A DNA stretch of 38,993 nucleotides from a virus (Duplodnaviria > Caudoviricetes), in the IMG/VR virus record IMGVR_UViG_3300025018_000285, positions 1 to 38,993 of that record; one strand, written 5' to 3'. Below the pieces are notes generated by a model, which ran no database searches, was not told the origin of the DNA, and saw only the letters and a list, made by a program, of their open reading frames with translations. Positions within the stretch are counted from its first letter, which is position 1. Each line of letters starts with the position of its first letter. A program made the position numbers and the translations under genes. Below, piece after piece: positions 1-38,993 of this stretch.

Positions 1-330
1 ATTCAGATGATAATTCAGATGATAATTCAGATAATTCAGATGATTCAGATAATTCAGATAATTCAGATAATTCAGATAATTCAGATAATTCAGAAGATTC
101 AGATAATTCAGAAGATTCAGATGATTCAGATAATTCAGATAATTCAGATAATTCAGAAGATTCAGAAGATTCAGATGATTCAGATAATTCAGATAATTCA
201 GATAATTCAGATAATTCAGATAATTCAGATAATTCAGATGATTCAGAAGATTCAGATAATTCAGATAATTCAGATAATTCAGATGATTCAGATGATTCAG
301 AAGATTCAGATAATTCAGATAATTCAGAAG
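1..330 (+). repeat. 9-nt tandem repeat (TCAGATAAT/TCAGATGAT/TCAGAAGAT), roughly 35 units, coding S-D-N/S-D-D/S-E-D
   Basis: Directly visible periodicity; in frame with the CobT-like gene. Confidence 0.95.
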
Positions 331-1721
331 AAATAGGTTCCGAAGATTCAGAAGATGAAGATGATTCACAGGATGCTGGAAAAGAAGAGCAAGAAGATAA
401 TTTCGGTAAAGATGATACAGATGATACAGGTAAAGAATCTGGTGGTAAAGACGATCAAGATATATTGAATGAAACTTTTGATGATATTGAAGACTTTGAT
501 TCTTTAAAAGACAAAATGAATGATCTCACAGAACAAGATGAAATTAATAGTGCAAGAAATTTCAGAGAACAATTAAATACAGATAGTTTCGATAAAGAAT
601 TATTTGATAAATTAAATTCCTCTACAGTTCCTTGTGTAACTTTCAATCTTACTGAATATGATAAATTTGGCCCAAAATTAACTGGATTGACCAAGGGTGG
701 TTATGAAAAAATCATTAGAGAACACACAAAAGAAGTAAACAAAGCTATTAATCTTTTAAAAAGAAAATATCAAGCTAAGATTACTAAAAGAAATGTTTTC
801 AACTTAAATGATGGTAATATAAACTCTGAACAAGTTTATAACTTGGCCGTTAAAAATAATAAAGATTTTAAAATCTTTTTTGATATACAAAAGAAAAGCA
901 ATGTAGACGCAGAAGCTATTTTATTGTTTGATATGAGTGGTTCTATGAATCAAAAAAGATTATATCACGCTACAATAACTTCAATGTGCATATTTTCTCA
1001 CATACTAGAAACAATTGGTATTAGATATAGTGTTTATGGATTCTCTTCTAGAACACATCTTAAACTACCAAAAGTAAAAAGATTTAAAGATTCTGACGGT
1101 AGTAAATTTGTGGAAGGAGACTATTGTATAACTAGAACAAAACGTCCAGATGGTAGTGATACAGTTTATATAAAAGCTATAACTCCTGATGCCGGTTCTA
1201 TTCTTTGTTTCAAAAGTGCAGATAGTTCATTTGAATCATTCAAATATCTTATGAATACTTTCATCAAACATAAAACTATAATATATCATTATTATGGAAT
1301 GACACCAGAATTTCAAGCAGTTGTTAAGATAAAAGAAATTTTTCAAAAAAAATTGAAATATGTAAAAAACAAATTTATGTTTATGTTTAATGATGGAGCA
1401 TACGATCCGATAAACTTTGCTACAATCTTAAAAAGAATGAATTTTACTGATGAGCAAAATTCAAACATAAATAGTAAAATCTCAAATAATGCTAGAGAAG
1501 ACATGAAAAAGAATGGTATTGTTCATACCCGCCATCAACAAGAAAGTGAGATTTATTATTGGTTTGTAGAAATGATGCGAAAAGAAATGAATTTTAATTT
1601 TGCTTGTTTCGGTATTAATTCTACTGCTGGACAAAATTATATGAAAAAAGAAAACTTTCAGTTAATAAATACTAAATCAATAAGTATGAATTTAGCAGAT
1701 AAAATTGCCAGTCTATTATAG
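3..1721 (+). CDS. CobT-like VWA (MIDAS) protein, 5'-truncated by the window, with a long Ser/Asp-rich linker
   Basis: The frame of ORF 465..1721 stays open back to position 3 (TCA GAT GAT AAT TCA...). MIDAS motif LLFDMSGSM, VYGFS, TPE, FMFNDG; lies directly upstream of a CobS-like AAA+ gene. Confidence 0.8.
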   Translation, partial: SDDNSDDNSDNSDDSDNSDNSDNSDNSDNSEDSDNSEDSDDSDNSDNSDNSEDSEDSDDSDNSDNSDNSDNSDNSDNSDDSEDSDNSDNSDNSDDSDDSEDSDNSDNSEEIGSEDSEDEDDSQDAGKEEQEDNFGKDDTDDTGKESGGKDDQDILNETFDDIEDFDSLKDKMNDLTEQDEINSARNFREQLNTDSFDKELFDKLNSSTVPCVTFNLTEYDKFGPKLTGLTKGGYEKIIREHTKEVNKAINLLKRKYQAKITKRNVFNLNDGNINSEQVYNLAVKNNKDFKIFFDIQKKSNVDAEAILLFDMSGSMNQKRLYHATITSMCIFSHILETIGIRYSVYGFSSRTHLKLPKVKRFKDSDGSKFVEGDYCITRTKRPDGSDTVYIKAITPDAGSILCFKSADSSFESFKYLMNTFIKHKTIIYHYYGMTPEFQAVVKIKEIFQKKLKYVKNKFMFMFNDGAYDPINFATILKRMNFTDEQNSNINSKISNNAREDMKKNGIVHTRHQQESEIYYWFVEMMRKEMNFNFACFGINSTAGQNYMKKENFQLINTKSISMNLADKIASLL

Positions 1722-1735
1722 ACTGGCTTTTTTTT
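1707..1735 (+). terminator. Intrinsic terminator overlapping the cobT-like stop codon
   Basis: GCCAGTCTA-TTA-TAGACTGGC followed by T8. Confidence 0.85.
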
Positions 1736-1739
1736 ACTC

Positions 1740-1768
1740 TTGACAGTAATTAAAAAAAATGGTATAAT
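1740..1768 (+). promoter_or_regulatory. Consensus sigma70-type (early) promoter
   Basis: TTGACA-17nt-TATAAT with extended -10 TG; AAGGA RBS before ATG 1789. Confidence 0.9.
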
Positions 1769-1788
1769 AGTAGTATAAGGAAAAAGAA

Positions 1789-3030
1789 ATGACATTAAAA
1801 AAAATAAATGAAGACTCTAGATTCCAACTAGAAAAAGTTAGCAATAAACAATATAAAGCAACTACAGAAGTAAACGAACTAATCTTTAAATTCAATGGAA
1901 CTATTAAGTCTCTTTATACTGTTTTAAAAGATGGAAACTTTGAACTTGAAACTTTAAAACAGTATGAAGAATACACCGAAATTTCAAATACAGATTTATC
2001 GGATTTAGTAGCTAAAGAAGGAAAGGTAGAAACTTTTACAACAGGAGTTGAAGAAACAAAAAAAGTTTTTATTCCTGAAATCGGTACAAGCTTTGAAGAT
2101 TATTATTTTCCAGTATGGAGAAATTCATTTGCTAGAAGAATCAACCTAGGTAAGAATATTTATATTTCTGGGCCTGCTGGTTCTGGTAAATCAGAAATGA
2201 TTATGAAGTTAGCAAAAATGTCCGATCAAAAATTTGTTCGTATTAATATGCACAGCGGAATGGCAACGGCTGATTTAATCGGTAGAATGTTAGTCCAAGC
2301 AAATCCAGAAAACGGAACTGCTGAAACAGTTTTTAAATATGGATATATTCCTACTGCTATGTTAAAAGGTTGGTGGGTAATTCTTGACGAGATTGATTCT
2401 GCGGAAGCAACTACTCTTTTTAGATTACAACCTATACTTGAAGGAAATCCATTAGTGGTCAACGAAAATGAAGGTGAAGTAATAACACCACATGAAAATT
2501 TTAGAATCTTTACTACAGGTAACACTAAAGGTAGAGGTGATGAAGAAAATTCATACATTGGTACAAATTTTATGAATGCTTCTTTTCTTGATAGATTCTC
2601 ATTGTTTGAAATGGAATACACATCTAAAGAAATTGATATTGTTAATAACATCTTACAAGATAAAGAATTATCTGAAAAAATTGTTCAAGTGTTCAAGCTT
2701 TTTCGTGATGCTATAGATCAAGGTCAATTGGCAAACTCGGTCTTCTCTACTAGACGTTTAAAAACAGTAGCAGAAGTTTTAAAATCCGGTGATACTCTAA
2801 AAGAAGCTTTTGAATATGAAGTGATTGGTAGATATACAAAAGATGAACAAAAACTTTTGATGGAATTACTTAAAGATGTTTTCGATAGTTCACATTATCT
2901 AACAAAAAAGTGGACGTTAGGAATGGATCATCCAGTACCAACCGTACCAACCGCACCAATAGTTCCAAAAGTTCCAGATGGTAATGGAGTTTATAGCTCC
3001 GGCACAACAGCTCCACCAGTGTTGTCATAA
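1789..3030 (+). CDS. CobS/MoxR-like AAA+ ATPase
   Basis: Walker A GPAGSGKS, Walker B ILDEID, DLIG, TGNTKGRGD, FLDRF, STRRL. Confidence 0.88.
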   Translation: MTLKKINEDSRFQLEKVSNKQYKATTEVNELIFKFNGTIKSLYTVLKDGNFELETLKQYEEYTEISNTDLSDLVAKEGKVETFTTGVEETKKVFIPEIGTSFEDYYFPVWRNSFARRINLGKNIYISGPAGSGKSEMIMKLAKMSDQKFVRINMHSGMATADLIGRMLVQANPENGTAETVFKYGYIPTAMLKGWWVILDEIDSAEATTLFRLQPILEGNPLVVNENEGEVITPHENFRIFTTGNTKGRGDEENSYIGTNFMNASFLDRFSLFEMEYTSKEIDIVNNILQDKELSEKIVQVFKLFRDAIDQGQLANSVFSTRRLKTVAEVLKSGDTLKEAFEYEVIGRYTKDEQKLLMELLKDVFDSSHYLTKKWTLGMDHPVPTVPTAPIVPKVPDGNGVYSSGTTAPPVLS

Positions 3031-3033
3031 GAT

Positions 3034-3065
3034 AAAAAGAGACTCGAAAGAGTCTCTTTTTTTTT
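3034..3065 (+). terminator. Intrinsic (possibly bidirectional) terminator
   Basis: AAAAAGAGACTC-GAAA-GAGTCTCTTTTT plus T-run. Confidence 0.9.
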
Positions 3066-3101
3066 GTACTTATTTATATAATAACTTATAAAATATAATG
3101 T

Positions 3102-3317
3102 ATGACAGAAAAAGAAATGCAAGCAAAGTATGGTTTTTTCATTATTGAAAAAAGAATATACGAAGATGATGTAGAAGAAATTGGATTGTTTTTTATTCAA
3201 CAAGTAATTAAAGAGATTGCAATGAATAATTTATTAAAATATTTAGACAGACCTATTGTAATGCGTAATGCTATAAAATCATATAAAAAATTTATTAAAG
3301 GACATACGGAGAATTAA
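3102..3317 (+). CDS. Hypothetical protein
   Basis: 71-aa ORF tightly packed in an operon; no motif recognised. Confidence 0.65.
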   Translation: MTEKEMQAKYGFFIIEKRIYEDDVEEIGLFFIQQVIKEIAMNNLLKYLDRPIVMRNAIKSYKKFIKGHTEN

Positions 3318-3321
3318 AGAA

Positions 3322-3693
3322 TTGGAAAAAGAACCTTGGGGATACTCAACAAGAATAAAAATAACAGATTGTGATAAAGATTTGCTCACAGATATAGAGT
3401 ATTGTAAAAAATATTTGACAGACGTAGTGCGACATATAGATATGACTCCATTTGGTGATCCAATTGTAGTTCACTTTGGAAAAGATCCTAAAGTTTCCGG
3501 ACTATCTGGATTCCAGTTGCTTGAAGAAAGTAATATTGCTTTTCACTTTACAGATGGTGGAGAAACAGGTATGACTTTTGATGCTTATATAGATGTATTC
3601 TCATGTAAGCTATATGATAGTGATGAAGTAGCAAATTATTCTGCAACATACTTTGGTGGAAAAGTAGAGTACTCTAGATTCGAGGAAAGATAA
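3322..3693 (+). CDS. S-adenosylmethionine decarboxylase-like pyruvoyl proenzyme (ES-N variant)
   Basis: GLSGFQLLE-ESNIAFHF self-cleavage site, YIDVFSCK; GGAG RBS before a TTG start. Confidence 0.82.
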   Translation: MEKEPWGYSTRIKITDCDKDLLTDIEYCKKYLTDVVRHIDMTPFGDPIVVHFGKDPKVSGLSGFQLLEESNIAFHFTDGGETGMTFDAYIDVFSCKLYDSDEVANYSATYFGGKVEYSRFEER

Positions 3694-3912
3694 ATGCCCA
3701 TTATAGATTATCAATATGAATGTCCAGGTTGTGGAGACAAAGGAGAAACTTCTCAGTGTTTAAAATTTGCTGAAGTTTCTGATAATATTCCTGTAAGATG
3801 TAACAAATGTGGTCTCAAACAACCAGGAAAAAGAGTTTGGGATTCTGCTCCAGCAGTTCACTATAAAGGTACAGGGTTTTTTGTAAACGATTATCCTAAA
3901 GATAAAAAGTAA
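3694..3912 (+). CDS. FmdB-family zinc-ribbon protein
   Basis: Y.YECPGCG...CNKCG...P.VHYKGTGFFVNDY. Confidence 0.85.
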   Translation: MPIIDYQYECPGCGDKGETSQCLKFAEVSDNIPVRCNKCGLKQPGKRVWDSAPAVHYKGTGFFVNDYPKDKK

Positions 3913-3941
3913 AAAAATAAAAATTTTTCATAGATATATGC

Positions 3942-3949
3942 TAAATATA
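3942..3949 (+). promoter_or_regulatory. Putative late promoter TAAATATA
   Basis: Motif 4 nt before ATG 3954; recurs before many late-type genes. Confidence 0.6.
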
Positions 3950-3953
3950 AACT

Positions 3954-4202
3954 ATGAAAAGTTTTGAAGAATATTACCAAGAAGTTTTTTTTAGAAAGTG
4001 GAGTCCTGCGGAAAGATTACATAAGAAGAAAGCTTCTAAAAGAAATAGAAGAGGAACAAACTTTAAAACACTAAAACCAAAGAAAGGTTTTAAAAGAATC
4101 AAAATGGCTGGTACTAATCAATTCATTAGAGTTAGATTATCTACTACCGAAAAAAGAACAAAAAAAGTCGTAGCTGCAAAATTAGGAAAGAAAACTTTTT
4201 AA
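3954..4202 (+). CDS. Small basic protein with capsid-targeting-like N-terminus (putative internal head protein)
   Basis: MKSFEEYYQE followed by a very Lys/Arg-rich body. Confidence 0.65.
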   Translation: MKSFEEYYQEVFFRKWSPAERLHKKKASKRNRRGTNFKTLKPKKGFKRIKMAGTNQFIRVRLSTTEKRTKKVVAAKLGKKTF

Positions 4203-4222
4203 AACATAATATATAATATATT

Positions 4223-4543
4223 ATGCAAAAAAGAAATCGAAATAGTTTAGAGTCTCCTTTTAATCCTTTTATGATTAAAAGGATCGAATTAGAGATACCT
4301 CATAAAGATGAAACGGGTGTCACAAAAATATTCAAATATAAAACGTGGACTATTATTCATAAAAAAAGTGGTAAGCCTCTTGTTTATGGAAAATTTAGTG
4401 ATCTATTACCAAAATTAGAACCACTTAGAATTCTTGGTGCAAATATTCTTGTGTCCAATGAATCAACTACACCAAGACGTTCAGCTAATATTACAACTGA
4501 AGTTGAAGCTATTGTAGAAGAAGAAACACAACAACCTACATGA
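4223..4543 (+). CDS. Hypothetical protein
   Basis: 106-aa ORF; TATAAT 5 nt upstream; ATGA overlap with the next gene. Confidence 0.7.
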   Translation: MQKRNRNSLESPFNPFMIKRIELEIPHKDETGVTKIFKYKTWTIIHKKSGKPLVYGKFSDLLPKLEPLRILGANILVSNESTTPRRSANITTEVEAIVEEETQQPT

Positions 4544-5082
4544 TTGAATCATCTATCATCTATAATGGTGAAATAGACAATGGAGATCCTTATTATGAAT
4601 TAATGAGAACTCTAATAGAAAACAAAGAGAAAGCAGATGTGATTAATTTATACTTAAATTCAACTGGTGGTGACTTCTCTTTGGGGATGGCCCTTATAGA
4701 TGCAATGAATTTGTGTAAAAAAAATGGAGTAACTATTAAAACAATAGCTATTGGTAAAGTTCAAAGTATTGCTTTTCTTATATTTGCAAATGGCAAAAAA
4801 AGATATTCTTTTGAACATGCAGATTTTATGCTACACTCACCATCATTACAATTCAGCAATGATCTTTTAAATACATCACAATTGATAAGAGTTAGTAAAT
4901 ATATGCAAATCAATTGTGAAGCTGTTGAAAAATGTTTGAGAGAAACTGTGAATAAAACCAATTGGAAAGCCTTCCAGAAAGAGTATATAGATGTTTCTGG
5001 CGATCATTATATGTCTGCTTCTACTTTAAAATTTTATGGAGTAGTAGATAAAATTATAGAAAAATGGGATGATATAAAATGA
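4540..5082 (+). CDS. clpP: ClpP-like serine protease
   Basis: LYLNSTGGD, GKVQSIA (catalytic Ser), FMLHSP (His), D.YMSA...YGVVD. Confidence 0.85.
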   Translation: MIESSIIYNGEIDNGDPYYELMRTLIENKEKADVINLYLNSTGGDFSLGMALIDAMNLCKKNGVTIKTIAIGKVQSIAFLIFANGKKRYSFEHADFMLHSPSLQFSNDLLNTSQLIRVSKYMQINCEAVEKCLRETVNKTNWKAFQKEYIDVSGDHYMSASTLKFYGVVDKIIEKWDDIK

Positions 5083-5588
5083 AAGAAGAATTAAAACAAG
5101 TTAATCCTAACAGTATAATCATTTTTGATTCTTATGATAAAACTTTGCTTGATGATACTATTGATAGTGTTACAAGTTATTTAAGCAACTTTATTCTTAA
5201 AAAATTCCAAGCAGATAAAAAAAATTTCTATGAATCTACATTTAGTTTTTTTGAAAAGTTAATAGATAAAAATTATATAGTTAAAGAAAGTTTTTATACA
5301 CCTTTTGTTGAATCTATGCTTGGTAGATCATACTCTATCACATCATCTGATCTTAGAAAACTAGAACGCATTCAGTTATTTTATTTTTTTATTGAAGCAA
5401 AAAAACCAAAGACTATAAAAGAAATTCAAAAATGGGATTTATATAATTATTCTTTTCATAAATCTAACTTACCTATTAAAATAAAAATAGATTTGAATAA
5501 CTATGAAAAATCCTTAATTGATTTTAAAGAACAGTATGTTCAATATATAATTAAAGTTAATCCTTATCTGATTGTGTCTCAGTCTTAG
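5079..5588 (+). CDS. Hypothetical protein
   Basis: 169-aa ORF coupled by an ATGA overlap. Confidence 0.65.
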   Translation: MKEELKQVNPNSIIIFDSYDKTLLDDTIDSVTSYLSNFILKKFQADKKNFYESTFSFFEKLIDKNYIVKESFYTPFVESMLGRSYSITSSDLRKLERIQLFYFFIEAKKPKTIKEIQKWDLYNYSFHKSNLPIKIKIDLNNYEKSLIDFKEQYVQYIIKVNPYLIVSQS

Positions 5589-6744
5589 TTCCAATAAATT
5601 TACTTACAATCAAATCTCTAAGTTCCTTATCCATTATTGAATCCTTTAATATAATTTCAGTAAGAACTTTTTTAAAAGAAGTAAAAATAGTATCTTTAGA
5701 ACTATATACATAATCAGCATCAACACCATCTAATTTCTTTTTAATTTTATTTGTATATTTATTGATTTGTATTTTTTTTGCAGCGTACTCAGTTTCACTT
5801 AATTCTTTACTCAGTTTAACAAATAATTCATCAAGTCTTTTAAACTGGCTACCAGGAGAAAACTGATCTACAAGCATTTTAGTTACCGTCTTACGAATTA
5901 TAGCATCTTTATCGTATTCAGTACCTATTGAACCAAGAGTGGTTTTTAAATATTTTATTTTAGCATTATTTGACATCGTCTTCAGCATTATAAATCTCAC
6001 TGTAGTTCTTGAATTATAAAAAGCATAAAAATCTTTTTGAGTAGTCATCATAGAGGCCCAAACTGTTTTAGCATCTTCGGACGCATCTTTTCTAGATGCT
6101 ATTGCTTTTAATTTATATGCTACAGCTAAATAACATTTTTTTCCTATACCCATGCTTTTTAAAATTTCAGGTAATCCTAGTGGAAAGTGAACTCTATTAG
6201 CAGTCGTTTCGACTTCAAAATAAATACCATCCAATCTTTTTGAATCGAAAGAAGAAAGATTGAAAAACTTTTTTGCTTTTTTAAATAAATCATTTACAAA
6301 CTTTTCTTGTTTTGGGTCTGCATACTCTAATTTAAAACTTTTTTCTAATTCTACATTTGTAACATATTCAATTATCTCTATTCTTTTAGAATATTGGATA
6401 TCATTATTATCTTCTATAAGATTTTCATACAATTTTATAAACTTTTTAGGTAAAACTTTGTTTAAATCTAAAATAGCTTCCTCATCTCCTAAACTCACCG
6501 GAATTTTTTTAGGGTCGAGATTTTTTACAGCTAAAACTAAATCTTCTTTGATATCTTCCAAAGCTCCAAGAAATTCTTCTTGTAAAGCTTTAAAAACTAA
6601 ATCTTTTTTACCGTCTCTCTTGACTTCTTTGCCAGTGATTCGTTTAGCAAGTTTACCAGCTAATTTGCTATCGCTTTTTTTTGTAGCATGGTATAATTCA
6701 CCTGCTGGTATAGGAGCTTCAAAATAATCTCTAAACTTTTTCAC
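5557..6744 (-). CDS. Putative head-packaged protein with GNAT-like segment
   Basis: N-term MKKFRDYFE; internal LPEILKSMGIGKKCY...S.DAKTVW resembles GNAT acetyl-CoA motif A and the following helix. Confidence 0.55.
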   Translation of the reverse strand: MKKFRDYFEAPIPAGELYHATKKSDSKLAGKLAKRITGKEVKRDGKKDLVFKALQEEFLGALEDIKEDLVLAVKNLDPKKIPVSLGDEEAILDLNKVLPKKFIKLYENLIEDNNDIQYSKRIEIIEYVTNVELEKSFKLEYADPKQEKFVNDLFKKAKKFFNLSSFDSKRLDGIYFEVETTANRVHFPLGLPEILKSMGIGKKCYLAVAYKLKAIASRKDASEDAKTVWASMMTTQKDFYAFYNSRTTVRFIMLKTMSNNAKIKYLKTTLGSIGTEYDKDAIIRKTVTKMLVDQFSPGSQFKRLDELFVKLSKELSETEYAAKKIQINKYTNKIKKKLDGVDADYVYSSKDTIFTSFKKVLTEIILKDSIMDKELRDLIVSKFIGTKTETQSDKD

Positions 6745-8257
6745 TTTGCTTGAATCCTTTCAGATCACTCAATGCTTTTGTAAAAGTTCCTTTCTTAGGT
6801 TTAGCAGTTTGTACTGGAACTAAGCCTTGTTTTAGTTGTTCATATTGTGAATCAGTAATCCCGTTATCTTTTATGAATTGAAAAAAATCTGGATAGTCCT
6901 CTTGTGATATTGTAATGTTTCTTTTCGGATCACTTATTCTAATACTTGTCTTACCATCTTTAGCTTTAAGAAGAACATGAGTAAGTCTAATCATTGCAAG
7001 CCATCTTTTAGTAGCCTCAATAGTTACATATACATCATTCGATGCTGTATGCCAATCTAAGTTTTTAGCAATAGCACCAAGTTTACCAAGCGATACTGAA
7101 GATTTAGGGTTATCAAAAATCTTATTCCATTTTTTAGAATCAATACCAGATGTTTCTTTAATCTTTTCATAAAACTTTTTCAAAATTTGTTGTCTTTTTT
7201 TATCGCCTTTTACAAATTTTTTAAATACTTCTTGAGTATCCATAGAATCACCAAAAGTATCTTCGACTTTTTCTTTACCTTTTCTAGTAGTATAACCTTT
7301 AGTTCTTCTTTTTAATTCTGCTTTGATAGCCGTAAGAGATTTAGATTTCTTTTGATCGAATTTTTTAATGTTTCTAAAAATTTCAGCATTTCTATCTAGC
7401 AATTCACCAGTAACCATACCTTGATCGTAAGAAAGATTTTGAGCAACAACCACAACCTTTTTATCTTTATTATCTGATTTAACTTTTTTTACAAAACTTA
7501 TGAAAGCATCAACAATTTCACTTTCTGTTTTCTTTCTTTCTACTTTATAACCTTCACCAAGTTTTGATTTATCCCAACTCTCAATTCTTTTAAAGTCATC
7601 TTTTTTAGCTTTAGTCATATCCATAAGACCTTCAATTTCAAAAGAAGATTTCAGTAGATAAGCAATTTTATTAATATCTATTTGTTTTTTATTTGTGAGA
7701 ATTGTTGCTAAAGATTCTTTAAAACCTGGCATATTAAATTTAAAGCCATCTTTGTTTGCTTTATAGGCTTCTTTAATTTTCCCCATTTGAACAGTTGTAA
7801 TATCTGGATATTTTTTAGTGATATTGTTTTTTAATTTAGTCGGGTTTTTTTGATACTTTAATTTATCTAATTCCATTTTAAGATGGAGTGTCCCATCTGG
7901 TATAACTTTGAAATCGTTATCGTAAGCTGTGGCAGCTAACTCATATATTTGATCTCTCTCAGTTGTCATACCATTATCTTTTACAGAAGTTTTTTGAGTT
8001 AATCCTGTTGTTTCAGTATCAAAAACTACAAAAATAGTATCTGCATAATTATCTATTTTTGAGTCATTTGTAAAAGGATTTACATTATCTTTTACATATC
8101 CAAGAATATCTTGGATTCTTATTGACTTAGTTATTTGATTAAAAATACCATCAAATTGTTTCGATATTTTTTTCAAGTTACTAAATTTTTCTTTCGTCAT
8201 GCCTTCTGGCATCTTTAATTCATTATAAATTTTCAGGTAGGTTTCAAAATTGCTCAT
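6731..8257 (-). CDS. DEDDh 3'-5' exonuclease (DnaQ-like) with large insertions
   Basis: ExoI VVFDTETTGL, ExoII AQNLSYD, SMDT, ExoIII HTASNDV. Confidence 0.85.
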   Translation of the reverse strand: MSNFETYLKIYNELKMPEGMTKEKFSNLKKISKQFDGIFNQITKSIRIQDILGYVKDNVNPFTNDSKIDNYADTIFVVFDTETTGLTQKTSVKDNGMTTERDQIYELAATAYDNDFKVIPDGTLHLKMELDKLKYQKNPTKLKNNITKKYPDITTVQMGKIKEAYKANKDGFKFNMPGFKESLATILTNKKQIDINKIAYLLKSSFEIEGLMDMTKAKKDDFKRIESWDKSKLGEGYKVERKKTESEIVDAFISFVKKVKSDNKDKKVVVVAQNLSYDQGMVTGELLDRNAEIFRNIKKFDQKKSKSLTAIKAELKRRTKGYTTRKGKEKVEDTFGDSMDTQEVFKKFVKGDKKRQQILKKFYEKIKETSGIDSKKWNKIFDNPKSSVSLGKLGAIAKNLDWHTASNDVYVTIEATKRWLAMIRLTHVLLKAKDGKTSIRISDPKRNITISQEDYPDFFQFIKDNGITDSQYEQLKQGLVPVQTAKPKKGTFTKALSDLKGFKQSEKV

Positions 8258-8261
8258 AGAA

Positions 8262-8269
8262 TATATTTA
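8262..8269 (-). promoter_or_regulatory. Putative late promoter TAAATATA
   Basis: Reverse complement lies 4 nt before ATG 8257. Confidence 0.6.
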
Positions 8270-8355
8270 TGAAAAAACGTCAAATTTCATCAAAAATAAT
8301 TTTATTTAGAATTAAAAATACAAAAAACTATATAATAAGACATGGCCAAACATAT

Positions 8356-10020
8356 ATGTACAGACTCATGCGATCAGAAAAAACATTTTTATCTATTCAT
8401 AATCACTCTATATTCTCAGCAAGAGATTGTCTAAATCACATACCGGCTTTATATGATAAAGCTGCTGAGAATAATTTTGAAGTAGTAATTACAGATCATG
8501 GAAACATGGGATCTGTAGTTCAAGCATTTGAAGAGGCTAAAAAAAGAGGAAAGAAATTTATAGCAGGATGTGAATTTTATGTTTCTTCAAATAGAGATAG
8601 ATTTTTTGAAGTAAAAAATAGATTAGAAACTTTAAAAAAAATACCAGCTTCTAGTTATTCTAAAGGTGAGAAAGCTAAAGCAGATCAAGAAGTAAGATTA
8701 CTTAACTTTGAATTTGATGCATTGGGGAAGTATGGTCATTTAGTAGCTATTGCTAAAAACATTGATGGCTATCACGAGCTTCTAGAAATACATAATAAAG
8801 CATTTACAGATTACTTTTATAAAAAACCTCTAACTGATTATAAAGATTATTTTAAAACACAAAGAAATAAAGATGGAAGTAGAAATATTATTCTTACTTC
8901 AGCATGTCTAGCCAATCAAATTAATCAATTCATTATGAAGGATAAACTGGATAAAGCAGATGACTTTGTTCAGATGTTAAAAGAAGAATATCAAGATGAT
9001 TTTTATATTGAATTACAAGCGAATGATATGGACATTCAAAAAAAGTGTAATATAAATTTAATTAAGTTAGCCCGAAAACATGACATACAAATGTGTATAG
9101 CCAATGATGCCCATTACACTTCCATAGACGATTCAGAAGCTCATCAGATTCTCTTATTATTACAAGGTGGCAATAAGATTGAAGATAGAGATAAAATGGT
9201 TTGGCAGATTACATACGAAACAAAGAAAGGGGAAACTCGTAGAAAAAAAGTAGAAGATGAAGGTGACTTTTTTGGAATTCCTATAGAGTCTATACAAGTT
9301 GGCGATTATATTTATAAAAAAGACAAAGGTGATTTTAAAAAATACGATAAAGAAATAAAGAAAATGGAGAAAGTCCCAAAAGCTTGGGTTATCGAAGCAG
9401 AAAATTTAACATTTTGTACAGAAGATGAAATGATTGAGAAAACTAAAACTCATGAAGAGTTAAAAGATATAGTAGATGAATTGCTTGATACAAATAAAAA
9501 GATTTTAGAAAAGATAGAGAATTATGATTTAGATGTTTCTAATAAACTACCTAGATTTGAAAATGAAAATATAACACTCAAAAAACTTTGTGCAGAAAAA
9601 TTGATAAAAAGAAAGTTAAATAAAAAACCAGAATATGTAGCAAGACTTAAAAAAGAATTAAACATTATTACAACGGCTGGATTCTCTTCTTACTTTTTAA
9701 TACTTGAAGATATTTATAGATTTGTACATGAAAACAATAGACCTAGAGGAATCAGTAGAGGTTCAGCAGGTAGCAGTTTAGTTGCTTATTTGCTTAATAT
9801 TACTTTGATTGATCCTATAGAATATAATTTTCCATTTGAAAGATTTTTAAATTTAGAAAGAACTGGATTAGATTTGATTACAGTTGAAGCTGAAAATGGT
9901 ATGCGATTTAACTATCTTCAATCTCAACTTATAAAAGTTGAGAGAGATGGAAAAGAGATAGAAATTACAGCCGATAAACTTACAGAAGATGATACAATGA
10001 TTGTTGATAAAGTATTTTAA
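8356..10020 (+). CDS. dnaE: DNA polymerase III alpha (DnaE) N-terminal part: PHP plus start of palm, ending in a Hint-like extension; true start uncertain
   Basis: PHP motifs HNHS, TDHG, GCE, GHL, NDAHY; SYFLI, RGSAGSSLVAYLL.IT.IDP, FERFLNLER. Confidence 0.92.
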   Translation: MYRLMRSEKTFLSIHNHSIFSARDCLNHIPALYDKAAENNFEVVITDHGNMGSVVQAFEEAKKRGKKFIAGCEFYVSSNRDRFFEVKNRLETLKKIPASSYSKGEKAKADQEVRLLNFEFDALGKYGHLVAIAKNIDGYHELLEIHNKAFTDYFYKKPLTDYKDYFKTQRNKDGSRNIILTSACLANQINQFIMKDKLDKADDFVQMLKEEYQDDFYIELQANDMDIQKKCNINLIKLARKHDIQMCIANDAHYTSIDDSEAHQILLLLQGGNKIEDRDKMVWQITYETKKGETRRKKVEDEGDFFGIPIESIQVGDYIYKKDKGDFKKYDKEIKKMEKVPKAWVIEAENLTFCTEDEMIEKTKTHEELKDIVDELLDTNKKILEKIENYDLDVSNKLPRFENENITLKKLCAEKLIKRKLNKKPEYVARLKKELNIITTAGFSSYFLILEDIYRFVHENNRPRGISRGSAGSSLVAYLLNITLIDPIEYNFPFERFLNLERTGLDLITVEAENGMRFNYLQSQLIKVERDGKEIEITADKLTEDDTMIVDKVF

Positions 10021-10301
10021 AACTCACAGAACAACACATTTGAGTTTGTTAATGTTATTAAACCTTTAGGTTGTTTTTTTAATTTTTTTTGAAACTTAGA
10101 TATGTTGTTTGATAGTTTAGTGCGATATGTCTCGTATGATTTTTTAGTTAATTTTTTTTGCGTGTATTGAAAGTTGACTTGTCTAAAATTGCCTTCAACT
10201 ATATCTATAGAGTCTTTTACTTCTAAGTTTAAATTGATTTCCGGATCACCCGATAAAATCATAAAAAGTTCTAATCGTTCATTCTCTGTATTCTTTTTCA
10301 T
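10017..10301 (-). CDS. Hypothetical basic protein inserted antisense between the dnaE halves
   Basis: 94-aa ORF filling the gap; TATAAT 7 nt upstream of its ATG. Confidence 0.6.
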   Translation of the reverse strand: MKKNTENERLELFMILSGDPEINLNLEVKDSIDIVEGNFRQVNFQYTQKKLTKKSYETYRTKLSNNISKFQKKLKKQPKGLITLTNSNVLFCEF

Positions 10302-10361
10302 ATAGTATATTATATGAATAAATGTTAGAAAATACTTTTTTTTTTAGATACAATAAATTAT

Positions 10362-12449
10362 ATGAAATTGAAAGTAAAAAAAATAACTATTGAAAAATCT
10401 GTAGCAAGCCCTCCCGATATTGATGGTGACTTTTTTAATAGAGAAGAAATTGTAAAATATCTTATAAAAAAATATGGACAAAATCACGTAGCAATGGTTG
10501 GAACTGTAACTAAATATTCACCTAAAAATGCGATACAAGATATAGCTACAGTGTTTTCAATTCCTCCTTCCGAATCAACGGCAATCACCAAGGTTTACAA
10601 TTCAGAATTATCTATTGAAGAAAACATGGTCAACGTACCTAGTATAAAAGCATTCTTTAAAAAATATCCAATGGTAAAAGATTTAATTCCAAAATTTATA
10701 GATACTATACGAGGCTTTGGTATTCATGCTGGAGGAGTTGTTCTTACAGATGTTAAGTATCCTATGAATAAATTCTTTGCACTTCAAAGAACTCAAGAAG
10801 ATAGTAAGATTGCTACTTTTTGGGCCAAAGAAGAAGTAGAAAGAATGGGCGGGATCAAGATGGATATTCTTGGTTTAAATTGTTGCGGTCAAATTCACTA
10901 TGTTAAAAACTTAGTTGGTTTGGATCCATATGAAATACATCCACTACAAGATGAAGTTTTTAGAAAAATTGTACTTACAAATAAACATAAAAACATTTTT
11001 CAATTTGATTCAAACATTGGTGGTATGGCTTTTAGTGAAATTAAGCCAATGAATCTTGAAGATTTATCTGCGGCTTCTGGTATCATTCGAGTATTAGGAA
11101 CAGATGAAGGTAGAAAAGCATTTGAAATGTTTAAAGAAAATATTTCTGAGTTTCAAACTAATGGTACAGATATTACTAAACTAAAAATAAAAAGCGAAGT
11201 TGTTGATCCTTATAATAGAATTGTATGTGAGAAAGTTTTGAAAAATACTTATGGTGTTTTAGTTTATCAAGAACAACTTATAAATCTTGTTATATATCTT
11301 TCAAAAGGTAAAAGAACATTTCAAGAGGGAAGTAATCTTAGAAAAGCATTAGAAAAAAAGATTTTCGATAAGTATGGAACTATTGATAAATTGCAAGGTA
11401 ACAAAGAGGCTCTTAAAAAATGGCATACTGATATTATGGCTTTATTTGAAGTAAATCTTTTGCCATTTATTGGTAAAGATGGATGGGATTCAAAAGATCA
11501 AACTATTCAAGATTTTTTAAACTTTAGATTAGACGAAGATAATAGACTACCAATTCCAGATAAAGGTATTTTAAACTGGTTCATTGTTTCTAGTGCTTAT
11601 TTGTTCTCTATTATTCACTCTAAAGCATATTCACTTATGGGTTATGAACAGATGTATCAAAAATATTATTATCCAAAACAATTTTGGTTATCTGCTTTGA
11701 TACATGCGAAGAAAGAACAAGTAAACGAATATATATTGGCAGCTAGAAGTGAAAGCAAAATAAAATTTCTTGCACCCTCCTATAAAGATTCAAGTGCTAG
11801 TTTCACCATGGAAAAAGATAATATCCGATATGGATTATCTTTTGTTAAAGGATGTGATAAAGCCGCAGATGATATAGAACTAGAAAGAGAGAATAGTGGT
11901 CAATTTAAAGATTTAAAAGATTTTTGTTCTAGAATGTATTTATATGTTTCTATGAAGAAAAACGTATGGGAGAATCTTTTATTTGCTGGTGCATTCTTTG
12001 AAAAACCGGTTCGTGACGAAGAAGGGATTTTTGACTATAAATATTTGAAAGATATTATAAAAGTAATTGATACTGAGACTGATGCTAAGTTGGCTTATGC
12101 TCTCGATGAATCAGAAGATTCTTTTGCAAAAAAAGAATTTGATATGTTGAATACAAATATTACTTTTGTTCACCCTCTGCTACAAGATGCTCATTTATAT
12201 AATCCATTAGATTCTATTACAGAAGGTATGACTGGTAGATGTATGCTGAAAGTTGAATCCACAAAAGAAAAGAAAAGTAAAAATGGTAATATGTACAAAC
12301 ATTTAAAGGTTACCTGTATGAATTCATTTGAGACTACTTTTATTTTCTGTTTTGATTTGACAATAAATTTTAAAAAAGGAGAAATTTACATACTACCAAT
12401 TAAGAATAATAACGGATTTATTTCTGTAGATATTTATAATAAAAGATAA
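10362..12449 (+). CDS. dnaE: DNA polymerase III alpha (DnaE) C-terminal part
   Basis: SPPDIDGDF (two catalytic Asp), GIHAGGVV, KMDILGL (third Asp), TYGVLVYQEQ, HSKAY, IRYGLSFVKG, OB-fold end. TACAAT 7 nt upstream of its ATG. Confidence 0.93.
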   Translation: MKLKVKKITIEKSVASPPDIDGDFFNREEIVKYLIKKYGQNHVAMVGTVTKYSPKNAIQDIATVFSIPPSESTAITKVYNSELSIEENMVNVPSIKAFFKKYPMVKDLIPKFIDTIRGFGIHAGGVVLTDVKYPMNKFFALQRTQEDSKIATFWAKEEVERMGGIKMDILGLNCCGQIHYVKNLVGLDPYEIHPLQDEVFRKIVLTNKHKNIFQFDSNIGGMAFSEIKPMNLEDLSAASGIIRVLGTDEGRKAFEMFKENISEFQTNGTDITKLKIKSEVVDPYNRIVCEKVLKNTYGVLVYQEQLINLVIYLSKGKRTFQEGSNLRKALEKKIFDKYGTIDKLQGNKEALKKWHTDIMALFEVNLLPFIGKDGWDSKDQTIQDFLNFRLDEDNRLPIPDKGILNWFIVSSAYLFSIIHSKAYSLMGYEQMYQKYYYPKQFWLSALIHAKKEQVNEYILAARSESKIKFLAPSYKDSSASFTMEKDNIRYGLSFVKGCDKAADDIELERENSGQFKDLKDFCSRMYLYVSMKKNVWENLLFAGAFFEKPVRDEEGIFDYKYLKDIIKVIDTETDAKLAYALDESEDSFAKKEFDMLNTNITFVHPLLQDAHLYNPLDSITEGMTGRCMLKVESTKEKKSKNGNMYKHLKVTCMNSFETTFIFCFDLTINFKKGEIYILPIKNNNGFISVDIYNKR

Positions 12450-12454
12450 ATATA
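12447..12454 (+). promoter_or_regulatory. Putative late promoter TAAATATA
   Basis: 6 nt before ATG 12461. Confidence 0.55.
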
Positions 12455-12460
12455 TGGTAT

Positions 12461-13264
12461 ATGAGAAACTTTGAATATTATTACGAAAAAACTAAACAAA
12501 TTAAAAAGCCAATTAAAAAAAGATCAGCTGTACATGAATTGGTTTTTTCTGAAAAAGCTGGATTGAAAATAATATTAAAATATCTAGATAAGAGGCAGAA
12601 TTTAGAAAACTTTGATGGTCTTATGGTTTTTATTAGAAAGTTTTTTGTTTTTATGAAAAAGATGACTGGTAAATATCCACAGTTTGATGAAATCTATATA
12701 GCTGAAAATAGAGTGTTGTCAAAATTAAATGTAAAAGGTTATAATAAATCTGGTAACTGGATTACTCTTAATGACTTCAAAAAAATAAACTATTGGACTC
12801 TTTTTCATGAAATGATTCACATATACAATGTCGATACCTACACAGGATTCATTGCTGAAGGGTTGGCAGACTTTCTATCGTACTTATTTATTTCTAGTAG
12901 TAATTTTGCCGCCGCACAGAGCCAAGTCAAAGGGGAGTTAGCACAAATAACTTCTGCTTTCTCGAAGATCAAAAATGATTATCCTCTATATGATTCTATG
13001 AAAAAAGACTACAATAAAAATGTAGATATAGGCGCAGATAGTAGTCAAACTTATGCAAAGTCATTTTTATTTTGGAAGATGATACATGACAAGTTAGGCT
13101 TAGAACCAGTAAAAGAAGCCTTCCGAAAATCACTTAAAAACAAAAAACTCAATGCTGTGAACGTAAAGAATATAATCAAAAAATATACAAAAGAGCCTAT
13201 GAATTATATGAAAGGTTGGATTGTAAACGGCGAATATCAAATTTTTCCAGAATTAAAATTATAA
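12461..13264 (+). CDS. Gluzincin (clan MA, M1-like) zinc metallopeptidase
   Basis: HEMIH, then AEGLADF (third ligand) and YAKS..FW.M (M1-like Tyr); N-term MRNFEYYYE. Confidence 0.75.
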   Translation: MRNFEYYYEKTKQIKKPIKKRSAVHELVFSEKAGLKIILKYLDKRQNLENFDGLMVFIRKFFVFMKKMTGKYPQFDEIYIAENRVLSKLNVKGYNKSGNWITLNDFKKINYWTLFHEMIHIYNVDTYTGFIAEGLADFLSYLFISSSNFAAAQSQVKGELAQITSAFSKIKNDYPLYDSMKKDYNKNVDIGADSSQTYAKSFLFWKMIHDKLGLEPVKEAFRKSLKNKKLNAVNVKNIIKKYTKEPMNYMKGWIVNGEYQIFPELKL

Positions 13265-13303
13265 TTTTTTCATTCTTTTTGTAAATATAATCAAAGAGGA
13301 TTT

Positions 13304-13840
13304 ATGTCGTTTCTACAAGACTTTAAAAAATTAAATGAAGATGCAGATTTTCGACCAAGTGGATTGGCTGAAAATCATTTAAGAGGCAGAATAAACCCTC
13401 TTGAATCTATTAAAAAAATCCCTGATCCTTCAAGAGAAGAGAATATAGGTGAAAAAGTTGATATAACATCTAAGATGCAAAAAAAATATAGAATAGCTTT
13501 GAAACCTATAGTAAAAAAATTCTTAGATAATATAAGTAAGTATAGAAATGATAGTAAAGATTTTGATATTAATAAATTAAATAGTGAAACATTTCCTATT
13601 TATTTTGTAAAAGACTATAAAACTAATGGTGCAGAAACTCCTAGTACAATACCTATTAGAAAAGAATCGCCACAGATTCTCACTATATATGGTCCAGTTG
13701 TATCTAAGACTATTGTAGATTTTAATAAAATAGAAGTTGATAAAAGTAAATTAGAAATTAAAGAAAAAAAGATTATTATAGGTCATGGTGGATTGAACAG
13801 TGGAACTTTCAAATTAGAAGTATTGGTAGTTATAGAATGA
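13304..13840 (+). CDS. Hypothetical protein, putative head-targeted
   Basis: TAAATATA at 13282-13289, AGAGGA RBS, N-term MSFLQDFKKLNE. Confidence 0.7.
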   Translation: MSFLQDFKKLNEDADFRPSGLAENHLRGRINPLESIKKIPDPSREENIGEKVDITSKMQKKYRIALKPIVKKFLDNISKYRNDSKDFDINKLNSETFPIYFVKDYKTNGAETPSTIPIRKESPQILTIYGPVVSKTIVDFNKIEVDKSKLEIKEKKIIIGHGGLNSGTFKLEVLVVIE

Positions 13841-15189
13841 AAAAGTTTGTAGAAGAAATAAAAAGCTATGAAGAAAAAGCACATGAATATATTGTGTCTC
13901 CATCAACAGCTCTAAGATATAAAAACAATACAAAACAAAAATTTAGAGATGCACTAGATTATCATCTTAGAAATATAAAAGGTGTTACGGCTGTACCTGA
14001 AAAAGTATTGAGACAGATTGAATACGAAGTTTTAAAATCTAAACCTATTGAGATAGATTTAGATAGCGATACTGTGAAGATGATTATCTCACAACACATT
14101 CACAAGTTAAAGACTATAGAAAAAAAAAAATTTAACGAAGACTTAGATATTTCTGAAGTAAAAGTTAATATGAAAAATCAAGAAAAGATTAAACCCGTCA
14201 ATTATCATGGCTTTTCTACAGACATTTCTAGTTATAAAAATAAAACGAAATTATATATAAAAACTCAAAGAACAAATGATACAGAAGATTTCTATGGTTC
14301 TATTTCAAATATTTTAAATGAATATATTGGCTTTGCTATTTTAAAAGATATCTCTACAGTATTCAAAGGTATAAAAGTACCAAAAATAAATAAAATATCT
14401 TATGAGATTCAAAAAGAAGAAATACAAGAAATGTTAAATGCTGACGAAGTTAATTTTTCTAATCCTGATATGTTTATTAACAGTTCAATCTCTATGCAGT
14501 ACATTGTTTCGAGTTTTAAAGCCAAAGCTAAGACACTTGAAAGAGCGTCTAAAGAATTAAAGGTTGCTCAGATGTTTCATATGTTTATAAACTATGCATT
14601 ACCTAATATTCTTGTAGGTAATCAAGATGCTCACTCTGGTAACTTTATTACTAAAATGAATAAGAGGTTTGTAAAAGATTATTATATCATTGACCTCGGC
14701 AATGCTTTTGAAAAAACAAATGCTTTTAGTCTAGATGCTTTGAAAAAATTCTTTTTCATGGAAAAGAAAGCTGATAAGAACTCTAGAAAATTAAACAATC
14801 AAGAAAAAGATGTCGTTAAACTTGATATGAGAAGACTTGTAGAAAAAAAAGATAACTATGCCATGAAAGTAATAGAAGTTTTTAATAAACAAAGTCAATA
14901 TCTTTTAAATAAAGATTTTAGTCCAATAGTAGATAAACAAATAGATTCTTTTACTATTATGTACAAAAAAGCTTATAGAGATTTTATTACAACAGTAGAT
15001 AATCTACAGGAAGATCAATATTTTGCAGACGGTTTTGAAAAACAAGAATTAATGAAAAATATAGAATCAGGGTTGGAAGATAGATTAAGTGAAATAAATT
15101 TTATACGAAAAAAATATAAAGATATATTAAAGCACAATAAGCTTTCAGTTAAAAGAGTAGTTGAATACTTGAATGGATTATTAAATTGA
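13837..15189 (+). CDS. HipA/PI3K-like atypical kinase, paralog 1
   Basis: YIK, NEYIG, VP, catalytic loop GNQDAHSGN, Mg loop IIDLGNAF. Confidence 0.75.
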   Translation: MKKFVEEIKSYEEKAHEYIVSPSTALRYKNNTKQKFRDALDYHLRNIKGVTAVPEKVLRQIEYEVLKSKPIEIDLDSDTVKMIISQHIHKLKTIEKKKFNEDLDISEVKVNMKNQEKIKPVNYHGFSTDISSYKNKTKLYIKTQRTNDTEDFYGSISNILNEYIGFAILKDISTVFKGIKVPKINKISYEIQKEEIQEMLNADEVNFSNPDMFINSSISMQYIVSSFKAKAKTLERASKELKVAQMFHMFINYALPNILVGNQDAHSGNFITKMNKRFVKDYYIIDLGNAFEKTNAFSLDALKKFFFMEKKADKNSRKLNNQEKDVVKLDMRRLVEKKDNYAMKVIEVFNKQSQYLLNKDFSPIVDKQIDSFTIMYKKAYRDFITTVDNLQEDQYFADGFEKQELMKNIESGLEDRLSEINFIRKKYKDILKHNKLSVKRVVEYLNGLLN

Positions 15190-16238
15190 ATAAATCATTT
15201 ATAAAAGAAATACGAGAATATTCTGAAAGAGTAAGGATGGAAAACTCTAAAAAGATCAAAGACGTTGATTATGAGGGTTATTCGACTGATATCATATCTT
15301 ATAAAAATAAGAAAAAATTATTTATCAAGACTCAGAGAAATGATGAAGGTAATAGTTTTATCGCTACAGTAGAACCTATTTTGAATGAATATGTTGGATT
15401 TGCTATTCTCAAGGATATGGCTACAGTATTTAAAGGTATCAAAACACCACAGGCAACAAAAATTTCTTATGAAGTAGATGATGAAATTATTGCATATAAA
15501 CTAGAAGGTTCTAAATATTCTGGTGATGAATTAACTGCTATATTAAATGAACATATTAAGATGGAATTCATTACTTCTAGTTTTAAAGTTAAAGGTAAAA
15601 CACTTGATAAAGGTTCAAGAAAAATGAAATTTATTGAGATTTTGAATATGTTGGCAAACTATGCTTTTCCAAATATTCTTATAGGAAACCATGATGCTCA
15701 TTCAAAAAACTATATTGTAAAACTAAGTAAAAAAGCTATTAAACAATATTACATTATTGATCTTGGAAATGCCTTTCAAGATGCTTATGTTCAATCATTG
15801 GACGGTTTGAAGCATAATTTGTTTTATGGAACTGACCCTAAATTAAAAACTCAAGATGAAAAAGATTTTTATAATAATAACTACCTAGATGAACTATTTG
15901 ATGAAAACAATCCATACCTTCAACAATTAATCAAAAGATTTCAGAAACAATCAGAATATATTAATAGTAAAGACTTTAGTTCTATAATAGATAGACAAGT
16001 AAATCTATTTATTCAAATGTACAAGAAAGCATTTATTGAATTTTTAAAAGCTGTAGATATTGTAGATTCTTTGGATAATCCAACAAAAGTACAAGAATTT
16101 TTAAAACAAGAATTAGAAGATAGAATAAAAAGTCTAAAAGAAATGAAAAAAGAATACAAAAATATTATAATAGATAATAAAAAAGTATTAAAAAAGATTA
16201 TGGATTTTTTTAATAAAAATTTAGAAGGAAACAAGTAG
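15186..16238 (+). CDS. HipA/PI3K-like atypical kinase, paralog 2
   Basis: FIK, NEYVG, GNHDAHSKN, IIDLGNAF; colinear with the C-terminal ~340 aa of the upstream paralog. Confidence 0.75.
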   Translation: MNKSFIKEIREYSERVRMENSKKIKDVDYEGYSTDIISYKNKKKLFIKTQRNDEGNSFIATVEPILNEYVGFAILKDMATVFKGIKTPQATKISYEVDDEIIAYKLEGSKYSGDELTAILNEHIKMEFITSSFKVKGKTLDKGSRKMKFIEILNMLANYAFPNILIGNHDAHSKNYIVKLSKKAIKQYYIIDLGNAFQDAYVQSLDGLKHNLFYGTDPKLKTQDEKDFYNNNYLDELFDENNPYLQQLIKRFQKQSEYINSKDFSSIIDRQVNLFIQMYKKAFIEFLKAVDIVDSLDNPTKVQEFLKQELEDRIKSLKEMKKEYKNIIIDNKKVLKKIMDFFNKNLEGNK

Positions 16239-17197
16239 TGAAAGAAAGTTTTTTAAGCAAAATAACAGAATATTCAGAAGCGAGTTTGAAGGCTTTTGAA
16301 AAGAACAAGAGAGATAAATTTAGTTCAGGTATTCTTGCAGCTACTTATGCAGTTGCAAAAAACAATGATATTGGTATTCTTACAGCTAGAGGTTCACAAA
16401 CTAATCATAAACCTATGACCAATTTATTTGCAAAAGTAACTGGAAAATCTATAAATAATGAATATAATTATTTTGTAAATGATACTGATCTTTCAAAAAG
16501 ACTTTCGTTTTGTGGTAGAGATACTGCTATGAGAAAACTACATATTCTAGTTGAATATGCTACTGGTTTTAAACTTAATGAAGATGGTACAAACACTACA
16601 AGAAAAAAATTCGCATCTGTAAAATTTTATGATGACGAAGATAAAAACTTAAAAATCTTGGAACTAGATTATTTTAATTCTTATCTCAATAAATTAAAAG
16701 AATATATGGTATCAAAAAATATAGATGAAAAATCTATAAATGCTCTTTTATCTAGAATAAAAGTAAATAAAAAAAATATCGCAGTATATAATATTTTTGA
16801 TTTCGATGCTTCAAAACTAGAAGGAACTTCTGGTCTTAATATGTTTATCAAAAAGATGAAAGCAAAAATGAAAGGTGGAAAGATTCACTTCTTTGATCTT
16901 GATGGTACAGTATTTACACACTCTGTTAAAATGTTTGTAAACAAAGATAATAAATCTTTATTTGCTATTACTCAAGAAGAATTTGCTACAGATAAAGTAA
17001 TGGGAAATGCTGGCAAAATTCTTTCTAAAGAAGAAATGCAACAAAGAAAAGAGTATGATGTTGCAAGCCTTATAAAGAAAGGTAAAGCAGGCTCAGAAGG
17101 TTATAGTATAGACTTTAAATATTTTAGAGATGAAGATTCGATCAAAGATCAAGCAAAAATTGAAAACTTGAAACAAAAGAATGAAGAAGATGAGTAA
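16238..17197 (+). CDS. HAD-superfamily phosphatase-like protein with permuted motif order
   Basis: ILTARG (motif II) and FYDDEDKNL (motif IV) precede FFDLDGT (motif I). Confidence 0.65.
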   Translation: MKESFLSKITEYSEASLKAFEKNKRDKFSSGILAATYAVAKNNDIGILTARGSQTNHKPMTNLFAKVTGKSINNEYNYFVNDTDLSKRLSFCGRDTAMRKLHILVEYATGFKLNEDGTNTTRKKFASVKFYDDEDKNLKILELDYFNSYLNKLKEYMVSKNIDEKSINALLSRIKVNKKNIAVYNIFDFDASKLEGTSGLNMFIKKMKAKMKGGKIHFFDLDGTVFTHSVKMFVNKDNKSLFAITQEEFATDKVMGNAGKILSKEEMQQRKEYDVASLIKKGKAGSEGYSIDFKYFRDEDSIKDQAKIENLKQKNEEDE

Positions 17198-17645
17198 TAT
17201 TTTAGAAAATGCCAAAGTGCAAGTTATAAAAGAAAGTTACTTATATTTATTGACTCCAACTTTATTTTATAGAGTTACCAAATATAATCCACATTTTAAT
17301 GAATTAAAAAAACTTGACGGTCAAACTATAAAATCAATTGAACTTTCCCAAAAGCCAATAGAATATGAATCCAGCGACGATCAAACAAAAGATGGTAGAG
17401 TAATTGAGAATAATACAAAAATTATAATATCAAAAAATTCTAATAATCAAGTTGAAGAAGCTACTACAATGTCAGCAGACATGATGACTGGATTTGGGCC
17501 AGCACCAGGTGGTGGTTTCAATATGCCATTAGAAGCAGCCAAACATATAATGAAATCTAAAAAAAAGAAAAATAAAGATTCTTTCATGGGAAAATTTATT
17601 GATCTTAATTTAAAGAAGAACGAAAAAAGTATTTATTTTTTATAA
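17181..17645 (+). CDS. Hypothetical protein
   Basis: 154-aa ORF in the operon. Confidence 0.65.
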   Translation: MKKMSNILENAKVQVIKESYLYLLTPTLFYRVTKYNPHFNELKKLDGQTIKSIELSQKPIEYESSDDQTKDGRVIENNTKIIISKNSNNQVEEATTMSADMMTGFGPAPGGGFNMPLEAAKHIMKSKKKKNKDSFMGKFIDLNLKKNEKSIYFL

Positions 17646-17664
17646 GGAAAAAAGGTTGTAGATA

Positions 17665-17823
17665 ATGGAAAATTTAGGAGATTACTTAGACAGTTTGGTT
17701 GCAAACTACTTTGAAAATTTTGGTGTTTCGGAAGAAGACAAAAAAGACAAAGAGAAAACAAAGAAAAAACCAGCAAAGAAAAAAGTTGTTAAAAAAGAAA
17801 CCGAAGATGAAAAAACAGTTTAA
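17665..17823 (+). CDS. Small hypothetical protein not in the ORF track (52 aa, MENLGDYLDS...EDEKTV)
   Basis: Translated by hand; AAGG RBS; fills the gap between neighbouring genes. Confidence 0.65.
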   Translation: MENLGDYLDSLVANYFENFGVSEEDKKDKEKTKKKPAKKKVVKKETEDEKTV

Positions 17824-18739
17824 ATTTTATTACGAAAAAAATAACATGATTAAATTCCTTGATAAGCAAATAGCTATCATGGAAAATCAAGAATATTCAG
17901 AAACATTAATTTCTGGATTGAGTAATGTTGTTAATAATGTAGTGAATAAATTTGATGAATATAAAAGTCAAATAGATAAAACAGTTGGTGGTGCGAAACG
18001 TGGTGCTACTAATGTAAAGACTGCTTTCAAGTCGGGTAATAGAGAGTGGTTCTTTCTAGATACTATAGATAAACTTCTTGAGATTAAAGATGCCGGAGAC
18101 TATTCAGAGTTAGGCGGAATTAAACCTGCGGATTTATTTGAAGTATTTGGTGCCAATCAAAATCTCTATACTATTTTTACAAAACAATTAGAAGAATTAA
18201 AAAAGAAATATAAAAAAATATATGAATCTTTTTTTGCTAAAAGTCCAGAGAATAGTAAGGTGCTGAAAGAAAAGAAGTCTATGCTTCAAACTATTAATGT
18301 TTTCGTCAAAGCATCTGGTATGGGAGAGAATGGAAAACAAGAGGAACTTACAAGTGCTATTGTTGATCTTGTAGATGAATCTTCACAACTAGCTTCATTT
18401 GGGCCAGAACAATATGCTAAAGAATTAAAAGATTTGGCAAATGGTATTATACCCGAAGAAAATCCTAGTGAACAACAAGCAGATGGAACTATTAATTTAA
18501 ACAAGCCAATAAATAAAACTCAATTACTCAGTGCTATGAAGACTCATATGGCTTCTGATGATTCAAAGAGTGGAATATTAAATTCTAAGATTTATAGCTT
18601 TCTGAAAATGACTAAGGATTATTTTGTTAAAGCTAAAAATCTTCAAGAATTTAATCAGACTGTCAACAATCAATTAAAAACTCTTGAGAGAACTATTTCT
18701 CAAAAAACAAAGAAAAACACTAAAAAACCTCAAAATTAA
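17807..18739 (+). CDS. Hypothetical helical protein, putative head-targeted; start revised from 17699
   Basis: N-term MKKQFKFYYE matches the local family; the upstream 36 codons overlap the 17665 ORF. Confidence 0.65.
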   Translation: MKKQFKFYYEKNNMIKFLDKQIAIMENQEYSETLISGLSNVVNNVVNKFDEYKSQIDKTVGGAKRGATNVKTAFKSGNREWFFLDTIDKLLEIKDAGDYSELGGIKPADLFEVFGANQNLYTIFTKQLEELKKKYKKIYESFFAKSPENSKVLKEKKSMLQTINVFVKASGMGENGKQEELTSAIVDLVDESSQLASFGPEQYAKELKDLANGIIPEENPSEQQADGTINLNKPINKTQLLSAMKTHMASDDSKSGILNSKIYSFLKMTKDYFVKAKNLQEFNQTVNNQLKTLERTISQKTKKNTKKPQN

Positions 18740-18740
18740 C

Positions 18741-18769
18741 TTGACAAAAAATTTTCAATAGACTATAAT
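18741..18769 (+). promoter_or_regulatory. Sigma70-type promoter, likely leaderless transcript
   Basis: TTGACA-17-TATAAT, 6 nt before ATG 18776. Confidence 0.9.
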
Positions 18770-18775
18770 GAGTCT

Positions 18776-19378
18776 ATGAATCTATTTTTAGTAGACTATG
18801 ATGTAAACAAGATTGCTGAATATTATTTCGATAAGCATGTCTTAAAAATGACATTAGAGACAGCACAATTGTTATCAACTGCACACAGATATGTTGATGG
18901 CTATATGGTCATAGAAAGAATTAAAAATAGAAATTACAAAAGATGGCATTTAATTGACCCTTGTATGCAAGATGCTTTATATAAGAGTACTCATGTAAAT
19001 CATCCTACAGCCAAATGGATTAGAGAATCAACATATAATTATAATTTTGCTTATGACTTGTTTATAGCTCTTGCAAAAGAATATGAATATAGATATGGCA
19101 AGCCGCATTTATCTTATATTAAATTAAAAGACTTGTTAAAAAATCCACCAAAAAGATTAACCAAAATAGGAAGTTTTGTTTATATGCCAGAACAGTTTCA
19201 GGCTATACCTATTGAATATAAACAAAAAGATCCAGTAGAAGCATATAGAACTTATATTCTATTAGATAAGCAACATCTTTTCCATTGGACTAAAAGAGAT
19301 ATACCTTATTGGATTCCAAAAAATCTTACATTAGAGTATAAAAAACGCAAAAAACTTATTGACAACAAAAGTCTATAG
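18776..19378 (+). CDS. Pyrimidine-dimer glycosylase (DenV)-related phage protein
   Basis: MNLF...DKHVLKM.LETAQLLSTAHR...LYK.TH.NHP..W.R...EY..RYGK.H pattern. Confidence 0.75.
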   Translation: MNLFLVDYDVNKIAEYYFDKHVLKMTLETAQLLSTAHRYVDGYMVIERIKNRNYKRWHLIDPCMQDALYKSTHVNHPTAKWIRESTYNYNFAYDLFIALAKEYEYRYGKPHLSYIKLKDLLKNPPKRLTKIGSFVYMPEQFQAIPIEYKQKDPVEAYRTYILLDKQHLFHWTKRDIPYWIPKNLTLEYKKRKKLIDNKSL

Positions 19379-19387
19379 TGATATAAT
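19359..19387 (+). promoter_or_regulatory. Sigma70-type promoter
   Basis: TTGACA-17-TATAAT with TG extension. Confidence 0.88.
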
Positions 19388-19414
19388 TAAACAAAAGAAT
19401 ACAAGGACAATACA

Positions 19415-20035
19415 GTGGATCAACGAATACAAATCACAACAAATAGTTTCTATGAAGAAATTAAAAGAATAGAGAAAGAAAAAGAGTATTATGCCAAATT
19501 GAATTTGATTGATAAAAGTCAATTAGGAACTCAGTTGATGGAATTTTATACTATTAGTGATTATATTAGTAAACAAATTTTTATTGAAAATAATTCAATA
19601 AAAATCGACGAATATAAAATAGAAATTAAAAAACTAATCAATGAAGTTATTTCGTATTTCGGATATATTCCAGATACAGAAGTTATTATGGGTGATTTTC
19701 TTGGAAGCCTTGTTTCAAGTAATTACAAATTACTCATTACTTATTTCAATTATTTAGATCAAATGATTAAAAGTTATCAAGCTGAAAAAGATCATTTAAT
19801 TGATGGACATGAATTTGAATGGGATAGAGAAATTGATTTCTTTGAATCCATGAATATTCAAAATGATTGTTTGCATAAAACTATTATAACCTATAATGAT
19901 TTGGATGCCGATTTTGCTGAGTTTGAAAACGAAATCAAAGTGGCGATTAAAACTGATCCAGAATTGACAAAAGTTCTTGATTATTTAGAAGAAAAAATAT
20001 ATATAAGAGATTCAAATGAAAACAGCCAAAACTAA
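19415..20035 (+). CDS. Hypothetical acidic protein
   Basis: AAGGA RBS, GTG start, 206 aa. Confidence 0.7.
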   Translation: MDQRIQITTNSFYEEIKRIEKEKEYYAKLNLIDKSQLGTQLMEFYTISDYISKQIFIENNSIKIDEYKIEIKKLINEVISYFGYIPDTEVIMGDFLGSLVSSNYKLLITYFNYLDQMIKSYQAEKDHLIDGHEFEWDREIDFFESMNIQNDCLHKTIITYNDLDADFAEFENEIKVAIKTDPELTKVLDYLEEKIYIRDSNENSQN

Positions 20036-20624
20036 ACTTAAATTCTCATCTATAACAGAAAAAGAAGTTAAGAAAATTAAAAGAGAACCAAGATTGTTTG
20101 CGGAACTTCTTAGAGATAATGAGAATTTTATAAATAAAATTATTCACAAAATAAATAAAAACAAAGATGAAGATTATGAATATTTTCTAGATTCTTTTCA
20201 AGATGGTTCTATAGGATTATGGAATGCTGTAACTACTTATAAAGGCACTAAGTCAAAATTTTCGACTTATGCCTATACTTGTATTTACAATGCAGTATTA
20301 CAAAAAGTTCAAAAGAATGATAAGAAAAAAGCAGACGATATATCTATTGAAAAGTTTATTCAAAACACAGATGATGGTGGTTCTGAATATTATGAGAATA
20401 GATTTATTTTTGATTATTCCGATCCATATAGTCAAATTGATAAACAAATTGATGAAGAGATTATGTTATCTAAAATGAATGAAAATGATACTATTATTTA
20501 CAATTCTAGAATACAAGGATTATCTTTGAAAGATACTGCTGAAAAAGTGGGTATGAAATTTAGCACATTCAAAGTTTACTACTACAAAGTATTCTTAAAG
20601 AAAATGAAGGATTTATTAAAGTAG
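20016..20624 (+). CDS. Phage sigma70-family sigma factor (regions 2 and 4)
   Basis: D.FQDGSIGLWNAV..Y....SKFSTYAY..I.NA; HTH GLSLKDTAEKVGM. Confidence 0.85.
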   Translation: MKTAKTKLKFSSITEKEVKKIKREPRLFAELLRDNENFINKIIHKINKNKDEDYEYFLDSFQDGSIGLWNAVTTYKGTKSKFSTYAYTCIYNAVLQKVQKNDKKKADDISIEKFIQNTDDGGSEYYENRFIFDYSDPYSQIDKQIDEEIMLSKMNENDTIIYNSRIQGLSLKDTAEKVGMKFSTFKVYYYKVFLKKMKDLLK

Positions 20625-20632
20625 GAAATAAA

Positions 20633-20896
20633 ATGGCAGAAAAAAAAGTAGAAAAATTAAAAGATTATTTCTCTTTCACATGGTTAGAAGAAGATGAAAA
20701 AGATGAAAAGAGTGGACTGATTCAAGTAGGTGTTACAGAAAAAGGACAAGCATTTCTAGAAGCCAAAAAGAAAGCTGATCTAACTTTCAATGAAGATAAA
20801 TACTTAACTGATTTAATCGTAAAAGCTCTAACAAATTATATAGATAAAAACGAGAAGGTTCAATCGGGAGAGATTGATGAAGATAATAAGGGATGA
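20633..20896 (+). CDS. Hypothetical protein
   Basis: AGGA RBS, 87 aa. Confidence 0.7.
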   Translation: MAEKKVEKLKDYFSFTWLEEDEKDEKSGLIQVGVTEKGQAFLEAKKKADLTFNEDKYLTDLIVKALTNYIDKNEKVQSGEIDEDNKG

Positions 20897-21854
20897 GTTT
20901 TTCACAGTCCCAGAGAATATTATAAGAAGTTTTTTGACAGATAACTTTTCGATCATAAAAGAAGATGCTAAGAATTTTAGAATTAACTCTTTATTTGAAA
21001 CGGATTCAGAATTAAAACTTTGGGTTAGCAAACATAAGAATGGTGTATGGCAAGATTATAAGGCTCAGAAAAAAGGAGACTTTATAAAATTTGTACAATA
21101 TACATTAGATTTTGATAGTTATGGGAAAGCAAAGATGCATTTAATAAAAAATTATTTCTTTGCTTCAAAAACTATACCTTCAACTTATATAGCTCAAAAG
21201 AGAAGCAAAGAAATAAAAGGATTAGAAATACCAGAAGAATTTGAAAAATTTGTACCTAGTGAACATAGTGAGTATGCAGAGTATTTAAAAAGTAGATATG
21301 TAGATTATACTAATCTAAAGTTATTTGTAGATGTAAAAAGAAAGATGGTAGTTTTTCCTGTTTATATGTATGATACATTAGTTTATTATGTGGCAAGAAG
21401 TATAAGAAAAAATTCTTATATAAGATATCTCAATGCAACTACAGAAGGTCAAGGATTTGTGTATGGCTTAGAAAATATAGATTCTAGTTCTATAGTATTT
21501 ATTTTTGAAGGTATATTCGATTCTCTTATGGTAAAGAATGGTATAGCCATTCTTAGTGCTAATAATGTGTCTGAAGACCTAGTAGAAAATTTATTAAACA
21601 AAAACCCGTATAAAATTTATATAGTAATGGATAATGATAAAGCTGGAAAAATAGCCAGAGAAAAACTTATCGAATTATTATTTAAAAAGCATAACCAATT
21701 ATATATTTTTAATTGGAACAAAATCCAAAAAAAGGATATATCAGATGTTAAAGAAAAATCTAATGGAGAAATAGATATACAAAAAATGATTATAGAAAAC
21801 AGTGAATTAGTAGATTATAAATATAAAATTAAAAAGATTATGGAGACGAAGTGA
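20877..21854 (+). CDS. DNA primase (DnaG/T4 gp61-like)
   Basis: YLKSR, VVFP, FEGIFDSL, TOPRIM MDNDKAG, KD. Confidence 0.88.
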   Translation: MKIIRDEFFTVPENIIRSFLTDNFSIIKEDAKNFRINSLFETDSELKLWVSKHKNGVWQDYKAQKKGDFIKFVQYTLDFDSYGKAKMHLIKNYFFASKTIPSTYIAQKRSKEIKGLEIPEEFEKFVPSEHSEYAEYLKSRYVDYTNLKLFVDVKRKMVVFPVYMYDTLVYYVARSIRKNSYIRYLNATTEGQGFVYGLENIDSSSIVFIFEGIFDSLMVKNGIAILSANNVSEDLVENLLNKNPYKIYIVMDNDKAGKIAREKLIELLFKKHNQLYIFNWNKIQKKDISDVKEKSNGEIDIQKMIIENSELVDYKYKIKKIMETK

Positions 21855-23164
21855 TGAAAGTTAAAAGATTAAATATGCACGAATTGGAGAAAGATATCTT
21901 TCAAGCATTCTTGCAATCAAAAAAAGTTTGGATCACTTTTGAACAACACATAGAATCTGCTTTTTTTACAAAAAAGATAGATCAGTTAATGTTCACAATA
22001 TTTCAAAAGTATTGGACTAAGCATAAACATTTACCGACAAAAAATCAATGTATTACATTTTTGAAAAAACTAGAAGGTAATCCTGGTGCAAAAATCTCTA
22101 TTACAGATATTGAAAATACACAAAAAATCTTTGATAGAATTCAAACTAATCCTTTAGTAGATCATGAGATTCAACATATCAGTGATGAATTAAAAGCATT
22201 TATTAAAAGAAGTAAATTAGAAAAGGCATTGTATGAAAGTGCGGCTGATATCGAAGATGAGACTAAGTTCCCAGAAATAGAATCTAAAATTAAAGAAGCT
22301 ATCCTTTGGAAAGAAGACGTTAGTTTAGGAGTTTCTATTGCTAAAGATATTGATAAACGATATGATGAATTAGAAAGAATCTATACAAACGTAATTAAAA
22401 CTCCATGGCCACAGTTAAATGCTAGTCTTGGTGGAGGATTATTTGAAAAAGAAATTGCTTGTATTATAGCACCTTCAGGTGTTGGTAAAAGTATTGTGCT
22501 TTCCAACGTAGCTACGCATGTATTCTCTAAACTACAAAAAAAAGTTGTTTATATATCACTTGAACTTTCTGAGGCTAGATTGGGCCAAAGATTAGATGTT
22601 TCGATGACAAATATTAAAATGGCGCAAATTGTAAAAGAAAGAGAGGCTGTAAAGAAATATTGGTATAATATTATGAAAGATAACCCTGGAGAGTTAAGAA
22701 TGAAAGAATTTCCTACCTCTTCTGTAAATTCTAGAGATATTGAAAATTATTTATATACTCTTGAGATTTATGAGGGCTTCAAACCCGATATTATCATTAT
22801 TGACTATGCTGATATTTTAAATCCAAATGAAGAAGACAAAAAAGGCGGATCGTATATCAATGCTGGTAGAGTGGTAGAACAAATGAGAGGTTTAGGTTAT
22901 ATCTATTCTTGTCCAATTCTTACTGCAACTCAAAGTAATAGAGGCGGTTATAATATTGAGATTGGTGATTTTAACGAAGTTCATATTGGTGAAAGTATGA
23001 AGAAACTTTTTACACTAGATTCTTTAATTGTTTTGAATTCTACGGATGCACAACGATTAGTTGGAGAAGCAGATATGAAACTTCTTAAATGTAGAAATGG
23101 AGTAAAAAACTCAATAATTAATTTCACTGTAAAATATGAATATTTTAGATTAGAAGAAATGTAA
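21851..23164 (+). CDS. Replicative helicase (DnaB/T4 gp41-like)
   Basis: APSGVGKS, YISLELSE, KEFPT, PDIIIIDYAD, TATQSNR, K.RNG. Confidence 0.92.
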   Translation: MMKVKRLNMHELEKDIFQAFLQSKKVWITFEQHIESAFFTKKIDQLMFTIFQKYWTKHKHLPTKNQCITFLKKLEGNPGAKISITDIENTQKIFDRIQTNPLVDHEIQHISDELKAFIKRSKLEKALYESAADIEDETKFPEIESKIKEAILWKEDVSLGVSIAKDIDKRYDELERIYTNVIKTPWPQLNASLGGGLFEKEIACIIAPSGVGKSIVLSNVATHVFSKLQKKVVYISLELSEARLGQRLDVSMTNIKMAQIVKEREAVKKYWYNIMKDNPGELRMKEFPTSSVNSRDIENYLYTLEIYEGFKPDIIIIDYADILNPNEEDKKGGSYINAGRVVEQMRGLGYIYSCPILTATQSNRGGYNIEIGDFNEVHIGESMKKLFTLDSLIVLNSTDAQRLVGEADMKLLKCRNGVKNSIINFTVKYEYFRLEEM

Positions 23165-23169
23165 TAATT

Positions 23170-23204
23170 TTACCTCTATGTTGATATATTAAATATAGAG
23201 GTAA
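23170..23204 (+). promoter_or_regulatory. RBS-sequestering hairpin containing a TAAATATA late-promoter motif
   Basis: 13-bp stem TTACCTCTATGTT / AATATAGAGGTAA covering the GAGGT RBS. Confidence 0.65.
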
Positions 23205-23206
23205 TC

Positions 23207-24184
23207 ATGATACAAAATATATCGCCAGAAGAAGTAGAAAATCTAAAAAAGAAAGTCAAAGAAAAAGAGACTGTAGAAGTTTTTAGAGATACTGCGGATG
23301 TAAAAACTCCAACTAATACTATTGAAGATGTACAGCTTAAACAAAAAAGCTCTGTGTTTGAACCAAATCCAGTAAAATATAGATTATTAACAACAAACAA
23401 TGTAATCAAAAAGAATTTAACTTCAAATGAAGAAATTTTCATAAGACGTATGGGTGGTGAAGAAGATATTCACTTACAAAGTATGTTATATACAGAAAAT
23501 ATATTTGAAGTAAATACTGCAATAACTAAAATTATTGAAGGGTGTATAAAGTCTAATATAGATGTAAGAACTATTCCCATTCTTGAAAAAATTCCATTAT
23601 TTTTATTTATTCTTTCTATTTCACTTGAAGATAATTTTGATGCGGCTCCTATTCCAGGTTGTAAAACGTGTGATGACGATACAAAAGTCTATCTTAAATT
23701 CTCAGACTTTGAGAAAATTTACATGCCTAAAGATTCTCAAGACTATCCTAAAAAATTAAAATTACAAACTTATAAAGATGCTAATATAAACATAGAATTG
23801 GAATTACCAAAACTAGGTTCTGAAGGTATGTTTCTTGAAAATTCTAAGAATAAACAAGAATATATTCAAAAGTTATTACAGATCATTTCTAACATCTACG
23901 GTACTAAACCCGATGGTGAAGAGGTTCGTAAATCAGATTGGGTAGAAATTATAAACTTCTTAGATATAGATGATAAAGAAGCAATAAAAGAACTTCAAGA
24001 TAAGTGGGCAGAAGATTATAAGTTATCAAGTGATATAAAAATAACGCATTGCACTAATCCAGAATGTTGTATGCTAAAAACAAACACTAAAGTAAATTTT
24101 AATATGTATGAATTGATGAGAAAGTTTTTATTGAATATGGTGAAAACCGATCAAATAATTTTAAAAAAACCTTTGAATGAATAA
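23207..24184 (+). CDS. T4 gp26-like baseplate hub protein
   Basis: I.IRRM..EE..L, I..CI...D...I...E...L...I..IS, two Cys-pair zinc knuckles. Confidence 0.6.
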   Translation: MIQNISPEEVENLKKKVKEKETVEVFRDTADVKTPTNTIEDVQLKQKSSVFEPNPVKYRLLTTNNVIKKNLTSNEEIFIRRMGGEEDIHLQSMLYTENIFEVNTAITKIIEGCIKSNIDVRTIPILEKIPLFLFILSISLEDNFDAAPIPGCKTCDDDTKVYLKFSDFEKIYMPKDSQDYPKKLKLQTYKDANINIELELPKLGSEGMFLENSKNKQEYIQKLLQIISNIYGTKPDGEEVRKSDWVEIINFLDIDDKEAIKELQDKWAEDYKLSSDIKITHCTNPECCMLKTNTKVNFNMYELMRKFLLNMVKTDQIILKKPLNE

Positions 24185-25160
24185 AATTTATAAATATTCT
24201 AAAATATTAAATCTACCTTCCAATGGTTTATCTTATGATAAATTCTGTTTTGTGTCTCCTTTGACAAATTCATTTTTTTATGCAATAAATGATATTCTTA
24301 TCACACGAAACGAAACGGAGTTTATAGCCTCGATTTTAAATCATTTGATAGAATTAGAGATTTCTGTTTTGGATATGTATTTTTTTGATTTAATATTTAT
24401 TTGGCAATATGTTTATAATACTGCTTTTTCTATTTCTTCTATTGAAAAACATCATTATTGTGAATATTGCAGAGAATCTAATGCTTTATCTATAAAGTCT
24501 TCACAAATTGAAATAAAAAATTTAGAAGAAGGTGCTAGTAAATATTTACTTTTTGAAGAAAAAGTAAATGATAAACAAGTTGATTTTGTTTTTGATAGAA
24601 GAAGAACAAAACACAATATAGAGAGTTCTCAATTAAATTTGAGATATTCTTTTAAACAAACACAAGAACAAGAATTAAATGATGAAGAAATTATGGATTT
24701 TACTTTAAATCTAATACTACCTCAACTCATTGAGATTAGAATAGATAACGTAGTTATAAAAGAAAACTTTAAAGAATTGATATTAGATATGAGCAAGTAT
24801 CACAAAAAAGGTGCCTTACTTGTTTATAATATTTTTAATAAATTATTTGATAATGTAGATTTTGGTATTATGAATAATTTAAGCTATAGTTGTAAAAAAT
24901 GTAATAAAAAAAATAAAATAAGATTAGTAGATATTCTTAGCTCTTCTATATATGATACAAAAATTGTAGAGAGAGGAAATAGCATAATGAATTATTTCAC
25001 ATTTACAGATACAAAATTAATAACTTTTGAAGAGATACTAAACATACCAATTTATTTGAATGATGTAGTATTAAAACAATTAACAGAAACAGTAGGAAAC
25101 AAAAAAGAAAAAAATTACAGCACTCCAGAAGAAATGGGTGTTGGTATAGGTGGAGTTTAA
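24177..25160 (+). CDS. Second gp26-like baseplate hub paralog
   Basis: LPSNGLSY, D..FI, CEYC and CKKC. Confidence 0.5.
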   Translation: MNKIYKYSKILNLPSNGLSYDKFCFVSPLTNSFFYAINDILITRNETEFIASILNHLIELEISVLDMYFFDLIFIWQYVYNTAFSISSIEKHHYCEYCRESNALSIKSSQIEIKNLEEGASKYLLFEEKVNDKQVDFVFDRRRTKHNIESSQLNLRYSFKQTQEQELNDEEIMDFTLNLILPQLIEIRIDNVVIKENFKELILDMSKYHKKGALLVYNIFNKLFDNVDFGIMNNLSYSCKKCNKKNKIRLVDILSSSIYDTKIVERGNSIMNYFTFTDTKLITFEEILNIPIYLNDVVLKQLTETVGNKKEKNYSTPEEMGVGIGGV

Positions 25161-25889
25161 ATGTATTATATAAGCAAAAAAAGACAAGAAGAAATGCAAG
25201 AAAAAATTAATAGGTTCTATGAGATTATTGATTCTGGCATTGAGAAAAATCATGAAACAGATAAAATAATGTCTGAGTTGTATAAAGATTTTGATAAACT
25301 AATTATTGGTATTATTCGTACACCAATGTATAAATTCTATCAATATGGTATCGAAGATGATGAACTCATAGCAGAAGCTAGATTTCAGATTTATCTTTCT
25401 ATTATGAAGAAACAATGGGACCCGACTAGAGGTGCTTCTCTATTTTCTTTTTATTCTACTGTAGTAGCTAGAAATCTTAGAAATTTTACTAAGACTTTTA
25501 ATAAAAAGAAAAATAGAAATATCTCTACTCCTATTGAAGAAATACTGAATGAAGAGTTACTTTTTTGGAATGCAGATTTTCAAGAAGACTTTGTAAATAA
25601 CTATATTTTTGATGAGATAGAAAATTATTTCAAACATAATGAAAAAGAGAAGTTTTTAAAACTGGCCCAAACATTTAGAAACTATTTTCTTGAAAATAAA
25701 CACGTAAAATTTAAAAAGAAAGATTTTATAGCTTTTGCAAATTCATTCGGTTATTCACAAAGTTTCTGCAATACATTTTTTGATAATATCAAAAAAATAA
25801 AAAACCTTAGAAATATGTGGTCTGATTTGTTTGAAGAAAACTTCAATTCAAATAACAAAATTGTTTATAAAAATAGAGAAATATTGTAA
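25161..25889 (+). CDS. T4 gp55-like late sigma factor
   Basis: F.KL...II....F..Y....DELI.E...WDPTRGASLFSFYSTVV.RN; region 2 only, no region-4 HTH seen. Confidence 0.65.
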   Translation: MYYISKKRQEEMQEKINRFYEIIDSGIEKNHETDKIMSELYKDFDKLIIGIIRTPMYKFYQYGIEDDELIAEARFQIYLSIMKKQWDPTRGASLFSFYSTVVARNLRNFTKTFNKKKNRNISTPIEEILNEELLFWNADFQEDFVNNYIFDEIENYFKHNEKEKFLKLAQTFRNYFLENKHVKFKKKDFIAFANSFGYSQSFCNTFFDNIKKIKNLRNMWSDLFEENFNSNNKIVYKNREIL

Positions 25890-25898
25890 ATATACTAT

Positions 25899-26477
25899 AT
25901 GGCATATAATTTATTTGAAGAACTAGAAAAAATAACAAAAAATCATTTAGTTGATTTTTTTGAAGAATCATCGGACAAAGTAGATGAAGTATCATTTAGT
26001 GCGGAAGCTATCTCACCAGATAATATTTCCATAAGCTCTAATGTACCAGATTCAGATACTTTTACTGATTTTATATCTGTAATAGATAAAACTATGATGA
26101 ATTCATTTGTAGATTTATTTAAGAAAGGTAAAAATGTTGAAGGTTCACTTATTAGTCTTTCTTTTAATTATAAAGATGCAAATGTTTCTATGGATTTAAC
26201 TGCAAAGAAAAGTTCTAAAGATATAACTAGAAGTTATAACAAAGAAGTAGATTGGTATTCTATTTCTATGGCAAGTCTTACTATCAATTCAGTAGATAAA
26301 GCTTTCAATGATGATAAAACTTATCTTCAAAGAATACAAGAAAAAATTAAAACTAAAAAAATCAAAAATGATTCACCAGAATATTTTGTTAATCTTTTAA
26401 CAACTATTAGAGTTTTACTTGAAAAAAATGAAGATAGAAAGAAAATTTCTAAAGAAAAATTGGATGATACTAAATGA
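25899..26477 (+). CDS. Hypothetical late protein
   Basis: TAAATATA (25887-25894) 4 nt before ATG. Confidence 0.7.
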   Translation: MAYNLFEELEKITKNHLVDFFEESSDKVDEVSFSAEAISPDNISISSNVPDSDTFTDFISVIDKTMMNSFVDLFKKGKNVEGSLISLSFNYKDANVSMDLTAKKSSKDITRSYNKEVDWYSISMASLTINSVDKAFNDDKTYLQRIQEKIKTKKIKNDSPEYFVNLLTTIRVLLEKNEDRKKISKEKLDDTK

Positions 26478-26860
26478 GTACAAATGCAATAAAAATAGCA
26501 GACTTATCAAAAGCCCTTGATACTGTAAAAGAAATAGAAAACCTTACAGCAATTTTTAATCATGCTATCAAGTTGCTTACAGAAGATAAAGCAGAAGCAG
26601 ATAGATTCTATGAAGAGTTGATGAATGCTTATGAAGAAGTTCGTGGGTTCTCAACTGTATCTGAAGATGGGATTATTGAAAAAGCTATAAATGAATGCTT
26701 AAAAAACAAAAATGAAATGGGTAAAAGACTTGAAAAAATTCAAGATAATATAACTCGAATTATTACTACAAAATTAACATTAGAAGCCAATATTGAAATG
26801 AATAAACTTGGCGCTAATACTCTCAATAAGCCTATAAATATTTCTGATTTTAAAAACTAA
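26474..26860 (+). CDS. Hypothetical helical protein (terminase small subunit is possible from size and position only)
   Basis: 128-aa coiled-coil-like ORF near terL; no diagnostic motif. Confidence 0.45.
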   Translation: MSTNAIKIADLSKALDTVKEIENLTAIFNHAIKLLTEDKAEADRFYEELMNAYEEVRGFSTVSEDGIIEKAINECLKNKNEMGKRLEKIQDNITRIITTKLTLEANIEMNKLGANTLNKPINISDFKN

Positions 26861-26955
26861 AAAAAAATAAATTTTTTTTCTTTTGATGGATAAAATAATA
26901 TTAGAAGATGTCGAAAGAGTCTTCAAAATATTTAACTGTCGAAAGAGGTAAAACG

Positions 26956-27405
26956 ATGAAAAACAAATATTTTAATGACTATCCTATGAACACAAGTGTA
27001 GAAATGGAATCATTACTTCCAGCTAGATTACTCGAAACTTTAGAAGAATTTGATAGAGTAATAAGCCCAACTCCATTTGTATCAACAAAAGCAAACTTTC
27101 CAAAAATAAATATCAAAAGAAAAGAAGATGTTTATACTGTAGAAGTTGGTTTGGCCGGCTACAAAAGAGAAGAAATCACTGCTGTTATAGAGGGTAGAAA
27201 TTTAATCATCTCTCACAAAAAGTCAGACGATGTAAAAGAAGAAGAATACTTTATTAAAGAAATGACTAAAGGTTCATTCAAAAGAATTATCAATATTCCT
27301 AATTTTATTAATTTGGAAAATATTGAATCGGAATTTCAAAATGGTGTTCTAAAAATTACAATGTATGTAGCAGAAGCATCTAAACCAAAAATCTTAAAAT
27401 TCTAG
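26956..27405 (+). CDS. Small heat-shock protein (Hsp20); start revised from 26908
   Basis: FPKINI, VEVGLAGY..EEI, GSFKR, F.NGVLKI; GAGGT RBS before ATG 26956. Confidence 0.9.
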   Translation: MKNKYFNDYPMNTSVEMESLLPARLLETLEEFDRVISPTPFVSTKANFPKINIKRKEDVYTVEVGLAGYKREEITAVIEGRNLIISHKKSDDVKEEEYFIKEMTKGSFKRIINIPNFINLENIESEFQNGVLKITMYVAEASKPKILKF

Positions 27406-29186
27406 TTTTTGTTTTGAACAGGGATGCCATATCCCTGTTCAATTAAAAATCTACTCTCCTCTGTAAGTTCAATGTGATTAGCCCCTCCACCAAAAAGAAA
27501 GTGTTTGGCCCTTGTAACATCATCATTCTCTTTTACAGCTTCTAGTTCCTCTATCTCTTGTTTTAATTTATTTTCAGAAAAGAAAAACACTTCAGATAAA
27601 AATATAAATTCAGCAAGAGCCATTGTTAAATCATCATTAGCCCCTTCAAGTGCTTCTACCCGACCTCTAGCATTATAACCAAAATTTCTAAGTTCATTTA
27701 AAGTTCTAATACTTTTAATTTTTACTCGTTTCTCTTCATCATACATAGTTTTTTCAAATACACCAAGAACATTACCTCTGTTAGTACCCATAGGAAATCC
27801 TTCTACATACTTATGTTTAGATATTTTATGAAAGTAAAATGTTTCTGGATGTGACTTTCCAAATTCTTGGCATAATGTAACCCCAAGTCCAGTTCTTTCT
27901 ATACAAAATTTTGCATTGTTATAGTAAGCTACGACTTCTTTTAAAATATCTCTTAATACAGGAGTACTTACTTTACCTTTAAATTCCGCAACTTGTTCCA
28001 TAGTATCAAGATCAATAACATGAAATCCCGAATAATCCGTAGATCCTCCCGAAGAAACGTCGGCACAGACACCATAATAATGACCTGGGAATGGATCATG
28101 CCAAACCCAAAAACCTTTACAATATCCGATTGATTGTTCAAAATCATCATTTATATCTGCAAAATTATCGAAATCTATTGGAACACCATATTCATCTACT
28201 TGAGTTTGTCTTATGAAATCACATCTTTTAGGATTTTCTACTGTTATTGAATTCAATATATCCGTAGAGAGAAAAGCATTTTCCATTTGACTATGAATGA
28301 TACCTCTAATCTCTATATCGTATTTTCTTTGGCCCAAAGTCTCTAATTGTTCTGCGTGCCATTGGGGGTCTTGATAAAACGGAATATCATCTGTTTCTAT
28401 TTCTATAAGGCAATATTGAGATTCTTTAGGTTCTTCTTTTGCTTTATTAAAGATTCTCATATATTCATTATCAACTGTACCTGATTCCGGTAATGTAGAA
28501 ATAATAAATAATTGTGATGGTTGTGTTTTATCTGTGAATGGAGCTTTAGAACCAGGCCCTAAAGACGGTGCAGACCCTCCCAGGAGCTTACCAGCCGTTC
28601 TTTTTGGATAAAAGGCATACTCATCTAGTACAATCATAGAAGGTGTACCAGATCGAGAACCTTTCTCTGTATTTGGTTTACTTTTTATACTAGAACCATT
28701 TACAAAGTGTATTGTACTTTTATTTTTCTCTTGTGTTTCACTTTTAAGCCACACTGGTAGATTATCATACATAAATTCCATTTTTTCAAGATATTCATTA
28801 GCTTCATCTTGGCCCAAAGAAAATACATTTATTGTTTGCCCTTCAAAAAAAAGACTTCTCCACAAATCATGTGATTGTTTCAAGGTTGAGCATCCAGTTT
28901 GTCTTGTTTTAAAAAATATAAAATATCGTGCCATGAGAAATTTGATTGCCGCTTTTTTTTGCCACTTATAAGTGTTCGTTACAGCAGGAATAGGAATACC
29001 TATTGGTGATTTAAAAAATACATAAGTAAGAAGAAAATATAAAAAACCCGTAGGCATAGCAATACATCTTTCAACTTCTTTTTTAGCTTGTTGTATGCTA
29101 GGTGAGTTTAAATCTATCTTATCTGGATTTGGTACTACACCGAATGCTAATTTTTCTATTTCTTTTTCGCTTAATTGTAAGATCAT
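27402..29186 (-). CDS. terL: Terminase large subunit (T4 gp17-like)
   Basis: Q motif YKWQ, KTRQTGCST, VLDEYAF, IIST, nuclease ADVSSG...DYS, IERTG.G, NDDLTMA. Confidence 0.92.
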   Translation of the reverse strand: MILQLSEKEIEKLAFGVVPNPDKIDLNSPSIQQAKKEVERCIAMPTGFLYFLLTYVFFKSPIGIPIPAVTNTYKWQKKAAIKFLMARYFIFFKTRQTGCSTLKQSHDLWRSLFFEGQTINVFSLGQDEANEYLEKMEFMYDNLPVWLKSETQEKNKSTIHFVNGSSIKSKPNTEKGSRSGTPSMIVLDEYAFYPKRTAGKLLGGSAPSLGPGSKAPFTDKTQPSQLFIISTLPESGTVDNEYMRIFNKAKEEPKESQYCLIEIETDDIPFYQDPQWHAEQLETLGQRKYDIEIRGIIHSQMENAFLSTDILNSITVENPKRCDFIRQTQVDEYGVPIDFDNFADINDDFEQSIGYCKGFWVWHDPFPGHYYGVCADVSSGGSTDYSGFHVIDLDTMEQVAEFKGKVSTPVLRDILKEVVAYYNNAKFCIERTGLGVTLCQEFGKSHPETFYFHKISKHKYVEGFPMGTNRGNVLGVFEKTMYDEEKRVKIKSIRTLNELRNFGYNARGRVEALEGANDDLTMALAEFIFLSEVFFFSENKLKQEIEELEAVKENDDVTRAKHFLFGGGANHIELTEESRFLIEQGYGIPVQNKN

Positions 29187-29257
29187 ATAGATTATATTTG
29201 AGAATTTCTATCATTTTTTATTAAATATAATTGGATACTATAATCTAAGGTGAAAAA

Positions 29258-31345
29258 ATGAATGATAATAAACAATTTTGGAATGATGTAAATAAAATAT
29301 TACAAAAAGATATATTTGATCCTGAGATTCTAGGCTCTTTAAATTCCAAAAATACTAAAAAAAGCAATCAGCAAGCCGAGACTGTTTTAGAATTAGATGA
29401 TGAAAAAAATAAAAAATTTGCTGAATTACTTAGATCAATCAATTCAAGCACCAATGATAAAAATAGCAGATATGACAGAATAGATAAAATTCTTCTTAAT
29501 CCCGAAATAGATGGCTCAATGAATATCTATGCCGACGAAGCAACTACACAGAATGAACATGGAGAAGTTATCAATTTAATTTCAGCAGATGAAAAAGTTG
29601 TAGAAATAGTTCAAAACTTATTTGAAAGAATAGGTGTCCCAGATAAATCGTGGAGCATAATTAAACATATGTGTTCTTATGGAGATAGATTTGATGAGAT
29701 AATTTATCAAGCCGATGGTAAAGGTATTCATTCTTTAAGAGAATTGAATAAAAGATTAGTTTTTAGAGAAGAAGAAAATAATATTTTAAAAAGTTTTTAT
29801 ATTTCAAAAGAAGGTGCCAACAAAGATGATGGTTCTCAAATACAAATGTTTCACTACGATTCACAAGAGAGTGATAAAAAATTAAGAATTTTACCTTATA
29901 GGATTTTACATTGGAGATTAGATAATACAAAATACAATCCTTATGGTCAAGCAATTGTAGACTCGGTAATGTCTGCAATCGAAGAATTAAAGTTATTACA
30001 ACAGTCAGTAATTCTTGCTAGAGTATCAAGAGCGCCAGAAAGAAGAATCTATAGAATCAATGTTGGTCAACAAACTGGTCAAGGTGCTATTCAAGCCGCA
30101 AAATTAATTATAGAAAATTTCAAGAAAAAAAGAGTTGTAGATATTACAAACAATACTACAATCAATAGAGAAGTAGATGTTTTAACTGGTTCTGAAGAAA
30201 TTGTTATTCCTTATAGACAAGGTGAAGAAGCTCATACTATTGATACTCTTCCACAACTTCAAAATTCAGGGGTAGAAGATTTAGAGTTTTTTAGAAGTAG
30301 AATTTTTCCTGGTCTTGGTATTCCAAGGGCTTATTTATTTGATGATACTTTTGCTAACTCAAATACCAACCTTTCAAATAAATCACTTCCATTCGCAAAA
30401 AGAATTCAAAGAGTTCAAAGATATTTTATTCAAGGTTTGTATAAATTAGCTATTATTGAATTACAATTGAAAGGTATAAAATCTAAGAGATATGAAGACC
30501 TTACAATTACAATGAATAACCCATCTAACTTGATGGAAATTCAAAGATTAGATATAGCTACACAAAGATGGAATTTAATTCAATCTATCAAAGCAAATAA
30601 CACAGAAATTGTAATGGTGCCAGATTATTGGATTTACAAAAATATTCTTAATCTTTCAAATGAAGAAGTACTTGAAATGCTGTTGCTTGGAGCCGCACAA
30701 AAGAATAATAAAAACATATTTGATTACCTTCCAGAAGATCAAAGACCTCTAGGATTTGAACAGTTAGATGAATTTTTAAGTATTGCTCCTAACGGAGAAG
30801 AAGGAGATACAAGTGGTGTTCCAGGTGGTGGTGATCTTGGTAGTGACGGCGGAGATGATGATACGGCAGCGGCGGAACTTGATGCGGCGGCGGCAGAAGG
30901 GGGATTTGAAGAACCACAAACTACAGATACCGAGACTCCGGATGCTGAGACTGATACAAATGCAGAGACTGATACAAATGCAGAGACTCCAGAGTTAGCT
31001 TCAACAACTATAAAGATAAAAAAAGGTACTGCTATTTATACAGAAGAATTAAAAAAACAAGCAGAAATGAGAAAGAAAGAATATTTAGAAAAACAAAAAG
31101 AAATGCAAGAGGCGGAGCAGGCTGTAAGACAATTGTTTTATGAAAAAGAAGAGTTGAAGAAAAATGTTTCTAAGAGAACTAAGATATTTTTTAATCTAGA
31201 ATATTTTGAAAATCAAAATGAATTTATTGGTTTAAACAAAGTAAACCCAAAACTTAAATACAGTTATTATGGTGAAGATACTATTTTTATTCCAAATAAA
31301 CAGATTACAAAGAAAAAAAAGACCTTGACAAAAAAGAAAAAATAG
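29258..31345 (+). CDS. Portal protein (T4 gp20-like) with long acidic C-terminal extension
   Basis: PEIDG...IYADE, ILARVSRAPERRIY.I.VG, IDTLP, EDLEFF...L.IP..YL, FAK.I.R.Q; TAAATATA at 29222-29229. Confidence 0.92.
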   Translation: MNDNKQFWNDVNKILQKDIFDPEILGSLNSKNTKKSNQQAETVLELDDEKNKKFAELLRSINSSTNDKNSRYDRIDKILLNPEIDGSMNIYADEATTQNEHGEVINLISADEKVVEIVQNLFERIGVPDKSWSIIKHMCSYGDRFDEIIYQADGKGIHSLRELNKRLVFREEENNILKSFYISKEGANKDDGSQIQMFHYDSQESDKKLRILPYRILHWRLDNTKYNPYGQAIVDSVMSAIEELKLLQQSVILARVSRAPERRIYRINVGQQTGQGAIQAAKLIIENFKKKRVVDITNNTTINREVDVLTGSEEIVIPYRQGEEAHTIDTLPQLQNSGVEDLEFFRSRIFPGLGIPRAYLFDDTFANSNTNLSNKSLPFAKRIQRVQRYFIQGLYKLAIIELQLKGIKSKRYEDLTITMNNPSNLMEIQRLDIATQRWNLIQSIKANNTEIVMVPDYWIYKNILNLSNEEVLEMLLLGAAQKNNKNIFDYLPEDQRPLGFEQLDEFLSIAPNGEEGDTSGVPGGGDLGSDGGDDDTAAAELDAAAAEGGFEEPQTTDTETPDAETDTNAETDTNAETPELASTTIKIKKGTAIYTEELKKQAEMRKKEYLEKQKEMQEAEQAVRQLFYEKEELKKNVSKRTKIFFNLEYFENQNEFIGLNKVNPKLKYSYYGEDTIFIPNKQITKKKKTLTKKKK
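30947..30988 (+). repeat. 18-nt in-frame tandem repeat GAGACTGATACAAATGCA (2.3 copies)
   Basis: Visible; encodes ETDTNA repeats in the portal tail. Confidence 0.85.
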
Positions 31346-31353
31346 TATATAAT
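31325..31353 (+). promoter_or_regulatory. Sigma70-type promoter, likely leaderless transcript
   Basis: TTGACA-17-TATAAT, 7 nt before ATG 31361. Confidence 0.88.
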
Positions 31354-31360
31354 AATAACT

Positions 31361-31678
31361 ATGAACATAATTCACAGTAACAAGCATTTTAAAAGATTAG
31401 TAAAGAAAAATACTTTTACTGTTACGTTTACAAAGAAAACCACTGGAGAAGTGAGAGTTTTAAAAGGTACTACTGACATTGACTATATTATAGAAAATTC
31501 AGATTGGAGACCAACCTTAGCTCCTGCTAAACCAGAAAAGATTAGTAATAATATAACAGTATGGGATTTAGAAAAAAAGGCATGGAGAGCTGTAGATGTC
31601 ACAACAATCACAGAACTTGTAATAGACAATAAAAGAGAGGATATTGTAGTAGGCACTATTCCAGCTTCTGCCGACTAA
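31361..31678 (+). CDS. WYL_2/SH3-like beta-barrel phage protein
   Basis: VTFTKKTTGEVRVLKGT...VWDLEKKAWRA. Confidence 0.75.
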   Translation: MNIIHSNKHFKRLVKKNTFTVTFTKKTTGEVRVLKGTTDIDYIIENSDWRPTLAPAKPEKISNNITVWDLEKKAWRAVDVTTITELVIDNKREDIVVGTIPASAD

Positions 31679-31701
31679 TCAAAAATAAACAACACAACGA
31701 T

Positions 31702-31735
31702 AAAAAGAGACTAAATATTTAGTCTCTTTTTTTTT
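31702..31735 (+). terminator. Intrinsic terminator
   Basis: AAAAAGAGACTAAA-TA-TTTAGTCTCTTTTT plus T-run. Confidence 0.88.
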
Positions 31736-31754
31736 GCTCTGATAAATATACTAT

Positions 31755-32795
31755 GTGAAAATATTTTTAAAAGCACTTATGTTAGTTGGGATAATTCTGT
31801 CGGCTGTTGCCGCTTTTTATTCTATTGGTGGATTAGTTCTAATTTTTAAAGGCAGTCCGAATTCTATCATTGTTCTAGCAGTAGCTCTTGAATTAGCTAA
31901 AGTTATGATCTCAGTATATCTACATATTTTTTGGGGTAAAGCCAAAAAACTTCTACTTGCTTATCTTACATTTGCACTTATAATACTTGCTTGCATTACA
32001 TCACTTGGTATCTTTGGAGCTCTTTCTTCTGCTTATTTTAATAGCACAGATACTACTGAATATTCAACAAAACTAAATACACTTAAATCGAAAATAGATA
32101 TAGAGAATGGTAGAATAACAAATATCAATACTCAAATTGCGGCTATTAGTGCTGTGCCTAAAGAAGATAAACAAGATTGGCATTATTGGAAAATGAATAC
32201 TCTATCTAAAGATGTAGGGAAAATTAGCGATACTATAGACAAATTGAATGATGAAATGCTACCATATAGAGTGAAGATGAATCAAATTAATTCAGAAGTT
32301 GGGCCTCTGAAATATCTTGCTGAATGGATTTATGGTGAAACAGAAAATTCTATAGATAAAGCAGTTCAATTATTTATTGTTATGCTTGTACTCGTATTTG
32401 ACCCGCTTGCACTTTTACTTATATTTGCTAGTATCCATGGAAGTCATATAATTAATGAAGAAAAAAAAGTATCTTATCTTTTAAATAAAAATGAAGAAGA
32501 AATAGAAAAACTAAAAGATAAAGAACATTTAAAAGAAGTTAAACAAGAAATTAAGCATCATTCTGAATCTAGTATAGAGCCTATTGAAAAACCTGTTCAA
32601 GAAACAAAAGAAGAATCAGTTATAATACAGCAACCAAAAGAAGAAATAATGATTAAGCCTAGCGAATATAAAGCAGAAATTAAAAGCACTAAAAAGCTAG
32701 AACTAGAGCCAGAAGATAAATTAACACAAGAAGATGTAGAAGAATCTCTGAGTGATTTTGATAAACAATTAAAGAAGATTAGCTATTTAAAATAA
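31755..32795 (+). CDS. Multi-pass membrane protein with coiled coil, typical of T4-like phages
   Basis: Three N-terminal TM helices, ITS.GIFG.LS, EVGPLKYLA, LVFDPLA; TAAATATA 4 nt upstream. Confidence 0.75.
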   Translation: MKIFLKALMLVGIILSAVAAFYSIGGLVLIFKGSPNSIIVLAVALELAKVMISVYLHIFWGKAKKLLLAYLTFALIILACITSLGIFGALSSAYFNSTDTTEYSTKLNTLKSKIDIENGRITNINTQIAAISAVPKEDKQDWHYWKMNTLSKDVGKISDTIDKLNDEMLPYRVKMNQINSEVGPLKYLAEWIYGETENSIDKAVQLFIVMLVLVFDPLALLLIFASIHGSHIINEEKKVSYLLNKNEEEIEKLKDKEHLKEVKQEIKHHSESSIEPIEKPVQETKEESVIIQQPKEEIMIKPSEYKAEIKSTKKLELEPEDKLTQEDVEESLSDFDKQLKKISYLK

Positions 32796-33472
32796 TGAAG
32801 ACCTTTCAAGAATATTATATAGAACTAAATCTACCTAAAGTATCTCCAAAAGATTTAGAAGATAAATCGTTTACTCTTACAAAAGATAGAGACCTTGATG
32901 AAAAAGGAAATACTTTTTATCATCACAAAGGAATAACAATGCAACGATTTGATTTTTATCACGAAAAAAAAGTATGTGCTGTAAGTTTTGCTGATCTTGA
33001 AATAGGAGATGGTATTAAAGAAATAACTTTCAAAGCAGATGGATCCTATGTTAATATTATGGATTGGGAAAACCCTACTGAGTTTTTCAAAAAAGTTGCT
33101 GTTATAATTAAACACAGTGGCTTTAAAAAATTAGCTTTTTCACCATCTAAAACAATTAAAGATGATTCTAAGCCAACATCGGATTTATTTAGACAACTTC
33201 ATTATTTAAAAACTAAAGGTAATATAAAAGATGAAACTAGGTATAAAGAATTACAAAAACTATTAAAAACAAAAAAAATCCCTTTTGATAAAACTATGTC
33301 TTATTTGGAACTTATGCATTATGCTTTAGAAGAAGCGGCTATCCTATCTGTAAAAGATAGTTCTAGAACAAAGTTGTATGCAAGAATTTTAAAAAGATTT
33401 GGTATCACATTAAAAGAATATGTATTTAATTCAGAAAATCTAAACGCTTATGCAGTATTTGAAGTACAATGA
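32795..33472 (+). CDS. Hypothetical protein with capsid-targeting-like N-terminus
   Basis: MKTFQEYYIE; C-terminal SRTKLY..IL motif. Confidence 0.7.
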   Translation: MKTFQEYYIELNLPKVSPKDLEDKSFTLTKDRDLDEKGNTFYHHKGITMQRFDFYHEKKVCAVSFADLEIGDGIKEITFKADGSYVNIMDWENPTEFFKKVAVIIKHSGFKKLAFSPSKTIKDDSKPTSDLFRQLHYLKTKGNIKDETRYKELQKLLKTKKIPFDKTMSYLELMHYALEEAAILSVKDSSRTKLYARILKRFGITLKEYVFNSENLNAYAVFEVQ

Positions 33473-33870
33473 AAACATTTAAAGAATATTATAAAGAAGT
33501 TAAAAAGAAAAATCCTTGTTGGGATGGTTATGAAATGATTGGTACAAAAAAGAAGAAAAAGAAAAAAGTCCCCAACTGTGTACCAATAGCAGAATCAGAA
33601 TATAAAGGTAAAAAAGTTGAATTAAATAAACCTTTTAGAACACCAGGTGGGCCAAAGAAATATTCTGTATATGTAAAAAATGATAAAGGTAATATTGTTA
33701 AAGTAAATTTTGGTGATCCAAAAATGGAAATCAAAAGAGACGACCCCGACAGAAGAAAAAATTTTAGAGCAAGACACAACTGCGAAGATAAAAAAGATAA
33801 AACTACTGCTGGCTATTGGTCTTGTAAATTCTGGTCAAAGAAACCAGTGTCAGAAATATTAAAAAAGTAG
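33469..33870 (+). CDS. Basic Cys-containing protein with capsid-targeting-like N-terminus
   Basis: MKTFKEYYKE; PCWDGY...VPNCV; VNFGD...RRKNFRARHNC...YWSC..W. Confidence 0.75.
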   Translation: MKTFKEYYKEVKKKNPCWDGYEMIGTKKKKKKKVPNCVPIAESEYKGKKVELNKPFRTPGGPKKYSVYVKNDKGNIVKVNFGDPKMEIKRDDPDRRKNFRARHNCEDKKDKTTAGYWSCKFWSKKPVSEILKK

Positions 33871-33880
33871 TATATAACAA

Positions 33881-34267
33881 ATGATGACAAATAGTGGAAC
33901 ACATATTATACTTGATCTCGAATGGTGCGATAATGAACTAGCACTTGAGACTTTTTACTTCCGTAGAGAACTTTTAAATATTATAAAAGATAATGGAATG
34001 AATCCTCTCGAAGTAGTACAGAAAAATTTTAAAGAAAAATTTTGGCATCTTAAAGGTTATAGTTATACTGCTTTAATTTTACTAGAAGAGTCTCATGTGT
34101 CTATACACACCTTTCCTTTGGAATCAGAGAATAAAAAAGTTGCTATTGATATTTATACTTGTAATTACACTAGAGATAATAAAGAAGGAACTGAAAATAT
34201 AGCTTCTTATTTCATTGAGTTATTTAAAGCTAGTAGTATTAAGAATCACTTAATGCTCTCAAGATAA
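33881..34267 (+). CDS. speD: S-adenosylmethionine decarboxylase proenzyme (class 1b)
   Basis: GTHIILDL..CD, LLE-ESHVSIHTFP, IDIYTC. Confidence 0.88.
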   Translation: MMTNSGTHIILDLEWCDNELALETFYFRRELLNIIKDNGMNPLEVVQKNFKEKFWHLKGYSYTALILLEESHVSIHTFPLESENKKVAIDIYTCNYTRDNKEGTENIASYFIELFKASSIKNHLMLSR

Positions 34268-34370
34268 GGTATAGAAAATCCTTACTCTCTCTCAGATTCA
34301 TTATATCCGAGTAGTAGAGAAAATTTTTAAATTAATATACTAAATCATCTTGACATTAATTTTAGACTAC

Positions 34371-34429
34371 TATACCCTTTCGGGTATATAAAACTAATAT
34401 TTTAAGCAGCTTATACCCTTTCGGGTATA
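34371..34429. repeat. Two copies of the palindrome TATACCC-TTTC-GGGTATA, 23 nt apart
   Basis: 34371-34388 and 34412-34429 are identical. Confidence 0.9.
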
Positions 34430-34442
34430 GTAGAATTTACTC

Positions 34443-34472
34443 TTGACAAAAAGTACTATTTTGTTGTATAAT
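34443..34472 (+). promoter_or_regulatory. Sigma70-type promoter, likely leaderless transcript
   Basis: TTGACA-18-TATAAT, 6 nt before ATG 34479. Confidence 0.8.
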
Positions 34473-34478
34473 AGATAC

Positions 34479-35129
34479 ATGAAATTGATTAATAAAAAAA
34501 CATACAAAGAAACACCTAAGTTAATTGAAACAATCCATACTTGGGAAGCAAAAAGACAAGATAAGAGAAATATAAAAGATCACGCAGTATTTCAGTCTAT
34601 TTTGATTGTAGCTCTAATACTTGCTGGTATGATTTGTGGCAGAATATTAAACGATTCGGTTACTCGAAATCCAGCAGAACATAAACTAATACAAGATATT
34701 CCTGTAAGTGAAGAAAGATACATTCAACCAGATGTTGATTATTTTATTGAAAAGAAAGCAATGAAATATCAAGTAGATGCAATACTTGTTAAAAGTATTA
34801 TTCAACATGAAAGCAGACATTATAAGTTTGCAAAAGGTTCTGCTGATGATGTTGGTGTTATGCAAGTAAGACTTATAAATATGAATAAGAAAGAATTAGC
34901 CGAACCATTTGAATATGATAATAATGTTGATGCAGGTGTTAGATATTTGAAGGGATGTATTGAAAAACATTCTAAATTAGATAAATCTATTTCTTGTTAT
35001 AACATGGGATTAAATGGAAATTACAATTCAAAATATGTAAAACAAGTCTGTACAAATTATTTGTACTATGCTAAAATGTATAATAAACAGACAAACAAAA
35101 ATTTTAAAGAGTGTGAAAAACAGATATGA
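34479..35129 (+). CDS. Membrane-anchored SLT lytic transglycosylase; start revised from 34443
   Basis: TM helix, IIQHES (catalytic Glu), GVMQV, NVDAGVRYL, YNMG. Confidence 0.85.
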   Translation: MKLINKKTYKETPKLIETIHTWEAKRQDKRNIKDHAVFQSILIVALILAGMICGRILNDSVTRNPAEHKLIQDIPVSEERYIQPDVDYFIEKKAMKYQVDAILVKSIIQHESRHYKFAKGSADDVGVMQVRLINMNKKELAEPFEYDNNVDAGVRYLKGCIEKHSKLDKSISCYNMGLNGNYNSKYVKQVCTNYLYYAKMYNKQTNKNFKECEKQI

Positions 35130-36202
35130 AAAGAACAAAGCAAGATTACATAAATTTACTAGAAGAAACAATTCAATACTATTCTGAAAACCCAAGAGGT
35201 ATAAATGATACAGTAGGACTTTGTCAATATAAAACAGACGAAGGTTATTTTTGCCCTGTTGGTAGATGTCTTACAGAAGAAGCATTTAATAATCAATATA
35301 TTTTGGATAATAAAGGTGTAAGAGAACTAGATAGTTCAACTTTTCAAACACTCGTTAAACCACAATATAAAAATTTCAAATTAGAATTTTGGCAAGAACT
35401 ACAACGTGTTCATAATTGGAATGAAAATTGGAATAAAGATGGTTTGAGTGACAAGGGTGAAAAACATATGAAAACTGTAACAATAGGAGATATACACGGA
35501 ACTGGACTATGGAGAGAAATAGTTCAAAAAGAAAAAGATGCAGATAAAATTATATTTGTTGGAGACTATACAGATAGTTATGATAAAACAGATAATGAAA
35601 TTTTTGCTAATCTAGAAGCTTTAATAAGCTTTAAAAGAGCAAATCCAAAAAAAGTTGAATTACTACTTGGAAATCATGATTGGCAATATATGTTTAATGA
35701 CCCATGTTCAGGTTTTAGAAACTCAATGTTTACTAATCTGAATTTGTTTTTTAAACTACATAAAAAATTATTTAATATTGCTTTTCAATATAAAAACTTT
35801 TTATGGACTCATGCTGGTGTAAATCAAGAATGGTTTCAAGCACATCAATATACTTTTAAACATTATAATGAATTAATAAAAGGTGATTATCAAAATTTTG
35901 CTGATTTATTAAATCTTATTATAGACACAAATGCTTATCAAATTTTAGGCACTGTGGGAGAATCAAGAGGCGGAACAGGTTATACAGGCGGCCCATTGTG
36001 GTCTGATATTGCAGATAATACTAAATTCCCTTTATTGAATTATAACTTTGTTCAAATTGTTGGTCATACACCAGTAAGAACAATTTCAAAAGTAAATACA
36101 ACATTGAATGATGATATAGTAGATAGACAATATTATTATGTAGATGTTATGCAAAGTAAATTTGAAAAATTAGAAGATTATTATTTAAAAATGGAGATAT
36201 AA
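35126..36202 (+). CDS. Calcineurin-like metallophosphoesterase fused to an N-terminal Cys-containing domain
   Basis: GDIHG, GDYTD, GNHD, THAG, VGHT; N-term C.Y....G..CPVG.CL. Confidence 0.85.
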   Translation: MKRTKQDYINLLEETIQYYSENPRGINDTVGLCQYKTDEGYFCPVGRCLTEEAFNNQYILDNKGVRELDSSTFQTLVKPQYKNFKLEFWQELQRVHNWNENWNKDGLSDKGEKHMKTVTIGDIHGTGLWREIVQKEKDADKIIFVGDYTDSYDKTDNEIFANLEALISFKRANPKKVELLLGNHDWQYMFNDPCSGFRNSMFTNLNLFFKLHKKLFNIAFQYKNFLWTHAGVNQEWFQAHQYTFKHYNELIKGDYQNFADLLNLIIDTNAYQILGTVGESRGGTGYTGGPLWSDIADNTKFPLLNYNFVQIVGHTPVRTISKVNTTLNDDIVDRQYYYVDVMQSKFEKLEDYYLKMEI

Positions 36203-36204
36203 AA

Positions 36205-36690
36205 ATGAATAAATTATTTACAGTAACACGAAGAGATTTAAGTCTCGGACAACAAACAGCACAAACTGCTCATGCAGTTGGAGAAGCTTCTATAAATTTA
36301 TATAGAAATGGGAATTTTAATACTTTTATACAAACAACTCATGTTGTTTGCTTGACAGTAGAAAACGAATTTCAAATGCATGTAGCTATAAAAACGCTTA
36401 ATAAAATAATGAACATGCATATCAATAAATTTCATGAACCTGATTTAAAAAATCAATTGACTTCTATATCTTTTATAGCTCACGAAAATATGGGTAAATT
36501 GTTGAAGAAAGAATTATTTGCAATAGGAATAGATTTGAAACTTGTTGGTGATAATACTAATATAAATAAAAAAGACCAAGAAGTCTCGATGTGTGAAAAG
36601 CAAAAACAAGAAGTAGCAGCAATGAAAGGTAAATTAAACTTTTTAGAACAAAGATTAAACGATATAACTGGTATAATAATAAGAAGTTAA
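36205..36690 (+). CDS. Pth2-like peptidyl-tRNA hydrolase
   Basis: KL..V.R.DL..GQ..AQ.AHA, VVCL.V..E, FHEPD....T.I. Confidence 0.7.
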   Translation: MNKLFTVTRRDLSLGQQTAQTAHAVGEASINLYRNGNFNTFIQTTHVVCLTVENEFQMHVAIKTLNKIMNMHINKFHEPDLKNQLTSISFIAHENMGKLLKKELFAIGIDLKLVGDNTNINKKDQEVSMCEKQKQEVAAMKGKLNFLEQRLNDITGIIIRS

Positions 36691-36691
36691 T

Positions 36692-36865
36692 ATGATAAAT
36701 TGGAAAATTAGAATTTTAGTTTATTTAATTACATTTGGATTAGTTATTGGTGTTATATTTAATAACACCAATAACTATAAGATTTCTCCTACATCAAAAA
36801 AATCAAACTTAGAAATGTATTGTACACATTATGAAGGTAGAAATTGGAGATGTATCGAAAGATAA
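36692..36865 (+). CDS. Small membrane protein not in the ORF track (57 aa, MINWKIRILVYL...WRCIER)
   Basis: Translated by hand; N-terminal TM helix; fills the gap. Confidence 0.65.
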   Translation: MINWKIRILVYLITFGLVIGVIFNNTNNYKISPTSKKSNLEMYCTHYEGRNWRCIER

Positions 36866-37605
36866 AACAAGTAAAAGTATTTAAAGTTGGTGGTTGTATT
36901 CGTGATACTTTGATGGGAGTAAAATCTAATGACATAGATTATGTTGTAGAAGCAAACTCTTATGAAGAAATGAAACAACATATTATAGATTCGAATTGTA
37001 AAATCTATAAAGAATTCCCACAGTATTTTACTATTCGGGCTAAGTCAATTGTAGGCGAAGATGTAGACTATACCCTTTGTAGAAAAGATGGATATTATTC
37101 AGATAACAGAAGACCTGATGAAGTACGAATTGGAACACTAGAAGAAGATTTGAGTAGAAGAGATTTTACTATGAATGCTATTGCATTTGAGATTACAAAT
37201 TCTTCTAGTCTTAAAATAGACAAATATAGTATTATTGATCCATTTGGTGGATATAAAGATATTAAAAATAAAATTATTCGTTGCGTTGGTGATACAGAGG
37301 AAAGATTCAATGAAGATCCTCTTAGAGTTATTAGAGCTTTGAGATTTTCTATTTTAAAAGATTTTAATCTTAGTAGAGAAATTTTGAATTACTTAAAAAG
37401 GCCATTTTTTTTACTTTCAAGATTGCAAACAATTAGTTCTGAAAGAATTGTCGTTGAGTTGAATAAATGCTTTACTTTCGATACTTATAGAACCTTACAA
37501 GTTTTTTTTAGAAAAGAGTATCGTGATCTTGATAGAATAATGAAGAGATTATTAGAAGATAAAAAAATAGATTTAGGAGCTACTTATCTTCCCGATAAAA
37601 AATAA
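36850..37605 (+). CDS. cca: tRNA nucleotidyltransferase (CCA-adding/poly(A) polymerase family, class II)
   Basis: VGGCIRD, DIDYVV, EDLSRRDFTMNAIA, DPFGG..D, RFNEDPLRVIRALRF, ERI..E..K. Confidence 0.9.
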   Translation: MYRKIKQVKVFKVGGCIRDTLMGVKSNDIDYVVEANSYEEMKQHIIDSNCKIYKEFPQYFTIRAKSIVGEDVDYTLCRKDGYYSDNRRPDEVRIGTLEEDLSRRDFTMNAIAFEITNSSSLKIDKYSIIDPFGGYKDIKNKIIRCVGDTEERFNEDPLRVIRALRFSILKDFNLSREILNYLKRPFFLLSRLQTISSERIVVELNKCFTFDTYRTLQVFFRKEYRDLDRIMKRLLEDKKIDLGATYLPDKK

Positions 37606-37606
37606 T

Positions 37607-37810
37607 ATGGAAAAGAAAAAATCAATGATTCCGATTCATATATTTGTTATTGTAGATGCTATAGTTTTAGCTTTTTTACCATTTGGGTTAGATATGATCG
37701 GTAGTGGTAAACTATTTTTTTTTGCTAGTTGTATGTTTACATTAGCATTTATAGTTTCAAGAGTTCTATTTTATGTAGAAAAATTAAATAAAATTGAGGA
37801 GATTAAATGA
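37607..37810 (+). CDS. Small two-TM membrane protein
   Basis: Two hydrophobic segments. Confidence 0.7.
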   Translation: MEKKKSMIPIHIFVIVDAIVLAFLPFGLDMIGSGKLFFFASCMFTLAFIVSRVLFYVEKLNKIEEIK

Positions 37811-38034
37811 GTTCAAAAGAAATGATAATCTTTTTTCTTTTGTTTCTTCAAGTGTTTACAACACTTTTCTTTTTAGGAGTAATTTCTCCATTAATGTTTT
37901 CGAGTACTAATAATATATTTGTAATATTATCACCTATTTTAACAATAGCGTGCATTCTTTCAAATTTTTATTACATACCAAAGATATTAAGTTTAAGAAA
38001 GAAAAAAGAAGAAAAAAGAGGAAAAAAAGAATGA
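37807..38034 (+). CDS. Small two-TM membrane protein with basic tail
   Basis: GAGGAG RBS, two hydrophobic segments. Confidence 0.7.
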   Translation: MSSKEMIIFFLLFLQVFTTLFFLGVISPLMFSSTNNIFVILSPILTIACILSNFYYIPKILSLRKKKEEKRGKKE

Positions 38035-38900
38035 GAGAAAATGACAGTTGGCTTAGTTTTAAAACAAAACTATATACGTTTATAATAACATCAATCGTGA
38101 TTGCGTTTACCGTTGGAATTACCGGATGCGAAAAAGTACCCGCAGGTTACGTTGGAGTCAAGGTTTACCTATTAGGTTCAAACAAAGGAGTTGACTCGGA
38201 AGAACTTGGTGTTGGTAGATATTGGTTAAGTATCAATGAAGATTTATACCTATATCCGACTTTTACAAAAAACTATGTATGGACAGCTGACTCAGAAGAA
38301 GGATCAGAAAACAATGAGTCAATAAATATTCAAACCAAAGAAGGACTTACTGTAAACGCTGATGTTGGAATTCAATTTAGAATTGAACCAAATCAAGCAA
38401 ATGAACTATTTCAGACTTATAGAAAAGGAATAGATGAAATTACAGATATAGTTTTGAGAAACGCTGTAAGAGATACTTTAAATAGATTGGCTAGTGGAAT
38501 GACCAGCGAAGCTATCTATGGAGCAGGTAGAGTAGAATTAATTGAAAAAACTACTGATACTATACAAAAAGAGTTTTTTTCAAAGGGAATTCTTGTAGAG
38601 AAAATATATTGGACAGGAGATATGAGATTACCTATGAAAATTAAAGAAGCTCTCGATAAAAAAATCGAGTCAATTCAAAGGTCTGAACAAAGAGAGAATG
38701 AGTTGAGAGAAGCTTTGGCTCAGGCCCAAATAGATAAAGCGAAAGCACAAGGTCAAGCTGATAAAATTAGATTAGAGTCTACTCAGTTGAGACCATTGAT
38801 GATTCAAAAGATGTGGATTGACAAATGGAATGGTTCGGTTCCTACTTATATGATGGGTGGAAACACTTCTAATATGATTATGATGACACCAGCCAAGTAA
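38031..38900 (+). CDS. SPFH/Band-7 (prohibitin-like) membrane protein; start revised from 37950
   Basis: TM followed by GCEKVPAGYVGVKV, coiled coil, WIDKWNGSVP. Confidence 0.88.
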   Translation: MRENDSWLSFKTKLYTFIITSIVIAFTVGITGCEKVPAGYVGVKVYLLGSNKGVDSEELGVGRYWLSINEDLYLYPTFTKNYVWTADSEEGSENNESINIQTKEGLTVNADVGIQFRIEPNQANELFQTYRKGIDEITDIVLRNAVRDTLNRLASGMTSEAIYGAGRVELIEKTTDTIQKEFFSKGILVEKIYWTGDMRLPMKIKEALDKKIESIQRSEQRENELREALAQAQIDKAKAQGQADKIRLESTQLRPLMIQKMWIDKWNGSVPTYMMGGNTSNMIMMTPAK

Positions 38901-38912
38901 GAGTTAAAAATT

Positions 38913-38940
38913 AAAAGAGAGACTTTTGTCTCTCTTTTTT
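38913..38940 (+). terminator. Intrinsic terminator
   Basis: AAAAGAGAGAC-TTTT-GTCTCTCTTTTTT. Confidence 0.88.
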
Positions 38941-38943
38941 CTA

Positions 38944-38972
38944 TTGACTTTTATTATATACAATGATAGAAT
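38944..38972 (+). promoter_or_regulatory. Sigma70-type promoter for the gene starting at 38991
   Basis: TTGACT-17-TAGAAT with TG extension; AGGTG RBS. Confidence 0.8.
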
Positions 38973-38993
38973 ATATATAGGTGAAATAAAATG

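Follow-up and report, generated by a model that had tools for sequence, protein, structure and literature searches.

The window considered here is a 38,993-nt stretch of viral DNA (Duplodnaviria; Caudoviricetes; IMG/VR record IMGVR_UViG_3300025018_000285) in which the gene for the DNA polymerase III alpha subunit, dnaE, lies in two pieces (gene 1 and gene 2) separated by a gap of 341 nt. The features that bear on this arrangement are as follows:

8269..10020, plus strand: dnaE N-half (gene 1), 583 aa, with the PHP domain and the first part of the palm (Pfam PHP, DNA_pol3_alpha)
9193..9378, plus strand: 62-aa insert in the PHP domain (residues 309–370), candidate second, uncut half-Hint module
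9862..10017, plus strand: 52-aa acidic tail (net charge −6), an N-intein second lobe without Cys1 or TxxH; LQSQ at 9916–9927
10017..10301, minus strand: 94-aa antisense ORF that fills the gap, probably a real gene, of no known family
10309..10314, minus strand: TATAAT, putative −10 box, 7 nt upstream of the antisense ORF's ATG
10349..10354, plus strand: TACAAT, putative −10 box 7 nt before the gene 2 ATG; a consensus match only
10362..12449, plus strand: dnaE C-half (gene 2), 695 aa, with fingers and HhH (Pfam)
10362..10406, plus strand: 15-aa basic head (net charge +4), the first C-intein beta-strand without block F or His-Asn

A preliminary description of this DNA had placed the break inside an active-site motif, and the coordinates and alignments agree with it. 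Gene 1 reads through FERFLNLER and then into the tail (T532–F583), while gene 2 opens with the head and resumes at SPPDIDGDF. When aligned with E. coli DnaE (2hnh), gene 1 reaches V397/S398 and gene 2 picks up at V397/S398, and therefore no part of DnaE has been lost. In fact, Pfam finds the PHP, NTPase/palm, finger and HhH domains across the two genes, and by these predicted domains and its aligned catalytic residues the split polymerase qualifies as a DnaE. Gene 1 holds the R-G-S motif along with the residues equivalent to R390 and R396 of E. coli (2hnh alignment); D19 and D21 (E. coli D401 and D403) are located on gene 2 together with D168 of a KMDILG motif (2hpi and 2hnh alignments), which we take to be the third catalytic aspartate. 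Going by the roles of E. coli D401, D403, R362, G363, S364 and R390 in the available text of PMC4374717, the alignments divide the active site, with nucleotide-binding residues (R-G-S and the R390 equivalent) on chain 1 and metal-binding aspartates on chain 2.

The gene is genuinely split. In each of four runs, X1 to X4, a single contig spans the entire gap with zero differences, although X1 and X2 may themselves be the window's source; there were no joints across the eight runs compared, with X5 and X6 covering the gap only piecewise and X14 having no coverage there. Another assembly, L059, shares 99.95% identity over 13,753 nt and has the identical split. A misassembled gap, against which the preliminary description had warned, is contradicted by this bridging. 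The phage genome is known from this window alone, and a second polymerase could lie elsewhere in it.

Near the start of gene 1, the window probably lacks 4 nt behind position 8375 through a local assembly slip; the extra 4 nt are present in L059, X2 and X3. The true start of gene 1 is probably the ATG at 8342, judging from P0004–P0007, which start at that later ATG.

Both added segments are homologous to intact split inteins at the same motif. The tail profile matched the intact N-inteins at the same motif (hhalign) with a probability of 98.4% and an E of 8.8e-15, LQSQ falling on TxxH, a likeness that is inflated by the retrieval of those intact inteins with the tail profile itself. Each of the seven intact inteins scanned does hit a Hint or intein model in Pfam, though in most cases under the curated cut-off, and an Atlas structure search with the tail matched intein domains at TM 0.69–0.78. 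As for the head, the intact C-inteins of L061 and L063 start like it and end in HN immediately before SPPD, the same extein start as in gene 2, and the heads of 13 relatives agree with this. The earlier reading of the tail as the second half of an N-intein, and of the head as the beginning of a split C-intein, is thus upheld.

The splicing residues, however, are gone, as had also been claimed. Block A Cys/Ser1 is absent, with the junction reading R-T-G in the window and R-L-G, R-M-G or R-A-G in relatives; a Cys lies near the tail junction in only 3 of 111 tails, and the entire first lobe is missing. Only 3 of the 111 tails contain T/S-x-x-H at any position, versus all 12 intact inteins. The head ends in V-A, without block F or (His)-Asn/Gln, both of which are present in L061, L063 and L081, and Asn/Gln followed by Ser/Cys/Thr is found at the end of none of the 36 located remnant heads. 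The +1 position is Ser16 in the window, Glu in five close relatives, and Ser/Thr in 21 of 36. All known intein classes depend on an Asn/Gln at the end of the intein and on a nucleophile at +1. Lacking Cys1, TxxH, block F and His-Asn, the pieces could not splice by any known chemistry. Sequence comparison thus supports the derivation of tail and head from a split intein with the loss of all splicing residues. A third piece providing the missing lobe was also considered and rejected, since the exteins themselves have to carry residue 1 and the terminal Asn.

The arrangement is by no means private to this phage. Among 154 classed proteins (149 search hits plus five seeds), 111 end in the tail, 12 have a Cys1 N-intein at the same motif, and one is fused in cis; the fused-versus-split comparison proposed at the outset therefore stands at 111 split to 1 fused at this site. 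Tail length is kept across these 111 diverse proteins (median 62 aa from the FERF motif), as is the residue pattern. By phylogeny, tailed forms occur in at least three DnaE lineages, and the split is common to the whole 13-row clade. In relatives, the halves lie anywhere from −11 to 3451 nt apart, yet tail and head are retained; stop and start codons overlap in some, and the genes found between halves are of GIY-YIG, HNH, helicase, methylase or ThyX type (GIY-YIG or HNH in L046, L053, L142 and L210). Neither a split without tags at this site, among the loci examined, nor a deletion intermediate leading from intact intein to remnant was found. A word-index search for longer (fused) tail-bearing proteins was empty, which is weak evidence because the profile search later found one, P0088. 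The tail had no tblastn match in annotated phage genomes, where gene 1 as a whole retrieved ordinary DnaE only, and a scan of prokaryote genomes with the clade alignment returned none.

P0088 is a natural one-chain DnaE in which tail and head are fused, and its cluster has four full-length members. The fused module was modelled at a pLDDT of 89.6, and its top 27 VIA rows are all Hint domains, the best of them at Z 7.8 (rmsd 6.3, 72 aligned) and the best non-Hint at Z 3.7. The match to gp41-1 (Z 7.7, rmsd 3.4, 68 aligned) spans residues 36–110 of 127, and the model fits the middle of Hint domains only; the homology as a whole likewise covers just that middle half. The preliminary description had proposed a Foldseek and profile check of the Hint fold. 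VIA rows and profiles favour it, but across the fold search no Foldseek E reached 0.001 and all Z-scores were under 8. In the tree, P0088 is placed among split forms at an unresolved fork, which fits re-fusion.

A second uncut module may lie in the same protein. The PHP insert, also present in 11 clade proteins and in L142 and L144, was modelled at a pLDDT of 75; its top seven VIA rows are inteins (Z 4.9–5.9, best non-Hint 4.3), led by a match at Z 5.9 and rmsd 2.1 with 54 residues aligned to 6riy 45–119. By hhalign the match is weak (probability 10–55%), with a score of 18.6 that exceeds 40 of 40 shuffles. Foldseek ranks NusG domain II first, the Atlas search gave no Hint, and a fold search of viral models gave nothing at E up to 0.001. 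A viral scan with the insert alignment was empty, and therefore no split or intein-bearing allele of the insert site was found. On the strength of the model, we lean toward the insert probably being a half-Hint. Beyond DnaE, PolA P0095 carries an uncut module (E 1.1e-4), and tails occur on PolB P0112 and P0166, as well as at a different DnaE site in P0142. When the PolB pair was used to scan viral sequences, the two PolB genes recovered were both unsplit, and no partner heads for P0112 or P0166 came to light.

The gap itself is filled by the antisense ORF. Its in-frame codon score exceeds 500 of 500 shuffles and the five other frames, but is below that of seven control stretches; its strand skew resembles that of minus-strand genes. 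It forms a singleton cluster, with no match in Pfam or PHROG and no relative among 62 gap ORFs. It is probably a real gene, and is not recognizable as a homing endonuclease. The two putative −10 boxes flanking the gap are divergent. The box noted earlier before gene 2 is indeed in place, and a generic promoter scan showed no excess (3 found versus 4.9 expected). Of 37 other first ATGs, however, 5 have TA[T/C]AAT 4–8 nt ahead of them, versus 15 of 1234 other ATGs (p=1.8e-4), with the motif having been picked after it was seen and all five cases being TATAAT. Given this enrichment, it is plausible from the sequence that gene 2 has its own leaderless-type promoter.

What, then, could the remnants be doing? 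With the splicing residues gone, the cut ends likely just clip two proteins together. The two cut ends of this DnaE between them hold a split intein's middle half, and we consider it likely that they come together as a single small beta-domain, which would keep the chains side by side without joining them. When tail and head were co-folded, support was weak (score 0.39 versus 0.02 for the best control), with runs agreeing in at least 91% of contacts and a partner pLDDT of at least 57. Of 157 solved pairs, 116 passed the co-folding mark, as did 2 of 215 mismatched pairs; only 18 of the solved pairs, but both mismatched ones, did so at scores of 0.60 or under. The pass may also reflect resemblance to solved split inteins. 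Tails are acidic in 101 of 111 proteins, and all 14 heads of the first set are basic; in the larger set, 18 of 36 pairs have opposite net charge, and the long heads of gut phages are often neutral or acidic. Of the domesticated half-Hint clasp first suggested, then, the intein origin, the loss of splicing and the two chains are borne out by homologues, profile and fold search, while the clasping itself is weakly suggested by co-folding. That description did not mention the antisense ORF, the probable second module in the PHP domain, the modules on PolA and PolB or the likely slip near the start of gene 1, and it is incomplete in that the module also exists uncut within single chains.

Such an arrangement has several known counterparts. 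The available text of Dassa et al. 2009 (PMC2677866) describes fractured genes as a split intein plus a free-standing endonuclease gene, with three DnaE loci (DnaE-1 to DnaE-3, sites given in the supplement) and oppositely charged interface strands. As in those loci, where an endonuclease gene often separates the pieces, a phage-like replication gene is broken here into two ORFs, the first closing and the second opening with intein sequence, and L061, L063 and L081 are fractured-gene loci of this type at the same motif. In the window the break in the host gene does fall at an intein site, but the halves are not splicing-competent: unlike the inteins of Dassa et al., with all six motifs and five catalytic residues, it retains the middle half only and zero catalytic residues, and unlike their endonuclease gene, its gap gene is an orphan without a family match.

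The probable history begins with the fracture of dnaE by a split intein whose halves flanked an endonuclease gene. Both pieces would then have lost the outer, catalytic half of the intein and kept the lobe that makes the first capture of the partner strand, and the gap would have been taken over by other genes. Against this history, the gene now in the window's gap is not a recognizable endonuclease. Tail and head would now form a compact half-Hint, as modelled for the one-chain P0088. In the split enzyme, the basic head strand would insert into the acidic tail lobe and so close the loop from R396 to D401 in an active site composed of both chains.

The split-intein site of cyanobacterial DnaE (Ssp/Npu) presumably differs from this one, lying far downstream. 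There, too, dnaE is split, and according to Shah et al. 2013, as cited in the available text of PMC11923092, an acidic N2 lobe captures a basic C-fragment; the piece retained in the phage corresponds to N2 plus the first C-strand, whereas the cyanobacterial halves splice into one chain. The main text of Crona et al. 2011 (PMC3045599) reports that Aeh1 NrdA (NrdA-a/mobE/NrdA-b) assembles non-covalently by terminal tails, that these are essential, and that a degenerate intein is a possible origin for them. That system likewise has an essential enzyme cut through its active site with added tails on two chains, and is the conceptual precedent for the clasp. Its tails, however, are unique sequences ('Hint' being absent from the main text), whereas the module here shows intein ancestry and is a conserved family of more than 100 clusters recurring in DnaE, PolA and PolB. 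Group 2.2 jumbo phages also have a Pol III catalytic core in two proteins, NTP-binding and Mg-binding (PMC7824862, available text). Theirs is minimal, without PHP and beside a family B polymerase, while the window's enzyme is full size, and no Hint remnant was found in that text. The accessible portions of PMC8008677, PMC5526547 and bioRxiv 10.1101/2025.01.02.630785 contain nothing on the module, and a literature search reaching few subscription journals found no description of it.

Alternatively, the half-Hint could be a free-standing accessory domain, for DNA or partner binding for example, inserted in cis and later cut at a surface loop with clasping as a side effect. This is unlikely. In its favour, a clasp is unnecessary in the uncut copies (P0088, PolA P0095, probably the PHP insert), and therefore the module may have another job, as the tails on PolB and at the other DnaE site would also allow. 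Among 88 rows, conservation of Arg559 and Asp575 is 90% or higher, but both residues are invariant in intact inteins as well and therefore look structural. The occupation of the same motif by intact inteins with a common extein start, the preponderance of split over fused forms, and the position of P0088 all argue against this origin.

In one-chain DnaE, both halves share a large native interface. The extensions might be dispensable relics on halves that assemble through their own palm interface, and the jumbo-phage enzyme is described without such tags in the available text of PMC7824862. We regard this as improbable, given the retained length and pattern of the tail in at least three lineages, its gene-like codon use, and the lack of tag-less splits at the site among the loci examined. 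Less credible still is a covalent link between the halves, whether made through some unusual form of protein splicing, at the RNA level by splicing, or by ribosomes bypassing the gap. The gene 2 Ser does occupy the +1 position of intact alleles, and overlapping stop and start codons are seen in relatives, but the head ends lack the required residues, close relatives have Glu at +1, and an antisense gene or multi-gene blocks of up to 3.4 kb intervene; Rfam gave nothing at E up to 1 over 8000–13000, which leaves an intron unsupported. That the locus is misassembled or a dead pseudogene is a negligible prospect, the slip at 8375 notwithstanding, with the gap bridged in X1–X4 and L059, catalytic motifs intact and a whole clade sharing the split.

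The two-lobed Hint fold is thought to originate from a half-unit. A portable, non-catalytic Hint-lobe domain family in phage polymerases A, B and C, cut and uncut, with one of each here, is a tentative and rather doubtful proposal; if true, the family would represent that ancestral half-unit in a natural, stably folded form, and the lobe may do more than clasp, besides being a ready-made 52+15 aa heterodimerization tag.

With this locus the intein life cycle would gain an end state, in which the chemistry is gone, docking is retained and the host gene is permanently in two pieces. An idea only raised by Crona et al. for the Aeh1 tails has here a case of clear intein ancestry. The capture lobe of a split intein as a self-sufficient binding pair, and the folding of a lone Hint lobe, are testable with short peptides, and the pair offers a small orthogonal protein tag. 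Finally, the split and its module would explain the truncated look of many phage dnaE genes in annotation.

The dnaE of this phage is truly split, as the preliminary description had claimed, into two genes on one strand separated by a 341-nt gap:

8269-10020, plus strand: gene 1, encoding the PHP domain and the initial portion of the palm, followed by 52 extra residues (the tail, 9862-10017)
9193-9378, plus strand: a 62-aa insert in the PHP domain, within gene 1 and common to its clade
10017-10301, minus strand: an orphan antisense ORF of 94 aa within the gap, overlapping gene 1 at the stop codons
10362-12449, plus strand: gene 2, encoding 15 extra residues (the head, 10362-10406) and then the remainder of DnaE

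When aligned to E. coli DnaE, gene 1 extends to V397/S398 and gene 2 picks up at that same point. Chain 1 holds the R-G-S motif and the equivalents of R390 and R396, while chain 2 holds D19 and D21 (D401 and D403 of E. coli) and D168. According to PMC4374717, the incoming nucleotide is contacted by R362, G363, S364 and R390, and Mg is bound by D401 and D403; thus, any active site needs both chains. Misassembly of the gap finds no support, since single contigs cross it unchanged in metagenome runs X3 and X4 (as also in X1 and X2, possibly the source of the window itself), the near-identical twin contig L059 is split alike (99.95% identity over 13,753 nt), and no assembly joint is listed across the eight runs compared with the window. 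As a separate matter, the window is without 4 nt behind 8375 that L059, X2 and X3 carry. Once these are included, gene 1 begins, as in relatives, from the ATG at 8342, which follows a TATAAT by 5 nt; the listed start at 8269 is probably an assembly slip.

The extra residues resemble intein parts. A profile of the tail matched the second half of intact N-inteins, themselves retrieved by the tail profile, with a probability of 98.4% (E 8.8e-15, 46 columns) and with LQSQ aligned on TxxH, and the Atlas model of the tail gave TM values of 0.69-0.78 against intein domains, in agreement with the origin first proposed for it. All seven of these intact inteins that were scanned have a match to a Hint or intein model of Pfam, in most cases under the curated cut-off. 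Intact inteins occur at the same DnaE motif in other viral loci, as a cis mini-intein in L033 and as split inteins whose halves flank a gene in L061, L063 and L081. The proposed likeness of the head to a C-intein start also holds, as the C-inteins of L061 and L063 start with a similar basic strand and terminate HN|SPPD, giving an extein start identical to that of gene 2. The intact inteins of L033, L061, L063, L064, L081 and L091 occupy three neighbouring positions within this short motif.

Could the halves be joined after all? RNA splicing or bypassing does not fit the multi-gene gaps of the closest relatives with context, where 3451 nt (L142) and 1313 nt (L144) of other genes separate the halves, as fits two separately made proteins. 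Nor is the module a split intein, for none of the three defining features tested was found. The first intein lobe, including residue 1, is absent from the tail; a Cys near the junction occurs in 3 of 111 tails; a T/S-x-x-H pattern anywhere occurs in 3 of 111 tails versus 12 of 12 intact inteins; and an Asn/Gln plus nucleophile ends none of 36 heads. To our knowledge, a terminal Asn/Gln is required by all known intein classes. In five close relatives, Glu replaces Ser16 of gene 2. The claim that the module does not splice is upheld.

This arrangement is widespread. A search profile built from five tails plus the DnaE anchor retrieved 174 protein clusters at E up to 0.001, the best 150 of which were taken further. 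Among the matches listed, excluding the window's own variant (P0004), 149 plus the five seeds were classed. Of these 154 proteins, 111 are split with a tail at the end versus one fused in cis; a Cys1 N-intein ends 12, seven are plain DnaE, 21 are without the anchor and two fit no class. Viral contigs yielded 39 distinct loci with a tail lacking splicing residues and a downstream C-half; the head was located in 36, including L059, with a few cut at an internal Met. The halves lie -11 to 3451 nt apart, and the 20 gap ORFs scanned include five GIY-YIG/HNH in such loci (L046, L053, two in L142, and L210), along with helicases, a methylase, ThyX and nucleotidases. A poorly resolved FastTree tree (206 extein stretches, 124 columns) places the window in a 13-row clade consisting wholly of such remnants (support 95), separate from a 91-row, mostly remnant clade (support 99). 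Its starred branches require at least three changes of state, with repeated gain and loss indistinguishable by the tree.

The retained half is predicted to form a domain, as modelled for P0088, a natural one-chain DnaE (1222 aa, four full-length cluster members) in which tail and head are fused in cis. Its 72-aa fused stretch was modelled at pLDDT 89.6, with long first and last strands. Hint domains filled the top 27 VIA rows, aligned over the Hint middle (best other fold, Z 3.7), including gp41-1 over residues 36-110 of 127 (Z 7.7, rmsd 3.4, 68 aligned). Foldseek ranked alike, with no E under 0.001. Because Z stays below 8, the half-Hint argument rests on this uniform ranking and on sequence homology. 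The part retained corresponds to the N2 lobe plus the first C-strand, and in Npu DnaE it is N2 and the C-fragment that carry the opposite charges driving association (PMC11923092). The window's tail and head carry net charges of -6 and +4. Acidic tails number 101 of 111 and basic heads 14 of 14 in the first set, and both occur together in just 18 of 36 pairs of the larger set. Co-folding of the tail and residues 1-30 of gene 2 gave weak support for contact, at 0.39 versus 0.02 for the best control (contacts agreeing by at least 91%, partner pLDDT at least 57). Just 18 of 157 solved pairs scored at this level, as did both of the two passing mismatches among 215, and resemblance to solved split inteins may have raised the score. 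The split with its extensions is real and conserved, and we consider it likely that they form a non-covalent half-intein clasp. The extensions would work in the same way as the Aeh1 NrdA tails (PMC3045599), and the split dnaE would descend from the fractured-gene arrangement (PMC2677866). No description of this module was found in the literature searched; as a site of intact inteins, this DnaE position may be among those in the supplement of Dassa et al.

The gap had been read correctly as a split, but its antisense ORF was overlooked. The ORF's codon score exceeds those of 500 of 500 shuffles and of the five other frames, but falls below seven control stretches, and a TATAAT lies 7 nt upstream of its ATG. 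No relatives were found in Pfam, PHROG, the protein clusters or the gap ORFs of other loci, and the gap holds no Rfam family. A generic promoter scan showed no excess. TA[T/C]AAT, a motif picked after inspection, precedes 5 of 37 other first ATGs at a distance of 4-8 nt, compared with 15 of 1234 other ATGs (p=1.8e-4), and a Shine-Dalgarno-like word accompanies just 10 of the starts examined. TATAAT is so placed at starts 4223, 18776, 29186 (minus strand) and 31361 and at the first ATG of 34443-35129. Such spacing suggests leaderless phage transcripts, and two divergent leaderless-type promoters within 10302-10361 are plausible from the sequence.

The window belongs to a large tailed phage and encodes a T4-like portal, a terminase-like protein, a primase, a DnaB helicase and a sigma factor; the metagenomes that contain it come mostly from aquifers and cold springs. 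Divergent from dnaE lies a 508-aa DnaQ-like exonuclease (6731-8257, minus strand; Pfam RNase_T at the cut-off edge; PHROG 192, polymerase exonuclease subunit), a possible proofreading partner. Elsewhere, the phage carries two separate S-adenosylmethionine decarboxylase genes (3322-3693 and 33881-34267), two neighbouring proteins of no assigned family with kinase-like D-x-H-x-x-N and D-L-G motifs (13837-16238), the second with a weak HipA_C match, and a minus-strand terminase-like gene divergent from the portal gene (27402-31345).

The half-Hint also occurs beyond this site. By the tail profile, modules without Cys or TxxH end two PolB fragments (P0112 and P0166) and occur at another DnaE site (P0142) and on an unassigned family of 111-aa gut-type proteins (P0153); no partner heads were seen for these four. 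P0095, a PolA fragment, has an apparently uncut half-Hint insert at residues 50-120 (E 1.1e-4) and additionally ends in a separate true N-intein. P0080, a 129-aa DnaE middle piece, has a true C-intein at its start and a dead tail at its end; its DnaE would consist of three or more pieces, using both splicing and clasp. As for the PHP insert, its model (pLDDT 75) has the strand order of the half-Hint, and inteins fill its top seven VIA rows (Z 4.9-5.9; best non-Hint, 4.3). Foldseek ranked NusG domain II first, the Atlas search gave no Hint, and the profile match was weak, with a probability of 10-55%, but outscored 40 of 40 shuffles. On balance, the insert is somewhat more likely than not to be a second, uncut half-Hint. 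Duplication of one subdomain is the origin proposed for the Hint fold (PMC7664689), and natural single lobes are therefore of interest.
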